From Alphaproteobacteria bacterium (lineage in GTDB: Bacteria > Pseudomonadota > Alphaproteobacteria > JAPOUT01 > G958296285): a DNA stretch of 64,000 nucleotides. This document shows positions 1 through 64,000 of this stretch, one piece after another (positions within the stretch are counted from its first letter, which is position 1; the number at the start of each line of letters is the position of its first letter). Both the position numbers and the translations under genes were made by a program. The notes beneath the pieces were generated by a model that made no database searches, had not been told where the DNA came from, and saw only the letters and a list, made by a program, of their open reading frames with translations. The DNA lies in contig CBDBFH010000029.1 in assembly GCA_965204775.1 (NCBI GenBank), positions 1 through 64,000 of the forward strand, written 5' to 3'.

Positions 1-561
1 GCCAGGCTTTTCGAACAGGATGCAGCCGCCGACGCCAATCCGAGCGAGCTGGACGCCAAGAAAACTCCGGGCGGAGACGATGCCAACCTCGTCCGGGGCA
101 CGGATGAGCCTGCAAGGCTCATCGATAACCCCGACATTGCGCCGCCGTCCGCGGACCTCGCATCCCTGATAAAGGGCGACCTCAACCAGCTCGACATCAC
201 TCTGGATGGCGCCCTGGAAGCCGAGATCGCCGGCTATGGCGATTTAAACGCCGATGACATCGACGATGCGCTGGTGCTCTACACCTATACCTCGCCGCAG
301 CCCGCTTATCGGCAATTCATTGCAATCTACATGTCCGATGGTGAAACCTACCAGCTAACGGCAACCAAGCCCGTGAGCGGCACAATCAGCGCCACTATGG
401 GTGCACGAATTGTGGCGATCGATCGAGGCGTCATCCATCTCTTCCTGGAGGCGTTCGAGCCCGGCGACCCCTCCTGCTGCCCAAGCGGCACACAACACCA
501 AACCTTGGCACTGCGCGAGCTCGATCTGGTGGAAATCGACGTCGATGCACCAACGCGGTGA
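1..561 (+). CDS. hypothetical protein, 5' partial (ORF open to window edge)
   Basis: Frame-1 ORF runs without a stop from position 1 to TGA at 559-561; acidic N-terminal region; no family recognised. Confidence 0.35.
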   Translation, partial: ARLFEQDAAADANPSELDAKKTPGGDDANLVRGTDEPARLIDNPDIAPPSADLASLIKGDLNQLDITLDGALEAEIAGYGDLNADDIDDALVLYTYTSPQPAYRQFIAIYMSDGETYQLTATKPVSGTISATMGARIVAIDRGVIHLFLEAFEPGDPSCCPSGTQHQTLALRELDLVEIDVDAPTR

Positions 562-636
562 AGCAGCGAGACCGCCGACCTCCCAGATGCTTCCCGAACA
601 CCTTTTCGTGAAACGCCACCCAGACACCACCCTCTC

Positions 637-1224
637 TCAGACCGGCGAGGGTTCGGCGCGCGCCTCGCTCCAGTTGGGCTTGAAGCTGAGCACTTGAACC
701 GCAGCCGGAAGTTTTGGGTTGAAAAGCGCATTGTGCCAGTAGGTTGCCTGAAAAGCCTGATCGTCGGCATCAAGAAGCTCAGCGCTGCAGGTCAGCCAAA
801 AACGCTGGCTGAATTGTTCAAACTCAAGGACACAGTCACGTCGCCCGGCAAGCACCTTCGGCAATTCGGCCTCGATCGCGAAAACCGCGGTCAGACGATC
901 ATCGAACTGCCGGGGATCTTGAAAATGCGATGACTGCAGATAGCGAAGAGCCGCCTGGTAGCGCTCCCTCGGATCGTGAGTACGTCTTACGATATGTCGA
1001 AATTCATCGGTGCTGGTTCTTGGCTCGATGGGGGTGATCACCACGGTGATAGCGCCTGCGTCCTGACCGGCGACCGTGAGCTTCGGGCGCATGCCTTCGG
1101 TCGGCCGAGCCTCGCCCTCACGAACGGCAAGCTGACGCAGGCGGCATTGCCAGCCGAGAAAGGCTTGGCGCAGGCCGTCGTTCACGGATTGCATGCGGAC
1201 AATTTTATCGTCAGATTCCAGCAA
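637..1224 (-). CDS. hypothetical protein (195 aa)
   Basis: Clean 195-aa ORF with ordinary amino-acid composition, convergent with the upstream ORF; no motif recognised. Confidence 0.4.
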   Translation of the reverse strand: MLESDDKIVRMQSVNDGLRQAFLGWQCRLRQLAVREGEARPTEGMRPKLTVAGQDAGAITVVITPIEPRTSTDEFRHIVRRTHDPRERYQAALRYLQSSHFQDPRQFDDRLTAVFAIEAELPKVLAGRRDCVLEFEQFSQRFWLTCSAELLDADDQAFQATYWHNALFNPKLPAAVQVLSFKPNWSEARAEPSPV

Positions 1225-1529
1225 ATCGGCGGTTCCTCGAACGAGAAGATCCTAAAGGAAAGAGAAGGATCAGGGTCCAAAGGCTAGTATCCACCGGGAA
1301 ATTGATGACTGCAATTCTCGAAATCGAGAGGCCGACCAGACACCTGGCCAAGGCTGACCATCAAAAGCCCCCCTCGCACTTCGCGATGCTGACTGCAGCC
1401 CCCTCGCCACCGGGACTATCCGGGCCAAAGCGGAGCCCGCTCCGGCCCTCGATACCTATCGCAAAGCCAAAACCGCCGTCGACCTCCTCCGAAGCTGCAC
1501 CCGCTGCTCAAGGATTGTGAGGTGGGCAG

Positions 1530-2171
1530 CTACCCTGCGGCACGGACCGTTTTGCAGAACGCGCTGGAGGGCAGCATCAGCCCGATGCCGGTGTCCTTGA
1601 ACTCATCGTAAGCGGCCTCGGTCGAGCTGCGCTCCGCCAGAATGGCGAGTGTGATGCCAATCACCTGGCCTTGCTCGTCGAACACCGGCCCGCCCGACGT
1701 GCCGAGCCCTACCGGAAAGCCCAGCGAGACATAGCGACCGGCAATCAGGCCACTATTCGGCAGATAGCCGCCCACCAGCACCCACTGGGACTGAATGGGG
1801 TGGCCGACGGAAATGACATGCTGGCCGGGCAGAGGCTGCTCGCAGGTGAGCTGCACATTGGGGTGGCCATCGGGTATGGCGACGTCGATCAAGGCGAGAT
1901 CATGCTCCGGATCGCTCCAGATCACGCTGCCAGCATTAGCCTCGCCGTTGAAAAAGCGGATGTCGAGACTGTCCCCCTGAACGACATGATGCGCGGTGAG
2001 CACACGACGAGGGCCAATGATCAGGCCGGAGCCATGCCCCTTCTCATGCTCGATCAGCACCGTCGATCGATGCAGCGGCGTCACGGACGATTTCGGCGAT
2101 GAGCTGCAGCCCATCAAAAAGGCCGCGAGCAGACCACCGATGAAAGCGAGGCGAAGACCACCTGTCAGCAA
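1530..2171 (-). CDS. trypsin-like (S1) serine protease, lipoprotein
   Basis: Signal peptide plus lipobox (LMGC); catalytic His (TAHHVV), Asp (DLALI) and Ser (GTSGGPV) motifs of the chymotrypsin fold. Confidence 0.7.
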   Translation of the reverse strand: MLTGGLRLAFIGGLLAAFLMGCSSSPKSSVTPLHRSTVLIEHEKGHGSGLIIGPRRVLTAHHVVQGDSLDIRFFNGEANAGSVIWSDPEHDLALIDVAIPDGHPNVQLTCEQPLPGQHVISVGHPIQSQWVLVGGYLPNSGLIAGRYVSLGFPVGLGTSGGPVFDEQGQVIGITLAILAERSSTEAAYDEFKDTGIGLMLPSSAFCKTVRAAG

Positions 2172-2481
2172 AATGGTTCCTCCGGCGTTTTTGGCTTATT
2201 TCGTTAAAACTTTAGTGATCATAATTCAATGAATCCGCAACAGCCATGGCCGATGCGCAGGAAATACGTACGGGATTACCGATACAGGCTGGTATCTGGC
2301 TACCCGACACCACCATCGCAACCCGCCCCATGGCTCTCAAGAATAATTTTAAGAAAACTCAAGCAAGTGTGATTTCGCTCACATAAGCCTTGAAGGCATA
2401 CGTCTATAACAAAGCATGCCTCCCTTTCGGAGCCGGCCATTGATCAGCAGGCAGGCTCCCCCCGAATCTCCCTGGTAATTG

Positions 2482-2513
2482 GCCCTGGCTCTGACGAGCC
2501 GGGGCTTTTTTTT
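2482..2513 (+). terminator. Rho-independent terminator, plus strand
   Basis: GC hairpin gccctggctc-tgac-gagccggggc followed by T8; it lies in an intergenic region between two minus-strand genes, so it must end an unannotated plus-strand transcript. Confidence 0.5.
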
Positions 2514-2677
2514 GCGCGAATGTTCCGCTTCAGCCTTTCGGCCCTGTAGTGCGGCGACACGCAATCTTTCCCACGCCATGCCGACAAGAAGCCGCATACC
2601 CTGGAAATCCCTGGTTCGTTCTTCGAAAGCGGCGGAAACCAGATGACGTGGTCACACCACCACCACCACCACCACCA

Positions 2678-3449
2678 CTAGCGAAGGCTGATACGGCCAA
2701 GGCCGGGAAGCTTGATCGCCAGCTCCATCGGATCGAAACCGAGCGTCAGGCCGAGAAGATGGAGCTCGACGCCTTCGTCCCGGCTGAGCGAAGCGCCGAA
2801 AACCCCGAAAATCGAGAGCTGATAGCCGCTGCCCGATGGAGTCGATGCCGCAAAAGCCCCCTGATCCAGAAAATCCTTGCCGATGGCGGTCGGCGGCAGT
2901 TCCAGGCCAAGATCAGGGACTTTCCGGCCGAGATGGGCGATGAAGGTGTTGGAGTTGGGGCCGGGCCAGGTGACGTAGCTGTTGGGGTAGGGATAGCCCT
3001 CGATCGCGCGCTCGACGTCCTCGACCAGGACTTCGACCTCCGGGCCACGCCGATCGAGCAGCAGTTCCGGCGGGTTGCCCGCCCAGTTGCCATCGGCGGC
3101 ATGGCGGTTTCTGCGCACGGCAGGCGCGCCCTGGTTCACCCCCCCAGCCGACCACCTCGTAGCGATCATAGGCCGTCGATCCAGCATGCTTCAAGGTGAT
3201 CCAGCTATGAACCGCGAACACGCCCTTCCAGCCCCAGGCGCGCGCCGCATACACCTGAACGACCGCATCATCGATACCGGCCGGATTGGCGTCGATGATG
3301 CCGGCACTGGCCCAACTTGCCTGGCTCCAATGCTTATAGCCCTGGATGCGGCTCGCCATCAGCAGATGCGGTACGATCAAAAGGGCCAGAAAAACCAGAA
3401 AAACCATCATCAAACGAAACCTCATCCCGCCTCCAAGGCGCCGTGGCAT
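2678..3449 (-). pseudogene. DUF3750 family membrane protein, interrupted by a frameshift at a C7/G7 homopolymer (about 3137-3143)
   Basis: ORFs 2913..3449 (TM helix, WASAGI, VQVYAARAWGWKG, YDRYEVVGWG) and 2678..3187 (VRRNRHAADGNWAGNPPELL, WPGPNSNTFIAHL) are the N- and C-halves of a single DUF3750 protein in different frames; the junction is at the poly-C run. Confidence 0.55.
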
Positions 3450-3753
3450 AGCGGAAACTATTGTCCAGAATCGATGAACCCGGCCTTAACCGAGAAACTG
3501 ACCTTGACCGTCATGGTGAAGAGCCGGGCCTGGAACCGCCTGGACGGGGGTTGTGCCTCCTCGAAGGGCACTTCCCGCATTACGATTATCCTGGCCGCTC
3601 TGCAAGATTTAGACTTGCGTTCGCCCCATGCGATGACAACTATAGTTTGAGCTAATGATGTGATGATTGATGTCTGTATCTGGAAAAAAGACTGACCTTC
3701 CCACTGCCACGTCGCACCGTTCACCGGCGAGACGACCGCCAAGGCGGCCGGAT

Positions 3754-3879
3754 ATGTCGACCATGCTGAAGAGGGTCCTGGGCGTCGTTCTGCTGGTTTC
3801 GACAACCGGCCTTGCCAGTTGCCAGGCCATGTGGGCCAAAGCGCTGTTCATCCCCTTTCCCTTCGGTTTCTGGAACTGA
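3754..3879 (+). CDS. small lipoprotein (41 aa)
   Basis: MSTMLKRVLGVVLLVSTTGLASC: signal peptide plus lipobox (LASC); AGG-rich RBS 7 nt upstream; the gene sits directly upstream of the xpaC-like gene. Confidence 0.35.
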   Translation: MSTMLKRVLGVVLLVSTTGLASCQAMWAKALFIPFPFGFWN

Positions 3880-3882
3880 GCA

Positions 3883-4674
3883 ATGGCATGGTCCCGCCCG
3901 TCGCGCCGACGCCCGATCTGGATAGGCGGCTGGCTCCTGTTCCTCCTGCCCCTACCACTCTTTTGGGCCATGTTGATCTCCCTCGCCAAGGGTGCGCTTG
4001 GTGGGTTTTTGGCAAGTGCCATCGCGCTCGGCCTGTTGCTGCTCGGCGCCTGGATCACCAGACGCGGCCTCTATCAGGCTAAACGCCGCCCGATGAGTTC
4101 CTCGCTCCCGCTAAAGTCGATCGGGGGCGTGATCACGGCCGTCGGCACCGCATTCACGGCCTGGGTCGCTGGGCACAATCCATTGATGGGCATTTGCTTC
4201 GGGCTCGCAGCACTGGTCGGTTTCTACCTGGCCTATGGATTCGACAAGCGCTTCAAACTCTCCAGCGACAAGGATGTGGCGTCTGCCCTCGAAGAGGCCT
4301 ATCGGAAGCTGGAGCGGCTGGAAGCGGCGGGCGAAACCATCGGCTCGCGGGACTTCCGCGATCGGCTGCAGCGCATAAGCGGTTGGGGCGAAAAGATCCT
4401 CGACCGTATCGGCGACGATCCCGAGGATTTCCGGCGCGCGCGAAAATTTCTGAACGTCTATCTGGATGGCGCACAGCAGGTGACGGACAAGTTCGCCCGC
4501 ACGAGGAGCGACGCCAACTCCGCCGAGCTCGAGGAAAACTTCCGTACACTGCTCACCGACATGGAAACTGTATGCGAGGAGCAGTACCAGCACCTGCTCG
4601 ACAACGACATGGTCGACCTCGACGTGCAGATCGAGGTTCTGACCACGCGCCTGAAACGGGAAGGCGTCTATTGA
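3883..4674 (+). CDS. 5-bromo-4-chloroindolyl phosphate hydrolysis (XpaC-like) family membrane protein
   Basis: Four N-terminal TM helices followed by a coiled-coil soluble domain; located immediately upstream of a TelA-family gene, as in the yaaN-xpaC pairing. Confidence 0.6.
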   Translation: MAWSRPSRRRPIWIGGWLLFLLPLPLFWAMLISLAKGALGGFLASAIALGLLLLGAWITRRGLYQAKRRPMSSSLPLKSIGGVITAVGTAFTAWVAGHNPLMGICFGLAALVGFYLAYGFDKRFKLSSDKDVASALEEAYRKLERLEAAGETIGSRDFRDRLQRISGWGEKILDRIGDDPEDFRRARKFLNVYLDGAQQVTDKFARTRSDANSAELEENFRTLLTDMETVCEEQYQHLLDNDMVDLDVQIEVLTTRLKREGVY

Positions 4675-4743
4675 TCCGGGGGTCGTACGACGACAGCGGG
4701 CCGTGCGATAACAGCGGGACGACGTATAGGGAGGCTATTTACG

Positions 4744-5892
4744 ATGGCGACTGAAACCACCACCGAGATATCAACAACACCGATGCCGATGACACCGGAA
4801 GCGCTCTTGAAGGGTGATCTGGTCCCCTATGATGAAGCCGACGTCGACAAGCGCGGAAGAATCGAAAAGTGCATCACCGAACTCGAGATGGATGACGCCA
4901 ACTCCATCATCTTCTTCGGCTCCAAGGCGCAAAAGCAGCTCACTACAATCTCCGACCACATGCTCGAAGGCGTCAAGAACAAGGACACCGGCCCGGCCGG
5001 CGCGTCACTCAACAACATGGTGACGATCCTTAGGGGCTTCGACGTCGAAGGGTTGGACCCGCGCCTCGAACCCTCCTGGATCGAAAAAATCTTCGGCTGG
5101 GGCAAGCCGGTCGCCAAGTTCCTGCAGCGCTATGAGGAAGTCCGCGATCAGATCGACCGGATCGGCGACGAGCTCGAGCATCACAAGACGACGCTGATGA
5201 CCGACATCGCGTCGCTCGATCGCCTCTACGAGGCCAATCTCGATTATTTCCATACCCTTGCCGACTACATCGCGGCTGGTGAGGAAATGCTGAAACGGGC
5301 CGACGAGGAGATGATCCCCGCCCTGCACAAGGAAGCCGAAGCAAGCGGCGACGTGCTGAAAGCCCAGGAACTCCGGGATCTCAGATCCGCCCGTGACGAT
5401 CTGGAACGGCGCGTCCATGACCTCCGGCTGACCCGCCAAGTCGCCATGCAGGGCCTGCCGAGCATTCGCCTGGTGCAGGAGAACGACAAAAGCCTCCTGA
5501 CCAAAATTAACTCGACCATGGCCAACACCATCCCGCTCTGGCGCCAGCAGCTCGCCCAGGCCGTGACCATCCACCGTTCCAACCAGGCCTCCAAGACCCT
5601 GAAAAACGCGACCGACCTTACCAACGAACTCCTGACCGCCAATGCCGAAAACCTGAAGCAGGCCAATGCCGAGATCAGGAAAGAGGTCGAGCGCGGCGTG
5701 TTCGACATCGAGGTGGTCGTCAATGCCAACAAGATGCTGATCGACACCATCGAAGAAAGCCTGCAGATCGCCGACGACGGCAAAAGAAAGCGTATCGAGG
5801 CCGAAGCCAAGCTCCATGAGTGCGAAATCGAACTCCGCAACGTCCTGGCCTCAGCAAGGGCAAAGCAACCCGGCGGGCCGCCGGCTGCGTGA
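4744..5892 (+). CDS. telA: toxic anion resistance protein, TelA/KlaB family
   Basis: 382 aa, fully alpha-helical and acidic, with typical TelA length and composition; paired with an XpaC-like gene. Confidence 0.7.
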   Translation: MATETTTEISTTPMPMTPEALLKGDLVPYDEADVDKRGRIEKCITELEMDDANSIIFFGSKAQKQLTTISDHMLEGVKNKDTGPAGASLNNMVTILRGFDVEGLDPRLEPSWIEKIFGWGKPVAKFLQRYEEVRDQIDRIGDELEHHKTTLMTDIASLDRLYEANLDYFHTLADYIAAGEEMLKRADEEMIPALHKEAEASGDVLKAQELRDLRSARDDLERRVHDLRLTRQVAMQGLPSIRLVQENDKSLLTKINSTMANTIPLWRQQLAQAVTIHRSNQASKTLKNATDLTNELLTANAENLKQANAEIRKEVERGVFDIEVVVNANKMLIDTIEESLQIADDGKRKRIEAEAKLHECEIELRNVLASARAKQPGGPPAA

Positions 5893-6025
5893 CTTGCCAG
5901 GTGACCGTGCCTGAACACCTGGTGTATCCGACGGCACCGTCGGAGCGACCGGAAACACCGTCGGCACAAGCCGAGAACCGCGACAGCGTCAACGGTCCGC
6001 CGCGTCGGCGGAAAGGAGTAGTTTT

Positions 6026-7333
6026 ATGATTTGGGATAAGATTGTCGGCGAATTTGTCGATGTCATCGAGTGGACTGATGACAGTTCGGACACGATGCTC
6101 TGGCGTTTTGAGCGGCATGGTAACGAGATCAAATATGGCGCGCAGCTGACCGTGCGCGAGAGCCAGATTGCGGTGTTCGTCAATGAAGGGCGGGTCGCCG
6201 ATGTGTTCGAGCCTGGCATGTATACGCTGGAGACCGCGAACCTGCCGATCATCTCCACCATGGAGAACTGGCATCACGGCTTCCAGAGCCCCTTCAAGGC
6301 CGAGATCTATTTCGTCAACACCAAGCGCTTCACCGATCTCAAATGGGGCACCAAGCACCCGGTGACGTTGCGTGATCCGGAATTCGGGCCTGTGCGCCTG
6401 CGCGCCTTCGGCACCTATGTCACCAAGATCAAAGATCCGGTCGTGTTCATCCGCGAAATCGCCGGCACGGATGGCCATTTCACGACGGATGAGATCACCG
6501 ACCAGCTCCGCAACATGATCGTCTCCCGCTTCTCCTCGGTCATGGCGGACAGCGGCATTCCCGTCCTCGATCTCGCCGCCAATTTCGAAAAACTCGGCAC
6601 CTTCCTCACCAACAAGATCATGCCCGAGTTCGATCTCTACGGCCTTGAGCTCGCGCAGATGATGGTGGAAAGCATCTCCCTGCCGGACGCCGTCGAGGAA
6701 GCGCTCGACAAGCGCACCAGCATGGGCGTGGTCGGTGATCTGTCGAAATACACCCAGTACCAGACCGCCGAAGCCATCGCCATGGCCGCCGAAAACCCAG
6801 GCGGCGCGGCCGGCGCCGGGGTCGGCATCGGCGCCGGCATCGCCATGGGCCAGCAAATGGCCGACCAACTGTCCGGCGCGGCCGGCTCGTCGACTTCATC
6901 TTCAAGTCAGCCTGGGGGTGCTGCCCCCCCGAGCGGGGCGGCGAAGCCTATGAAAACCCTCGAAACCGCCGTGATGAATCTGGGCGGCGCGCTGGACAGG
7001 CTTGAAGCCGCCTGGACCGCCCGCGCCAATACGCCGCCGCCCGCCCGGCCTGCCCCGGAAGAAGCCCAGCGAATCGCCGAACTGGAGGCCGAAATCGAAC
7101 ATCTGCGCGCCGAGGGCGCCCGCCTCGAACAGGAAGCCCAGGCCGCCCGAAACCAGGCCGCCGCCGCGTCTGAAGCCATTGCTGAAGCCGCCGCCGCCCC
7201 TGCCGAGCCTGCCGGGCGCGGGGAAGCCGCCGAAATCGCCCTCGAACTCGCCACCCTGCTCGACGGCGCGATCCACGGATTGCGCAATGTGCTCGATTCG
7301 GCGCCCTCGCCCAACCCGCCCGCCCGGAACTGA
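6026..7333 (+). CDS. SPFH/band-7 domain protein with C-terminal Gly/Ala-rich linker and coiled coil
   Basis: N-terminal 270 aa resemble the SPFH domain (virion-core-protein-like annotation family, YdjI-like); the C-terminal half is low-complexity plus coiled coil. Confidence 0.7.
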   Translation: MIWDKIVGEFVDVIEWTDDSSDTMLWRFERHGNEIKYGAQLTVRESQIAVFVNEGRVADVFEPGMYTLETANLPIISTMENWHHGFQSPFKAEIYFVNTKRFTDLKWGTKHPVTLRDPEFGPVRLRAFGTYVTKIKDPVVFIREIAGTDGHFTTDEITDQLRNMIVSRFSSVMADSGIPVLDLAANFEKLGTFLTNKIMPEFDLYGLELAQMMVESISLPDAVEEALDKRTSMGVVGDLSKYTQYQTAEAIAMAAENPGGAAGAGVGIGAGIAMGQQMADQLSGAAGSSTSSSSQPGGAAPPSGAAKPMKTLETAVMNLGGALDRLEAAWTARANTPPPARPAPEEAQRIAELEAEIEHLRAEGARLEQEAQAARNQAAAASEAIAEAAAAPAEPAGRGEAAEIALELATLLDGAIHGLRNVLDSAPSPNPPARN

Positions 7334-7353
7334 ACCAGAGGAAAAACCGCCTC

Positions 7354-7719
7354 ATGCCCCAAATTCGGGTTTCAATCCTGGGCCGCAATTACGCCGTCGC
7401 CTGCGGTGAGGGCGAAGAAGAGCGCCTGCGCCAGCTGGCCGCCTATCTGCAGTCCCGCCTCGGCACCCTCACCCCGGAACAGGGCAAAGCCGCAGGAAAA
7501 CTCAGCGAAACCCATCTGGTCGTCCTGGCCGGACTGATGACCGCCGACGAATTGTTCGAGACCCGCGAGGAAGTGCAAAAACTTAAGCGCGCCGTCAAAG
7601 ACGCCGAAGAAGCCGTCGGCGCAGAAAAACGCCGGACCGAAAACGAACAAAACGCCCTCATCACCGCCCTCGAACAGGCCGCCAAACGAATCGAACGGCT
7701 GACCGGCCTCATGGCCTGA
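7354..7719 (+). CDS. zapA: cell division protein ZapA
   Basis: 121 aa; N-terminal V-I-G-Y-C pattern followed by a coiled-coil C-terminus; conserved zapA-ssrS-5FCL synteny. Confidence 0.8.
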   Translation: MPQIRVSILGRNYAVACGEGEEERLRQLAAYLQSRLGTLTPEQGKAAGKLSETHLVVLAGLMTADELFETREEVQKLKRAVKDAEEAVGAEKRRTENEQNALITALEQAAKRIERLTGLMA

Positions 7720-7774
7720 TCGCCCCCGCCGGGCCGCGCGCCCCGCCAAGGGTTTTGCTTTGCACCGGCTTTGC

Positions 7775-7965
7775 GCTAAACTGACATTTCGGATGCTGCC
7801 CGGCGCGACAAGAGCATTCTTGACTCCCGGGCCTGACGATCCTTAAGGGAGCCGTCCCTGTCGCCGGTCGTGGCCGGTTTCATATGGCGCCCACCTGCTT
7901 TTGCAGGACCCGGGGATCGTATCGCTCTAACGCCCAGGGCGGCTCCGAACCCCGTCCCGGTTGCG
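7775..7965 (+). ncRNA. ssrS: candidate 6S RNA (SsrS); coordinates approximate
   Basis: A 260-nt non-coding gap lies between zapA and the 5-formyl-THF cyclo-ligase gene, the universally conserved ssrS position; internal hairpins (cctgcttttgcagg) and potential pairing of the ends; no covariance-model check was possible. Confidence 0.35.
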
Positions 7966-7982
7966 CAGCAGGAGGCACAAAC

Positions 7983-8597
7983 TTGAACACCAAAACCCCC
8001 GATGCAGAACTCAAGCGCGCCAAAGACAAGGCGCGGAAACAAGCCGACAGAATCCGCAAAAACATCGCACCCGAAGGCGGCGAAGAAGCCGCCGCCCGCC
8101 TCGCCGACCACTTCCTCGAAACCATTGCCCTGCCCGCCCCGGCCATCGTCGCCGGATATTGGCCGATCCGCGAGGAAATCAGCTCCCTGACCCTCCTGCG
8201 CCTCCTCCACGAACGCGGCCAGCCCTGCGCCCTCTCCCGCCTCGACGCCGAAGGCGAACCCCTCTCCTTCCGCAGATGGTCACCCGGCGACCCCCTCGAA
8301 GACGGCCCCTTCGACATCCCCCAGCCCCGCGCCGCCGCCCCGGCCTGCGCGCCTGACGCGCTCCTCATCCCCCTCCTCGCCTTCGACCGCCAGGGCCACC
8401 GCCTCGGATACGGGCGCGGCTACTACGACCGCGCCCTCGCCGAACTCAAAGCCAAAAAAACCATCTGCGCCGTCGGCCTCGCCTTCGCCGTCCAGGAAGT
8501 CCAGCACGTCCCCGCCGCAAGCCACGACATCCAGCTCGACTACATCGCCACCGAAAAGGCTTGCCTGCCAATCAAAAAAACCCCGCAAAATCAATAA
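7983..8597 (+). CDS. 5-formyltetrahydrofolate cyclo-ligase
   Basis: GYWPIREE and GYGRGYYDR motifs; probable TTG start at 7983 (the ORF track extends upstream to 7884). Confidence 0.75.
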   Translation: MNTKTPDAELKRAKDKARKQADRIRKNIAPEGGEEAAARLADHFLETIALPAPAIVAGYWPIREEISSLTLLRLLHERGQPCALSRLDAEGEPLSFRRWSPGDPLEDGPFDIPQPRAAAPACAPDALLIPLLAFDRQGHRLGYGRGYYDRALAELKAKKTICAVGLAFAVQEVQHVPAASHDIQLDYIATEKACLPIKKTPQNQ

Positions 8598-8660
8598 AAG
8601 CCATGATCCGATAATCGAATAAAATAGCCGTCTCTCCTGATTCGCCTCCCCCGCGCACAC

Positions 8661-9404
8661 ATGGCCGGCCACTCCAAATTCAAGAACATCCAGCACCGCA
8701 AAGGCGCGCAGGACAAAAAACGCGCCCTGCATTTCTCCAAACTCGCCCGCGAAATCACCGCCGCCGCCCGGACCGGCAAACCCGACCCCGACAGCAATCC
8801 CCGCCTGCGCGCCGCCATCCAGACCGCCCGCGCCGCCAATATGCCCAAAGACAATATCGAACGCGCCCGCGCCAAAGGCCGCGACCCCGGCGGCGGAAAC
8901 TATGAACCCGTCCGCTATGAAGGCTTCGGGCCGGAGGGGATCGGCGTCATCGTCGAGACCCTCACCGACAACCGAAACCGGACCTCGGCCTCCCTGCGCA
9001 GCATCTTCTCCCGGCATGGCGGCTCGCTGGGGGAGAGCAACGCGGTCGCCTTTCTGTTCGAGCAGATCGGCGAAATCGTCTATCCGGACCGGCAGATGGA
9101 TTCCGACGCCGCCCTCGAAGCCGCCCTCGAAGCCGGGGCGCAGGACTGCCTGACCGGTGACCGGACCCATGCCTTCCTCTGCCCGCCCGCCGCCGTCCAC
9201 GAGACCGCCGGGCGGCTGGAGAGCGCCCTGGGCGCGCCGCCCTCTTCTATCCGCCTCGCCTGGCGGCCCAGAGAAGCCGCCCCGTGCAGCGAAGACGCCC
9301 GCGCCCAACTCGGCAAAATCCTCGCCGAACTCGAAGAAAATGACGACGTCCAGCACGTCTACGCCGCAACCGGCCCCCTCGGCAGGGCAGGGCAGGGGGC
9401 ATGA
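8661..9404 (+). CDS. yebC: YebC/PmpR family DNA-binding transcriptional regulator
   Basis: MAGHSKFKNIQHRK...NPRL: canonical YebC N-terminus; 247 aa. Confidence 0.9.
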   Translation: MAGHSKFKNIQHRKGAQDKKRALHFSKLAREITAAARTGKPDPDSNPRLRAAIQTARAANMPKDNIERARAKGRDPGGGNYEPVRYEGFGPEGIGVIVETLTDNRNRTSASLRSIFSRHGGSLGESNAVAFLFEQIGEIVYPDRQMDSDAALEAALEAGAQDCLTGDRTHAFLCPPAAVHETAGRLESALGAPPSSIRLAWRPREAAPCSEDARAQLGKILAELEENDDVQHVYAATGPLGRAGQGA

Positions 9405-9904
9405 CCGGGCCGGTCTTTCTGGGCCTCGACCCCGGCCTGCGGGCAACCGGCTGGGGCGTCGTCATGCTGGGCGATGACCAACGCCTGCGCCCGCTCGGCT
9501 CCGGAACCTTCCGCCCCCGCCCCGCCGACCCCCTCGGCGACAGATTGCAGGCCGTCGAAGGCGAAATCGCCCGCCTCGTCGAAAACTTCCGGCCCGACGA
9601 AGCCGCCATCGAAACCGTCTTCGCCGGCGCCGGCATCGCCGCCGCCTTCCGCCTCGGCGAAGCCCGCGCCGCCTGCCTCATCCCCCTCGCCCGCGCCGGC
9701 CTCGCCACCTCGGAATACGCCCCCAGAACCGTCAAAAAGGCCGTCACCGGAACCGGCAAAGCCGATAAACACCAGATCCGCCTGATGGTCTCCAAACTCC
9801 TCCCCGGCGCAAGCCCCGACTCCGAGCACGCCGCCGATGCGCTCGCCATCGCCATCTGCCACATCCATATGCGGCCCCCCCAAAGCCGGACCCAAACGCA
9901 ATGA
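9401..9904 (+). CDS. ruvC: crossover junction endodeoxyribonuclease RuvC
   Basis: LGLDPGLRATGWGVV N-terminus; 167 aa; ATGA overlap with the yebC stop. Confidence 0.9.
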   Translation: MTGPVFLGLDPGLRATGWGVVMLGDDQRLRPLGSGTFRPRPADPLGDRLQAVEGEIARLVENFRPDEAAIETVFAGAGIAAAFRLGEARAACLIPLARAGLATSEYAPRTVKKAVTGTGKADKHQIRLMVSKLLPGASPDSEHAADALAIAICHIHMRPPQSRTQTQ

Positions 9905-10503
9905 TCCGCAAACTCACCGGACTGGTCGAGGAAATCGACGCCGCAGGCGTCATCCTCAATGTCGCCGGAGTCGGCTACTACGCCGCCTGCCCCCCCAGAA
10001 TCCTCGCCGGGCTGCCCCCGACCGGCGCCGTTGCAACCTTGTGGATCGAAACCCAAATCCGCGATGACGCCCTCCAGCTGTTCGGATTCGCCGCGCCGGG
10101 CGAGCGAATCTGGTTCCGCGCCCTGATCCGCGTCCAGGGCGTCGGCGTGCGACTCGCCCTCGCCATCCTCGGACGCTTCCGCGCCGATGAAATCACCGCC
10201 GCCATCCTCACCGGCGATGCCGCTCAACTCCAGACCGCGCCCGGCGTCGGCAAGCGAATCGCCGAGCGAATCGTCAATGAACTCAAGGACAAAATCCCCG
10301 AAAGCGCCCTCGCCCTCGCTCCCCCGGCGGCCAACGGCGCGCAGGAACAGACCGCTATGCTGGGCGCGGCGGTCTCGGCGCTGGTCAATCTGGGCTATGC
10401 CGAGGCCAGCGCCCTCAAAGCCGCCCGCGCCGCCCTGCGCCGCACCGAAAACCCCGCCCTCGATGCCGTCATCCGCGACAGCCTCCGACACCTCGCCCCC
10501 TGA
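9901..10503 (+). CDS. ruvA: Holliday junction branch migration protein RuvA
   Basis: MIRKLTGLVEEI... with GVGYYA; 200 aa; 4-nt overlap with ruvC. Confidence 0.9.
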   Translation: MIRKLTGLVEEIDAAGVILNVAGVGYYAACPPRILAGLPPTGAVATLWIETQIRDDALQLFGFAAPGERIWFRALIRVQGVGVRLALAILGRFRADEITAAILTGDAAQLQTAPGVGKRIAERIVNELKDKIPESALALAPPAANGAQEQTAMLGAAVSALVNLGYAEASALKAARAALRRTENPALDAVIRDSLRHLAP

Positions 10504-10587
10504 GAAATCTCCGCCGGAAACATCCCGGAAACATCCCAAGAAACATCCCCAAGAAACATCCCCAAGAAACATCAATGAGAAAGCCCA

Positions 10588-11656
10588 ATGAACAATCCCC
10601 GGCCTGATCCTCCCCCGCCCCGCCTCGTCGCCCCCGCCGCTCAGGGCGCGGAACGCGCCGCCGCCGTCCTTCCGCGCCCCACCAGCCTCGACCAGTTCAT
10701 CGGACAGGAAAAAACCTGCGCCAATCTGCGCGTCTTCGTCCAGGCCGCCATCGTCCGCAAGGAGCCGCTCGATCATTTCCTCCTCGCCGGACCGCCCGGT
10801 CTGGGCAAGACCACCCTCGCCCACATCCTCGCCCGCGCCCGCAACGCCGCGTTGCGCCCAACCTCCGGACCCGCCCTCCAGCGCCCCGGAGACCTCGCCG
10901 CGCTCCTCACCAATCTCCAGACCAATGACGTCCTCTTCATCGACGAAATCCACCGCCTCAGCCCGGCGGTCGAGGAACTGCTCTATCCCGCGCTGGAAGA
11001 CTTCGCCCTTGATCTGATTATCGGCGAAGGGCCGGGCGCGCGCTCGGTGCGGGTCGATCTCAACCCCTTCACCCTCGCCGGAGCCACCACCCGCGCCGGA
11101 CTCCTGACCACGCCACTGCGCGACCGCTTCGGACTGACCATCCGCCTCGATTTCTATCCGCCGGAGGCGCTGGAGAAAATCGTCTGCCGCGCCGCCGGTC
11201 TCCTCAAAGTCCCGGTCACCGCCGAAGCCGCCCGCAAAATCGCAGTCTGCGCGCGCGGCACGCCCCGCATCGCCGAGCGCCTCCTGCGCCGGGTCCATGA
11301 CTTCGCCATCCACGAGAAGGCCGGGCAGATCGATCCCGCCCTCGCCGCCAGAGCGCTCGCCCGCCTCGAGGTCGACCGCAGCGGCCTCGACGCCCTCGAC
11401 CGCCGCTATCTGCGCTGCCTGACCGAAACCTTCGCCGGACAGCCCACCGGCATCGAAACCCTCGCCGCCGCCCTGGGCGAAACCCGCGACACCATCGAAG
11501 ACACCATCGAGCCTTACCTCCTGCGCCAGGGCTTCATCGCCCGAACCCCGCGCGGGCGCGTCGCCGCCGCCGCCGCCTGGACCCATCTCGGCCTCGCCCG
11601 GCCCCCGCTTCCACGCGCCCGCCGCCCTTGCCTCCTCCTCCGGAAACAGCCGGTGA
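10588..11656 (+). CDS. ruvB: Holliday junction DNA helicase RuvB (C-terminal frameshift; frame-1 ORF has no stop until 12081)
   Basis: Walker [10 protein letters not shown] and full RuvB homology through ...[19 protein letters not shown]; afterwards frame 1 decays into Arg/Pro junk that overlaps ybgC; the natural stop is inferred to be TGA 11654-11656 in frame 2, overlapping the ybgC GTG start. Confidence 0.85.
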
Positions 11657-12142
11657 CCAACCAATTCCATCGTCTGGCGGTCCCGCGTCTATCACGAGGA
11701 TACCGACTTCACCGGCCTCGTCTATCACGCCAACTATCTGCGCTTCGCCGAACGGGGCCGCTCCGAAAATTTGCGCGCCCTCGGACTCTCCCATGCCGAA
11801 CTCCTCGCCGCTACGCCCCCGCTGGCCTTCGCGGTCAGAAAAATGCAGATCGATTTCCTCGCCCCCGCTCGCATCGCCGATCAGCTGGAAGTGCGAACCC
11901 GCTTCCAAACCCCCAAAGGCGCGCGCTTCTTTGTCACGCAGGAAATCGCCCGCGGCGACAAAATCCTCTGGCGGGCCCAGATCGAAATCGCCGCCATCAA
12001 TCCCGATTCCGCCCGGCCCCGCCGTCTGCCTCCCGGCCTCGCCGCCCGCCTCGCCGGGACGCCCCCATCACAACAGCGTGATCCTGCCAAACCCGCCATG
12101 CGCCCCGCCACCGCCTTGCCTCCCCGCCCCGGCATGTTATAA
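11653..12142 (+). CDS. ybgC: tol-pal system-associated acyl-CoA thioesterase YbgC (N-terminal frameshift near 11682)
   Basis: GTG 11653 in frame 1 gives [12 protein letters not shown], matching E. coli MNTTLFRWPVR; the conserved [20 protein letters not shown]...[17 protein letters not shown] continues in frame 2. Confidence 0.65.
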
Positions 12143-12216
12143 ACAGCTTCGCCTCCAACGGCGTCACAACACCTCCGGCCCCAAAGCCGGCTCCGAAAAT
12201 CCCGGGGGGAAACCTT

Positions 12217-12905
12217 ATGGAAGCCGAGAGTATCGCGGCGGCTCTCTTCACGCCTTGGGCGACGTTCCTGCGCGCTGATATTGTCGTCAAAGGCGTCCTG
12301 ATCATTCTCGTGGTCATGTCGGTCTGGGGCTGGGCAATCATCTTCGACCGCTGGTTCGCCCTGCGCATGTGCCGGTCCCGCGCTACCAGTTTCGAAAAAG
12401 ATTTCTGGAAGAGCGACGACCTCGAGCAATTCGCCAATTCCGGCCTCAAGCCCAATCACCCCCTCGCCCGCCTCTTCGCCGCCATCATGCGCAGCTGGGA
12501 AAGAGTGGACCGACCCCGCCTCCTTCGACCGCCGCCTCGACAAGACCACCGCCATCGTGGTCACCCGTGAAATCGCCGCGCTGGAGCGCGGCCTCACCTT
12601 CCTCGCCACTATCGGCGCGACCTCCCCCTTCATCGGCCTCTTTGGAACCGTCTGGGGCATCATGAACGCCTTCCAGTCCATCGCCATCGCCCGCGACACC
12701 AGCCTCGCCGTCGTCGCACCCGGAATCGCCGAAGCCCTCTTTGCAACCGCTCTCGGCCTCTTTGCCGCCATCCCCGCCGTCATCTTCTACAACCGCTTCG
12801 CCGCCGACCTCCAGACCTATGCCCGCCGCCTCGAAAACTTCGCCGACGAATTCTGGACGCTCGCCGTCCGGCCCGCGCCCCCGCCGGAGCGCGCCGGGAT
12901 CATGA
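12217..12905 (+). CDS. tolQ: protein TolQ (two frameshifts: about 12510 and about 12880)
   Basis: The N-terminal 100 aa in frame 1 end at ...AAIMRSWE; the body is in frame 2 from [11 protein letters not shown]...[14 protein letters not shown]; the stop TGA 12903-12905 lies in frame 3 and overlaps the tolR ATG. Confidence 0.75.
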
Positions 12906-13427
12906 CCGCCCGAACCGCCGGAACCCCGCCGCCGCTACACCCTCGCCAGCGAGATCAATGTCACGCCCTTCGTCGACGTCATGCTCGTCCTGCTCATCGT
13001 CTTCATGGTCACCGCTCCCCTCCTGACCACCGGCGTCGCCGTCAGTCTGCCGAAAAGCGAGGCCCGCAAAATCGAGGGCGAAAGCGAGCCGCTCACCATC
13101 TCCGTCACCGAAAGCGGCAAAATCTTTATGCAGGAAAGCGAAATCGCCGATGACGAACTCCTCAAACGCCTCCAGGCCCTCGCCGAAAATGACAGCGAAC
13201 AGCGAATCTATGTCCGCGGCGACAAGGCCATCGATTACGGCAGAGTCATGACCGTCATGGGCGCAATCAGCGCCGCAGGCCTCACCCGCGTTGCTTTGGT
13301 CACTCTGCCCCTCGAAGCAGCCGCGTCTACGCCTGCGCCCGCATCAGCGCCTGAAATCACCCCGCCCAGCTCCGCACCTCCCGCCGCCGCTCCCTCCGCC
13401 GCGCCGCCCGCGCCGCCAACGCCTTGA
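12902..13427 (+). CDS. tolR: protein TolR (frameshift about 12925 in a poly-C run)
   Basis: ATG 12902 (MTARTAG) is in frame 2; the conserved [28 protein letters not shown] is in frame 3 and has no in-frame start. Confidence 0.7.
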
Positions 13428-13440
13428 GCCGGAGCCGCTT

Positions 13441-14098
13441 ATGCCGGTTCCCGCCGACCGCAAACTGCTCTATACGGGATGGGGATTCTCGCTGGCCGTC
13501 CATGCCGCTGTCGCCGTGCTCCTCGCCTTCGCCCCCAATCTCGTTCATCGTCCCGGAAGTGCAGATCCCCGTCGAACTGATCATCGTCCAGCCCGAAGAG
13601 CCCCGCCCCGTCATGCAAGCGCAAGAGCCTCCCCCCGAAATCGCCCGGCGCATGATCGCCGCCCCGCCCCCGCCCGGCGACACCCACAAGCCGCTGCCCG
13701 CCTTCAACCCCGAAACCCTCGCCGCCCTTCTCGACAAACTCCCCCGCGACGGCGAGGAAGAACAGCCCAGGCCCGCCCGCCTCGACGAGCGCCTCTCTTT
13801 GAGCGAAATCGACAAATTCAAAATCCAGATGCGGCGCTGCTGGACCATCCCCGCCGGCGCGCCCAACGCCCACAAACTCATCGTCCGGATCCGCGTCTTC
13901 CTCGACGCCGACGGAAGCCTCGTCACCCCCCCCGAAATCCTCAACTCCGCGCGCGGCAACGTCTTCCTGCAAATCGCCATCGAAAGCGCGCTGCGCGCCA
14001 TCCAGCGCTGCCAGCCCTTCAAGATGCCGCAGGAAAAATACGAAAACTGGCGCGAAATCACCCTGATCTTCAATCCCACGGAGATGCTCGGTGGCTAG
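13441..14098 (+). CDS. tolA: cell envelope integrity protein TolA (frameshift about 13540)
   Basis: [34 protein letters not shown] with a TM helix is in frame 1; the Pro-rich linker and the TolA C-terminal domain ([18 protein letters not shown]...FKMP) are in frame 2. Confidence 0.6.
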
Positions 14099-15422
14099 AC
14101 AACACGCCCGCACGGCGCTCGCCGCCCTCCTCGCCCTCCTCCTGCTGCCCGCCGGAGGCCGCGCCGCGCTGGAGATCGACATCACACGCGGCAATGTCGA
14201 TCCCCTGCCCATCGCCATCGCCCCCTTCCTCGCCAAAACCCGCGCCGAAGCCGCCGCCGCCAAACTCATCGTCCAGGTCATCGGCGGCGACCTCGAACGC
14301 TCCGGCCTCTTCAAACTCCTCGATCCCGGCTCCTTCACCGAAGCCTCGCCCCCCCTCGACGGCAGACCCCGCTTCGCCGACTGGCGCGCGCTCCAGACCG
14401 ACGCCCTCATCACCGGCGCCGTCGAGCGCAGCCGCGAGGGAGAACTCAAGGTCTCCTTCCGCCTCTGGGACGTCCACGCCGAAGAACAAATCGCCGGACT
14501 CCAGCTCACCGCCGGCCAACAGGTTCGCCGCCGCCCCGCCCATCTCATCGCCGACGCCGTCTACAGCCGCCTCACCGGCGAGCGAGGCTACTTCGACACC
14601 AGAATCGTCTTCGTCGAAGAACTCGGACCCAAGGAAAAGCGCGTCAAGCGCCTCGCCATCATGGATCAGGACGGATACAATCTCAAACTCATCAGCAACG
14701 GCGAAAACCTCGTCGTCACCCCGCGCTTCTCCCCCTTCCTCCAGGAGATCATCTACGTCTCCTACGTTAACCGCCGCGCCCGCGTCCACATCCACAACCT
14801 CGACACCCAGGCCCATGAAACCCTCGGCGACTTCACCGGAATCAGCTTCGCTCCCCGCTTCTCCCCCAACGGACAGGAGGCGGCTATGAGCCTCGCCCGC
14901 GGCAACTACGTCGACATCTACAGGATCGACCTCAAAACCCGCGCCCTCACCCCGCTCACCAACACCGCCGCCGTCGACACCGCACCCTCCTATTCCCCCG
15001 ACGGAAAGCAAATCGCCTTCGAATCCGACCGCGGCGGCTCGCAGCAGATCTACGTCATGAACGCCGACGGAACCGCCGCCCGCCGCATCAGCTTCGGAGA
15101 GGGCGTCTATGGAACCCCCGTCTGGTCGCCTCGCGGCGACCTCATCGCCTTCACCAAGCAATACAAAAACCGCTTCCTGATCGGCGTCATGCGAACCGAC
15201 GGCTCCGGCGAGCGAATCCTCACCTCCGGATTCCACAATGAAGGACCAACCTGGTCCCCCAACGGCCGGGTCGTCATCTTCTTCCGCGAAACCCCAGGCG
15301 AAAAAGGCGGTCCCAGCCTCTGGTCCGTCGATCTCACCGGATATAATGAGCGCAAAATCGAAACCCCCGGCTTCGCCTCCGACCCCTCCTGGTCCCCCCT
15401 GCTCGGCGCCGCCGCGCCTTGA
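14091..15422 (+). CDS. tolB: Tol-Pal system beta-propeller protein TolB
   Basis: GTG start followed by a signal peptide; repeated WSPDG/FSPNG/YSPDG beta-propeller motifs; 443 aa. Confidence 0.9.
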
Positions 15423-15517
15423 TCTCAACTCCCGCCTGTGGTAGAGCCTGCCAAAAGGCCTCCAAGGCGCAAGCCACCCCCTCAGGCCCCCGACCATAAA
15501 CGGAGTCCAAGCCGCAA

Positions 15518-16069
15518 ATGAACATTCCCTCCGGCTTCAAACATGCTTCCCTTGCCCTCCTCCTCCTCGCGGCGGCAGGTTGCGCAACCGGCGACGGCCC
15601 CTCCCTCCAGGGCGGCCTCGACCTCTCCGAATCCATGATGCTCCAGCAGGAAGAAGAGGAATTCGCCAATGTCGATTTCGGCGCGCTCGAGACCCCCGAT
15701 GACGTCGCCCGCCATATGGCCGTCAATATCGGCGACCGCGTCTTCTTCAACTACAACTCCACCCGGCTCGGCGAGCAAGACAAGCGCCTCCTGCGCCGCC
15801 AGGCCAACTTCCTCAAGCAGAGCGGCGTCAATGTTACCCTCGAAGGCCATTGCGATGAGCGCGGAACCCGCGAATTCAATATCGGACTGGGCCTGCGCCG
15901 GGCGACGATCGTGCGCGACTATCTGATCGAAGCCGGCCTCGACCCCTACCGGATCCAGACCATCTCCTATGGCAAGGAGAGGCCGGTGGCGCCATGCTCG
16001 CGCGAGCGCTGCTGGAAAATTAACCGCCGCGTCGTGGTGACCATCGACGGCGCCGCCGCCGGGAGCTAG
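15518..16069 (+). CDS. pal: peptidoglycan-associated lipoprotein Pal
   Basis: Lipobox AAAGC followed by an OmpA-like C-terminal domain (NRRVV). Confidence 0.9.
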   Translation: MNIPSGFKHASLALLLLAAAGCATGDGPSLQGGLDLSESMMLQQEEEEFANVDFGALETPDDVARHMAVNIGDRVFFNYNSTRLGEQDKRLLRRQANFLKQSGVNVTLEGHCDERGTREFNIGLGLRRATIVRDYLIEAGLDPYRIQTISYGKERPVAPCSRERCWKINRRVVVTIDGAAAGS

Positions 16070-16089
16070 GCGGAAAGGGCGCAAGTCCG

Positions 16090-16944
16090 GTGAGGCGGCC
16101 CGCTTCTTCTGTCGGCCCGCTCCCCGGCGGGCGGCGGGCCGCGTGCCTCGCGGCGGCGCTGGCCATCGGCCTGGCCGCCGCCCCCGCCGTGGCCGAGCCT
16201 GACGTCGAAGAAATCGAAAAGCGCCTCAATAAGATCGAGGCCCGGCTCAGCGCCGCCAGAAACGCCGGCGCAGACGATCCCACCTCCCCGTCGGCCTTGC
16301 TGATCCGCCTCAACCGCCTCGAAGAAAGCCTGCGCCAGATGACCGGCCAGATCGAGCAAAGCCAGTTCCTCGCCCGGCAGGCCGGACAGAAAGTCGAAAC
16401 CCTCTCCGGCGACCTCATCGGACGGCTCATCGCGCTGGAGGAAAAAATCCTCGCCCGCGAAGCCGCCGCCCAAAGCAACCCGGACGCCGACGCCGAAACC
16501 CGCCAGACCGCCCCCGCCCTGCCGGAAGGCGAAAAAACCGCCGCCGCCCTCTCCGAAAACCCCGACAGCCTCTATTCCCATGCCGTCAATCTTCTCCTCG
16601 CCAAAAAGGATTACGAAAAGGCCCGCATCGCCTTCGATCTCTTCCTGGGGCAGTATCCCGACCATCCCAAAGCCGGGCATTCGCTCTACTGGCTGGGCGA
16701 GGCCAATTATATCGAGGGCAATTATAAAGCCGCCTCGGAATTCTATCTCGAAAGCTATGCCTCCTATGGCGGCAGCCCCAAGGCCGCCGACAGCCTGCTC
16801 AAATTGGCCATGAGCCTCTCCGCGCTGGGACAGAGTGCGCAGGCCTGTTCAACCTTCAGCGAACTCAATACCCGCTTCCCCGACGCCCCCCAAAGAATTG
16901 CCCGCCGCGTTCAGGTCGAGCGCCAGCGCGCCGGATGCGGCTGA
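16090..16944 (+). CDS. cpoB: tol-pal system protein YbgF/CpoB
   Basis: Signal peptide, coiled coil, then TPR-like C-terminus (YPDHPKAGHSLYWLGEA). Confidence 0.8.
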   Translation: MRRPASSVGPLPGGRRAACLAAALAIGLAAAPAVAEPDVEEIEKRLNKIEARLSAARNAGADDPTSPSALLIRLNRLEESLRQMTGQIEQSQFLARQAGQKVETLSGDLIGRLIALEEKILAREAAAQSNPDADAETRQTAPALPEGEKTAAALSENPDSLYSHAVNLLLAKKDYEKARIAFDLFLGQYPDHPKAGHSLYWLGEANYIEGNYKAASEFYLESYASYGGSPKAADSLLKLAMSLSALGQSAQACSTFSELNTRFPDAPQRIARRVQVERQRAGCG

Positions 16945-16951
16945 CGGGCCG

Positions 16952-18268
16952 GTGGCCGCGCCGCTCGAAGATTCGGAATTTTCCGCCCTCCTCAAACCCC
17001 TCGCGCCCCCTGAACGACTCGCCGCCGCCGTCTCCGGCGGGCCCGATTCACTCGCCCTGCTCGTCCTGCTCGCGCGCTGGCGCGATTCACAAACCCGGCG
17101 GGAAACAGCGCTTTATGCGCTCAGCGTCGATCACGCCCTGCGCCCGGACGCCGCTGCCGAGGTGCGTCACGCCGCCCGAATCGCCCGCAGACTCGACATC
17201 CCCCATCTCATCTTGCGCCGGCGCGGGCCAAAGCCCTCTTCCGCAATCCAGGCCGCCGCCCGCAACGCCCGCCACGCTTTGATGCAACAATGGTGCCGCC
17301 GAAATGCCGTCACCGCCCTCGCTTTCGCCCATCATCTGGAAGATCAGGCCGAGACCTTCCTCTTCCGCCTCGCCCGCGGATCGCAACTCGACGGCCTCGC
17401 CGCCATGACCCCCGAAACGCGCCGGGGCAGTGTCCGAATCCTGCGTCCCCTCCTCGCCGTCCCCAAAACCCGGCTCGCCGCCCGCCTCACCCGCGAGAAG
17501 ATCGCCTGGCGCAATGATCCCTCCAATCATGATCCGGCCTTCACGCGCACCCATCTGGCCCGCGCGCTGACGGCGCTGGAAAAGGCCGCCATGCCGCCCG
17601 CCCGCCTCGCCGCCGCCGCCAAAGGCGCCCGCCGCCTGCGCCGCATGCTCGACGCTCAGACCGCCGCCGTGCTCCAGAACACATTCTACTTCGATCAGGC
17701 AGGCTTCGCCGCCACATCCCGGAACGCCCTGCGCGGGCCTTACCCGGTCGCGCTCCGCGCCTTGCGCCGCGCCCTGATGACCGTCGGCGCGCGCCGCCTG
17801 CCTCCGGCCACCGCCAAACTCACCAACCTGCTCGACGCCCTCCGCGCCCAGGCACCCTTCCCCGGATGCACCCTCGCCGGATGCCGCCTGATCCCCGCGC
17901 AGGGCAAACTGATGATCGTGCGTGAAGCCGGATGGCTCGCCCGCTACGGCGCGCCGCTCGCCTTGCGCCCGGGCGAAACCGGAATCTGGGACCGCCGGTA
18001 CCGGATCACCCTGCAAGCCGCAGAAAATACCCCCCGCGCCGGCGAATTCGAAATTCGCCCGCTCGGCATGGACAGGCCTCCGGACGATGGTTTGATCACG
18101 CCGGTCCCCGCCTGCGCCCGGCCCGCTCTGCCGGCCCTGTGGCAGGGCCGCCGCCTGCTCGCCGTCCCTCATCTCAATTGGCGAAGCCCCCAAACCCCGT
18201 CGCTATGGCTCAAGGCAGCCCTGCTGCCCACGGAAGGGCTGGATTTTTCCGCAAAATACATTATCTAA
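16952..18268 (+). CDS. tilS: tRNA(Ile)-lysidine synthetase TilS
   Basis: PP-loop motif AVSGGPDS; GTG 16952 is the first in-frame start after the cpoB stop. Confidence 0.75.
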
Positions 18269-18306
18269 TTGCAGGAAGACGCCCGCGTCCTTCCCGGCGG
18301 CCCCTC

Positions 18307-20220
18307 ATGACCTATCTGCGCCATCTTTTCATCTTTCTCTCGGCTGTGCTGATTCTGGCCTTCGCCTTCAACCTGTTCCAGGGCGGCGGCGGGGGCTTTG
18401 CCGCGCGCGACATCACCTTCTCGCAATTCCTGGCCGAGGTCGATGCAGGCAATGTGCGCGACGTGGTCATTGCCGGCGAAGAGATCACCGGACATTTTTC
18501 CAGCGGCGCGCAGTTCGAGACCTTCGCGCCCGACGATCCGGGTCTGGTCGCGCGCCTGCATGAGCGCGGCGTCGACATAGCCGCCGAACCGCCCGGCGCG
18601 CGCTCGCCTTCGCTCTTTGCAATCCTGGTCTCCTGGTTCCCGATGCTGCTCTTGATCGGGGTCTGGATATTTTTCATGCGGCAGATGCAGGGCGGCGCAG
18701 GCCGGGCAATGGGCTTCGGACGCTCGCGCGCGCGGATGCTCACCGAGCGGCAGGGCAAGGTGACCTTCGACGACGTGGCCGGAATCGACGAGGCCAAGGA
18801 AGACTTGCAGGAAATCGTCGAATTCCTGAAAGACCCGGGCCGGTTTCAGCGGCTGGGAGGCCGAATCCCGCGCGGGGTGTTGCTGGTCGGCCCGCCGGGG
18901 ACCGGCAAGACGCTGCTGGCCCGCGCCATCGCCGGCGAGGCCGACGCCCCCTTCTTCACAATTTCAGGGTCGGATTTCGTCGAGATGTTTGTCGGAGTCG
19001 GCGCAAGCCGGGTGCGCGACATGTTCGATCAGGCAAAGAAAAACGCGCCCTGCATCATCTTCATCGACGAGATCGACGCGGTGGGCCGCCATCGCGGCGC
19101 AGGGCTGGGCGGCGGAAATGACGAGCGCGAGCAGACCCTCAACCAGCTGCTGGTCGAGATGGACGGCTTCGAGGCCAATGAGGGAATCATTCTGATCGCC
19201 GCGACAAACCGGCCCGATGTGCTCGACCCGGCCCTGCTGCGTCCGGGGCGGTTTGACCGGCAGGTGGTGGTGCCCAATCCGGATATTGTGGGCCGGGAGA
19301 AAATTTTGAAGGTCCATATGCGCAAGGTGCCGCTGGGGCCGGATGTCGATGTCCGGACGATTGCGCGCGGAACGCCGGGCTTTTCAGGCGCGGATTTGGC
19401 CAATCTGGTCAATGAGGCGGCGCTGCTGGCCGCGCGCCGCGCCCGGAAGCTGGTCGGAATGCGCGAACTGGAGGACGCCAAGGACAAGGTGATGATGGGC
19501 GCGGAGCGCCGCTCAATGATCATGACCGAGGAGGAAAAGCGGCTGACCGCCTATCATGAGGGGGGGCATGCGCTGGTCGCGCTGCATTGTCCGGCCTCGG
19601 ACCCGATCCACAAGGCGACCATCATCCCGCGCGGGCGGGCGCTGGGAATGGTGATGCGCCTGCCGGAGCGCGACCAGCTGTCGGTGACGCGCGAGAAGCT
19701 GCATGCCGATCTGGCGGTGGCGATGGGGGGCCGGGTCGCCGAGGAGGTCATTTTCGGCCATGACAAGGTGACATCGGGAGCAAGTTCCGACATCAAGATG
19801 GCGACGCAGATGGCGCGGGCGATGGTGACACGCTACGGAATGAGCGAGAAGCTGGGGCCTTTGGCCTATCAGGATAATGAGGAGGAGGTGTTTTTGGGGC
19901 ATTCGGTTGCGCGCCAGCAGAACACCTCGGAGGAAACGCAGAAAGTGATTGACGCCGAGATCCGGCGGCTGGTCGAGGGAGCGCGGCAGCGGGCGCATAA
20001 GATCGTTGCAGTCAATCTTGAGGGGCTGCATGTGATTGCCAAAGGCCTGCTGGAATATGAAACGCTGACCGGCGACGAAATTCAGGGCTTGTTGAAGGGG
20101 GTCAAGCCGGACCGGAGCGAGCCGGAAGCGGAGGAAAAATTGCCGCCGCAGCCGGTGTCCTCGGTTCCCTCGGCGGGGATCGCGCCGCCGCAGCCCGGTC
20201 CCGCCCCCAGTTCTGCATGA
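18307..20220 (+). CDS. ftsH: ATP-dependent zinc metalloprotease FtsH
   Basis: Two N-terminal TM helices; Walker A GPPGTGKT; zinc-binding HEGGH; the ORF track extends upstream to 17932 but MTYLRHLF at 18307 is the likely start. Confidence 0.9.
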
Positions 20221-21038
20221 GCGGAAGCGGTTGGGGACCGGGCGCGCCCCGGATATTGGGTATTGTCAATATTACGCCGGATTCGTTTTCGGACGGGGGC
20301 TTGTATCTTGATCCGGAGCGGGCAATTGCGCATGGGCGCGCGCTGCGCGCGGCGGGGGCGGATGTGATTGATCTGGGCCCGGCCTCGAGCAATCCGGATG
20401 CGCAGCCGGTGAGCGCGGCGGAGGAGGAGAAGCGGCTGGGGCCGGTATTGGCGGCGCTGGCGGGGGAGGGGCTGAGTCTTTCGGTGGACTCGTTTTTGAC
20501 TGAAACGCAAAGATATGCGCTGGGGCGGGGGGTGGCGTATCTGAACGACATTCAGGGCTTTGCCGATGAGGCGTTTTATCCGGAATTGGCCTCGGCGTCT
20601 TGCCGTTTGATCGTGATGCATTCGGTTCAGGAGCGCGGCGGCGCCGACCGGCGCAGGCCTCCGCCGGGTTCGATGCTGGAGCGGGTTTGCCGGTTCTTTG
20701 ATGAGCGGCTGTCGAAACTGACGGCGGCGGGGGTGAATGAGGCCCGGCTGATACTGGATCCGGGAATGGGGTTTTTTCTGGGGAGCCGGCGGGAGGCGTC
20801 GCTGGAGGTTTTGGCGGGACTGGGCCGGTTGCGCGAGCGGTTTGGCCTGCCGGTATTGATCTCGGTTTCGCGCAAGTCCTTTTTGCGGGTGATCGCAGGC
20901 CGGGAGCCGGGGCAGGCGGGCTTTGCCACTCTGGCCGCCGAGTTGTTCGCAGCGAATTCGGGGGTTGACTATATCCGGACGCATGATCCGGGGGCCTTGC
21001 GGGACGGCTTGCGCGTTTGGCGCGCTTTGTCTTCTTGA
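20217..21038 (+). CDS. folP: dihydropteroate synthase
   Basis: [14 protein letters not shown] motif; ATGA overlap with the ftsH stop; conserved ftsH-folP-glmM synteny. Confidence 0.85.
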
Positions 21039-21234
21039 CGGGGGGCAGGCCCGCATCCGGCATGGCCTGGTCACCCGGCAGGCGCTTCACACAAAGATGG
21101 GGACGCTAAAGAAACCTGCAATAAATGGAAATATTTGTTGATTCCGCCCCTCTTCCCCCGAACGCCACAGACGCTATATTCACAAAAAAATGATTCGCAA
21201 CGCGCCCCATGCGCCGCGCCACGGACATCCTGAC

Positions 21235-22590
21235 ATGACCGAAAACAACCGAAAATATTTCGGAACCGACGGAATGCGCGGGCCCGCCAACCAATTCCCC
21301 GTCACCGCTCAAGTCGCCCTGCGCCTCGGAATGGCCGCAGGAAGACTCTTCACCCGCGGAAACCACAAACACCGCGCCGTCATCGGCAAAGACACCCGGC
21401 TCTCCGGATATATGATCGAATCCTCCCTCATGGCCGGACTCACCTCGATGGGAATCGACGTCTTCCTGCTTGGCCCGCTCCCCACGCCCGCGCTCGCCTT
21501 CATCACCCGGTCACTGCGCGCCGACCTCGGACTCATGATCTCCGCCTCGCACAACGGCTTCCAGGACAACGGAATCAAACTCTTCGGACCCGACGGATAC
21601 AAACTCTCCGACGAAATGGAGCAGCAAATCGAGCGCTATATGGACAACGGACTCGCCAGCCACCTCGCGCCCCCCGAACAGATCGGGCGCGCCAAAAGAA
21701 TCGAAGACGCTCAGGCCCGCTACATCGAATTCGCCAAGCGGTCCAGAGCCGCCGGCACCCCCCTCGACGGCCTGCGCATCGTCCTCGACTGCGCCAACGG
21801 CGCCGCTTACAAACTCGCTCCCGCCGCCCTCTGGGAACTCGGCGCAGACGTCATCACCATCCATGACAGACCCAACGGACTCAACATCAACCAGAATTGC
21901 GGCGCAACCCATCCTCAGGCCATGCAGGAGGCCGTCCGCGCCCACAAGGCCGATATCGGCATCGCCTTCGACGGCGACGCCGACCGCATCGCCGTCGCCG
22001 ACGAAAAAGGCGGCCACATCGACGGCGACCAGATCCTCGCCCTCCTCGCCCATAACTGGAAGGTCAGCGAAACCCTCGCCAAACCCGGAATCGTCGCCAC
22101 CATCCTCTCCAATCTCGGCCTGGAGCGCCACCTCCACTCTCTCGGCCTCGGCCTCGCCCGAACCCGGGTCGGCGACAGATACGTCGCCGAATATATGCGC
22201 CGGCACGGCTTCAATCTCGGCGGCGAAAGGTCCGGACACCTCCTCCTCACCGACTTCTCAACCACCGGCGACGGCCTGATCGCCGCCCTCCACATCCTCG
22301 ACGCCCTCGCCGCGCAAAACCGCCCCGCCAGCGAACTCTGCGCCCGCTTCCGGCCCGTCCCCCAAATCGAGCACAATATCCCCGCCGACCCTGCAAACCC
22401 CCTGGAAGCCCCGCACATCCAGTCCGCAATCCAAAACGCCACAGAACGGCTCGGCGGCGGCGGACGCCTCGTCGTCCGCCGCTCCGGAACCGAACCCGTC
22501 ATCCGAATCATGGGACAAGGCGACGACGAAAATCTCATCCGCGATGTCATCTTCCAAGTCGCAGAACGCCTCGAACCACGCCGCGCCTGA
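21235..22590 (+). CDS. glmM: phosphoglucosamine mutase
   Basis: [16 protein letters not shown]...[13 protein letters not shown], the active-site Ser motif. Confidence 0.9.
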
Positions 22591-23374
22591 CCGGCCTCCG
22601 CCCCGCGTCCTCACCATCGCAGGCTCCGACTCCGGCGGCGGCGCAGGCATTCAGGCCGACATCAAAACCATCACCGCGCTTGGCGGATACGCCGCCTCCG
22701 CTATCACCGCCCTCACCGCTCAAAACACCCAGGACGTCCGCGCCATCTCCCCGGTCCCTCCCGGCTTCGTCGCCGAGCAAATCAGCGCCGTCCTCGACGA
22801 CATCGGGGCCGACGCCGTCAAAATCGGCATGCTCGCCAATGCCCCCATCATCAACGCCGTCGCTCAGGCTCTCGCCCGCGTCAAAGCGCCAATCGTGCTT
22901 GATCCGGTCATGATCGCAACCTCAGGCGCAAAACTCCTCGAAGACAGCGCCGTCGCCGCCCTCAAGCAGAAACTCATCCCCCTCGCCTCCCTCATAACCC
23001 CCAACCTGCCCGAAGCCGAAGCCCTCACCGGCTGCCCCGTCCGCGACGCCGCCGGACAGGCCCAGGCCGCCCGCCGACTTTGCCAGGCAGGCGCAAAGGC
23101 CGCCCTCGTCAAGGGCGGGCATGGAACCGGCGAAAACGTCGAGGATATCCTCGTCCATGACGGCGAAACCCATATCCTCGCCGCGCCGCGGATCAAAACC
23201 ACCGGCATTCATGGCGCGGGCTGCACGCTTGCTTCCGCCATCGCCGTCGGCCTGGCGCGGGGCCTCGCCCTTAAAGAGGCCTGCGCCGAGGCCGCCGAAT
23301 ATGTCCGCCGCGCCATTCGCGCCGGACCCGGCTTCGGGCAGGGCGCGGCGCTGCTTGATCACGCCGCTGCCTGA
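22544..23374 (+). CDS. thiD: bifunctional hydroxymethylpyrimidine/phosphomethylpyrimidine kinase
   Basis: [21 protein letters not shown] motif; the only in-frame start overlaps the glmM 3' end by 47 nt. Confidence 0.85.
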
Positions 23375-24180
23375 TGCAGATTCCGCTCTATCATATTGAC
23401 GCTTTCACCTCGCAGGCCTTCGCCGGAAACCCCGCCGCCGTCTGCCCGCTCGACGCATGGCCCGGCGACGAACTCCTCCAGAACATCGCCGCCGAAAACA
23501 ACCTCTCTGAAACCGCCTTCTTCGTCCCCGAAGGCGAAGGCTTTCGCCTGCGCTGGTTTACCCCGGCGCTCGAAGTGGAATTTTGCGGCCATGCCAGCCT
23601 CGCCACCGCCCACGTAATCTTCACGCGCCGCCAGCCGGACAAACAGCGGATCGTCTTTCTGACCCGGCGCGGGCGCTTTGAAGCCGCGAAAGGGGAGGGG
23701 GGCGAAATCGTCATGGATTTTCCCGCCGAACCCCATGCCCCCGTTCAGGCTCCCGCCGGTCTTGAACAGGCTCTGGGCCGCGCCCCGGCGCAGGTCTTTC
23801 GCGGACCGAACCTGATGTGCGTCTTCCCCGCCCCGGAAGATATAGCCCGCCTCGCCCCCGATATGGCCCAACTCACCCGCCTGTCGAACGCGCTGGGCGG
23901 CGCGTGCTTCATCGCCACCGCGCCCGCGCCGCCCGCAGGCCCCCATGATTTCGTCTCCCGCTTCTTCGCCCCCGCCGCCGGAATCCCCGAAGACCCCGTC
24001 ACCGGCTCCGCGCATTGCATGATGGCCCCCTATTGGGCAAAGCGCCTCGGAAAGCATATAGTGCGGGCAAGGCAGATCTCGCCGCGCGGCGGCGAAATGA
24101 CCTGCCGCCTCAAGGCAGACCGCGTGATCATCACCGGGGCATGCGCCGACTATATGGAGGGGCGCATCTCACTGCCATAG
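23374..24180 (+). CDS. PhzF family phenazine biosynthesis-like isomerase
   Basis: IDAFTSQAFAGNPAAVC and EVEFCGHASLATAH motifs; TGATG overlap with thiD. Confidence 0.8.
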   Translation: MQIPLYHIDAFTSQAFAGNPAAVCPLDAWPGDELLQNIAAENNLSETAFFVPEGEGFRLRWFTPALEVEFCGHASLATAHVIFTRRQPDKQRIVFLTRRGRFEAAKGEGGEIVMDFPAEPHAPVQAPAGLEQALGRAPAQVFRGPNLMCVFPAPEDIARLAPDMAQLTRLSNALGGACFIATAPAPPAGPHDFVSRFFAPAAGIPEDPVTGSAHCMMAPYWAKRLGKHIVRARQISPRGGEMTCRLKADRVIITGACADYMEGRISLP

Positions 24181-24193
24181 GCCGGGGGGAGCC

Positions 24194-25570
24194 ATGCAGT
24201 ACACAATCGAATTGGTCGAAGCCGTCAACGGCGTCCTCTGGGGCGCGCCCATGCTGACGGCCATCGCCGGGGTTGGGCTGTTCTTGACCGTCCGGCTTAA
24301 TTTCCTGCCTTTGCGCAAAACCGCCTATGCCTTCCGGCAATTGTGGCAGGGGCGGCGGGCGCGGGGCGAGGGCGACATTTCGGCCTTCAACGCGTTGATG
24401 ACCTCGCTGTCGGCGACCATCGGGACCGGCAATATCGCCGGAGTGGCGACCGCCATCGCCGCCGGAGGGCCGGGCGCGCTGTTCTGGATGTGGATCACCG
24501 CCCTGGTCGGCATGGCGACCAAATATGCCGAAGCCGTCTGCGCCGTCCACTACCGCCAGACCGACAGCGCAGGAAGAAAAATCGGCGGGCCGATGTATTA
24601 CATCAAAAACGGCCTCGGACCGCGCTGGGCATGGCTGGGCTTCGCCTTCGCCCTGTTCGGCGGTATCGCCGCATTTGGGATCGGCAATATGGTTCAGGCC
24701 AACTCGGTCGCCGCCGCCCTCGACGACGCCCTGCGCATCCCGCCTTTGCTGACCGCCTGCATTCTCGCCCTCCTCGTTGCGATTGTCCTGATCGGCGGCA
24801 TCCGCAGCATTGCGGTCTGGGCCAGCCGGATTGTTCCCTTCATGGCGGTCTTCTATGTCTTTTTCGGCCTGATCGTCCTTCTCCTCCATGCGCCGCAGCT
24901 GCCGGCGGCCATCGTCCTTGTCGTGCAAAGCGCCTTTAGCGGAACCGCCGCCGCCGGGGGCTTCCTCGGCGCGAGTGTCGCGCAGGCGGTCAGTTTCGGG
25001 GTTGCGCGCGGGGTCTTCTCCAATGAGGCCGGGCTGGGCAGCGCCCCCATCGCCCATGCCGCCGCCCAGACCGACAACCCCGTCCGGCAGGGAACCATCG
25101 CCATGCTGGGAACCTTCATTGACACCATCATCGTCTGCTCGATCACCGGGCTGGCGATTGTCGCCACCGGCGTCTGGACGAGCGGCGAGACCGGGGTCGA
25201 TCTGACCGCCGCCGCCTTCGCCACCGCTTTGCCGCTCGGCAATTATCTGGTCGCGGCGGCGCTGGTCCTCTTCGCCTTCACGACCATTCTGGGCTGGAGC
25301 TATTACGGCGAGAAGTGCTGGCAGTATATTTTCGGCGGGCGGAGCATTCTGCCCTACCGGCTGATCTGGATCGGGGCGGTGTTTATCGGGCCGTGGGCGC
25401 TTTTGTGGGAGGGGGGCGCGCGGGCCGGGATTGACTTCATCTGGCTTCTGGCCGACACGCTCAACGCCATGATGGCCCTGCCCAATCTGATTGCGCTGGC
25501 GCTGCTCTCGCCGGTGGTGGTGAGGCTGACGCGGGCGCGCTACCGGACCCCCGCCGCGCGCCGGAGCTGA
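24194..25570 (+). CDS. alanine/glycine:cation symporter (AGCS family)
   Basis: 458 aa with 11-12 TM helices; FNALMTSLSATIGTGNIAGVATAI signature. Confidence 0.85.
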   Translation: MQYTIELVEAVNGVLWGAPMLTAIAGVGLFLTVRLNFLPLRKTAYAFRQLWQGRRARGEGDISAFNALMTSLSATIGTGNIAGVATAIAAGGPGALFWMWITALVGMATKYAEAVCAVHYRQTDSAGRKIGGPMYYIKNGLGPRWAWLGFAFALFGGIAAFGIGNMVQANSVAAALDDALRIPPLLTACILALLVAIVLIGGIRSIAVWASRIVPFMAVFYVFFGLIVLLLHAPQLPAAIVLVVQSAFSGTAAAGGFLGASVAQAVSFGVARGVFSNEAGLGSAPIAHAAAQTDNPVRQGTIAMLGTFIDTIIVCSITGLAIVATGVWTSGETGVDLTAAAFATALPLGNYLVAAALVLFAFTTILGWSYYGEKCWQYIFGGRSILPYRLIWIGAVFIGPWALLWEGGARAGIDFIWLLADTLNAMMALPNLIALALLSPVVVRLTRARYRTPAARRS

Positions 25571-25589
25571 AGGGCAGGGCCGCCCCCCT

Positions 25590-25617
25590 GTCATTCCCGC
25601 TTTCGCGGGAATGACAG
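25590..25617. repeat. perfect 12-bp-stem palindrome TGTCATTCCCGC-TTTC-GCGGGAATGACA
   Basis: Seen directly 20 nt after the symporter stop; no T-run follows; the half-site gcgggaatgac recurs at 25750 and 25896. Confidence 0.6.
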
Positions 25618-25621
25618 GGGG

Positions 25622-25910
25622 GGAGGGGGTTGCGGGGGTGACGTTCCCCCAATTTCGCGGGTTCTTTTCTCCGTCACCCCCGCGAACGCGGGGGTCCATT
25701 TCGCGGCGGTTGGATTCCCGCCCCCGCTTTCGCGGGGGTGACGTTCTTGCGCGGGAATGACGGTGGGGGAGGGGTTTGCGGGGGTGACGTTCCCCCAATT
25801 TCGCGGGTTCTTTTCTCCGTCACCCCCGCGAACGCGGGGGTCCATTTCGCGGCGGCTGGATTCCCGCCCCCGCTTTCGCGGGGGTGACGTTCTTGCGCGG
25901 GAATGACGAG
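25622..25910. repeat. two tandem copies of an approximately 146-bp GC-rich unit containing nested hairpins (REP/MITE-like)
   Basis: Copies at 25622-25763 and 25764-25910 are near-identical, differing by 2-3 substitutions or indels; each unit contains ACCCCCGCG-aa-CGCGGGGGT and CCCCCGC-tttc-GCGGGGG hairpins. Confidence 0.7.
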
Positions 25911-26047
25911 AGAGGCGGGGATGATAGGGGGGCGGGGGCGCTGAGGGGCGTTTCTATCGCCATATTGACCTCCCTGCCCGCCTGCTTTATAGCAGGCGGC
26001 GGGACACCTCTCCCCACCGAGAGGCAGCTATCTGAAAGGGTAGAAAC

Positions 26048-27223
26048 ATGAATAGCCCCGCCAAACCGGCCATCCGACCCGCGCGCCCCTTCTTCTCCTC
26101 CGGACCCACCGCCAAATACCTGAACTGGTCGCCCGGACTCCTCGAACAGACCGCACTCTCCCGAAGCCACCGCTCAAAAGTTGGAAAAACACGGCTCAAA
26201 AAAGCCATCGCCGAAACTCGCGAACTCCTCCAACTGCCCAAAAACTACCGCGCCGCCATCGTCCCCGCCTCCGACACCGGCGCTTTCGAAATGGCCATGT
26301 GGTCACTGCTCGGACCGCGCGGCGTCGACGTCTTCGCATGGGACTCCTTCGGCAGCGACTGGGCCAATGACGCCAAAAACCAGCTCAAAATCCCCGACCT
26401 GCGAATCCTGCAGGCCGAATACGGCAAACTCCCCGACCTCGCCCAGGCCGATCCAAAACGCGACGCCGTATTCGTCTGGAACGGAACCACCTCCGGCGTC
26501 CGCGTGCCCCACGCCGAATGGATCGCCGACAACCGCCAGGGCCTCACCCTGTGCGACGCCACCTCCGCGGTCTTCGCACAAAAACTGCCCTGGAATAAAC
26601 TCGACGTCGTCACCTTCTCCTGGCAAAAAAGCCTCGGCGGCGAAGCCGCGCATGGAATCCTCATCCTCGGACCGCGCGCCGTCGAGCGGCTCGAAACCCA
26701 CACCCCCAACCGCCCAATCCCCAAAATCTTCCGCCTCACCTCCGGCGGCAAACTCAACGAAGCCCTCTTCGAAGGCGCAACCATCAATACCCCCTCCATG
26801 CTCTGCGTCGAAGACTACCTCGCCGCCCTCAACTGGGTCCGCTCCATCGGCGGCGAAGCCGCCATGATCCGCCGCGCCAACGCCAACCTCCAACTCATCG
26901 CACAATGGGCCGCAAAAACCAGCTGGATCGACTTCCTCTGCGCCAGCCCCGAAGCGCGCTCCAACACCTCGGTCTGCCTCAAAATCACCGACCCCGCCTT
27001 CACCCGCCTCGAAGAAAAAGACCGCAAAGCCTTCGTCAAAAGCATGGCCGCGCTCCTCGAAGACGAAGAGGCCGGATTCGACCTCGACTCCTATCGCGCC
27101 GCACCGCCCGGCCTGCGCCTGTGGGCCGGAGGAACCGTCGAAGCCGCCGACCTCATCGCCCTCTTCCCCTGGCTCGACTGGGCCTACGCCGCCTGCCTCA
27201 ACCGCTTCTCCCCCAAAGCATAA
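26048..27223 (+). CDS. serC: phosphoserine aminotransferase
   Basis: 391-aa class-V aminotransferase; PFFSSGP and FSWQKSLGGEA (PLP Lys region). Confidence 0.9.
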   Translation: MNSPAKPAIRPARPFFSSGPTAKYLNWSPGLLEQTALSRSHRSKVGKTRLKKAIAETRELLQLPKNYRAAIVPASDTGAFEMAMWSLLGPRGVDVFAWDSFGSDWANDAKNQLKIPDLRILQAEYGKLPDLAQADPKRDAVFVWNGTTSGVRVPHAEWIADNRQGLTLCDATSAVFAQKLPWNKLDVVTFSWQKSLGGEAAHGILILGPRAVERLETHTPNRPIPKIFRLTSGGKLNEALFEGATINTPSMLCVEDYLAALNWVRSIGGEAAMIRRANANLQLIAQWAAKTSWIDFLCASPEARSNTSVCLKITDPAFTRLEEKDRKAFVKSMAALLEDEEAGFDLDSYRAAPPGLRLWAGGTVEAADLIALFPWLDWAYAACLNRFSPKA

Positions 27224-27232
27224 GAGAACGCC

Positions 27233-28816
27233 ATGCCCAAAGTCCTGATCTCCGACAAACTCGCCCCCGCCACGCTCGACATCTTCGCCGCGCGCGGAGT
27301 CGAAGCCGACTTTAAGCCCGGACTCGACAAAAACAGCCTCGCACAGATCATCGGAAACTATGACGGCCTCGCCGTGCGCTCGGCGACCAAAGTCACCGCC
27401 AAACTCCTCGAACACGCCGCCGGACTCAAAGTCATCGGGCGCGCCGGAATCGGCGTCGACAATATCGACCTCGACGCCGCCAGCGTGCGCGGCATCATCG
27501 TCATGAACGCGCCGCTTGGAAACTCCATCACCACCGCCGAACACGCCCTCGCACTGATGATGGCCCTCGCCCGCCAAATCCCGCAGGCCGACCGCTCCAC
27601 CCAAAGCGGCAAATGGGAAAAAAGCGCCTTCCTCGGCGTCGAACTGGCCGGGAAAACCCTCGGCATCGTCGGGTGCGGCAATGTCGGCGCAATCGTCGCC
27701 CGCCGCGCCCAGGGCCTGGCCATGAAAGTCGCGGTCTACGACCCCTTCCTGCCCCGCGAACGCGCCGCAGAACTCGGCGTGGAAATCCTCGAACTCGACG
27801 AACTCCTCCCCCGCGCCGACTTCATAACCCTCCACACACCCCTCACCGATAAAACCAGACACATCATCAACCAAAACAACATCGCCAAAATGAAAGACGG
27901 CGCGCGGCTCGTCAACTGCGCGCGCGGCGGACTGATCGACGAGCAGGCCCTCAAAAACGCCCTCGAAAGCGGCAAACTCGCCGGAGCCGCTCTCGACGTC
28001 TTCAGCGAAGAACCCGCCAGAAACAATATCCTCTTCGGAGCCAAAAACATCATCTGCACCCCCCATCTGGGCGCTTCAACCTCGGAAGCGCAGGAAAAGG
28101 TCGCGCTCCAGATCGCCGACCAGATGAGCGACTACCTCCTCTCCGGCGCCGTCACCCACGCCGTCAATATGCCCTCGATCTCGGCGGAAGAAGCCCCGAA
28201 ACTCACCCCCTTCATCCGCCTCGCCCGGCAACTGGGCCGCCTCGCCGGGCAAATCCTCGAAGGCGGCGTCGTCGAGGCCGGATTCGAATATCAGGGCGAA
28301 GCCGCCCGCCTCAACGTCCCCGCACTCACCGCCGCCGCGCTCGCCGGACTCTTCGAACCCGTCCTCTCCGGCGTCAATATGGTCTCCGCCCCCGCCGCCG
28401 CCCGCGCGCGCGGAGTCAAAATCTCCGAAACCCGCATCGAAGAAGGCGGCGCTTACGAATCCTATATCCGCCTCTCCCTCAAAACCGAAAACAGCCGCCT
28501 CTCCGCCGCCGGAACCGTCTTCTCCGACGGACGGCCACGCCTCATCCAGATGGCCGGGATCGACATGGAAGCCGAATTCGCCCCCCATATGCTCTACGTC
28601 GCCAACCGCGACCTGCCCGGCTTCGTCGGCCAACTGGGCGGCGTGCTGGGCGGCAGCGGAGTCAACATCGCCTCCTTCAATCTGGGCCGCACAAAGCCGG
28701 GCGGCAAAGCCGCCGCGCTGATCGCCGTCGACGCGCCCGTCCCGCCCGAAACCCTCAAAGCCGTGCGCGCCACTGAGAATGTGGTCGCGGCGGCGGCGCT
28801 GGCCTTCCAGACATGA
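27233..28816 (+). CDS. serA: D-3-phosphoglycerate dehydrogenase
   Basis: [10 protein letters not shown]..., NAD-binding [10 protein letters not shown]-terminal ACT domain; 527 aa. Confidence 0.9.
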
Positions 28817-30105
28817 CCGGCGTCGCCGTCATCGGAACCCAGTGGGGCGACGAGGGCAAAGGCAAAATCGTCGACTGGCTCTCCGAGCGCGCCGACGTCG
28901 TCGTCCGCTTTCAGGGCGGGCACAATGCCGGGCATACCCTCGTCATCAACGGCAAAATCCACAAACTGAGCCTCCTGCCGGCGGGAGTCGTGCGGCCCGG
29001 CAAACTCAGCCTGATCGGCAACGGCGTGGTTCTCGATCCCTGGGCCTTCCTGGCGGAGGTCGCGCAACTGCGCGGGCAGGGGGTTGCGGTCGCGCCCGAT
29101 AATCTGCGGATTGCGGACAACGCCGCCCTGATCCTCCCCCTCCACCGCGAGATCGACGCCGCCCGCGAAGCCGCCAAAACCCGGCTGGGAACCACCGGGC
29201 GCGGAATCGGCCCGGCCTATGAGGACAAAATCGCCCGCCGGGCGGTCCGGGCCGGAGACCTCGCCGATCTGAAGAGTCTGCCCGGCAAGCTCGACCGCCT
29301 TCTGGCCCATCACAATGCGCTGCGGCGGGGTCTTTCGCCGCCCCGCCCGGAGATAGACCGGGCGCAGCTGGCAGAGGCGCTGGCCGGGGTTGCCCCGCAG
29401 ATCCGGCCCTATCTGGATGCGGTCTGGCTCCGGCTGGACGAGGCGCGCCGCGCCGGGCGGCGGATTCTCTTTGAGGGCGCGCAGGGTCTGATGCTGGATG
29501 TGGATCACGGCACCTATCCCTTTGTCACGTCTTCCAATACGGTGGCGGGGGCGGCGAGCGCGGGGGCGGGGGTGGGGCCGGATGCGCTGTCTTATGTTCT
29601 GGGTCTGGCGAAAGCCTATACGACGCGGGTGGGGGAGGGGCCTTTCCCGACCGAGCAGGACAATCAGACCGGCGCATTGCTGGGCGAGCGGGGGGCGGAG
29701 TTTGGAACCGTCACCGGGCGGCGGCGGCGCTGCGGGTGGTTTGATGCGGTTCTGGTGCGCCAGGCGGTCAAGATCGCCGGGGTTTCGGGGATTGCGCTGA
29801 CCAAACTCGACGTCCTCGACACGCTGGATGAGATCAAAATCTGCACGGCCTATAAATTGGCGGGCGCGCGGCGGGATTATCTGCCTTCGGAGCATATGGC
29901 GCAGGCCGCGCTGGAGCCGGTCTATGAGACGCTTGCCGGGTGGAAGCAAAGCACGCGGGCCGCGCGCTTCTGGCGCGACCTTCCGGCGCAGGCGGTCAAA
30001 TATGTGCGGATGATTGAGGAGCTGGTCGGCGCGCCGGTCGCGCTGCTCTCGACCTCGCCCGAGCGCGAGGACACCATCCTCATGCGCGACCCGTTTGCAG
30101 GCTAG
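28813..30105 (+). CDS. purA: adenylosuccinate synthetase
   Basis: [15 protein letters not shown]-loop; ATGA overlap with the serA stop; 430 aa. Confidence 0.9.
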
Positions 30106-30176
30106 CCTGTCACAGGCGAGCCTGTAACAGGCAAGCCTGTCGCAGGCAAGCCTGTCGCAGGCAAGCCGGTTTTCCG
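30098..30176. repeat. five tandem 15-16-bp units built on the palindrome ACAGGC-AAG-CCTGT
   Basis: Units gcaggctagcctgt / cacaggcgagcctgt / aacaggcaagcctgt / cgcaggcaagcctgt / cgcaggcaagccggt; partial copies recur at 31395-31425 and 33226-33262. Confidence 0.7.
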
Positions 30177-30262
30177 CCGGTGGGGGCGGGGTTTCGCCTC
30201 CGGCGGACGTCTCTTGACGGGGCAGGGCTTCGCCCCCCATTCTGCCCACAGGAGAGAGAGCC
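30166..30262 (+). promoter_or_regulatory. conserved leader upstream of Sel1 paralog 1: inverted repeat CCGCCGG..CCGGCGG, TTGACG -35-like box, GGAGAGAG RBS
   Basis: A near-identical 97-nt block recurs upstream of paralogs 2 and 4; TTGACG lies at 30214-30219; the -10 element is unclear. Confidence 0.35.
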
Positions 30263-31363
30263 ATGCCGAAGTTCACGAAAATCGCGCTTGCCATTTTCCT
30301 CACCGGACTGCTGGCGCAGACCCCGGCGGCAAGGGCCGAAGAGAATCTCGCCGATCTCAAAACCCGCGCCGAGGCAGGTGATTCCGAAGCGCAATACGAT
30401 CTGGGCTTTCTCTACGAGACGGGCCGGGGCGTGGAGCAGGATTATGAACAGGCGGCGCGGTGGTATCGCAAGGCCGCCGAACAGGGAAATGCAAAAGCGC
30501 AATCCAATCTGGGCCTTCTCTACGGGCAAGGCCGGGGCGTGGCGCAGGATTCCGCTCAGACGGCGCGCTGGTGGCGCAAGGCCGCCGAGCAGGGGCTGGC
30601 AGAAGCGCAAAACAATCTGGGCGTTCTCTACAAGCAAGGCTTGGGCGTGGCGCAGGATTACGGTGAGGCGCTGCAGTGGTATCGCAAGGCCGCCGAACAG
30701 GGGTTTGCAGCGGCTCAAACCAATCTGGGCCTTCTCTACGTGCAAGGCCGGGGCGTGGCGCAGGATTACGCACAGGCGGCGCAGTGGTATCGCAAGGCCG
30801 CCGAACAGGGAGAGGCAAAAGCGCAATACAATCTGGGCATTCTCTACGCGGAAGGCCGGGGCGTGGCGCAGGATTACGGACAGGCGGCGCAATGGTATTA
30901 CAAGGCCGCCCAACAGAGAAGTGCAAACGCGCAATCCAATCTGGGCTTTCTCTACGAGAATGGACGGGGCGTGGCGCAGGATTATGAACAGGCGGTGCGG
31001 TGGTATCGCAAGGCCGCCGAACAGGGAGATGTAAGGGCGCAAACCAGTCTGGGCTTTCTCTACGCTCAAGGCCGGGGCGTGACGCAGGATTATGGACAGG
31101 CGGTGCAGTGGTTTCGCAAAGCCGCCGAACAGGGAGATACACTTGCGCAATTCAATTTGGGCGTTTCCTACGAGCAAGGCCGGGGCGTGGCGCAGGATTA
31201 TAAGGAGGCTTATATCTGGTATAGCCTCGGTGCGGCCAATGGTTATAGCTCAGCTGAAGCAGGGCGTGATGAAGTGGCTTCGGGGCTTTCCCCAAAGGCT
31301 CTGCGCGGAGCGCAAAAAGAGGCGAAGCGGCGTCTCCAGCAAATCAGGGCGCGGCAGAAGTAA
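30263..31363 (+). CDS. secreted Sel1-like repeat (SLR) protein, paralog 1
   Basis: Signal peptide MPKFTKIALAIFLTGLLAQTPAARA followed by about 8 Sel1 repeats (AQ.NLG.LY..G.GV.QDY..A..WYRKAAEQG); conserved C-terminal tail ...KEAKRRLQQIRARQK. Confidence 0.85.
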   Translation: MPKFTKIALAIFLTGLLAQTPAARAEENLADLKTRAEAGDSEAQYDLGFLYETGRGVEQDYEQAARWYRKAAEQGNAKAQSNLGLLYGQGRGVAQDSAQTARWWRKAAEQGLAEAQNNLGVLYKQGLGVAQDYGEALQWYRKAAEQGFAAAQTNLGLLYVQGRGVAQDYAQAAQWYRKAAEQGEAKAQYNLGILYAEGRGVAQDYGQAAQWYYKAAQQRSANAQSNLGFLYENGRGVAQDYEQAVRWYRKAAEQGDVRAQTSLGFLYAQGRGVTQDYGQAVQWFRKAAEQGDTLAQFNLGVSYEQGRGVAQDYKEAYIWYSLGAANGYSSAEAGRDEVASGLSPKALRGAQKEAKRRLQQIRARQK

Positions 31364-31420
31364 ATGCGGGGGCGCGGCCCGCAGTCGTGACCCGTTTGCG
31401 GGCTGGCCTATCGCAGGCAA

Positions 31421-31519
31421 GCCGGTTTTCCGCCGGTGGGGGCGGGTCTTCGCCTCCGGCGGACGTCTCTTGACGGGGCAGGGCTTCGCCCCCCATTCTG
31501 CCCACAGGAGAGAGACCCC
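31421..31519 (+). promoter_or_regulatory. copy 2 of the Sel1 leader/promoter block
   Basis: More than 95% identical to 30166-30262 by eye. Confidence 0.35.
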
Positions 31520-32836
31520 ATGCCGAAGTTCACGAAAATCGCGCTTGCCATTTTTCTGACCGGGCTGCTGGCGCAGGCCCCGGCGGCAAGGGCCGAAGAG
31601 AATCTCGCCGATCTCAAAACCCGCGCCGAGGCAGGCGAAGCCGATTCGCAATTCTATCTGGGCGTTCTTTACAGGAAGGGCTGGGGTGTTGCGCAGGATC
31701 ACGGGCAGGCGGCGCGCTGGTTTCGCAAGGCTGCCGAACAGGGGAATGCACTCGCGCAATCTGTTCTGGGCGCGCTCTACGTGCAAGGCCAGGGCGTAGC
31801 GCAGGATTACGGGCAGGCGGTGCAGTGGTATCGCAAAGCCGCCGAACAGGGGAATGCATCCGCGCAAGCGGGTTTGGGTGCGCTCTACGAGCAAGGCCGG
31901 GGTGTAAAGCAGGATTCCGCTCAGGCGGTGCGCTGGTTTCGCAAGGCCGCCGAACGGGGGAGTGCACCCGCGCAAGCTGGTCTGGGCGCACTCTACGAGC
32001 AAGGCTGGGGCGTGGCGCAGGATTCCGCTCAGGCGGCGCGCTGGTATCGCAAAGCCGCCAAACAGGGCTATGCAGATGCACAAATCAATTTGGGCCTTCT
32101 CTATGCGACGGGTCAGGGCGTGGCGCAGGATTACGCGCAGGCGGCGCAGTGGTTTCATAAAGCTGCCGAACAGGGGGTGGCAGACGCGCAGGCCGTTTTG
32201 GGTGCTCTCTACGCAGAAGGGGAGGGAGTGGCACAGGATCACGGGCGGGCGGCGCATTGGTATCGCAAGGCCGCTAAACAGGGAAATGCAGACGCGCAAT
32301 ACAATCTAGGCGTTTTCTATGAAAAAGGCCGGGGTGTGGCGCAGGATTATGCGCAGGCAGCGCGCTTGTGGCACAAGTCTGCCGATCAGGGGTTTGGAGA
32401 AGCGCAACACAATCTGGGCGTTCTCTACGAGAATGGACGGGGCGTAGCACAGGATTATGGGCGCGCGGCGCAATGGTATCGCAAGGCCGCCGAACAGGGA
32501 TATGCACAAGCACAAAACAATCTGGGCCTTCTCTACGCGAAAGGCCAAGGCGTAGCGCAGGAGGAAGCACAGGCAGTGCAGTGGTTTCGCAAGGCCGCCG
32601 GTCAGGGATTGGCAGAAGCACAATATAGTCTGGGTGCTCTTTATAAGCTAGGCCGGGGCGTGGCACAGGACGATAAGGAGGCTTATATCTGGTATAGCCT
32701 TGCCGCCGCCAATGGTTATGAACGGGCTAAAAAATCGCGTGATGGAGCGGCTTTGAATCTTTCCCCAAAGGCTCTGCGAGAGGCGCGGGCAGAGGCGAAG
32801 CGGCGTCTGGAAGAAATCAGGGCGCGGCAGAAGTAA
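31520..32836 (+). CDS. secreted Sel1-like repeat protein, paralog 2
   Basis: Same signal peptide and about 10 Sel1 repeats; the ORF track's upstream extension to 31436 is leader sequence. Confidence 0.85.
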   Translation: MPKFTKIALAIFLTGLLAQAPAARAEENLADLKTRAEAGEADSQFYLGVLYRKGWGVAQDHGQAARWFRKAAEQGNALAQSVLGALYVQGQGVAQDYGQAVQWYRKAAEQGNASAQAGLGALYEQGRGVKQDSAQAVRWFRKAAERGSAPAQAGLGALYEQGWGVAQDSAQAARWYRKAAKQGYADAQINLGLLYATGQGVAQDYAQAAQWFHKAAEQGVADAQAVLGALYAEGEGVAQDHGRAAHWYRKAAKQGNADAQYNLGVFYEKGRGVAQDYAQAARLWHKSADQGFGEAQHNLGVLYENGRGVAQDYGRAAQWYRKAAEQGYAQAQNNLGLLYAKGQGVAQEEAQAVQWFRKAAGQGLAEAQYSLGALYKLGRGVAQDDKEAYIWYSLAAANGYERAKKSRDGAALNLSPKALREARAEAKRRLEEIRARQK

Positions 32837-33190
32837 ATGCCGGAATTCTTGAAAACCGCCCCGATCTTTCTGATTGCCCTTCTGGTTGCCTGTGCGCCGG
32901 TGGTGAAAGATCGCGTGGGGGGCGAGGGTGTCGCCTCCTTGCAGGCCCGCGCCGAGGCAGGCGAAGCCGAGGCGCAATTCGATCTGGGCCTTCTCTACAA
33001 GCAAGGCAGGGGCGTGACGCAGGATTATAAGGAGGCTTATATCTGGTATAGCCTCGGGGCGGCCAATGGGTATAGCTCAGCTGAAGCAGGGCGTGATGAA
33101 GTGGCGGCGAGGCTTTCCCCAAAGGCCCAGCGCGAAGCCCAAAAAGAGGCGAAGCGGCGTCTCCAGAAAATCAGGGCGCGGCAGAAGTAA
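32837..33190 (+). CDS. small Sel1-repeat lipoprotein (single SLR unit)
   Basis: TAAATG junction with paralog 2; lipobox LLVACAP; one Sel1 repeat plus the shared C-terminal tail. Confidence 0.7.
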   Translation: MPEFLKTAPIFLIALLVACAPVVKDRVGGEGVASLQARAEAGEAEAQFDLGLLYKQGRGVTQDYKEAYIWYSLGAANGYSSAEAGRDEVAARLSPKAQREAQKEAKRRLQKIRARQK

Positions 33191-33260
33191 GCGCAGGGAC
33201 GCGGCCCGCAGGCGCGACCCGTTTGCGGGCCGGCCTGTTACAGGCAAGCCTGTCGCAGGC

Positions 33261-33354
33261 TGATCTCCTGCCGTAGGGGCGGAGTGCCGCCTCCGGCAGA
33301 TATCTCTTGACGGGGCAGGGCTTCAAACCCCATCCTCCCACAGGAGAGAGATAC
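33261..33354 (+). promoter_or_regulatory. diverged copy 3 of the Sel1 leader/promoter block
   Basis: Contains ccgcctccggcagatatctcttgacggggcagggcttcaaacc...caggagagag. Confidence 0.3.
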
Positions 33355-34602
33355 ATGCCGAAATTCACGAAAATCACGCTCGCCTTTTTCCTCACCGGAA
33401 TGCTGGCGCAGGCCCCGGTGACAAGCGCCGAAGAGAACCTCGCCGATCTCAAAACCCGCGCCGAGGACGGACAGGCGGCGCAGTGGTATCGCAAAGCCGC
33501 CGAACAGGGAGAGGTGGCCGCGCAAAACAATCTGGGCGTTCTCTATGGGACAGGGGAGGGCGTGACGCAGGGGTGGGGGAAGGCAGTGCAGTGGTGGCGC
33601 AAAGCCGCCGAGCAGGGAGATGCAGTAGCGCAATACAAACTGGGCGTTCTCTACGAGAAAGGCCAGGGTGTGGCGCAGGATTACGCGCAGGCGGCGCAGT
33701 GGTATCGCAAGGCCGCCGAACAAGGGGTTGCAGAAGCACAATACAATCTGGGCGTTCTCTACGCGCAAGGCCGGGGCGTGGCGCAGGATTCCGCTCAGGC
33801 GGCGCAGTGGTATCGCAAGGCCGCCGAACAAGGATTTGCAGAAGCACAATACAATCTGGGCGTTCTCTATGGGACAGGGGAGGGCGTGACGCAGGGTTGG
33901 GGGAAGGCGGTGCAGTGGTGGCGCAAAGCCGCCGAACAGGGAGATGCTGTAGCGCAATACAAGCTGGGCGTTCTCTACGAGAAAGGCCAGGGTGTGGCGC
34001 AGGATTCCACTCAGGCCGCGCAGTGGATTCGCAAGGCCGCCGAACAGGGAGAGGTAAACGCACAGCGCACTTTGGCCTTTCTCTACGAGAAAGGCCGGGG
34101 TGTGCCGCAGGATTCCGCTCAGGCCGCGCAGTGGTTTCGCAAGGCCGCCGAACAGGGAGATGCGAGCGCGCAAAACAGTCTGGGCTTTCTCTACGAGAAA
34201 GGCCGGGGTGTGCCGCAGGATTCCGCTCAGGCCGCGCAGTGGATTCGCAAGGCCGCCGAACAGGGAAATGCACTTGCGCAAGCCAGGCTGGGCTTTCTCT
34301 ACGAGCAAGGCCGGGGTGTGGCGCAGGATTCCACTCAGGCCGCGCAGTGGTTTCGCAAGGCCGCCGAACAGGGACATGCACCCGCGCAAGCTGGTCTGGG
34401 CATTCTCTACGCTCAAGGCTGGGGCGTGGCGCAGGATTATAAGGAGGCTTATATCTGGTATAGCCTCGGGGCGGCCAATGGGTATAGCTCAGCTGAAGCA
34501 GGGCGTGATGAAGTGGCGGCGAGGCTTTCCCCAAAGGCCCAGCGCGAAGCCCAAAAAGAGGCGAAGCGGCGTCTCCAGCAAATCAGGGCGCGGCAGAAGT
34601 AA
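33355..34602 (+). CDS. secreted Sel1-like repeat protein, paralog 4
   Basis: Signal peptide MPKFTKITLAFFLTGMLAQAPVTSA followed by about 10 Sel1 repeats; an internal repeat block GTGEGVTQGWGKAVQWWRKAAEQGDAVAQYKLGVLYEKGQGVAQD is duplicated. Confidence 0.85.
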   Translation: MPKFTKITLAFFLTGMLAQAPVTSAEENLADLKTRAEDGQAAQWYRKAAEQGEVAAQNNLGVLYGTGEGVTQGWGKAVQWWRKAAEQGDAVAQYKLGVLYEKGQGVAQDYAQAAQWYRKAAEQGVAEAQYNLGVLYAQGRGVAQDSAQAAQWYRKAAEQGFAEAQYNLGVLYGTGEGVTQGWGKAVQWWRKAAEQGDAVAQYKLGVLYEKGQGVAQDSTQAAQWIRKAAEQGEVNAQRTLAFLYEKGRGVPQDSAQAAQWFRKAAEQGDASAQNSLGFLYEKGRGVPQDSAQAAQWIRKAAEQGNALAQARLGFLYEQGRGVAQDSTQAAQWFRKAAEQGHAPAQAGLGILYAQGWGVAQDYKEAYIWYSLGAANGYSSAEAGRDEVAARLSPKAQREAQKEAKRRLQQIRARQK

Positions 34603-34945
34603 GCGCAGGGACGCGGCCCGCAGGCCTGCGCCCTTTGTGATTCGCCCGGCGCTTCGCACGGCGGAAAACCCGGACATTGGCGCAAATCTCCTTGCGCGCC
34701 ATCCGCGCCTGCGCCAGCGAATAAGCCTGCTGAAGGCGCAGCATAAAGTCGGCATCCAGTCCAAACGCCTTCTCAATCCGCAACGCCATTTCCGCAGACA
34801 AATTCACCCGCCCGTTGACCATCGCCGAAACCGACTGACGGCTCATCCCCAAAATCTCCGCCGCCTGCTTGATCGAAACTCCAAGGGGCTTCAAAACCCC
34901 CTCCAGAATTATCTCGCCGGGGTGGCTTGGATCATACATCGGCAT
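34583..34945 (-). CDS. higA: HigA family addiction-module antitoxin (XRE HTH)
   Basis: PMYDPSHPGEIILEGVLKPLGVSIKQAAEILGMSRQSVSAMVNGR; the last 14 codons are antisense of the Sel1 paralog-4 3' end. Confidence 0.8.
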   Translation of the reverse strand: MPMYDPSHPGEIILEGVLKPLGVSIKQAAEILGMSRQSVSAMVNGRVNLSAEMALRIEKAFGLDADFMLRLQQAYSLAQARMARKEICANVRVFRRAKRRANHKGRRPAGRVPALTSAAP

Positions 34946-35007
34946 TTTCAGTCACTCCCTGCCTTGCCCGGGCAAGTGTAAAGCGGAGGTTGACGCCTGT
35001 CAACCCC

Positions 35008-35298
35008 CTAGTGATAATCTTCGAGAGAGACGTCGTAGACGTCCTGTCCGTCAAAGCGGAATGTGACCCGCCAGTTCCCGGAAATCCGGACGCTCCAGAA
35101 ACCCCTTCTACTGCCCCCCAAAGGGTGAAGGCGGTAGCCGGGCAGGCCATCAAATGCATCAAGGGAGGTCATCTTATCCAGCAGGGCCAAAACCTGCTTC
35201 AATCTTTCGGCAAAGTCAGGGTTGATACCCTTCCGGCTCCCGGTCTTATAGAATCTTTCCAATCTCTTATTCTTATTGGCAAAGGTTTTTATGGACAT
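35008..35298 (-). CDS. higB: HigB toxin (RelE/ParE superfamily mRNA interferase)
   Basis: 96 aa; plasmid-maintenance killer-protein pattern (FDGLPGYRLHPLGGSRRGFWSVRISGNWRVTFRF); located upstream of higA; reduced GC. Confidence 0.8.
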   Translation of the reverse strand: MSIKTFANKNKRLERFYKTGSRKGINPDFAERLKQVLALLDKMTSLDAFDGLPGYRLHPLGGSRRGFWSVRISGNWRVTFRFDGQDVYDVSLEDYH

Positions 35299-35443
35299 TT
35301 TTGTCTCATTTCGCCTCCAAGAGGTTATTATTTATATATGTAGTGATAAGGACATTTTTGGACACTTATTCAGGCAAATTTTGCACTTTTTTTGCACTGA
35401 ACGTGCGGGCCTAAATTTCCTCACAGGCTGACAATCACCTCCT

Positions 35444-35710
35444 TCAACTAAAGATTAAACCAAGCAACGCAAGAATTAGCATAGGAATTCCTATTAGCAA
35501 AAATGCCCAAAATCCTATTACAAGGATGATAAAAATACCTGCCAAAATAAAGGGTAACAACAATGCCCCTAACACTGCCCCCAGTAATGCACCTCCAATT
35601 ACTCCTAATATTCCTCCACCAGAACCCCAGATTCCCCCGATAATCATGCCTATGAAAGCTCCGAAATCTTCGGCATCTCGATCGCCATTCGGTATCTTGC
35701 CCCTATCCAT
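35444..35710 (-). CDS. small glycine-zipper membrane protein (about 88-99 aa)
   Basis: Charged N-terminus followed by GxxxG-rich double TM (IGGIWGSGGGILGVIGGALLGAVLGALL...); markedly AT-rich (about 40% GC); the longer start at 35743 would overlap tldD. Confidence 0.4.
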   Translation of the reverse strand: MDRGKIPNGDRDAEDFGAFIGMIIGGIWGSGGGILGVIGGALLGAVLGALLLPFILAGIFIILVIGFWAFLLIGIPMLILALLGLIFS

Positions 35711-35723
35711 TCGCTTTGGCCGA

Positions 35724-37151
35724 TTAAGTTTTCGTGCCTCCAACCGTCAACCCCGCAATCAGAAGACTCGGCTGGCCAACCCCGACCGGTACGCTCTGCC
35801 CGTCCTTGCCGCACGTCCCGATCCCCGGATCCAGCGCCATGTCATTCCCGATCATCTTCACCTTCGTCAAAACATCCGGCCCGTTGCCAATCAACATCGC
35901 TCCCTTTAACGGCGCCCCAATCTTGCCGTTCTCAATCCGGTACGCTTCCGTGCACGAAAACACAAACTTGCCGCTCGTAATGTCAACCTGACCACCACCA
36001 AAATAGGGCGCGTATATCCCACTCTTCACCGAACCAATCATCTCCTCCCGGTCATGAACACCGTTCAGCATGAACGTGTTCGTCATGCGCGGCATCGGAA
36101 CATGCGCATACGACTCCCGCCGCCCGTTACCCGTCGGCGCGCGACCCATAACCCGCGCATTCAGACGGTCCTGTATGCAACAACGCAAAATCCCGTCCTC
36201 AATCAATACCGTCCGCGACGCCGGAGTCCCCTCGTCGTCAATCGTCAATGATCCCCGACGGTCCGGCAACGTCCCGTCATCCACAACCGTCACTCCAGGC
36301 GAGGCAATCCGCTTGCCCTCCAGACCCGCAAAGGCCGACGTCCCCTTCCGGTGAAAATCCCCCTCCAATCCATGACCCACCGCCTCATGCAGCAAAATCC
36401 CCGGCCAGCCCGAACCCAAAACCACATCCATCTCTCCCGCAGGCGCTGGAACCGAACCCAAATTCACCAATGCCTGACGCAATGCCTCGTCAACCTGACC
36501 GCGCCAGCAACCCGGCTCTATGATCCGCCCATAACCATAACGCCCGCCGGAGCCGCTCATCCCAGACTCCCGCCGCCCACCGCCCTCAACAATCACCTGA
36601 ACCGAAAGACGAACCAAAGGCCGAATGTCAAAAACTACACCCCCGGAACGCACAATCCCCACAACCTGCCACTCCCCCGACAACGACGCGCTCACCTGCC
36701 TGACCCGGCTGTCACGACCCCGCGCATAGACGTCCATCTCGCGCAGCAGCGCAACCTTGTCCTCAAATCCCTCCCCCTCCAGAGGATCGTCCCCGCCATA
36801 GGCGCGCGCATTCGTCCGCCGCGGAGCCAAAGCCGCACCGCCCCCTCCGCCCCGCAAAACCGAACGAACCGTCTCCCCCGCCCGCCTCAGCGAACCCTCC
36901 GAAATCTCCGAACTATGCGCATAGCCCGTCCGCTCGCCCGAAACCGCCCGCAAGCCAACGCCGCTCGTCTCGTCAAAACGCGCCGTCCTGATCCGCCCGT
37001 CGTCCAGACCCACCGACTCCGAGCGCCGAAACTCAAAAAACGCCTCACCATCATCACAACCGCGCAACGCCTCGCCAACCAAACGCTCCACACGCCCCCG
37101 GTCCAGACCGTGACGCGAAAACAAAAACTCCTCCGCTCGCGCCCCCATCAC
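35724..37151 (-). CDS. tldD: metalloprotease TldD
   Basis: HEAVGHGLEGD, GNGRRESYAHVPMPRMTNT and GGQVDITSGKFVF motifs; collinear with E. coli TldD over its full length. Confidence 0.9.
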   Translation of the reverse strand: MMGARAEEFLFSRHGLDRGRVERLVGEALRGCDDGEAFFEFRRSESVGLDDGRIRTARFDETSGVGLRAVSGERTGYAHSSEISEGSLRRAGETVRSVLRGGGGGAALAPRRTNARAYGGDDPLEGEGFEDKVALLREMDVYARGRDSRVRQVSASLSGEWQVVGIVRSGGVVFDIRPLVRLSVQVIVEGGGRRESGMSGSGGRYGYGRIIEPGCWRGQVDEALRQALVNLGSVPAPAGEMDVVLGSGWPGILLHEAVGHGLEGDFHRKGTSAFAGLEGKRIASPGVTVVDDGTLPDRRGSLTIDDEGTPASRTVLIEDGILRCCIQDRLNARVMGRAPTGNGRRESYAHVPMPRMTNTFMLNGVHDREEMIGSVKSGIYAPYFGGGQVDITSGKFVFSCTEAYRIENGKIGAPLKGAMLIGNGPDVLTKVKMIGNDMALDPGIGTCGKDGQSVPVGVGQPSLLIAGLTVGGTKT

Positions 37152-37567
37152 GCCACCGATACCAAACGCCCCGGAAGCTGCGACAGATCAATCCGAACCC
37201 GCCGCGGCGCACATTGATACATCGGATATTGCACAACCTCCAAAGAACCCAAATTAAACAAAAACGTCCCATTAATCCGCCCAAACCACGAATCCCACTG
37301 CATAAACCGCCACGACTCCCAGCCCGGCGGCGGTGGACCAACAATGTCCTCAACCAGATGCGCATGAACCGCACAAAAACCCGCCACACACCGCCCCGGA
37401 TGATCCCGGTCAAAATAAGCCGCCGCCTCACCCAAAAGCACAGGCGTCTCCATCCCCTGCGAGCCCAGATGAACCCCGCAGGAAATCTGCCCGCCCAGAT
37501 GAAAATGAATCAGCGCCTCGTCACGCACCGCCAAGCCTCCGGCATCAAAATCCCCGCACGGCAACAA
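37148..37567 (-). CDS. hypothetical Cys/His-containing protein (139 aa)
   Basis: ATGA overlap with the tldD start; no family recognised; opposite-strand ORFs are Pro/Arg-rich junk. Confidence 0.35.
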   Translation of the reverse strand: MLPCGDFDAGGLAVRDEALIHFHLGGQISCGVHLGSQGMETPVLLGEAAAYFDRDHPGRCVAGFCAVHAHLVEDIVGPPPPGWESWRFMQWDSWFGRINGTFLFNLGSLEVVQYPMYQCAPRRVRIDLSQLPGRLVSVA

Positions 37568-37668
37568 TCATACAGCCACCCGGCCCCGCGATAAAAGAGG
37601 CTTTGCCACAAACCCGCTTTTTCTGCTAAAAACCCACAGGAGACCCATTTCCATCGGCCACCAAAATC

Positions 37669-40079
<2,411 letters not shown>

Positions 40080-40083
40080 CCCC

Positions 40084-41031
40084 ATGAACGGGCCAGCCGC
40101 AGACCCCGCCCTGGACTCCGCCCTTATCGGAGAGGCCCCGGCCCGCGAAGCAGGCCCGCGCGAGTTCTTCGCCCTGATGAAGCCGCGCGTCATGAGCCTG
40201 GTTCTCTTCACCGGCCTCGCCGGAATGATCGCCGCCCCCGGCGCGATCCATCCGGTTCTGGCCTGCGCCGCCCTCCTCTTCATGGCCCTCGGCGCGGGCG
40301 GGGCCGCCGCGCTCAATATGTGGTATGAGGCCGACCGCGACGCCCTGATGCCGCGAACCGCAAACCGCGTCCTCCCGCAAGGGCGCATGGAGCCGGGCGA
40401 CGCCCTCGGTTTCGGAATCGGCCTCTCGCTCTTTGCCACCGCCGGAATGGCCGTCTTCGTCAGCCCGCTCGCCGCTCTCCTCCTCGCCGCAACCATCGCC
40501 TTCTACGTCCTCGTCTATACGGTCTGGCTCAAGCCGCGCTCGGCGCAGAATATCGTCATCGGCGGGGCCGCCGGAGCCTTGCCCCCGGTGATCGGATGGG
40601 CGGCGGCGGCGTATTCCCTTGCGCTGGAGCCGATAGCCCTTTTTGCGATCATCTTTCTCTGGACGCCTCCCCATTTCTGGGCGCTGGCCCTGTTGCGCGC
40701 CCGCGAATATGAAGCCGCCGGACTCCCTATGCTGCCCGTTACCGCCGGGCCGCGCGCAACCGCCGTCCAGAGCCTGTTTTATGCCGTCCTCCTGCTCCCT
40801 GCCGCCCTCGCCCCCGCCTTCCTTGGCGGCGCCGGGCCAATTTACGCCGCTGCCGCCGCCCTCCTCAGCCTCGGCATGATCGCCGCCGCCGCCCGCCTCC
40901 TCCATCGCTGTTGGCGGCGTCCGAACCAAATCGCCGCCCCGGCCCGCGCCCTCTTCAAATTCTCAATCCTCTATCTCTTCGCCCTCTTCCTCGCCCTTAT
41001 CGCCGACCGCGCCCTCTCCGGCTCGCTCTAA
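40084..41031 (+). CDS. ctaB: protoheme IX farnesyltransferase (heme o synthase)
   Basis: UbiA-family polytopic membrane protein; FALMKPRV and WTPPHFWALAL motifs. Confidence 0.85.
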   Translation: MNGPAADPALDSALIGEAPAREAGPREFFALMKPRVMSLVLFTGLAGMIAAPGAIHPVLACAALLFMALGAGGAAALNMWYEADRDALMPRTANRVLPQGRMEPGDALGFGIGLSLFATAGMAVFVSPLAALLLAATIAFYVLVYTVWLKPRSAQNIVIGGAAGALPPVIGWAAAAYSLALEPIALFAIIFLWTPPHFWALALLRAREYEAAGLPMLPVTAGPRATAVQSLFYAVLLLPAALAPAFLGGAGPIYAAAAALLSLGMIAAAARLLHRCWRRPNQIAAPARALFKFSILYLFALFLALIADRALSGSL

Positions 41032-41201
41032 TGTCCGCCCCCGGAACGCCCCCAACCCTCCCGCGCTGGACGCAGCGCACACTCAAGCAACGCCGCGCCC
41101 GCGCCCTCGCCCTCGCCCTCTTCCTCGCCGGATTCGTCATCCTCATCGTGCTGGTGACAATCGTCAGGCTGGGTGGTAATGTCGCAACGCGGGCCATCTG
41201 A
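41031..41201 (+). CDS. small single-TM protein in the cta cluster (56 aa)
   Basis: TAATG junction with ctaB; MSAPG...ALALALFLAGFVILIVLVTIV. Confidence 0.3.
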   Translation: MSAPGTPPTLPRWTQRTLKQRRARALALALFLAGFVILIVLVTIVRLGGNVATRAI

Positions 41202-41232
41202 TCCGCCGCCCGGCGCGCATGGGAGCAGAACC

Positions 41233-41769
41233 TTGAAAAACAATACGCGACGCACCGGCCTCATCTGCCTCGCCGCCGCCGGAGCCATGCTCGGCCTCTC
41301 CTTCGCCTCCGTCCCCCTCTACCGCCTCTTCTGCCAGATAACCGGATATGGCGGACAGCCTCAAATCCAGGCCGTCCCCTATCAGACCCCCGCCGAAAAT
41401 GCCCGCGAAGTCACTATCCGCTTCGACGCCAGCACCGCGAACGGCCTCAACTGGGAATTCGCCCCGGCAACCGAACCCGTCCGCCTCAAACTCGGCGAAA
41501 GCGTCACCGCAACCTATCGCGCCCGCAACCGCGATCCCCGCCCGGTCAGCGGATCGGCGACCTTCAACGTCACCCCACACAAGGCCGCCTTCTATCTTAA
41601 CAAAATCGGCTGCTTCTGCTTCCAGAAGCAAACCCTCGCCGCCGGAGAAGCCGCCGATATGAAAGTCATCTTCTCGGTCAGCCCCGCCATCGAACAAAAT
41701 CCCGAAATGAGCGACGTGCAAACCCTCACCCTCTCCTACACCTTCCACCCCCTGCCCGAAGACGGCTGA
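41233..41769 (+). CDS. ctaG: cytochrome c oxidase assembly protein CtaG/Cox11
   Basis: SFASVPLYRLFCQITGYGG and CFCF copper-binding motifs; start uncertain (TTG 41233, or GTG/ATG at 41173/41179). Confidence 0.75.
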   Translation: MKNNTRRTGLICLAAAGAMLGLSFASVPLYRLFCQITGYGGQPQIQAVPYQTPAENAREVTIRFDASTANGLNWEFAPATEPVRLKLGESVTATYRARNRDPRPVSGSATFNVTPHKAAFYLNKIGCFCFQKQTLAAGEAADMKVIFSVSPAIEQNPEMSDVQTLTLSYTFHPLPEDG

Positions 41770-41774
41770 GCGCC

Positions 41775-42602
41775 ATGGCCAGCGGACACGCCAATCACCA
41801 CGATTATCATCTGGTCGCGCCAAGCCCCTGGCCGGCCATCGGCTCCATCGCCGCCTTCGTCCTCGCTCTGGGCGCGATCCTGTTCTTCCGCGGCTTCGGG
41901 CCCTGGATCATGATCCTCGGCATGGCAGGCCTCGCCTACACCATGGCCGGATGGTGGCGCGACGTCGTCCTCGAAGCCAGACACGGAGACCATACGCCCG
42001 TCGTACAGATCCATCTGCGCTACGGAATGATCCTCTTCATCATCTCCGAAATCCTCTTCTTCGCCGCCTGGTTCTGGGCCTATTTCAACGCCAGCCTCTT
42101 CCCCGCCGACCCCGCTCAGGCCATGCGCACCGAACTCTTCGCAGGCGTCTGGCCCCCGCAGGGAATCAAAGTCTTCAATCCCTGGGACATCCCCTTCCTC
42201 AACACCCTGGTCCTGCTCACCTCCGGAACCACCATCACCTGGGCGCATCACGCGCTCCTCGAAGGCGACCGCGAAGGCCTCCGGCGCGGCCTCGCGCTGA
42301 CCATCGTCCTCGGCATCCTCTTCACCGCCCTCCAAGTCTATGAATACACCCACGCCGCCTTCGGCTTCTCCGGACATATCTACGGCGCAACCTTCTTCAT
42401 GGCCACCGGCTTCCACGGCCTCCACGTCATCATTGGAACCCTCTTCCTCATCGTCTGCTTCTTCCGCGTCCGCGCCGGAGACTTCACCCCCCAACAGCAT
42501 TTCGGCTTCGAAGCCGCCGCCTGGTACTGGCATTTCGTCGACGTCGTCTGGCTCTTCCTCTTCGCCTGCATCTATATCTGGGGGGCAGGCGCCGCCGCGT
42601 GA
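41775..42602 (+). CDS. coxC: cytochrome c oxidase subunit III
   Basis: HDYHLV and TGFHGLHVIIGT motifs; 275 aa. Confidence 0.9.
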   Translation: MASGHANHHDYHLVAPSPWPAIGSIAAFVLALGAILFFRGFGPWIMILGMAGLAYTMAGWWRDVVLEARHGDHTPVVQIHLRYGMILFIISEILFFAAWFWAYFNASLFPADPAQAMRTELFAGVWPPQGIKVFNPWDIPFLNTLVLLTSGTTITWAHHALLEGDREGLRRGLALTIVLGILFTALQVYEYTHAAFGFSGHIYGATFFMATGFHGLHVIIGTLFLIVCFFRVRAGDFTPQQHFGFEAAAWYWHFVDVVWLFLFACIYIWGAGAAA

Positions 42603-43276
42603 CCGCGCGCATCCCCCTCGCCGCCTTCACCCTGCCCGCCATCGCCGTCCTGATCGCGCTCGGCGTCTGGCAACTGCGCCGCCTCGAACAAAGCCGCGAC
42701 CGCAGCGCCGAACAGGCCGCCGCCGCCGCCGCCCCCGTCCTCACCCTCTCCGCCGCCGACCTCCGCCGCACCCGGCCCGAACTCAAAACGCTCGCCTATC
42801 GCCGCGCCGTCCTCGACGGCCTCGCCCTGCCCGGACAGACCCTCTATCTCTATGCCCCGTCCCCGGCAGGGCCGGTCTGGCACAGCCTCGTGCCGGTCAA
42901 ACTGCCCGGCGGCGAAGCCGTCCTCGTCCTCTCACAAAAGGGCAGGGCGCAAAAACCCCTCGCGCACAACGCCCCGCCCCGCCCCGTCCGCATTGAGGGC
43001 GTCGTGCGGCTGCCGTCCCCGCCCTCAATCTTCGATCCCGACCCCGACCCCGCCGCCAATATCTGGTTCCGGCCCGATCCCTCCGCCATGACCCTCCAGA
43101 TCGCCCCCGCCGCCGGAATCACCCAACTCGCCGAATTCTGGATCGAAACCGGTCCCGCCCCCGCGCCCCCGCGCCGCATCCCCCATCTCCAATACGCCCT
43201 CACCTGGTTCGCCCTCGCGGTTGTCGCAGGCGTCAGCCATATCGCCTTTACAAGAACACGCCCGCAGATAAACTAG
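42599..43276 (+). CDS. SURF1 family cytochrome oxidase biogenesis protein
   Basis: N-terminal TM followed by LGVWQLRRLE; C-terminal TM; located in the cox cluster. Confidence 0.8.
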   Translation: MTARIPLAAFTLPAIAVLIALGVWQLRRLEQSRDRSAEQAAAAAAPVLTLSAADLRRTRPELKTLAYRRAVLDGLALPGQTLYLYAPSPAGPVWHSLVPVKLPGGEAVLVLSQKGRAQKPLAHNAPPRPVRIEGVVRLPSPPSIFDPDPDPAANIWFRPDPSAMTLQIAPAAGITQLAEFWIETGPAPAPPRRIPHLQYALTWFALAVVAGVSHIAFTRTRPQIN

Positions 43277-43283
43277 CGCCGCC

Positions 43284-44669
43284 ATGAACTATCTCAGCAC
43301 CAGAGGCGGAACAAAACCGGCAGGCTTCGAGCATGTCCTCCTCGCCGGACTCGCCGAAGACGGCGGCCTCTATCTCCCCGCCCGCTGGCCCCGGATCTCC
43401 CACGCCGCCCAGGCCCGCTTCGCGCAAAACACATATGAGCAAAACGCCGCCGAAATCATGCGACCCTTCGCCGCCCGCTCGCCGCTCGCCAAAACCCTGC
43501 CCGGACTGACCGCCCGCGCCTTCGCCGCCTTCTCCCATCAACTGCGCGCGCCGCTCGTGCAGACCGGCAGCAATGAATTCATCCTCGAACTCTTCCACGG
43601 CCCAACCCTCGCCTTCAAAGACTTCGCCATGCAACTCCTCGCCCCCATGCTCAATCACGCCCTGCGCCGCAACAAAACCCGCATGATCATCCTCGGCGCA
43701 ACCTCCGGCGACACCGGCGGCGCCGCCATCCATGCCTTCGCCAATGCGCCCCGCGCCAGCCTCTTCATCCTCTATCCCGATAACCGAATCTCCCCCGTCC
43801 AGCGAAGGCAAATGACAACCCCCGCCGCCAAAAACGTCCATGCCCTCGCCGTCGACGGAACCTTCGACGACTGCCAGGCCATCGTCAAACACATCTTCGC
43901 CAACCCGCACACCGCCCCCCGCGCCCGCCTCGGCGCGGTCAACTCCATCAACTGGGCCAGAATCATGGCCCAGATCGTCTATTATTTCACCGCCGCCGCC
44001 GCCCTCGGCGGCGGCCACGGACGGCGCATCCGATTCGTCGTCCCCACCGGAAACTTCGGAAATATCTTCGCCGGATACGCCGCAATGCAGATGGGCGCGC
44101 CCATCGAAAAACTCGTCATCGCCGCCAATGACAACGACGTCCTCGTCCGCACCCTCGAAACCGGCGTCTGCCAACCGCGCAAAACCCGCCAAACCCTCTC
44201 CCCCGCCATGGATATTCAGGCCCCCAGCAATTTCGAGCGCCTCGTCTTCGAAGCCTGCCGCCGCGAACCAAAACATTGCCGCTCCCTCTTCGCCGATTTG
44301 CGCGACCGGGGCCGCTTCACCCTGCCCCCCGCCGCTTTGCGCTTCATCAAGGAGCGCTTCGCCGCCGTCTCGGTCAGCCGGGCGCAGACCAAACGCATCA
44401 TGGCCGAACTCTTCCGCCAGAACGGACGCCTGATCGACCCCCACACCGCCGTCGGGCTGGCCGCCGCAAGGCGGCTCCCTTCTGCCGCGCCGGTGATCGT
44501 TCTGGCTCCGGCCCATCCCGCCAAATTTCCCGAAGCCGTCCGGCAGGCGACCGGCCAAACCCCGCCCCCGCCCCCGGCGCTCGCCGCGCTCGCCCGCGCC
44601 CGCGAAAGACGCCCGCGCGCCGCTCCCACCCCGCAAGCCGTCCTCCGCTTCATCGGGAAAAATCTGTGA
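43284..44669 (+). CDS. thrC: threonine synthase
   Basis: MNYLSTRGG... and HGPTLAFKDFAMQ (PLP Lys) motifs. Confidence 0.9.
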   Translation: MNYLSTRGGTKPAGFEHVLLAGLAEDGGLYLPARWPRISHAAQARFAQNTYEQNAAEIMRPFAARSPLAKTLPGLTARAFAAFSHQLRAPLVQTGSNEFILELFHGPTLAFKDFAMQLLAPMLNHALRRNKTRMIILGATSGDTGGAAIHAFANAPRASLFILYPDNRISPVQRRQMTTPAAKNVHALAVDGTFDDCQAIVKHIFANPHTAPRARLGAVNSINWARIMAQIVYYFTAAAALGGGHGRRIRFVVPTGNFGNIFAGYAAMQMGAPIEKLVIAANDNDVLVRTLETGVCQPRKTRQTLSPAMDIQAPSNFERLVFEACRREPKHCRSLFADLRDRGRFTLPPAALRFIKERFAAVSVSRAQTKRIMAELFRQNGRLIDPHTAVGLAAARRLPSAAPVIVLAPAHPAKFPEAVRQATGQTPPPPPALAALARARERRPRAAPTPQAVLRFIGKNL

Positions 44670-45928
44670 CAGGCCTTCTCACCCACAAACTCGCCAACGG
44701 CCTCACCCTGCTCTGCGCCCCCCGGCCTCATGTCGAGACCTTCGCCGCCGCGCTCTGGGTCCATTCCGGCGCGCGCGGCGAAAACCCCGCCGAACACGGC
44801 GTCTCCCATCTCCTCGAACATATGGCCTTCAAGGGAACCGAAACACGCTCCCCGCGCGACATCGCCGAACAGATCGAAAACGCCGGCGGATACATCAATG
44901 CCGCAACCGGGCACGAAACCACCTCCTATGCCGTCCGCCTCCTCGCCGAAGACCTGCCGCTCGGCGTCGAACTGCTCGCCGACATCCTCCAGAAACCCGC
45001 CTTCGACGGGGGGGAACTCGAAAAAGAGCGCCGCGTCATCCAGCAGGAAATCGCCCAGAGCGAAGACACCCCCGACGACCACATCTTCGACCTCCTGATG
45101 GAAGCCGCCTATCCCGGGCAGGCGCTGGGCCGCCCTATCCTTGGAACCCGCAAGAGCGTCGCCGGATTCACCCCCGCCGATCTGCGCCGCCATATCGCCG
45201 GTCATTACCGCGCCGGGGGAATGGTCTTCGCAGCGGCGGGAAAACTCGACCCCGACCGCATGGCGCAACTGGCCGAAAGCCATTTCGCCCACTTCCCGGC
45301 AGGCCGCCCGCCCGGCTTCCCCCCCGCGCAATTCCGCAGCGGCGAACTGCGCCGCCCCAAAAAAATCGAACAAACCCACATCGCCCTCGCCTTCGAGGGC
45401 GCGCCCGCCGCCCATCCCGATTTCTTCACCGCGCAAATCTTCTCCTTCATTCTCGGCGGCGGCATGTCTTCGCGCCTCTTTCAGGAAATCCGCGAAAAGC
45501 GCGGGCTGTGCTACGCCGTCTCCTCCTTCTGCTGGTCCTTCGCCGATACCGGCCTCGCCGGATTCTACGCCGCCTGCGCTCCGGACAGCCTGCCGGAACT
45601 CCTGCCCGCCGCCGCCGAAATCCTCGCCGATATGACCCGCAGCATCACCAAAGAGGAAATCGCCCGCGCCCGCGCCCAGGCCAAGACCGGACTGCTGATG
45701 AGCCTCGAATCCTCCTCGGCGCGCAGCGACCAGATCGCCCAGCACTATCTGACCTATGGCGAGGTCCCCGATATCAGAAGCCTCATCGCCAAAATCGAGG
45801 CGGTGGACGCCGACGCCTTGCACAACTTCGCCCGGAAACTCCTCGCCCGACAGCGCCCGGCGCTTGCCGCCGTCGGCCCGCTGGGTAAACTCGAAAACTA
45901 TGACTCTCTCGCCGCCCGCTTCCGCTGA
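44666..45928 (+). CDS. M16 family zinc peptidase (pitrilysin-like)
   Basis: GTGA overlap with the thrC stop; HLLEHMAFKGT inverted zinc motif. Confidence 0.85.
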   Translation: MTGLLTHKLANGLTLLCAPRPHVETFAAALWVHSGARGENPAEHGVSHLLEHMAFKGTETRSPRDIAEQIENAGGYINAATGHETTSYAVRLLAEDLPLGVELLADILQKPAFDGGELEKERRVIQQEIAQSEDTPDDHIFDLLMEAAYPGQALGRPILGTRKSVAGFTPADLRRHIAGHYRAGGMVFAAAGKLDPDRMAQLAESHFAHFPAGRPPGFPPAQFRSGELRRPKKIEQTHIALAFEGAPAAHPDFFTAQIFSFILGGGMSSRLFQEIREKRGLCYAVSSFCWSFADTGLAGFYAACAPDSLPELLPAAAEILADMTRSITKEEIARARAQAKTGLLMSLESSSARSDQIAQHYLTYGEVPDIRSLIAKIEAVDADALHNFARKLLARQRPALAAVGPLGKLENYDSLAARFR

Positions 45929-45944
45929 TAAAGCCGCAATCCCC

Positions 45945-46565
45945 ATGCGGCCCGCCCGCCGGTGGCAATGGCTGACGCGCATCGGCGATTTTCCTTTCTC
46001 ATCGCCGGTCCCGCGCCTGACCGGGCGGCGCGTCATCCTGCGGGGCGCGCGCCGCTCCGATTGCCGCGCGTGGATCCGGCTCCGCGCCGAAAGCCGAAAA
46101 CAACTCGAACACTGGGAGCCGAAATGGCCCAAAAACGACCTCACCCCCGCCGGATTCCACGCCAGACGCCGCTCCGCCATCGAGGCCGCCCGCGCCGGAC
46201 GCGCCTATCACTTCCTCATCTTCGAGGCCGAACACAACCGGCTCACCGGCGGCTTCAGCATCTATGACATCCAGACCGGGGCAAGCCGAAACTGCATGAT
46301 CGGATATTGGGCGGGCCTCGCCTTCCGCCGCCAGGGCTATGTCGGCGCCGCGCTGGCCGCCGCCGCCCCCTTCATCTTCGGCACCCTCGGCCTCCAGCGA
46401 ATCACCGCCGCCTGCCTCACCGAAAATATCCCCTCCCAAAAACTCCTCCTCAAGGCAGGCTTCTCACCCGAAGGCCGCGCCCGCGCCTATATGCAAATCG
46501 CCGGAATCCGCCGCGACCACCTCATCTTCTCCCTCCTCCACGACGACCCCAGACCCCAAGAATGA
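45945..46565 (+). CDS. GNAT family N-acetyltransferase
   Basis: RimJ/RimL-like core (IGYWAGLAFRRQGYVGAAL). Confidence 0.7.
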   Translation: MRPARRWQWLTRIGDFPFSSPVPRLTGRRVILRGARRSDCRAWIRLRAESRKQLEHWEPKWPKNDLTPAGFHARRRSAIEAARAGRAYHFLIFEAEHNRLTGGFSIYDIQTGASRNCMIGYWAGLAFRRQGYVGAALAAAAPFIFGTLGLQRITAACLTENIPSQKLLLKAGFSPEGRARAYMQIAGIRRDHLIFSLLHDDPRPQE

Positions 46566-48919
46566 CGGGAGAACTCAACCCCGAAACCCTCGCCTCCGGA
46601 CAGCTCGCCCTTCATGGCGGACTCCTCGCCGCCGCCGCCCTCGCCGCTCTGATCGCCATGCTCCGCGCGCAGGCAGGCCCGCAACGCACCCTCGCGCTGG
46701 CCGCCGCCGCCTTCGCCGCCGCCGCCGCCTTCGCCGTCCCCGCCTATAGCGGCCTCAATCTCCTCATCGCCCCCGCGCTGCCTCCCATCCTCTTCCAGGC
46801 CCTCCCCGATTTCGCCCTCCTCCTTGGCGGCATCTTCTTCTTCCGCCTTCTCCTCCTCGAAGAGGGCGAGATGCCCGGCCTCCTTACCCCCCTCTCAATC
46901 GCCGCCTTTTCAACCCTCGCCGCCGTCTCGCTCCTCCTGCCCGAATTCGCCCAGGTCGTCCTCCGCATCTGCTGGGCCTTTGCCTTCATCGCCATCCTCT
47001 TCCTCCTCCAGCGCCAACTGCGCCGCCGCGCCGCCGCCGCCCTGCTCGCCGCCCCCGTATTCTTCCCGCTCGCCCTCGCCCTCGCCTTCGCCGCCGCAAA
47101 TCTCTATGCCCCCGCCCCGGTCCTGACCGATGCTGCGCTCGCCTGTCTCGTCCTCGCCGCCCTCGCCGCCGCCCTCTCCCTGCTCCACGGCCCCGGCGCG
47201 CCAATCGCGGCAGGCCCCGCCGCCCTCGCCATTCGCGCCGCTCATCAGGGAATCTGGCAGTGGTCCGCCGCCGGGCATATCAGGCTCTCCGGCGAAATCG
47301 AGAATATGCTGGGCCTCGCACCCGGCGAACTCAACGGCAGCGAAAAACTCTGGCGCGCCCGACTCCATCCCGGCGACCGCGCGCTTTATGCCAGCGTCCT
47401 CGAAACCTATGCCGCCCGCGCGCGCAACGCCGGCGGGCGCGCCGACTTCCGCCTCGAACTCCGCCTGCTCCACAGCGACGGGCATCATCGCTGGTTCGAG
47501 TTGCAGGCTGCCATCTTCGCCCCCGGCCACGGACCGGCCCATGCCATCGGCCTCGCCGGAGACATCACCCGGCGCAAACAGGCCGAAGAAGAAATGGCCC
47601 GCGACGCCATCCATGACCGGTTGACCGGGTTGCCGACCCGCTCGCTGCTCCTCGACCAGCTCGAACGCCTCCTCGCCCGCCCCCGCCTTCGCGGCCAGCG
47701 CCGCGCCGGAGTGCTGATCGTCGACCTCGCCCGCTTCAAGACCATCAACGAAACGCTGGGCCACGCCGCCGCCGATCATCTCCTCGCCGAAACCGCCCGC
47801 CGCCTCAAGGCGCTGGCCGACCCCCGCGACCGCGCCGCCCCCTCCGCCGCCGCAAGAATCGGCGCTGATGAATTCGCCCTCCTCATTGAGCCGAATTGCG
47901 AAAAAACCCCGGCGCAAATCGCCAAAGACGCTCTCGCCGCCCTCGCCAGACCCCTGACCATGCCGGGCGGACAGGAAATCTTCCCCGCCGCCGTCATCGG
48001 CGCAGCCGGCGCGACAGAAAAAACCCGAAGCGCCGCCGCCCTCCTCGAACAGGCCGCGCTGGCTTTGCATCACGCCAAACAATCACAAACCCTGAACTTC
48101 GCCCTCTTCACCCCCGTCATGCGCCGCCACGATTCGCGCCACCTCGCCCTCGAAAGCGGCCTGCGCCACGCCCTCCAGCGCGGGCAGATCGAACTCTTCT
48201 ATCAGCCCATCCTCAACCTCGCCGACGCCAAAACCGCAGGATTCGAAGCCCTCCTGCGCTGGCGGCATCCCGAATACGGCCTCATCCCGCCAGGCGAATT
48301 CATCCCGCTCGCCGAGCAAACCGGACAAATCGCCGAACTGGGCCGCTTCGTCCTCCAGACCGCCAGCCGCGAACTCAGCCGCTGGCACCTCGTCTACCGC
48401 TACGACCCCCCGCTCTTCGTCAGCGTCAACGTCTCGCGCCGCGAACTCTTCAGCGACGAAATCGTCGGCGAAGTCGAGCGCGCCTGCCGCTCCGCCTTCC
48501 TGCCCCCCGGAACCCTCAAACTCGAAATCACCGAAAGCCTCGTCATGCGAAACCCCGAACAGACCGCACAAATCCTCGAAAAAATTCGCGCCGCCGGCGC
48601 CGGCCTCGCCATCGACGACTTCGGCTCCGGCTATTCCAGCTTCGGATACCTCAAGGAACTCCCCTTCGACACCATCAAAATCGACCGAACCCTGATCGGA
48701 AGCCTCACCGAAGACTCCCAGACCGAAGCCATCGTCCGCGCCATCGTCCGCATGGCCCATGCCCTCTCCATGGACGCCGTCGCCGAGGGCGTCGACGACT
48801 CGCGCAAAACCGCCGCTCTGCGCAACGCCAAATGCGACTTCGCACAAGGCTTCTATTTCGCCAAACCCATGACCGCAGAAGACGTCCGCGCCTTCCTGCC
48901 CCGAAACCGGCCCCGCTAG
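46562..48919 (+). CDS. membrane sensor with PAS, degenerate GGDEF (GADEF) and EAL domains
   Basis: N-terminal polytopic membrane region; PAS domain; RIGADEFALL; EAL motifs ELFYQPI and DDFGSGYSS. Confidence 0.8.
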   Translation: MTGELNPETLASGQLALHGGLLAAAALAALIAMLRAQAGPQRTLALAAAAFAAAAAFAVPAYSGLNLLIAPALPPILFQALPDFALLLGGIFFFRLLLLEEGEMPGLLTPLSIAAFSTLAAVSLLLPEFAQVVLRICWAFAFIAILFLLQRQLRRRAAAALLAAPVFFPLALALAFAAANLYAPAPVLTDAALACLVLAALAAALSLLHGPGAPIAAGPAALAIRAAHQGIWQWSAAGHIRLSGEIENMLGLAPGELNGSEKLWRARLHPGDRALYASVLETYAARARNAGGRADFRLELRLLHSDGHHRWFELQAAIFAPGHGPAHAIGLAGDITRRKQAEEEMARDAIHDRLTGLPTRSLLLDQLERLLARPRLRGQRRAGVLIVDLARFKTINETLGHAAADHLLAETARRLKALADPRDRAAPSAAARIGADEFALLIEPNCEKTPAQIAKDALAALARPLTMPGGQEIFPAAVIGAAGATEKTRSAAALLEQAALALHHAKQSQTLNFALFTPVMRRHDSRHLALESGLRHALQRGQIELFYQPILNLADAKTAGFEALLRWRHPEYGLIPPGEFIPLAEQTGQIAELGRFVLQTASRELSRWHLVYRYDPPLFVSVNVSRRELFSDEIVGEVERACRSAFLPPGTLKLEITESLVMRNPEQTAQILEKIRAAGAGLAIDDFGSGYSSFGYLKELPFDTIKIDRTLIGSLTEDSQTEAIVRAIVRMAHALSMDAVAEGVDDSRKTAALRNAKCDFAQGFYFAKPMTAEDVRAFLPRNRPR

Positions 48920-49491
48920 GCCGTCCCGGAACCCTGCGACAGCAAACCCGCATCAACCCCGATCTTCGCCAGCGCGCTCCGGTACTTCTCCCCCGGATCC
49001 GCCGAACCCGAAAAAATCAGCGAACGATCCGCCGCACAATGCAGCCAGCCATTGTCCCGAATCTCCCGCTCCAGCTGCCCCGGACCCCAGCCCGCATAGC
49101 CCAGCGCAACCAGAATGTCCGACGGACCCTCACCGCCCGCAATCGCCTGCAAAATGTCCAGCGTCGCCGTCAGGCCGATCCCGTCCGCAACCTGCAACGT
49201 CGCCTCGCCGCCGCCCTCGCCGTCAAGACTGTGCAGAACAAAGCCGCGCCCCGTCTCCACCGGACCGCCCAGATAAACCGGCAGACCGCCATGCTCCCGG
49301 CCCCGAATCCGGAACCGGTCCAAAAGCGCAGAAAGGCGAAGATCAGGAACCGGACGATTGACCACCAGACCCAGCGCCCCTTCCGCGTTATGCGCGCAAA
49401 CATAAACCAGGGTGCGCGCAAAATTGGGATCGCCCATCTCCGGCATGGCGATCAGCATCTGCCCGTGAAGCGTGAAGCCCGCCTCCTTCGC
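48916..49491 (-). CDS. YqgE/AlgH family protein (UPF0301)
   Basis: GQMLIAMPEMGDPNFARTLVYVCAHNAEGALGLVVNRP; start uncertain (49491 or 49542). Confidence 0.75.
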   Translation of the reverse strand, partial: AKEAGFTLHGQMLIAMPEMGDPNFARTLVYVCAHNAEGALGLVVNRPVPDLRLSALLDRFRIRGREHGGLPVYLGGPVETGRGFVLHSLDGEGGGEATLQVADGIGLTATLDILQAIAGGEGPSDILVALGYAGWGPGQLEREIRDNGWLHCAADRSLIFSGSADPGEKYRSALAKIGVDAGLLSQGSGTA

Positions 49492-49654
49492 CATCGAAAA
49501 ATCCGCCAGACCAAAAAACGAAACAGAATGTAACAGCTTCATTAAACAGCTTCGCCGCCGCCGTGTCCCGAAAAACCTCGCCCCGGACTCCTCACCGCCT
49601 CGTGAAGACACCCTTGCCTCGCCCCGCTTTTGCCTCCATCATAAAACGCCTCCC

Positions 49655-50536
49655 ATGCCAAACCGCCTGACCTTTCCCGCCCTCCTCGCCCTCGCTCTCG
49701 CCCTGCCCGCGCAGGCCGCGCTGGCCGCTTCAAACTGGCCGCCCGATCTGCCCCCACGGCCAAAGGCCAGCCTCATCGCCGAATATTCTGCGCTCGGCGG
49801 AAAAAACCAAATCATCGCCGGAATCCGCCTCCAACTCGGCCCGCGCTGGAAAACCTATTGGCGCAATCCGGGCGCGGGCGGACTCCCGCCCCGCTTCGAC
49901 TGGACCGGATCAAAAAATCTCAAACACGCCCAAATCCTCTATCCCGCCCCCGCCCGCTTCGCTCTGCCGGGAGGAGACCTCTACGGCTATGGCCGCGAAG
50001 TCGTCTTCCCCGTGCAGGTCAAATTGCGCAACCCCGCCGCCGCCCTCGCTTTGCGCCTCAAACTGGACTATGCCGTCTGCGATCAGGTCTGTGTGCCGCT
50101 CGAAGAGACCCTCGCCCTCGACCTGCCCGCCGCCGGAGACGCGCGAACAACGCCCCAGGCCGCTCTCCTCCAAACCTATGCCCGCCAGGTCCCCCAGGGC
50201 GACCGCCGCGCCGGGGGCATCCGCCTTGCCCGGCTCAGTTTCCGCCAAATCAGCCCCCGAACCGGCGAAATCCTCCTCACCTTCGCCGCCCCCGCCCCCT
50301 TCACAAAACCCCTCCTGATCGCCGAGGCCCCGGACGGCCACGTCTTCGGCCCCCCCGTCCGCCACAAAACCGAAAAACGCAAAAACGCCTTCCAAACCCG
50401 CTTCCAATTCCCGGTCGAGGCCGAAAACCCCCTCAACCTCGCCGGACGCAGCTTCGGAATCCTCCTGCGCGACGGCGGCAGACTCCTCGAAATGCGCCCC
50501 CGCATCCCCCAAAACCCTGCAAAACCCAAAAACTGA
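49655..50536 (+). CDS. DsbD/ScsB N-terminal-domain-like periplasmic thiol-disulfide protein
   Basis: Signal peptide; RLQLGPRWKTYWRNPG and CDQVC motifs. Confidence 0.6.
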   Translation: MPNRLTFPALLALALALPAQAALAASNWPPDLPPRPKASLIAEYSALGGKNQIIAGIRLQLGPRWKTYWRNPGAGGLPPRFDWTGSKNLKHAQILYPAPARFALPGGDLYGYGREVVFPVQVKLRNPAAALALRLKLDYAVCDQVCVPLEETLALDLPAAGDARTTPQAALLQTYARQVPQGDRRAGGIRLARLSFRQISPRTGEILLTFAAPAPFTKPLLIAEAPDGHVFGPPVRHKTEKRKNAFQTRFQFPVEAENPLNLAGRSFGILLRDGGRLLEMRPRIPQNPAKPKN

Positions 50537-50606
50537 ATGCCAAACCCGCCCGCCCTGTGATAGACCTCTGCCAGCCGACCAGCCAAGTGAGAAAAGGGAG
50601 AAAACA

Positions 50607-51092
50607 ATGCCCATCCAACCCGGACAGAAAATCCCCGCCGCAACCCTCAGCCAAATGACCGAAAAAGGCCCCCGCCCGGTCAAAAGCGAAGAATTCTTCG
50701 CCGGGAAAAAAATCGTCCTCTTCGCCGTCCCCGGCGCGTTCACCCCGACCTGCTCCAATCAGCACCTGCCCGGCTTCATCCGCTACGCCCCGCAATTGCG
50801 CGAAAAGGGCGTTGACGCCGTCGTCTGCCTTTCGGTCAACGACGCCTTCGTCATGGACGCCTGGGGCCGACAGAAAAATGTCGGAGACAAAGTCCTCATG
50901 CTCGCCGACGGCAACGGCGAATTCACCCGCGCGCTGGGCGTGGACTTCGACGGCTCCTCCTTCGGAATGGGACAGCGCTCCCTGCGCTACTCCATGCTGG
51001 TCGAAAACGGCGTCGTCAAAATCTTCAATCAGGAGCCAAATCCCGCCGAAGCCCGAATCAGCGGTGCAGAACACCTGATCAGCCAACTTTGA
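50607..51092 (+). CDS. peroxiredoxin (Prx5-like)
   Basis: PGAFTPTCS peroxidatic Cys motif. Confidence 0.85.
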   Translation: MPIQPGQKIPAATLSQMTEKGPRPVKSEEFFAGKKIVLFAVPGAFTPTCSNQHLPGFIRYAPQLREKGVDAVVCLSVNDAFVMDAWGRQKNVGDKVLMLADGNGEFTRALGVDFDGSSFGMGQRSLRYSMLVENGVVKIFNQEPNPAEARISGAEHLISQL

Positions 51093-51110
51093 CGCCCCTT
51101 CCTGTCTTTC

Positions 51111-51959
51111 ATGAAAGCCGCCGCCGCCGCAATCCTCGCCCTCTCGCTGGGCCTCCTCCTCTTCGCGCGTGGCGCGGCGGCGCAAAACCCCTTCTCCGAT
51201 TACGAACTCTCCGTCCGCCTCGGACCCGCCTTCCTGCCCTCCGATCTCGAATTCGACTCCGCCCTCTATCCCCGCCCCGTCCGCCTCTCGCTGGGAACCC
51301 CGCGCTACTTCGAATTCGCCGGCGCGATCAAACCCTGGCGCAGACTGCGCCTCGAATTCGCCGCAAGCCTCACCGCCGCCGACGTCCAACGCGCCTCCGC
51401 CCGCAGCCGCCAGGAACTCCAGGACGCCTATCACGCCGCCGTCTTCGAGGCGGCCCGCAGCGCAATCTTCCGCACCCTCTCTGAAAACAGCGACGAAAAC
51501 GACGCCCCGCGTCAAACCGCCGATAATGCGCAACTCGAAATCGACGCCGAAGTCTTCTCCGCCCAGGGAAACTATTTCTCCCTCGCCGGGCAGCTGGCCG
51601 TCTATTACGACTTCTTCCCCGACAGCTCCCTCTTCTTTGCCCCTTATGCCGGCGCCGGAATCGGAATGGCGTGGAACAACCTCGACGACGGCGCCGCCGC
51701 CTATGCCGCCCGCGCCCGGCTCACCGCTCCCCTCCCCGGCGTCGAGGCCGTCAGCTACACGGTCCCGATCCAAATCCCAATCCACGACGCCGAAGTCATC
51801 AGCCTCGTCATCAGCGCGCAACTGGGCGCAAGAATCAACGTCTCCGAAGGCGTCGATCTCGACATCGGCTATGAATACAGATGGCTGAATGAGCCGCTCG
51901 ACGACCTCTCAAGCAGCGGACTCCATCACCTGCGCCTCGGCTTCACCTTCAGCTTCTGA
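51111..51959 (+). CDS. outer-membrane beta-barrel protein
   Basis: Signal peptide; alternating amphipathic strands; C-terminal ...LGFTFSF. Confidence 0.55.
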
Positions 51960-52398
51960 ACCGCTCCAGCGCCCGGCGCGCAAGAGCGTCGGCGCGCTCG
52001 TTGCCCGCATCGCCCGAATGGCCCCTCACCCAGCGCCACGTCAGATCATGACGCCGCGACGCCTCCACCAGACGCCGCCATAAATCCGCATTCTTCACCG
52101 GCTTGCGCTTCGATGTCCGCCAGCCGTTGCGCTCCCAGACCGGCAGCCAGCGCGTGATCCCATCCTTCAGATAGGTCGAGTCGGTGTAAAGCTCCACCCG
52201 GTTCGCCCCCCGCAAAACCAGCAGCGCCTCAATCGCCGCCGTCAGCTCCATCCGGTTGTTGGTCGTCAAACCCTCCCCGCCCGAAATCTCCCGAACCCGG
52301 TCCCCCAAACGCAAAACCGCCCCCCAGCCTCCAGGACCCGGATTGCCCGAACACGCCCCGTCCGTGTAAATCTCAATCGCCCTGCGCTCCGCTCCCAT
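51949..52398 (-). CDS. rnhA: ribonuclease HI
   Basis: [17 protein letters not shown] and TNNRMEL motifs. Confidence 0.9.
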
Positions 52399-52399
52399 C

Positions 52400-53353
52400 C
52401 TAAAGGCCGTATTCGCAAAGCCGCCGCTCCCCGGCGTGAAAACGAAGCCGGGTCAGATATTCATGCGGGTCCTTGCAGCGCGCCAAACCCTCCCCCGCCT
52501 CCCGCCAGTCCAGCAGGCGGGTCAGCAAAAAGCGCAGCGCCGCGCCCCGGCACAAAACCGGCAGCGCCGCCCGCTCGGCTTCCGTCAGCGCCCGCCCCGC
52601 AACATAGCCCCCAAGCAGCGAACCCGCCCGCGCGGCATCCAGAACCCCCGCCGCGTCAAAGCACCACGCATTCAGGCAAATCGCCAGATCATAGGCCAGA
52701 AAATCATTGCAGGCGAAAGTGAAGTCAATAAACCCGGGCGCACCCGCATCAAACAGAACATTGTCCGGAAAAAGATCGGCATGAATAACCCCCGCCGCCA
52801 GATCCTCCGGCCAGCGCGAGGCGATGATCTTCAGCTCCCCGCGCAACTCCGCCGCCAGACCCGGCGCAAATTTCTCCGCCTTGTCCGCGCAGGCCGCCAG
52901 CAGGCCCGGCCAATGCGCCGGACCCATCCGGTTCGGGCGCGAGCGGCCAAACAAAGCCCCCAGCTCATGCATCTGCGCCAGCATCGCCCCGACCGCCCGG
53001 CAGTCCCCGGCCTCCGGCGCATGAAGGCAGACTCCCTCCAGAAAACCAAACAGCGCCGCCGGACGCCCCGCCAACTCCCCGAACAAACCCCCGCCGCTTT
53101 GCGCCAGAACGCGCGGAACCCTCAGGCCCCGCTCCGCAAAATAATTCATCAACTCCAGAAAAAACGGAACATCCGCCGCCTCAACCCGGCGCTCATAAAG
53201 AGTCAAAATCGCCGGGCCGCCCTCCAGATGAACCAGATAATTCGAATTCTCTATCCCTTCCGCAATCCCCTTGAAAGACAAAACCCGGCCCTGATCATAG
53301 CGCGCCGCAAACTCCGCAATCTGGACCTCGTTGATTTCGGTGTAGACCGCCAT
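52400..53353 (-). CDS. thrB: homoserine kinase (APH-type ThrB)
   Basis: [12 protein letters not shown] and [13 protein letters not shown] motifs. Confidence 0.85.
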
Positions 53354-53365
53354 CGCCGCAGAACG

Positions 53366-54334
53366 TCAGTCCCGCAATTCCGGCGGAAGTCGGAAGGCCA
53401 TCGTCTCCTCGGCGCTCACCCGCTCCTCGACTTCAATCGCAAAGCGCTCCGCAAAAGCAGACAACGCAGCCGAAACCAGCGCCTCCGGCGCGCTCGCCCC
53501 CGCCGTCAGACCGACCACCCGCGCCGCCTCGACCGAACCCCAATCAATCTCCTCAGGCCCGGCGATCAGAAAAACCCGCCGGCAGCCCGCCCGCCGCGCC
53601 GTCTCCGCCAGACGACGCGAATTCGACGAATTCGACGCCCCGATCACCACAAAAACGTCACACGAACCCGCCAGAGACCAGACCGCGCGCTGCCGGTTCG
53701 TCGTCGCATAGCAGATGTCCTCGCTGCGCGGCAGCAGAATCCCCGGAAAACGCGCCTGCAATATGCGAATGATCTCCCCCGTCTCCTCAACCGACAAGGT
53801 CGTCTGGGTGGCCAGACCCAGCTCCCCCGCCGGGGGCGCAACCGCGCGCGCATCCGCTTCGCTCTCGACCAGCGTGCAGGCCCCGGCGGCAACCTGACCC
53901 ATCGTCCCGGCGACTTCAGGATGATTGGCGTGCCCCACCAAAATAACATGCCGACCCGCCGCGTGATGACGCCGAACCTCATTGTGAACTTTCGAGACCA
54001 GAGGGCAGGTCGCATCAAGCGGGCGCAGACGCCGCGCCCGCGCCTCGCCGGTCACCGCGCGCGAAACCCCGTGCGCCGAAAAAATCACCCGCGACCCCTC
54101 CGGAACCTCCGCCAGCTCCTCAACAAACACCGCTCCCTTCGCGCGAAGCCCCTCGACAACATGACGGTTGTGAACAATCTCATGGCGCACATAAACCGGC
54201 GGACCAAAACGCGCCAGCGCCTCCTCGACAATCTGAACCGCACGCAGAACGCCGGCGCAAAAACCGCGCGGCGACGCCAGCAATATCCGCATAACCGGCG
54301 CCGGTCCCGCCAAAGCCGCCTGCTCGCTCGTCAT
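53366..54334 (-). CDS. ispH: 4-hydroxy-3-methylbut-2-enyl diphosphate reductase
   Basis: LLASPRGFCAGV and ATCPLV motifs; the true start is either 54334 or the downstream Met at 54292. Confidence 0.85.
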   Translation of the reverse strand: MTSEQAALAGPAPVMRILLASPRGFCAGVLRAVQIVEEALARFGPPVYVRHEIVHNRHVVEGLRAKGAVFVEELAEVPEGSRVIFSAHGVSRAVTGEARARRLRPLDATCPLVSKVHNEVRRHHAAGRHVILVGHANHPEVAGTMGQVAAGACTLVESEADARAVAPPAGELGLATQTTLSVEETGEIIRILQARFPGILLPRSEDICYATTNRQRAVWSLAGSCDVFVVIGASNSSNSRRLAETARRAGCRRVFLIAGPEEIDWGSVEAARVVGLTAGASAPEALVSAALSAFAERFAIEVEERVSAEETMAFRLPPELRD

Positions 54335-54420
54335 GTCCGCTTTCATTCCCCGGGCCGGGCCGCTAAAGTCAGGGCACTCTACGCCCTCCGCCGCCTCCCG
54401 CGCAATCCGCCCACGCCCCA

Positions 54421-54963
54421 ATGATCCCTCGCCTCCTCCTCGCCGCGCTCCTCCTGCTCCCCGCCGCCTGCAGCTCGACCAGAGACGCCACCCTGCGCCA
54501 GGCGCGCCATTGCCCCTCCGCCGGAATCCTGCATGGCGCCCAGGCCATCTCAACCCCAGGCTTCCACGCCCAATTCGGCCGAATCAGCGCTGATTGCTCC
54601 ATCTCCGGACAAAACCCGGTCACAATCGAAGTCCGCATCACCCTCTCCGCCACTCTCGAAAGACGCGGCGATAACCCGGAAACCCGGCAAATCCGCCTCC
54701 CGCTCTTCACCGCCCTCACCCTCGATGGCCGGGAAATCATCACCAAGAAACTTTCCAACCCCGCCCTCGATCTGCCCAAAACCTCCGCCTCCGCCCGCTT
54801 CCGGGGCGAAGAAATCCTCTTCTCCCCCGCACAGGGACGGCGCGGCAGCGAATATCAAATCCTCGCCGGATTCCGCGTCTCCCCCGAAACCATGCGCGCC
54901 AACCTCGCCCCCCGCCCCCTCCCCGATCCCCCGCCCCAGCCGCGCCTGATCATCGAGCGTTGA
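54421..54963 (+). CDS. hypothetical lipoprotein (180 aa)
   Basis: Signal peptide plus LLLLPAACSS lipobox-like motif; no family recognised. Confidence 0.45.
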   Translation: MIPRLLLAALLLLPAACSSTRDATLRQARHCPSAGILHGAQAISTPGFHAQFGRISADCSISGQNPVTIEVRITLSATLERRGDNPETRQIRLPLFTALTLDGREIITKKLSNPALDLPKTSASARFRGEEILFSPAQGRRGSEYQILAGFRVSPETMRANLAPRPLPDPPPQPRLIIER

Positions 54964-55011
54964 CTCTTCCGCCCGGACCCGTATCATCAAACCCGACATG
55001 CGCATGAAAAG

Positions 55012-55200
55012 CGCGCGCGGGAGAGACCGGTTGACGGCGCCGAAGGAGCAATCCCCGAAAACTCTCAGGCAAAAGGACCGCACGCGAAAACGCGCAACTC
55101 TGGAAAGCAAGCCGAATCAAACATGATCCGGCTTCACCGAAGGGGTAACGCGGGCTGACGCCCGTTAAATCTCTCAGGTCAAGCGACAGAGGGGGCGAGC
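55012..55200 (+). promoter_or_regulatory. tandem glycine riboswitch (two aptamers) in the gcvT leader
   Basis: Aptamer 1: GGGAGAG...GCGCCGAAGGAGCAA...CTCTCAGGCAAAAGGAC; aptamer 2: CTCTGGAAAG...CACCGAAGGGGTAACGC...CTCTCAGG...GACAGAGGG; followed by hairpin gcctgccgggcaggc ahead of ATG 55250. Confidence 0.75.
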
Positions 55201-55249
55201 CTGCCGGGCAGGCGCGCGCTATCGAGAGTCGCAGGGGGCCGGGAGAAAC

Positions 55250-56422
55250 ATGACAGCGCAACAACAGGCACACGGCAGGCCGACCCCGCTCCATGCCCTG
55301 CATACGGAGCGGCGCGCCCGCTTCGCCCCCTTCGCCGGATATGCCCTGCCGGTCTCCTTTCCCCCAGGGATTCTGGCCGAGCACCGCCATACCCGCACCG
55401 CCGCCGGCCTGTTCGATGTTTCCCATATGGGGCAGGCCGATCTCGAGGCCGATCCCGCCTGCCTCGAAACCCTCTTCCCCGCAGATATCGCCGGACTGAA
55501 CGCGGGGCGTCTGCTCTACACGATCCTGCTCAACCCCCAGGGCGGGATCATTGACGATCTGATCATCGCCCGCCTGTCCGGCAGCCTCTTCCGGATCGTC
55601 ATCAATGCCGCCGGGGCGGAAAACGTCTGCGCCCATATCGCGCAATCTCTGGCCGGGCGCGCCACCCTGCGCCCCCGGCCCGATCTGGCTCTGCTCGCCC
55701 TGCAGGGGCCTTTGAGCGCGCCGGCGCTGGGCAGCCTGTCGCCGAAAGCCGTCCGCCTGCCTTTCATGGCCGCCGCCGCCCTCGATCTGGCCGGACATGC
55801 CTGTCTCGTCAGCCGGTCGGGCTATACCGGCGAGGACGGCTATGAAATCTCCATCCCCGCCGAAGGGGCCGAAACGCTGGCCCGGCAACTGCTCGCGCAA
55901 GACGGCGTAAAACCCGCCGGGCTGGGCGCGCGCGATTCGCTCAGACTCGAAGCCGGCCTGTGCCTCTATGGCAGCGATATCGACGAAACCACCTCCCCCC
56001 TTGAAGCCGGACTCCTCTGGACCATCCCGCCCCGCCGCCGCGCCGAAGCCAATTTCCCCGGGGCCGCCGCCCTGGCCGCACAGATCGAAAACGGCGCCCG
56101 GCGCCGCCGCATCGGCCTCAAAATCAAAAGCCCGCGCCCCGTCCGCGCCCATGCCGAAATCCTCGACGCCAACCGCCGGCCCGCCGGACTCGTCACCAGC
56201 GGCGGAATCGCCGCAACCTGCGATTCCCCAATCGCCATGGGCTATGTCCGCACCGGCTGCGACTCCCCCGGCTCCCCCCTCTTCGTGCGCGCCCGCGATT
56301 CCCTCCTGCCCGCCGAAGCCCATCGCCTGCCCTTTCGCCCCCATCGCTATCACCGGCCCAAACCAAACCCCTCAACAACGCGAGAACGCCATGAGCGAAA
56401 CCTTTTACACCGATCAGCATGA
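55250..56422 (+). CDS. gcvT: glycine cleavage system aminomethyltransferase T
   Basis: GLFDVSHMGQ motif; C-terminal PFRPHRYHR is followed by a 15-aa tail that overlaps gcvH by 32 nt. Confidence 0.9.
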   Translation: MTAQQQAHGRPTPLHALHTERRARFAPFAGYALPVSFPPGILAEHRHTRTAAGLFDVSHMGQADLEADPACLETLFPADIAGLNAGRLLYTILLNPQGGIIDDLIIARLSGSLFRIVINAAGAENVCAHIAQSLAGRATLRPRPDLALLALQGPLSAPALGSLSPKAVRLPFMAAAALDLAGHACLVSRSGYTGEDGYEISIPAEGAETLARQLLAQDGVKPAGLGARDSLRLEAGLCLYGSDIDETTSPLEAGLLWTIPPRRRAEANFPGAAALAAQIENGARRRRIGLKIKSPRPVRAHAEILDANRRPAGLVTSGGIAATCDSPIAMGYVRTGCDSPGSPLFVRARDSLLPAEAHRLPFRPHRYHRPKPNPSTTRERHERNLLHRSA

Positions 56423-56777
56423 ATGGATCCGTCCGCGCCCCGGCGAACCGGCGCGCAGCGGAATCTCCAACTACGCCCAGGATCAGCTCGGCGATATCGT
56501 CTTCGTCGAACTGCCCGAGCCGGGCCGCGCCGTCAAACAGGGCGAGGAAATCGCCGTCGTCGAGTCGGTCAAGGCCGCCAGCGAAGTCTACGCCCCGGTG
56601 AGCGGAACCATCACCGCCGTCAACGGCAAACTCACCAACGACCCCGCCCTCGTCAACGGCGACGCCGAAGGCGAAGGGTGGTTCTTCGAAATCATGCCCG
56701 AAAACGAAAGCGCCGCCGCAAGCCTGATGGACGCCGACGCCTATCGCGCCTTCCTCGACGGACAGAGCCAGGCCTGA
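56391..56777 (+). CDS. gcvH: glycine cleavage system protein H
   Basis: EWIRP...VESVKAASEVYAP lipoyl-Lys motif. Confidence 0.9.
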   Translation: MSETFYTDQHEWIRPRPGEPARSGISNYAQDQLGDIVFVELPEPGRAVKQGEEIAVVESVKAASEVYAPVSGTITAVNGKLTNDPALVNGDAEGEGWFFEIMPENESAAASLMDADAYRAFLDGQSQA

Positions 56778-56781
56778 ACCC

Positions 56782-58122
56782 ATGCGCTACCTCCCGCTCT
56801 CCGAAGCCGACCGCGCGCAAATGCTCGCCGCCATCGGCGTCCAGACCATCGACGGCCTCTTCCGCGACGTCCCGCCGCACCTGCTCAATCCGCCCCTCAA
56901 TCTGCCCCCGCCCATGAGCGAAATCCAGGTTGAGCGCGCCCTCGCCGCCTGCGCCGCCAAAAACCGCGCCGCCGAAGGCGGACCCTCCTTCCTCGGCGCC
57001 GGAGCCTATCGCCACCACATCCCGGCCAGCGTCGATCACCTGATCCAGCGCTCCGAATTCATGACCGCCTATACCCCCTATCAGCCCGAAATCGCCCAGG
57101 GCACCTTGCAGATGCTCTTCGAATTCCAGACCCAGACCGCCCTCCTGACCGGAATGGATGTCGCCAACGCCTCCATGTATGATGGCTCCAACGCCTGCGC
57201 CGAAGCCGTCTTGATGGCGCATCGAATCACCAAACGGCCAAAAGCCGTCCTCTCACCCGCGCTCCATCCGCATTACCGCGCCTGCGTCGAGACGCTGAGC
57301 GGCTTCGCCGGAAAAGAGGTGGTCGAGGCTACGCCCGCCGGGGGGCTTCAGGCCATGACCTCGGCCATCGACGCCGACACCGCCTGCCTCGTCGTCCAGA
57401 ACCCCGACGCCTTCGGCGCCATCGCCGACCTCGCCCCGCTCGCCGAAGCCGCCCATGCCCGAGGCGCGCTCCTGATCGCCGTCTTCACCGAGGCCCTCGC
57501 GCTGGCCGCAATCAAGCCGCCCGGCGAAATGGGCGCAGACATCGCCGTTGGGGAAGGCCAGTCCTTCGGCAATCCAACCAATTTCGGCGGCCCTTATCTG
57601 GGCCTCTTCGCCGCCCGCGAGAAATTCCTCCGCCAAATGCCCGGACGCCTCTGTGGCGAAGCCCGCGACGCCCAGGGCCGCCGCGGCTACGTCCTCACCC
57701 TCGCCGCCCGCGAGCAGCATATCCGCCGCGAGCGCGCCACCAGCAATATCTGCACCAATGCCGGGCTGTGCTGCCTCGCCTTCACCTGCCATCTCGCCCT
57801 CCTCGGCGGCGAGGGACTCGCCAGACTCGCCGCCGTCAACCATGCCGCCGCCGTCCAACTGGCCGAAGCCCTCGAAGCCATCCCCGGCGTCCGGCAGCGC
57901 ACCCCGGACTTCTTCAACGAATTCACCTTCGAAACCCCCATCCCCGGCGCAGAACTCACCGCCGAACTCGCCCGCCAAAATATCCTCGCCGGAGTCCCGG
58001 CCAGCCGCCTCTGGCCCGAACGCGAAAACCTCAAAAACTGCGTCATCACCGCCGCCACCGAACTCAACACCGCAGAAGACGTCAACGCCTATGCCAGCGC
58101 CCTGAGAAAACTCCTCGCATGA
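56782..58122 (+). CDS. gcvPA: glycine dehydrogenase (decarboxylating) subunit 1
   Basis: MRYLPLSEADRAQML...YTPYQPEIAQG motif. Confidence 0.9.
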   Translation: MRYLPLSEADRAQMLAAIGVQTIDGLFRDVPPHLLNPPLNLPPPMSEIQVERALAACAAKNRAAEGGPSFLGAGAYRHHIPASVDHLIQRSEFMTAYTPYQPEIAQGTLQMLFEFQTQTALLTGMDVANASMYDGSNACAEAVLMAHRITKRPKAVLSPALHPHYRACVETLSGFAGKEVVEATPAGGLQAMTSAIDADTACLVVQNPDAFGAIADLAPLAEAAHARGALLIAVFTEALALAAIKPPGEMGADIAVGEGQSFGNPTNFGGPYLGLFAAREKFLRQMPGRLCGEARDAQGRRGYVLTLAAREQHIRRERATSNICTNAGLCCLAFTCHLALLGGEGLARLAAVNHAAAVQLAEALEAIPGVRQRTPDFFNEFTFETPIPGAELTAELARQNILAGVPASRLWPERENLKNCVITAATELNTAEDVNAYASALRKLLA

Positions 58123-59642
58123 AGCCTCCCGCTCCCAAGCCCGCCATAACGCCAATCGCGCCGCCGCGCCATCGCGCGCTCCAGCTGGAAGAGCCGCTCC
58201 TCTTTGAAAAAAAACGCGGCGGCTGCGGCGTCGACATCGATCCCCCCCCGCCCGTCCGGTCCCGCCTCGGAAAACTCGCCCGCCGCCGCCCCGTCAGCCT
58301 CCCCGGCCTCTCCGAACCCGAAGCCATGCGCCATTTCGTTCGCCTCAGCCAGAAAAACTACAGCATCGACTCCGGAATCTTCCCGCTCGGCTCCTGCACC
58401 ATGAAGCACAACCCCCGCCTCAATGAAAAAGTCGCCCGGCTTCCCGGCTTCGCCGGACTCCACCCCCTCCAGCCCCTCGAAACCGCCCAGGGCGCGCTCG
58501 AACTCATGCATATGCTCAGCGCGTGGCTCACCACGCTGTGCGCCATGCCCGCCATCGCGCTCAGCCCGCGCGCCGGAGCACAGGGCGAAACTTGCGGCAT
58601 GATGGCCATCCGCGCCGCCCTCGCCGCGCGCGGCGAGGCGCAATCCCGAACCCGCGTCCTCGTCCCCGACTCGGCCCACGGCACCAACCCGGCGACCGCC
58701 GCCATGCCCGGATGGAAAATCGACCCCGTCCCCGCCGGACCCGACGGGCGGCTCAACCTCAAGGTCTTCCGCGAAAAACTCGGACCCGACGTCGCCGCCC
58801 TCATGCTCACCAACCCCAATACCTGCGGCCTCTTCGAGCGCGACAGCCTCAAAATCGCCGAAGCCCTCCATCAGGCCGGAGGCTTCTTCTATTGCGACGG
58901 CGCAAATTTCAACGCCATCGCCGGGCGCGTCCGCCCCGGCGACCTCGGCGTCGACGCCATGCACATCAATCTCCACAAAACCTTCTCCACACCCCACGGC
59001 GGCGGCGGGCCGGGGGCCGGGCCGGTCGTTTTCTCGCAGGCCCTCGCCCCCTTCGCGCCGCTCCCCGTCCTGCGCCGCGAAAACGGCGGCTTCCGCCTCA
59101 TCGAAAACCCCGCCGAAGCCCGCAAGGCCGGTCTCTCACCCTGCGGGCGGCTCACCGCCTTCCACGGACAGATGGGAATGTTCGTCCGCGCCCTGGCCTA
59201 TATCCTCGCCCAGGGCGGCGACGGGCTGCGCCAGGCCTCCGGCGACGCCGTCCTCAACGCCAACTACATCCTCGCCCAACTCAAGGACACCCTCAGCGCA
59301 CCCTTCCCCGGACCCTGCATGCATGAGGCGCTCTTCGACGACCAATTCCTCGAAGGAACCGGCCTCCAGACCCTCGACTTCGCCAAGGCCATGATCGACG
59401 AGGGCCTCCACCCGATGACCGTCTATTTCCCCCTCGTCGTGCGCGGCGCAATGCTGGTCGAGCCGACCGAAACCGAATCCAAAGCCTCCCTTGACGAATT
59501 CATCGCCACCCTGCGCCGCCTCGCCGAGCGCGCCCAATGCGAGCCGGAGCGCCTCAAAGCCGCTCCCGTCCACGCCCCCCGATCCCGCTTCGATGAAACC
59601 CAGGCCGCCCGCCGCCCCGTCCTGCGCTGGGAGGGAAACTAA
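58119..59642 (+). CDS. gcvPB: glycine dehydrogenase (decarboxylating) subunit 2
   Basis: ATGA overlap with gcvPA; PLGSCTMKHNP motif and HINLHKTFSTPHGGGGPG (PLP Lys region). Confidence 0.9.
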   Translation: MKPPAPKPAITPIAPPRHRALQLEEPLLFEKKRGGCGVDIDPPPPVRSRLGKLARRRPVSLPGLSEPEAMRHFVRLSQKNYSIDSGIFPLGSCTMKHNPRLNEKVARLPGFAGLHPLQPLETAQGALELMHMLSAWLTTLCAMPAIALSPRAGAQGETCGMMAIRAALAARGEAQSRTRVLVPDSAHGTNPATAAMPGWKIDPVPAGPDGRLNLKVFREKLGPDVAALMLTNPNTCGLFERDSLKIAEALHQAGGFFYCDGANFNAIAGRVRPGDLGVDAMHINLHKTFSTPHGGGGPGAGPVVFSQALAPFAPLPVLRRENGGFRLIENPAEARKAGLSPCGRLTAFHGQMGMFVRALAYILAQGGDGLRQASGDAVLNANYILAQLKDTLSAPFPGPCMHEALFDDQFLEGTGLQTLDFAKAMIDEGLHPMTVYFPLVVRGAMLVEPTETESKASLDEFIATLRRLAERAQCEPERLKAAPVHAPRSRFDETQAARRPVLRWEGN

Positions 59643-59782
59643 AGAAAAGTTGGGAATAAGACGATTTTCCAATTTAGATTCGCTTGACTCATGATTCTGG
59701 GCCTTTTAATGATGTTTGGATACAGAATGGTTGGCGCTTGACATATTGAGTAGCGCCTAGTTTCCTTGCAGGAGGGGTATTG

Positions 59783-61207
59783 ATGAATGAATTTTCAGTT
59801 AGTGGTGAGCCTGCCAGGTTAATTCCAACCGCAGCCCCTTCCGCGAAAGAGAAAAGGACTGTTTCTGCTTTTCTGGCTACCGTAAGCGCAGTCCGTCCAT
59901 TGGCGCAACGGATTTTATCTAGGTTAGGTGTAAGTATTCCTGACTCTGGAAATCTTACATGCTTAACTGAAATAACCTTCAAAAATGCAAAGGAAAAAAG
60001 TGGTCGTCCAGATGGACTTATCTATTTTAAGAGGGGCAAAAAAGAGTGGAAGGCGATAGTTGAAGCAAAAACTGATAAAGCCCAAATAGATATTGAGCAA
60101 TTAGAGCAATATGTAGATTTAGCTAAGACTAACCAAATTGATGCGCTCATAACCATTTCGAACCAATTCACTGCTTTTCCTGATCATCATCCTCTCGGTG
60201 CGGAAATAGATAAACGCAGGCTGGGAAGCGTAGGCCTTTTTCATTTATCTTGGCAGTCCATTCTGACACATGTTGCTTTGTTGCATTCGGATGAGAACTA
60301 CGCCCGAAGTGCAGGGGAGGCCTATATCCTGAAAGAGTTTATGAGATTCCTTGGTCATAGAGCGTCGGGAGTGGAGCACTTTACTAAAATGAATAATGAG
60401 TGGCCAGACTTGGTAAAAAGGGTGCAAGAGGGGGCAAGTATACATAAGAACTCTTCCGAAGCTTTGAATACCGTGGCAAGTTGGCATCAGGAGCAACGAG
60501 ACCTCGCCCTGTTAATGTCCGAGAAAACAAAGACGAGTGCAGCTCTCTATATTTCGAGAAAGCACAAAAACGACCCCGTGGCGCGAATAAAAGAAGATGC
60601 AGAGGTTTTAGCCAGTCGTAATGAATTGAACCTTGATCTACACATTCCCAATGTTGCAGGGAATATTTATGTACAAGCTGATATAAAAGGTAGAACATTG
60701 CGTTGCTCAATCAAGGTTGGAGCCCCGAAAGATAAAAAAAGAACTAGTGCGCGAGTGAATTGGTTGCTTCGCCAGTTAAGCCAAGCTCCTGGCTCCAAGG
60801 TGCTTATCTGTCTCAGATCCAAAGGTCGTCGTAGCCTGCAAGTCCCCCTTCAAAAAGTGCGGGACGGCGATCCGTCTGTGAACGGCTACGAGAACGTAGA
60901 AAGTTTTGAAATTATTATGGTAGATTATCTCGCAAGGGATTTTTCTTCATCTCGTAAATTTATAGAGAGGTTGGAAAAATTTACGCTGTCTTTTTACGAA
61001 CACGTTGGAGAAAAGTTGGTGCCTTGGATAGAACGGCCTCCTCGCATAAAACACTCTCCTGAAGAATTAGAGAAAGAGTCAGAAGTTATGGTAAGCAGTG
61101 CCGGTCAAGCTTCTTCTACGCCTGAGCCAAAGTCTCCTGCGTCTGAAGCGGAGATTGCTCGTGAAGACAGGCCAACAACAGATGGATACTCATCTTCGCA
61201 AGAATAA
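59783..61207 (+). CDS. PD-(D/E)xK nuclease-domain protein of unknown function (474 aa) in a low-GC islet
   Basis: N-terminal ...SAKEKRTVSAF...GRPDGLIYFKRGKKEWKAIVEAKTD = E...PD...ExK restriction-endonuclease-fold signature; the rest has no recognisable motif and no P-loop; strong RBS GGAGGGG; GC about 40-45% versus about 67% in flanks. Confidence 0.55.
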   Translation: MNEFSVSGEPARLIPTAAPSAKEKRTVSAFLATVSAVRPLAQRILSRLGVSIPDSGNLTCLTEITFKNAKEKSGRPDGLIYFKRGKKEWKAIVEAKTDKAQIDIEQLEQYVDLAKTNQIDALITISNQFTAFPDHHPLGAEIDKRRLGSVGLFHLSWQSILTHVALLHSDENYARSAGEAYILKEFMRFLGHRASGVEHFTKMNNEWPDLVKRVQEGASIHKNSSEALNTVASWHQEQRDLALLMSEKTKTSAALYISRKHKNDPVARIKEDAEVLASRNELNLDLHIPNVAGNIYVQADIKGRTLRCSIKVGAPKDKKRTSARVNWLLRQLSQAPGSKVLICLRSKGRRSLQVPLQKVRDGDPSVNGYENVESFEIIMVDYLARDFSSSRKFIERLEKFTLSFYEHVGEKLVPWIERPPRIKHSPEELEKESEVMVSSAGQASSTPEPKSPASEAEIAREDRPTTDGYSSSQE

Positions 61208-61220
61208 AGCTGGATGCCGC

Positions 61221-61724
61221 CTAATCGCGACGCGCTACGTCAAGACCCCCAGCGTCAAAACGTGATTCAATCTCCTCAATCGCCCGCGCAACCGACTTCG
61301 CCTGCTCCGCCTCCTCCCCGGACAGAATGATCCGCGCCGCCCGAACCGCCAGCGCCGCCGTCTCAGTCTCAATCCGCCGAACCGCCGCGCGCCCCGCCTG
61401 CGCAATCCGCTGATCCGCCATCTCCTCGCGCCGCGCCAGAAGCTCCTCCGTCTTGCGCCGCTCCTCCGCCGCGCGCCGCTCCGCCTCCTCCAGACCCTCG
61501 CGCACAATCGCCTCGGCCTCCACCTTGCTCGCGCGCAATTTCTTCTCCTGCGCCTCCAGAATCTTCAAAGCCTCGGCGCGTAAACTCCGCGCCTCCTCCA
61601 ACTCCTCGCGAATCGCACGGCCCCGCGCATCCAGCCCCGCCAGAACACGCTGCGGAACCCGCAAATAAACCAACAGCGCCGCAAGACCCGCAAAACTCAC
61701 CAAAACCCAGAAATCCGCGCTCAT
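61221..61724 (-). CDS. atpF: F0F1 ATP synthase subunit B
   Basis: N-terminal TM followed by a long Ala/Glu/Arg coiled coil; conserved atpB-E-F'-F order. Confidence 0.85.
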   Translation of the reverse strand: MSADFWVLVSFAGLAALLVYLRVPQRVLAGLDARGRAIREELEEARSLRAEALKILEAQEKKLRASKVEAEAIVREGLEEAERRAAEERRKTEELLARREEMADQRIAQAGRAAVRRIETETAALAVRAARIILSGEEAEQAKSVARAIEEIESRFDAGGLDVARRD

Positions 61725-62213
61725 CTACCCCTCCGCCTTCGCCCGCCGGACCGCCCGCGACGCCTGCGCCGCGCTCGTCTCCCCGCCGGTCAGGCGCTCG
61801 ACGATCAACTGCGCCGTTCGAACCGCCGCCGCCTCAATCGCCCCCGCGCTCTTCTCCGTCATCACCGCAATCCCGGCCTCGGCGCCGGAAACCCGCTCCT
61901 TCAGCGCCGCCGCGTGCGCCTCCTTTTGCCCGTCCAGCTTCTGCCGGGCCTCCTCCTCTATCCGCCGCGCCCGCGCCCGCGCCGCCTCCCGCGCCTCCCC
62001 CCGCGCCGCATCATAGGCCGCCTCCGCCTCCCGCGCCCGCGACAGCGCCGCTTCCGTCTCCTCCCGGCGCCCCTGCGTCAGACGGCGGCGCTCCTCCAGC
62101 GTCTCCGACAGCGCCGGAAGCGCATAGCGCGACAAAAAAATATACAAACACCCAAAAACCACCGCCAGCCAGAATAACTGCGACGGATAAGAGGCAAACT
62201 CCAACTGCGGCAT
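61725..62213 (-). CDS. atpF2: F0F1 ATP synthase subunit B'
   Basis: MPQLEFASYPSQLFWLAVVFG... TM followed by a coiled coil. Confidence 0.85.
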   Translation of the reverse strand: MPQLEFASYPSQLFWLAVVFGCLYIFLSRYALPALSETLEERRRLTQGRREETEAALSRAREAEAAYDAARGEAREAARARARRIEEEARQKLDGQKEAHAAALKERVSGAEAGIAVMTEKSAGAIEAAAVRTAQLIVERLTGGETSAAQASRAVRRAKAEG

Positions 62214-62237
62214 CCGATCCCGGCCTCCGCGACCGCC

Positions 62238-62465
62238 CTAAAAGACAAACAACAGAATCATCGCGACCATCAGGCCAAACAGACCCGTCGCCTCGGTCAG
62301 CGCAAAGCCCAGAAGCAGATTGGGAAACTGCCCCTGCGCCGCATCCGGATTGCGCAGCGCTCCGGACAGGTAATTCCCGAAAATCACGCCAATCCCAACC
62401 CCGGCTCCCGCCAGCGACAGGCACGCAATCCCCGCTCCAATCAATTTTGCTGCTTCCGCGTCCAT
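62238..62465 (-). CDS. atpE: F0F1 ATP synthase subunit C
   Basis: 75-aa proteolipid; GAGIGIG...ALTEATG. Confidence 0.9.
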   Translation of the reverse strand: MDAEAAKLIGAGIACLSLAGAGVGIGVIFGNYLSGALRNPDAAQGQFPNLLLGFALTEATGLFGLMVAMILLFVF

Positions 62466-62489
62466 CTTCTCCTCCTTTCCTGGGTGAAC

Positions 62490-63245
62490 TCAATGCGCCA
62501 TGTGCAGCGCATCATTGAGATAAATGCAGGTCAACACCGCAAAGACATAGGCCTGCAAAAAGGCAATCAGAATCTCCAGCGCCGAAAGCGCCGTCATCAG
62601 CGCCAGAGGCGCAAAGCCCCACGCCCCCATCAAAATCACAAAGCCCGCAAAAACCTTCAGCATCGTATGCCCGGCCATCATATTCGCAAACAGGCGGACC
62701 GAAAGACTCAAAGGGCGGGTCAGATAGGAAATAATCTCAATCACCACCAGCAGCGGCAGCAAAACCGCCGGAATCCCCCGCGGAACAAAAAAGCGCAAAA
62801 AACCCGCCCCGTGCCGAGTAAAACCGATCAACGTCACCCCAACAAAAATAAATCCGGCAAAGGCAAAGGTGACAATAATGTGGCTCGTCACCGTGAAGGA
62901 ATAGGGAACCATCCCCAGCATGTTGCAGGCCAGAATGAACACAAACAGCGTGAACACAAACGGGAAATAGCGCATCCCCGCCTCGCCCGAATTCTGCCTC
63001 ACCATATTGGCGACAAACTCATAACTCAGCTCGGCAACCGACTGCCACCGCCCCGGAACCACCGCCCGCCGGCGCAAGCCCGCAAGCATGAATCCGGCAA
63101 CCGCCAGACCCGCCAGAAGCATCCACAACGAGGCGTTCGTGAAGGACAAATCCGCCCCCCCCAAAGAGGGCAGGGCAATCAGCCGGTGCACCTCAAACTG
63201 GTGCATCGGATCAACCGGAAACCCGCTGCCCGCCGCGCTCATCAT
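62490..63245 (-). CDS. atpB: F0F1 ATP synthase subunit A
   Basis: Polytopic membrane protein; LSVRLFANMMAGH (essential Arg). Confidence 0.9.
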   Translation of the reverse strand: MMSAAGSGFPVDPMHQFEVHRLIALPSLGGADLSFTNASLWMLLAGLAVAGFMLAGLRRRAVVPGRWQSVAELSYEFVANMVRQNSGEAGMRYFPFVFTLFVFILACNMLGMVPYSFTVTSHIIVTFAFAGFIFVGVTLIGFTRHGAGFLRFFVPRGIPAVLLPLLVVIEIISYLTRPLSLSVRLFANMMAGHTMLKVFAGFVILMGAWGFAPLALMTALSALEILIAFLQAYVFAVLTCIYLNDALHMAH

Positions 63246-63571
63246 TCAGGCGGCTTCTCCGTGCTCAAACCCTGCAGCTCCCGCGCCCGGCGAAACGCCA
63301 GACGAACCCCCGCCGCACAGCCTAGAAAGAAAAAAACCATAAGAAAAAGCGGCGCCGTCCCCAGCCAGCCGTCCAGCGCAAGACCCGCCGCCGTCCCGAT
63401 CCCAATCGCCGCGGCAAGTTCCACGCTCAAGCGGAGCGCATAGCCTATCGCCATTCCCCGCGCAGATGGTCCTTCCTCCTTCGCATCCGAATCCCGGCGC
63501 TGCTTCGCCTCCGCCAGGCGCCGCTCCAGCGCCGCCAGCTTCGCCGCAGACTCCCCGCGCTCTTCTCGCAT
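63242..63571 (-). CDS. atpI: AtpZ/AtpI family ATP synthase protein I
   Basis: Small 2-TM protein with a charged N-terminus, immediately upstream of atpB. Confidence 0.65.
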   Translation of the reverse strand: MREERGESAAKLAALERRLAEAKQRRDSDAKEEGPSARGMAIGYALRLSVELAAAIGIGTAAGLALDGWLGTAPLFLMVFFFLGCAAGVRLAFRRARELQGLSTEKPPE

Positions 63572-63595
63572 GACCGGAACCCCCGGTCAACCAGA

Positions 63596-64000
63596 TCAGC
63601 CGACCGCAGAAAGACGCGGCTCGCGCAAGGCCTCGGCCTCCGCCAGCTCCACCGAAACCAAACGGCTCACGCCTTCCTCCGCCATCGTCACACCGTACAG
63701 GCGATCCATCCGCGAAAGCGTGATCGGATTGTGCGTGACAATCAAAAACCGCGCCCGGCTCTCCCGCGCCATCTGCTCGACCAGATCGCAAAAACGACCG
63801 ACATTCAGATCATCCAGCGGCGCATCGGCCTCGTCCAGAACGCAGACCGGCGCAGGCCGCGTCATAAACGCCGCAAACAAAAGCGCCAGCGCCGTCAACG
63901 CCTTCTCCCCGCCGGACAGCAACGTCAGACGCTGAAGACGCTTGCCCGGCGGGCGCGCCATGATCTCAACCCCGGCCTCAAGCGGATCTTCGGCCTCAAT
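63596..64000 (-). CDS. smc: chromosome segregation protein SMC, C-terminal part (continues beyond the window)
   Basis: ABC signature [16 protein letters not shown]; Walker B/D-loop [12 protein letters not shown]; the frame stays open to position 64000. Confidence 0.85.

Follow-up and report, generated by a model that had tools for sequence, protein, structure and literature searches.

A tandem array of four Sel1-repeat genes downstream of purA carrying relics of the purA 3′ end

Examination of the window, that is, the whole 64,000-nucleotide stretch of alphaproteobacterial DNA analysed here, revealed four Sel1-repeat (SLR) genes located 3′ of purA on the same strand, designated S1, S2, Sm and S3, in which a 108-nt repeat occurs 8, 10, 1 and 9 times, respectively. 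The purA gene (bp 28813–30105, plus strand), encoding adenylosuccinate synthetase, was intact (Pfam PF00709, E 7e-169). S1 (bp 30263–31363, plus strand) encodes a 366-aa protein with a putative signal peptide, in which the repeats are followed by a C-terminal cap helix, and S2 (bp 31520–32836, plus strand), with its ATG at 31520, encodes 438 aa. Sm (bp 32837–33190, plus strand; 117 aa) consists of one repeat plus the cap and carries a putative LVAC lipobox; it has no leader of its own, its ATG abutting the TAA of S2, and its putative signal peptide has diverged. S3 (bp 33355–34602, plus strand; 415 aa), with its ATG at 33355, has its repeats arranged as 3 × 324 nt. These lengths agreed with those given in an earlier note on this DNA, which had described four Sel1-repeat genes here, and all four products matched Pfam Sel1 (E 1e-84, 4e-94, 3e-9 and 6e-94 for S1, S2, Sm and S3, respectively). 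The PF08238 scores were 276–306 bits for S1, S2 and S3 (8–10 stretches) and 37.4 for Sm, against a cut-off of 30.7. It was also noticed that the extreme GC skew of the genome was missing from the array, with a reversal inside purA.

An AF2 model of S1 had a pLDDT of 92.9 and formed an alpha/alpha solenoid of regular helix pairs with N- and C-terminal cap helices, residues 1–20 being disordered, and the model of Sm was poor (pLDDT 60.6). Foldseek comparison of the S1 model retrieved LceB (TM 0.83 at 41% identity), HcpC (TMt 0.87), EsiB (E 3e-22) and LpnE; EsiB was also matched by sequence (E 2e-112). Judged from sequence and model, S1 to S3 are ordinary SLR solenoids with putative signal peptides. 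By inspection, the putative signal peptides consist of MPKFTK followed by IALAIFLTGLLA and end with ARA|EE in S1 and S2 and with TSA|EE in S3, and a putative SPase II lipobox, L-V-A-C, is present in Sm; the A-x-A sites of S1, S2 and S3 and this lipobox are thus plausible export signals. The fold and repeat type are those of LceB and LpnE of Legionella, EsiB/c5321 of E. coli, HcpC of H. pylori and the Oxalobacter SLR proteins, the last of which were matched as well. However, these secreted SLR proteins of pathogens and commensals have no orthology with the array, the likeness being limited to generic repeats, and the partners described for EsiB (sIgA) and for LpnE (host factors) are not transferable to the array proteins. 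The Helicobacter cysteine-rich proteins (Hcp) have a disulfide pair in each repeat, whereas none of the 24 canonical internal repeats of the array contains a cysteine, which places the array proteins outside that family. A further likeness is to ExoR, MotX, AlgK and MerG, exported periplasmic SLR scaffolds whose HMMs were partially matched by the array proteins, but the scores stayed below the NCBIfam equivalog cut-offs in every case (MerG, 222–291 vs 350; ExoR, 70–81 vs 450; MotX, about 100 vs 330; AlgK, 86–105 vs 700).

S1, S2 and S3 are each preceded by a leader of the same build. In unit 1, TRF detected a tandem minisatellite of a 15-nt palindrome, CAGGCAAGCCTGTCA, in 4.7 copies (bp 30098–30167, plus strand), the first of which straddles the purA stop codon; this stretch folds into a single long hairpin (-52.2 kcal/mol, z -6.35). 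About 1.5 copies of the palindrome remain in unit 2 and about 2.5 in unit 3. The 13-mer core of the palindrome had 12 matches against 1.2 expected, 11 of them within the three leaders, in line with the earlier description of palindromic repeats at these positions, and the sole match elsewhere in the window was one with a single mismatch at 8555. An origin of the 15-mers as genome-wide REP elements was rejected for this window, as the motif was confined to the three leaders. Downstream of the minisatellite, a terminator-like hairpin, CCGCCGG...CCGGCGG with an inner GC stem and followed by ACGTCTCTT, was recognized at bp 30174–30206 (plus strand) by its pairing in the three units, and next to it lies an invariant 22-mer, TCTCTTGACGGGGCAGGGCTTC (bp 30210–30231, plus strand), which includes a -35-like TTGACG (bp 30214–30219). 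A Shine-Dalgarno sequence, AGGAG, precedes the ATG of unit 1 by about 8 nt. The corresponding plus-strand region of unit 2 spans bp 31430–31487 (hairpin, 31430–31462; 22-mer, 31466–31487) and that of unit 3 bp 33268–33324 (hairpin, 33268–33299; 22-mer, 33303–33324).

The 22-mer was exact in all three leaders and found nowhere else in the window, where chance would give 0 occurrences. All 13 pairs of the leader hairpin were retained in each of the three units, with one compensatory change from C-G to U-A in unit 3; this covariation is not significant, as 184 of 500 shuffles reached it and just three paralogous leaders were compared. A scan of all leaders for consensus sigma-70 promoters called none, the only conserved promoter-like element being the -35-like TTGACG, for which the best -10 candidate matched at 3 of 6 positions; sigma-54 and ECF motifs, checked by eye in the leaders, gave no fit. 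Since no consensus sigma-70 promoter was called, the SLR genes might be read through from purA. Every match of the leader to known RNA families was far under the gathering score.

The sequence with which units 2 and 3 begin was traced to the last 22 nt of purA, GCGCGACCCGTTTGCAGGCTAG (bp 30084–30105), which code for the ...RDPFAG* end of the protein. RDPF is the conserved C-terminus of PurA, and the direction of copying was therefore from purA to the relic. Two relics of this tail were found, at bp 31385–31406 (18 of 22 positions identical to purA) and at bp 33212–33233 (19 of 22), and each runs on into the same leader as the purA tail does. With a 25-mer spanning the purA tail and up to 3 mismatches allowed, purA and the unit-3 relic were the only matches, and shuffled sequences would be expected to give 0.00. 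The claim that each duplicated copy carried a purA 3′ fragment together with its leader was thereby borne out, although the unit boundaries proposed with it, 31364 and 33203, have to be moved, since the relics start at 31385 and 33212. At junction 1 (bp 31364–31406, plus strand), identified by alignment and folding, the 3′ flank of an SLR gene (31364–31384) is fused to the first relic, and the whole folds as a hairpin of -32.9 kcal/mol. At junction 2 (bp 33191–33233, plus strand), identified likewise, the flank (33191–33213) is fused to the second relic, a GC being common to both at the join, and a 13-bp hairpin forms.

A further plus-strand copy of the flank, identical to bp 33191–33213, follows S3 at bp 34603–34625, where it overlaps the 3′ end of a convergent higA ORF (bp 34583–34945, minus strand), and the sequence and alignments diverge afterwards; the duplicated block, as judged from sequence, thus ends on the right with this copy. 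No convincing purA-tail copy was found at the terminal unit by alignment or by the 25-mer search. Thus, as expected of a tandem duplication, the same novel join occurs at 31364–31406 and at 33191–33233 and the outer ends are unique: intact purA on the left and, on the right, the 23-nt flank followed by unique sequence. In three units the purA tail and the leader are co-linear, and in the terminal copy nothing but the 23-nt 3′ flank is retained. The 25 nt upstream of the two joins also resembled purA at 14 of 25 and 12 of 25 positions (empirical p 0.005 and 0.035). A relic longer than 22 nt was rejected because the terminal copy has the same flank without a relic, and the upstream similarity is more readily taken for a weak homeologous patch where the crossover took place.

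Direct repeats of a gene 3′ end around inserted units are typical of integrative elements, and they would, together with the palindromic junctions, suit mobile SLR cassettes or islands inserted at an att-like purA 3′ end, with the relics as att scars. We regard this as extremely improbable. The neighbours that were examined (ftsH at 17932 through ctaB at 41031) include no integrase or transposase, no attC-like core was seen, and the terminal unit, as noted, has no convincing purA tail; the palindromic 13-mer, moreover, recurs elsewhere in the window only as the single imperfect match. The combination that defines an integron or integrative element, a recombinase with an att or attC site at every cassette, was not found in the examined part of the 64-kb window, and the units are mutual paralogues with one identical novel join, as duplication predicts.

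The degree of divergence differed sharply along the units. The internal repeats were 70–92% identical, with no positional orthology between genes and a median dS of 0.43. In contrast, the 5′ modules of units 1 and 2 were about 96–97% identical over about 240 nt, followed by an abrupt fall to about 78% at 30378/31635, and the 3′ modules of Sm and S3 were identical at 161 of 162 positions, with dS = 0 over 159 coding nt and a further 23 identical non-coding nt. Among the remaining 3′ modules, S1 showed 94% identity and S2 was the most diverged (78–80%), so that the near-identical C-termini reported earlier hold for S1, Sm and S3 and not for S2. The dS of the end modules forms a mosaic from 0 to 0.46, S2 reaching 0.29–0.46, and the relationships of S2 are incongruent: its 5′ end clusters with that of S1, its 3′ end with that of no other member of the array. 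The recent expansion that had been proposed is accordingly borne out in part and does not extend to the array as a whole. A history of recombinational change in repeat number, which had also been suggested, is upheld by the differing repeat counts of the four genes, by the higher-order duplication of three repeats (324 nt) in S3 and by the in-frame loss of 69 nt from repeat 1 of the same gene. A role in host interaction and continuing variation in the population, also raised in that note, gained no support from the analysis.

Two other readings of this pattern were weighed. An old, stable paralogue family, with similar ends maintained because purifying selection acts on regulatory DNA as well as on the signal peptide and the cap helix, would agree with the divergence of the internal repeats, with the 3–4 of 22 positions at which the relics differ from purA, and with the high dS of the S2 end modules, and the similar 5′ and 3′ modules could partly reflect such selection. 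As a full account it seems unlikely, because selection at the protein level cannot freeze synonymous and intergenic sites such as those shared by Sm and S3, because the non-coding leaders of units 1 and 2, about 97% identical, border the sharp drop to about 78%, and because of the incongruence of S2. A mis-assembled repetitive region is conceivable in that highly periodic 108-nt repeats are hard for short-read assembly and the locus comes from a single contig without a second sample. Such an artefact is nonetheless very unlikely: none of the four reading frames is broken or out of register, no pair of tracts longer than about 220 nt exceeds about 97% identity, and the indels and substitutions between units form a consistent mosaic with clean junctions. 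The mosaic points to an older family whose ends would have been homogenised by gene conversion and unequal crossing-over.

Taken together, the locus probably represents a lineage-specific tandem array of four exported SLR paralogues that arose by duplication from a crossover at the purA tail and was later remodelled by deletion and conversion; both its anatomy and this course of duplication and conversion can be read from the DNA itself. In the ancestral state, one SLR gene would have had purA on one side and a convergent higBA module on the other. In an illegitimate crossover, the sequence 23 nt past the SLR stop codon would then have been joined to purA at a position 22 nt ahead of its stop codon, giving a duplicated block composed of purA tail, 15-nt palindromes, GC hairpin, leader with TTGACG and Shine-Dalgarno sequence, SLR gene and 3′ flank, and more rounds of unequal homologous crossing-over would have produced four units. 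The leader of the third unit may have been lost by deletion between two ATGC tetranucleotides, bringing Sm directly behind the S2 stop codon; Sm would have shrunk to one repeat, and a lipobox would have arisen in its signal peptide. S3 presumably grew when a block of three repeats was duplicated, and the 69 nt of its first repeat were lost; gene conversion would have homogenised the end modules patchwise, at the 5′ ends of units 1 and 2 and at the 3′ ends of Sm and S3. With regard to function, we infer three expression units, S1, S2-Sm and S3, each following a terminator-like hairpin and a short leader, presumably with its promoter, and having a strong Shine-Dalgarno sequence. S1, S2 and S3 would be exported via Sec/SPase I and Sm via the lipoprotein pathway, and the products may serve as periplasmic or surface scaffolds that bind partner proteins, with repeat number and surface residues varying among the paralogues.

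In addition to this duplication history, purA-anchored recombination might have brought in the block that starts within purA at about 29,280 and finishes with the array, the donor having possessed the array beforehand. The skew at fourfold sites is -0.33 in the 5′ part of purA and +0.28 in its 3′ part, and it ranges from -0.05 to +0.07 in the SLR genes vs -0.6 to -0.77 in serC, serA, glmM, coxA and tldD; core genes long resident in Alphaproteobacteria occupy GC-skew peaks (PMC9836097). We hold such an import to be possible but rather doubtful, since the nearest relatives of the two purA halves are not clearly different, the skew of the SLR genes is neutral and not reversed like that of the purA 3′ part, the repeats, having a common consensus, are not independent samples of composition, and a second reversed patch, comprising the 3′ part of ftsH and folP, indicates that such anomalies are not confined to the array. 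Separate donors for the two halves of purA were rejected because their identities to relatives were too noisy. As the composition of the array is unlike that of the core genes and the anomaly starts inside purA, the duplications may have occurred in a donor genome and not in place.

None of the collections searched yielded a relative with the array. The nearest PurA among 5.8 billion clusters showed 72–73% identity, and a scan of genome contigs for PurA gave a best match of 71%; none of the alphaproteobacterial matches had an SLR gene in the 10 kb downstream. With full-length S1 as the query, generic Sel1 proteins swamped the results; an exhaustive HMMER search for Sm returned generic SLR proteins only, and a chimeric query of N- and C-terminal modules matched only the window's own Sm. 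The motif QDYKEAYIWYS gave nothing, either in a metagenome protein-pattern scan or as a degenerate DNA pattern. The 90% clusters of the array proteins are singletons, and the locus is known from one contig; the exact S1 to S3 proteins were missing from a large protein collection in which neighbours from the same contig were present. The two database proteins closest in architecture are single-copy in their own contexts, with no tandem SLR paralogues.

The closest precedent is the slrV/msf locus of Haemophilus influenzae, in which 0–4 tandem SLR genes lie between core genes and encode proteins with an N-terminal signal peptide, a conserved C-terminal motif and a variable number of 36-aa SLR motifs, and in which the discordance of motif trees and gene trees was read as duplication and contraction of genes and motifs (PMC4792463). 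The array shares with it the tandem SLR genes, conserved C-termini and variable repeat number, and its putative signal peptides resemble it as well. They differ in that 1) SlrV has 2–5 motifs and a two-cysteine C-terminus, whereas the array proteins have 1–10 motifs, cysteine-free repeats and a basic cap helix, 2) in the purA array the duplication join itself is kept as a purA-tail relic, and 3) the array is known from the sequence of a single contig. A second tandem paralogue cluster shuffled by recombination is that of the lpl lipoprotein genes of Staphylococcus aureus, in which homologous recombination takes place inside the ORFs (PMC2568036). There, however, a central conserved region recombines and the ends vary, whereas in the array it is the ends that show conservation or conversion, with homology provided by the repetitive centre; the lpl protein family is, moreover, unrelated to SLR proteins.

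Since tandem, repeat-number-variable SLR clusters with conserved signal peptides and C-termini have already been described in H. influenzae (PMC4792463), the array cleanly illustrates a kind of bacterial gene family that is already familiar, and it is neither a new system nor a new mechanism. It has the value of a duplication join that is unusually well preserved, a 22-nt piece of a housekeeping gene being carried with each copy, and with its footprints of conversion, deletion and repeat-block duplication it offers a useful worked example of how a family of exported repeat proteins grows. A more speculative reading, to which we give little weight, is that the locus actively generates diversity in a deep-branching alphaproteobacterium: the conserved modules (3′ flank, purA relic, leader and signal peptide) and the 108-nt repeats would serve as recombination anchors through which co-expressed exported SLR proteins continually have their repeat number and surface residues reshuffled, so producing variation in binding specificity within the population, and strains would be able to exchange the whole block, purA 3′ end and array together, by recombination anchored in purA. 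The array also flags candidate envelope or surface proteins in a lineage that has no close sequenced relative.

The purA gene (28813–30105, plus strand; Pfam Adenylsucc_synt, E 7e-169) has four co-oriented Sel1-repeat (SLR) genes downstream of it, S1 (30263–31363, 366 aa), S2 (31520–32836, 438 aa), Sm (32837–33190, 117 aa) and S3 (33355–34602, 415 aa), and convergent with them on the minus strand lie higA (34583–34945) and higB (35008–35298). Repeat finders revealed a strict period of 108 nt in S1, S2 and S3, which have 8, 10 and 9 repeats, respectively, and an additional higher-order period of 324 nt in S3; Sm has a single repeat. S3 is built from three 324-nt blocks, whose best tract spans 174 nt at 94%; 69 nt of its repeat 1 are missing in frame. 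The last 22 nt of purA (30084–30105) recur at 31385–31406 (18/22) and 33212–33233 (19/22), and both of these relics run into the same type of leader, the segment preceding the SLR start codon, as purA itself. Two sequences, a 25-mer that spans the purA tail and the leader's invariant 22-mer, each recur far beyond chance (0.00 expected in shuffles), bearing out the earlier note that the array units carry both elements; the unit structure it described also held, although the boundaries need small corrections. A 15-nt palindromic unit occurs 4.7 times in a true tandem array, its first copy straddling the purA stop codon, and was found in the window solely in the three leaders.

To define the join, the four 3′ flanks (non-coding nucleotides directly after the SLR stop codons) and the three leaders were aligned. 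The first 23 nt past the stop codon are identical in Sm and S3 (GCGCAGGGACGCGGCCCGCAGGC); the Sm flank continues as GCGACCCGTTTGC..., which is the purA tail, whereas that of S3 continues as unrelated sequence forming part of the higA 3′ end. The 3′ flank of S1 is a diverged form of the Sm-type join. The breakpoints fall 22 nt short of the purA stop (left) and 23 nt beyond an SLR stop (right), with a GC dinucleotide common to both sides; the 25-nt stretches just upstream of each share weak similarity (14/25, empirical p 0.005), and the join folds as a 13-bp hairpin with one arm from each parent sequence. Judged from the sequence, this flank-to-purA-tail join is characteristic of a tandem duplication. 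PurA proteins conserve RDPF at the C-terminus, so copying proceeded from purA to the relics and not the reverse, and occurrence of the same join at both internal junctions indicates that later copies arose from unequal homologous exchange between earlier ones. It was also noticed, by eye, that the higA ORF extends at its 3′ end (34583–34660, minus strand) about 25 codons beyond the usual HigA end and overlaps the 23-nt flank plus the final 20 nt of S3; the array's right breakpoint thus abuts the higA 3′ end and may have altered it.

Comparison of the units revealed a mosaic. Units 1 and 2 are about 96–97% identical over a stretch that starts at the last 15-mer, includes the leader and takes in the initial 117 coding nucleotides, and identity then falls abruptly to about 78% at 30378/31635; across those 117 nucleotides, unit 3 is 87–89% identical to either. 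At the 3′ end, the modules of Sm and S3 match at 161 of 162 positions (dS 0) and have the 23-nt flank in common; identity to them is 94% for the S1 module and just 78–80% for that of S2. The internal repeats, with 70–92% DNA identity (median dS 0.43, dN 0.24), lack positional orthology between genes. The incongruent 5′ and 3′ relationships, the sharp identity boundaries and the one tract with zero synonymous divergence indicate that gene conversion and unequal crossing-over have acted on an older family. Of the recent, recombination-prone expansion proposed in the earlier note, the recombination is borne out by the mosaic ends and the dS 0 tract, but a single recent burst of duplication is not indicated. 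In the S2 C-terminal module (32675–32836), changes relative to S1 were far more often non-synonymous than synonymous (15 vs 4 codons; dN 0.22, dS 0.29), which suggests relaxed or diversifying selection on this cap.

Sm has no leader. The sequence 3′ of S1 is TAAATGCGGGG... and that 3′ of S2 is TAAATGCCGGAATTC...; loss of the segment from the ATGC in the flank to the ATGC at the following start codon would have removed the leader and would give the S2/Sm sequence observed. In the remaining leaders, a GC-rich hairpin is completely paired in 3/3 units, with a single compensatory replacement of C-G by U-A that is not significant among three paralogues only. It is followed by (A/T)TCTCTT, TTGACG, a C-rich spacer and AGGAGAGAGA 8 nt before the ATG, an order whose simplest reading is a weak terminator, then a putative promoter and Shine-Dalgarno sequence. 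In an alternative fold, UCUCUU pairs with the latter, and an Rfam search of the leader matched no family. As −10 candidates have at most 3/6 matches and a consensus promoter scan of the leaders called none, we infer only provisionally that S1, S2-Sm and S3 are transcribed separately.

Structure prediction gave S1, at high confidence (pLDDT 92.9), a regular alpha/alpha solenoid in which eight helix pairs are capped by one helix at the N-terminus and by a long basic one at the C-terminus. Its best structural matches were Legionella LceB (TM 0.83), E. coli EsiB (sequence match, E 2e-112), Oxalobacter SLR proteins, LpnE and HcpC. An Hcp-type identity was ruled out since the repeats carry no cysteine, and scores for the NCBIfam equivalogs MerG, MotX, AlgK and ExoR were all under their cut-offs. 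The C-terminal module is a common SLR cap, to which many unrelated SLR proteins align via their own C-termini. By inspection, the signal peptides look canonical, with a K-rich n-region, a hydrophobic core and predicted cleavage at ARA/EE or TSA/EE; that of Sm is a diverged homologue of the other three (MP.F.K.A.IFL..LL..AP), in which Q19 is replaced by cysteine within an L-V-A-C lipobox.

The neighbourhood is core chromosome, with ftsH, folP, glmM, thiD, a PhzF-family gene, an alanine symporter gene, the serC leader (RF00517, 25997–26048, 71 bits, directly upstream of serC), serC and serA on the purA side and tldD, coxB, coxA and ctaB on the far side; none of these neighbours is a recombinase. 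The serC-serA-purA synteny is common to distant Alphaproteobacteria, none of which has an SLR gene downstream of purA. The nearest PurA proteins overall (72–73% identical) belong to Hyphomicrobiales-like organisms, the 90% protein clusters for the contig are singletons, and no related locus was found in the genomes, metagenomes and protein collections searched. A 15-billion-protein collection contains the purA, serA, Sm, higA and higB proteins of the same 313,407-bp contig, but not the exact S1–S3 proteins, their alternative-start forms or the antisense ORFs; public annotation at this locus may be incomplete or different. These antisense ORFs (30110–31177, 31250–32299 and 33238–34416, minus strand; 349–392 aa, high GC3) overlie the SLR genes, and a simple GC3-based gene caller chose them instead.

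Core genes in both orientations have an extreme plus-strand fourfold-site GC skew of −0.6 to −0.77 (e.g. 21190–22590, 26048–28816, 35724–37151 and 38292–40079), along with A > T; relatives range from 0 to −0.3. The entire window has a skew of −0.17, and 15 proteobacterial purA loci (13 alphaproteobacterial, 2 Pseudomonas) are within ±0.09. The SLR genes are neutral (−0.05 to +0.07), and within purA the sign switches near 29,280 from −0.33 to +0.28 (reversed patch 29250–30105). In Alphaproteobacteria, long-resident core genes sit in skew peaks (PMC9836097), so the array and the purA 3′ part would have a shorter or different residence history, possibly as a recombination import anchored in purA. 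We propose this import tentatively because a second reversed patch (about 19000–21038; ftsH 3′ part +0.14, folP +0.55) extends the phenomenon beyond the array locus; such patches in single-copy core genes look like mosaic imports or rearrangement history. Elsewhere in the window, a low-GC island (59780–61207, GC 0.435 vs about 0.65) between the glycine-cleavage genes and the ATP synthase b-subunit gene encodes a 475-aa ORF without a Pfam match. A low-GC stretch (35300–35750, GC 0.39–0.47) lies upstream of higB and contains a minus-strand ORF (35444–35743) for 99 very hydrophobic, glycine-rich aa, also without a Pfam match. A glycine riboswitch (RF00504, 55008–55090, 68 bits) precedes an ORF (55250–56422) in the glycine-cleavage region.

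The conserved unit of the array, which reaches from one 3′ end across the intergenic region into the following 5′ end, is reminiscent of the lpl cluster in S. aureus (PMC2568036). The closest known parallel is the slrV/msf locus of H. influenzae, where tandem SLR genes lie between core genes and each of them has a conserved C-terminus as well as a signal peptide; the numbers of genes and of motifs vary, and motif phylogenies conflict with those of the genes (PMC4792463). The SLR array downstream of purA is a genuine and tidy case of a kind already known.

Follow-up and report, generated by a model that had tools for sequence, protein, structure and literature searches.

What is a single AT-rich gene doing between two housekeeping operons of an alphaproteobacterial chromosome, and could it encode, as a sequence-only reading had proposed, an undescribed standalone nuclease of defence or toxin type? 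The gene sits in a 1.58-kb islet (59643-61220) between gcvPB, which ends at 59642, and the convergent atpF ORF (61221-61724, minus strand). The islet has 44% GC vs. 64.5% for the genome, and within the window (the whole 64,000-nucleotide stretch of DNA that was analysed) its neighbours on both sides belong to housekeeping operons only.

A low-GC islet in a conserved junction

The gap between the two operons is filled by one intact ORF of 474 aa on the forward strand, from the ATG at 59783 to the stop codon at 61207, confirming the single ORF described earlier. An alternative TTG start at 59780 would lengthen the product to 475 aa. The AT-rich 5' leader (59643-59782, forward strand, GC 0.41) starts directly after the gcvPB stop codon, and a 13-bp spacer (61208-61220) separates the ORF stop codon from that of the convergent atpF. 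The compositional break that first drew attention to the site was clear in 300-bp segments, in which GC was 0.38-0.47 within the islet vs. 0.63-0.74 in both flanks. No other 1.4-kb stretch of the 64 kb has so low a GC content; a further independent dip, at ~34.7 kb, comes next with 0.51. For the ORF itself, GC was 0.441, whereas the remainder of the window has 0.645, and none of the 62 loci of the gene family described below shows a more extreme deficit.

We are highly confident that the islet was acquired by recent horizontal transfer. The ORF has a GC3 of 0.39 vs. 0.71-0.86 in host genes, and it does not show the strong strand bias of the host, its GC3 skew being +0.17 vs. -0.45 to -0.59 for same-strand host genes. 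The gcvPB/atpF junction is kept in 26 related genomes, and the family gene is present in none of the 26. It was likewise absent from all 80 alphaproteobacterial gcvPB loci that we searched, where spacers had host-like GC; these loci cover ~13 kb each and therefore test the junction rather than whole genomes, and the nearest relatives in the comparison are ~70% identical in GcvPB (≤72%, Parvibaculum and others). Of the features that classically mark a genomic island, the sequence-only reading had seen no integrase, tRNA or direct repeat, and we also found none: the islet holds no integrase or recombinase beside its single ORF, and the whole 64-kb window has no tRNA genes. Flanking direct or inverted repeats were considered as insertion scars and rejected, as only short matches at chance level were present. 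The insertion is evident from its compositional anomaly and from its absence at the same site in relatives. However, it had been called old and domesticated, and this part of the claim is contradicted by the GC3 and by a skew opposite to that of the host, which are unameliorated and thus indicate a recent event. The donor probably had a GC content of ~40-45%, and the islet would have taken the place of a short spacer at a convergent junction whose conservation is ancestral.

A predicted nuclease joined to a chaperone-like module

The N-terminal 170 residues (59783-60292, forward strand) form a predicted PD-(D/E)xK (restriction-endonuclease-fold) domain. The signature motifs reported from the sequence were all present: SAKEKRTVSAF contains E23, GRPDGLIYF contains D77, and KAIVEAKTD contains both E94 and K96, 16 residues separating D77 from E94. 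The codons of the catalytic triad lie within 60011-60070 on the forward strand (D77, GAT, 60011-60013; E94, GAA, 60062-60064; K96, AAA, 60068-60070). Among non-gap family members, D77 was kept in 262/263 and E94 and K96 each in 264/265, and residues this close to invariant are not chance matches. The same three residues plus Q106, Y110, and N127 are conserved at ≥99% (268 members). Every family-invariant residue is kept in the window protein, and the triad is also kept in the TerD-fused actinobacterial homologues considered below.

An AF2 model of the protein (pLDDT 86.6, pTM 0.75), the structural check that the earlier reading had suggested, has the nuclease core in canonical strand order, with the alpha-beta-beta-beta-alpha-beta arrangement of the PD-(D/E)xK superfamily. 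The domain opens with a strand at 5-10 (conserved ARLIP), a helix at 22-46 (E23), and a strand at 57-66 (E63). Two strands follow, 78-84, with D77 at its start, and 87-95, with E94-x-K96 at its end, and then a helix at 104-116 (Q106, Y110). Strands at 121-126 (N127) and 151-156 (H154, W157) and a helix at 157-169 complete it. Three PD-(D/E)xK Pfam families matched on the same residues, each below its gathering cut-off: Mrr_cat (PF04471) at 12.6 vs. 21 bits, VRR_NUC (PF08774) at 15.7 vs. 23.8 bits, and HSDR_N_2 (PF13588) at 14.1 vs. 25 bits. Sequence searches of the PDB with the single sequence and with the family profile returned nothing meaningful, and an NCBIfam search of the window protein gave no match. 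Judged by the predicted structure and the conserved residues, a nuclease fold with an intact active site is very probable, and on the model this cleavage domain is of the FokI/Mrr/AF1548 type.

Residues 172-425 (60296-61057, forward strand) make up a C-terminal module. It begins with a helical region (177-279) carrying a conserved WHQExRD motif at 234-240 and continues with an alpha/beta domain (281-409) that carries conserved APxDKK (314-319) and NWLxRQL (326-332) motifs. In the model, helices line one side of a beta-meander sheet in the latter domain, which is the fold of T3SS/YbjN (TY) chaperones; the protein has no Pfam YbjN or CesT match. The sequence-only reading had recognised nothing in the ~330 aa beyond the nuclease motifs; this holds at the level of sequence but not of predicted fold, which is helical and then T3SS/YbjN-chaperone-like. 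A homologue search with the module alone, limited by its word index, found only four fragments. The last residues, 426-474 (61058-61204, forward strand), form a Ser/Glu/Pro-rich, disordered tail (pLDDT <50 for 442-474), and comparison with the tails of relatives showed that the FtsZ-like terminal peptide of some of them is absent from the window protein. TY chaperones are peptide binders, and TY families have been predicted to be components of antiviral conflict systems (PMC9503650). We found no description of a TY-chaperone-like fold fused to a nuclease in the literature that could be searched.

A solitary gene family and its neighbourhoods

The window protein belongs to an unannotated family with >1,300 clusters at 50% identity in Proteobacteria. 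Family searches returned 1,273 and 1,303 matches at E≤1e-3, full-length and at ~40% identity, none of which carries a precomputed Pfam domain, and the records bear no better name than “hypothetical” or the misleading “TerD family / stress response protein.” The window protein is 39-43% identical to the alpha and gamma groups alike, and native low-GC hosts of the family exist. Across 84 loci, the gene was always solitary and had no conserved neighbour. The family was found in 0 of 50,697 phage records and at 2 loci among 2.9 million viral contigs, and a PHROGs search gave no match.

Some relatives carry additional parts. A branch with >2,000 further matches has a bona fide TerD domain (PF02342, E 6e-47) fused at the N-terminus; these proteins are annotated as TerD proteins only, leaving the nuclease module unannotated in their records, and they explain why some proteobacterial homologues have the stray name “SCP2.” TerD occurs only in actinobacterial homologues, whereas in the window protein nothing precedes the nuclease module. 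On actinobacterial linear plasmids, TerD-fused homologues adjoin RES toxin, ThiF/MPN, and DUF3883 genes, a setting that points towards conflict. Separately, an FtsZ-tail-like peptide ends 23/268 members (~9%); the tail of FtsZ itself docks FtsA, ZipA, MinC, SlmA, and ClpX (PMC4117426).

Solitary nuclease genes in such islets had suggested an anti-phage or abortive-infection role, and the neighbours of the family lend this some support. Approximately 10% of immediate neighbours (~84 loci) were bona fide defence genes, vs. ~1-2% in the control. At ±1, we counted ~12/116 specific defence genes vs. ~0-2 in a 116-ORF control, and at ±2 ~10/94; the per-member counts are approximate because the tool reports families rather than members, and the survey covered ±1 and ±2 only, with a crude ORF caller. 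The ±1 genes were Hhe-like (four), AriA (two), and one each of SIR2, Tmn, PD-Lambda-5, NACHT/iREase, YobI, and Mrr, and those at ±2 included HerA, UzuA, AbiLi, ThsA, LmuA, AriA, and CapP. The 116 random chromosomal ORFs of the control gave generic mad, MTase, and kinase matches only, and PADLOC neighbour matches to MADS, PDC-S15, MTase, and kinase (PD-T4-6) were discounted because they appeared in the control as well. One locus is a textbook defence island: in Thioalkalivibrio ALE23, the gene has NERD+UvrD on one side and Thoeris on the other, and two TA pairs are close by. An Hhe-like giant gene lies directly downstream of the family gene in three independent loci. We provisionally rejected a two-gene system of this pair, as the gaps are 125-229 bp and ~95% of loci have no Hhe-like gene. 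A DUF3584/DUF7281 cluster beside the family gene in Halomonas stenophila was considered as Wadjet-like and dropped for want of PADLOC support.

An MTase was among the immediate neighbours of family loci in only 1/116 cases, and the solitary character first noted for the islet, with no methylase, ATPase, or HTH partner, was upheld. A search of PADLOC-DB v2.0 (2023) gave only a spurious match to PglZ (E 0.0098, 12 bits), in agreement, along with NCBIfam, with the statement that the protein matches no known defence family. Membership of a Shedu- or Mrr-like group, by contrast, did not hold, as there was no SduA match and the Mrr_cat score was below its cut-off. Overall, the association of the family with defence genes is modest and moderately supported. 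The inference of defence gains from the neighbour excess and the one defence island and loses from the synteny and conservation described next, and we consider a role of the nuclease in defence or conflict to be evenly poised.

The alternative is that the family encodes a cellular stress-response or DNA-processing nuclease, housekeeping-like and possibly tied to the cell cycle, of which the window copy would be a xenologous replacement or addition. The family is vertically inherited in four Parvibaculales-like alphaproteobacterial genomes, where the order HNH, gluQ-like, Mem_trans, three unknown genes, family gene, and MM-CoA mutase is kept and the family proteins are 47-60% identical. In Rhodococcus, Nocardia, and Prescottella (Nocardiaceae), proteins of the TerD-fused branch share 80-96% identity between genera, and in N. 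farcinica the gene lies in a core context (cmk, der, peptidase M3, family gene, ECF sigma), which together are unusual for a defence gene. A median GC offset from the flanks of only -0.018 (61 loci), the FtsZ-tail-like peptides, and the near-complete absence from phages fit this account as well. Still, the distribution is patchy, including the 0/80 gcvPB loci at junction level, and both Thioalkalivibrio and Halomonas show variation of the locus within the genus, with an IS21/MvaT context at a family locus. Proteobacterial members are also strongly diverged (~40-50% identity), defence neighbours exceed the control, and the family loci have no recurring repair or replication neighbours. A housekeeping-like role is possible, though we think it unlikely.

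Possible roles and known counterparts

The strong ribosome-binding site claimed for the gene is present as a canonical Shine-Dalgarno sequence, AGGAGGGG (59770-59777, forward strand), 5 nt before the ATG. The claimed promoter fared worse: TTGACA occurs at 59738-59743 but has no acceptable -10 hexamer 16-18 nt downstream. A promoter scan of the islet gave a single candidate, in the leader on the forward strand (TTGACT at 59684, 18 nt, AATGAT), vs. 1.5 expected from shuffles, and is thus at chance level. There were 0 terminator-like sites anywhere in the islet vs. 2.7 expected from shuffles, an Rfam search of the islet gave no match, and transcription of the atp operon runs straight into the 3' end of the ORF. 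Given that no promoter or terminator was identified and that atp transcription reads in, the ORF may be poorly expressed here. Taken further, the gene could be silent cargo that is unexpressed or without function in this host and has stayed intact only because its arrival was recent. Its extremely foreign codon usage would agree with this, as would a GC content that appears typical of xenogeneic silencing targets. However, the ORF is full-length, has a canonical ribosome-binding site, and retains all family-invariant residues. We regard silent cargo as improbable, and it would in any case concern only expression in the present host and would not contradict the molecular assignment.

A second possibility is a selfish mobile nuclease, a free-standing restriction endonuclease of homing or orphan type that would promote its insertion into intergenic spacers by its own cutting, with no benefit to the host. 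Free-standing PD-(D/E)xK homing endonucleases are known, and the islet is a one-gene insertion exactly between stops (0 bp from gcvPB, 13 bp from atpF) that lacks integrase, tRNA, and repeats. A GC deficit of 0.11-0.17 relative to flanks is also seen at 12/61 family loci. Yet there is no recurrent target site or conserved flank, neighbours differ in almost every locus, and the gene was not found within introns, inteins, or other genes. That two clades have kept their synteny over the long term also argues against homing, which would leave the large, conserved C-terminal module unexplained, and we hold this account to be quite improbable. An assembly or binning chimera, in which the low-GC segment is foreign to the chromosome, is highly improbable despite the very sharp break and a source that is a singleton MAG without close relatives, because the host-like flanks reproduce the junction of gcvPB facing atpF-atpF'-atpE-atpB conserved in 26 other alphaproteobacteria and synteny picks up again right after a single complete gene, which a chimera would not produce.

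Our best reading, which could as easily fail as hold, is a regulated, standalone restriction-type endonuclease that acts in conflict or stress. The islet's one gene would encode a catalytically competent DNA endonuclease whose C-terminal module may control or target cleavage. Because the TY fold usually binds extended peptides, a protein or peptide is the most plausible ligand of this module, with a DNA feature as the alternative. With either ligand, the enzyme would be harmless to its host without a methylase or antitoxin partner and would cut only when triggered; type IV restriction enzymes and abortive-infection nucleases follow this logic. Gating of the nuclease by the TY-like domain specifically is a tentative suggestion. 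The N-terminal TerD of actinobacterial relatives and the FtsZ-tail-like peptide of others fit a regulated effector. They could also indicate, although we see this as a long shot, a single-gene immune sensor-effector with these additions as sensors or decoys. Here, the TY-like domain would capture an extended peptide from an invader or a perturbed host protein and thereby unleash the FokI/Mrr-type nuclease. TerD would respond to a nucleotide-like or Ca2+ signal. The mimic of the FtsZ C-terminal peptide would either anchor the nuclease at FtsA and the divisome or serve as bait for phage factors that attack the FtsZ tail. If true, such a bait would correspond, in bacteria, to an integrated decoy.

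Sensor-fused nucleases of the PD-(D/E)xK fold do much of the effector work in bacterial immunity, and many molecular tools derive from them. The present family is large yet invisible to annotation, and its architecture, a nuclease with a chaperone-like, putatively peptide-binding module and informative accessories (TerD and the FtsZ-tail mimic), appears to be undescribed. As a small gene acting alone with a mutable D77/E94/K96 triad, it makes the family readily testable, and a clear outcome would yield either one more defence system or a conserved nuclease of the stress response. The islet also offers a clean case of one gene transferred very recently into a conserved spacer between convergent genes.

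Among known systems, some relatives share with Shedu SduA, Cap4, Can2/Card1, and Avs/NLR nuclease domains a location in defence islands. The window protein, however, matches no PADLOC model and has no SAVED, CARF, STAND, or DUF4263 domain, and its candidate sensor differs in being a TY-chaperone-like fold. With TerD proteins (PF02342; “TerD family protein,” “Stress response protein SCP2”), the shared domain belongs to the actinobacterial homologues and not to the window protein. Like type IV enzymes, the gene is solitary and has no methyltransferase (its neighbours are gcvPB and atpF). No known fold of a modified-DNA reader (SRA, Mrr-N winged helix, McrB-N, YTH/EVE, and similar) was found in the protein, which would make it a type IV version without its defining domain. 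Cleavage domains of the FokI/Mrr/AF1548 type are normally non-specific cutters steered by a separate domain, and FokI, PaqCI, BspD6I, MspJI, AspBHI, and Mrr (type IIS/IV) combine a nuclease with a separate non-catalytic module, as here. The window protein differs in that the nuclease comes first, in having no sequence-level membership of those families, and in a partner that is helical plus TY-chaperone-like rather than an SRA, winged-helix, or FokI-type recognition domain. Its likeness to the TY superfamily (YktB/DUF1054, AmyR, DR_1245) is at fold level only (6-14% identity), and, unlike TY chaperones, this domain is part of one polypeptide with a nuclease and has conserved polar motifs of its own, WHQExRD, APxDKK, and NWLxRQL.

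Arrival of the islet gene at the gcvPB/atpF junction

By ORF analysis, the low-GC islet between the end of gcvPB (59642, plus strand) and the convergent atpF (61221-61724, minus strand) is filled by a lone 474-aa ORF running on the plus strand from an ATG at 59783 to a stop at 61207, just as the sequence-only reading had placed it. The compositional break it described was also evident, with GC at 0.38-0.47 in the islet vs. 0.63-0.74 on either side in 300-bp windows. The ORF itself has a GC of 0.441 compared to 0.645 in the remainder of the window and is the GC minimum among 1.4-kb stretches of the 64 kb window. The strong ribosome-binding site proposed earlier is real (Shine-Dalgarno AGGAGGGG, 59770-59777, plus strand, read from the sequence), and neither a tRNA across the whole window nor noteworthy repeats flanking the islet were found, again as proposed. 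However, the promoter reading proved no better than chance: TTGACA exists at 59738 but lacks a usable -10 hexamer, and a promoter scan returned 1 site vs. 1.5 expected by chance. No Rfam family was found in the islet region, and no terminator was detected anywhere in 59643-61220. With just 13 bp (61208-61220) between the convergent stop codons of the islet gene and atpF, any transcript running past the end of the atp operon would be antisense to the nuclease gene.

Among the 80 most similar alphaproteobacterial gcvPB loci, 26 that extend far enough keep the convergent gcvPB / atpF-atpF'-atpE-atpB order (atpF itself detected in 23), including those of Parvibaculum, Rhodomicrobium, Hyphobacterium, Oceanicaulis, and Sneathiellaceae. 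This is the ancestral arrangement. The spacer in these relatives measures between 94 bp and 5.3 kb and holds various ORFs, always at host-like GC; in many Alphaproteobacteria, this region downstream of gcvPB (L008-L087, the compared gcvPB loci) is a tolerated insertion spot with differing ORFs. The junction comparison suggested by the sequence-only reading found an islet-gene homologue in none of the 80 loci. An assembly chimera is an unlikely source of the islet, since conserved synteny resumes beyond exactly one complete gene.

The same reading had called the insertion old and domesticated, which the codon composition contradicts. GC at third codon positions (GC3) is 0.39 in the islet gene vs. 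0.71-0.86 in host genes of the window. GC3 skew in host genes is -0.45 to -0.59 on the plus strand (measured on 55250-59642) and, for minus-strand genes read along their coding strand, +0.41 to +0.70 (61221-63245), meaning that C is in excess on the plus strand whatever the gene orientation; in the islet gene, it is +0.17. Because the gene has taken on neither host GC nor the mutational strand bias, its insertion appears to be recent. Its GC offset from its surroundings, -0.204, is the most extreme of 62 family loci (mean -0.027, range -0.172 to +0.110), and native hosts with 37-45% GC exist for the family. With either the alpha or the gamma group of homologues, the islet protein shares 39-43% identity, vs. 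46-73% within the alpha group and 54-70% within the gamma group, which points to an unsampled donor lineage.

The strand asymmetry of the window is unusually strong overall (GC skew -0.17), and its sign is reversed near 19-21 kb and 29-34 kb. A type II toxin-antitoxin (higBA) pair lies in a second GC dip (0.49 at 35-36 kb) and comprises a HigB-like toxin (35008-35298, minus strand, PF05015, E 1e-14) and a HigA-like HTH_3 antitoxin (34583-34945, minus strand), adjoined by a 99-aa hydrophobic ORF (35444-35743) with no family match. Directly upstream of the dip, a 431-aa protein with nine Sel1 repeats (33307-34602, plus strand, PF08238, E 1e-93) is encoded by repetitive DNA whose other frames and opposite strand contain long spurious ORFs. 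The plus strand also carries a serC leader (25997-26048, 71 bits) and, upstream of gcvT, a glycine riboswitch aptamer (55008-55090, 68 bits), as expected for a gcvTHP operon.

Nuclease domain and C-terminal module

No curated model matched the islet protein at or above threshold, and searches of PADLOC, NCBIfam, PHROGs, and PDB sequences were empty. The sub-threshold Pfam matches (VRR_NUC, HSDR_N_2, Mrr_cat) all belong to PD-(D/E)xK families and cover residues 49-128. The structure prediction that had been suggested gave a confident AlphaFold2 model (pLDDT 86.6, pTM 0.75, 37 homologues as input), in which residues 1-170 follow the canonical restriction-endonuclease order. E23 lies in the first helix, D77 at the start of strand 78-84, E94-x-K96 at the end of strand 87-95, Q106xxxY110 in the following helix, and N127 past strand 121-126. 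The putative catalytic residues are near-invariant in the 268 family members compared (D77 262/263, E94 264/265, K96 264/265), and Q106 (265/266), Y110 (265/266), and N127 (267/268) are also conserved. Fold, motif placement, and purifying selection together confirm the nuclease assignment, with an intact, selected active site of FokI/Mrr type. One 616-aa member, P0232, has V for E94 and N for K96 and so lacks the catalytic residues; it is also extended at its C-terminus by a long acidic stretch of ~150 aa and may be an inactivated derivative.

The C-terminal module (residues 172-425) is predicted to be a separate, conserved domain with a fold of peptide-binding type. It resembles T3SS/YbjN (TY) chaperones at the fold level with 6-14% identity, which does not in itself establish homology. 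TY chaperones are peptide-binding modules, with families predicted in antiviral systems (PMC9503650). The module has conserved polar motifs of its own (WHQExRD, APxDKK, NWLxRQL) and thus a separate functional surface. The end of the protein, residues 442-474, is disordered. Past a long disordered linker, 23 of the 268 members (P0005, P0032, P0042, P0049, P0054, P0085, P0119, P0129, P0142, P0248, and others) end in a peptide such as LEIPDFLRR, IELPAFLRR, or IPHWLRR, which the window's own protein lacks; elsewhere in tail-bearing proteins, the pattern occurs at 0.0115 per 25 aa. This tail closely resembles the FtsZ C-terminal peptide DYLDIPAFLRKQAD, which docks FtsA, ZipA, MinC, ZapD, ClpX, and SlmA (PMC4117426), and its sequence suggests a divisome tether, ClpX degron, or decoy.

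The family is large, with 1,273 matches when sequences are clustered at 90% identity and 1,303 at 50% identity. These are full-length, ~40% identical, 430-520 aa long, and all named "hypothetical" without Pfam domains. Actinobacterial homologues are ~680-aa fusions of a bona fide TerD domain (PF02342, E 6e-47) to the nuclease module, with catalytic residues retained. A role for TerD as a sensor of specialised nucleotide derivatives in conflict systems has been proposed (PMC7159879). Fusions from Rhodococcus, Streptomyces, and Nocardia (L088 7239-9278, L089 7215-9257, L177 9001-11082) carry no public annotation beyond "TerD family protein" or "stress response protein SCP2," leaving the nuclease half unannotated.

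Genomic surroundings and possible role

Across 84 loci, the family gene is always solitary, with randomly oriented neighbours and a largest homologous-neighbour cluster of 8 loci at mixed offsets, bearing out the earlier view of a single-gene nuclease without a methylase partner; it has no antitoxin partner either. It occurs in 0 of 50,697 phage records and at 2 loci in 2.9 million viral contigs. Among 116 non-redundant ±1 neighbours were four Hhe-like giant helicase-nucleases, two AriA, and one each of SIR2, Tmn, PD-Lambda-5, NACHT/iREase, YobI, and Mrr, and the 94 ±2 neighbours include HerA, Uzume, AbiL, ThsA, LmuA, AriA, and CapP. By contrast, 116 random control ORFs from gcvPB loci matched only generic mad2/mad3, methyltransferase, kinase, and PDC-S15 models, which we therefore discounted as defence neighbours. 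By approximate counts, specific defence neighbours made up ~10% vs. ~1-2% in the control, an enrichment that is real yet modest.

In Thioalkalivibrio sp. ALE23, NERD+UvrD on one side and Thoeris on the other (ThsA 1e-47, ThsB 3e-81) flank the gene, which is close to YoeB/YefM and HicAB, at a locus differing from that of other Thioalkalivibrio. In Halomonas, two copies are found downstream of guaBA and differ in their cargo, which for one is a NACHT protein plus a RelA/SpoT gene, and a third adjoins an IS21 element and an MvaT-like gene. At three independent metagenomic loci, an Hhe-like giant DUF4011 helicase / MTES_1575 REase / DUF3320 gene (1,545-1,989 aa; L109 11543-17044, L110 11529-17498, L118 5741-10378) lies directly downstream on the same strand after 125-229 bp, beside family proteins only 41-45% identical. 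Either defence-island adjacency or an occasional functional pairing could explain this arrangement.

We put a defence or conflict role at about even odds. Some observations do not fit a purely mobile defence gene: four Parvibaculales-like genomes carry the gene at one syntenic position adjoining methylmalonyl-CoA mutase, and the chromosomal TerD-fused branch is 80-96% identical across the Nocardiaceae genera Rhodococcus, Nocardia, and Prescottella, with core genes surrounding the copy in N. farcinica. A conserved cellular stress-response or DNA-processing nuclease is the less likely, rival reading. Divergently upstream of the syntenic Parvibaculales-like copies (L003, L006, L172, L173) are three conserved genes encoding proteins of ~100, 370, and 230 aa without Pfam domains.

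The C-terminal module may gate or direct cleavage, so that a newly entered host would tolerate the enzyme, which would cut DNA only on cue. It might be a modification-dependent (type IV-like) enzyme, although the lack of a known reader fold weakens this version. Alternatively, binding of a peptide or protein might trigger it as an abortive-infection or stress effector, a version in keeping with the TY fold and with the TerD and tail additions. The family and its pairing of restriction-type and TY-like domains are unrepresented in Pfam, NCBIfam, PADLOC 2.0, PHROGs, or the literature searchable here; neither the nuclease superfamily nor the sensor-plus-nuclease logic is new.
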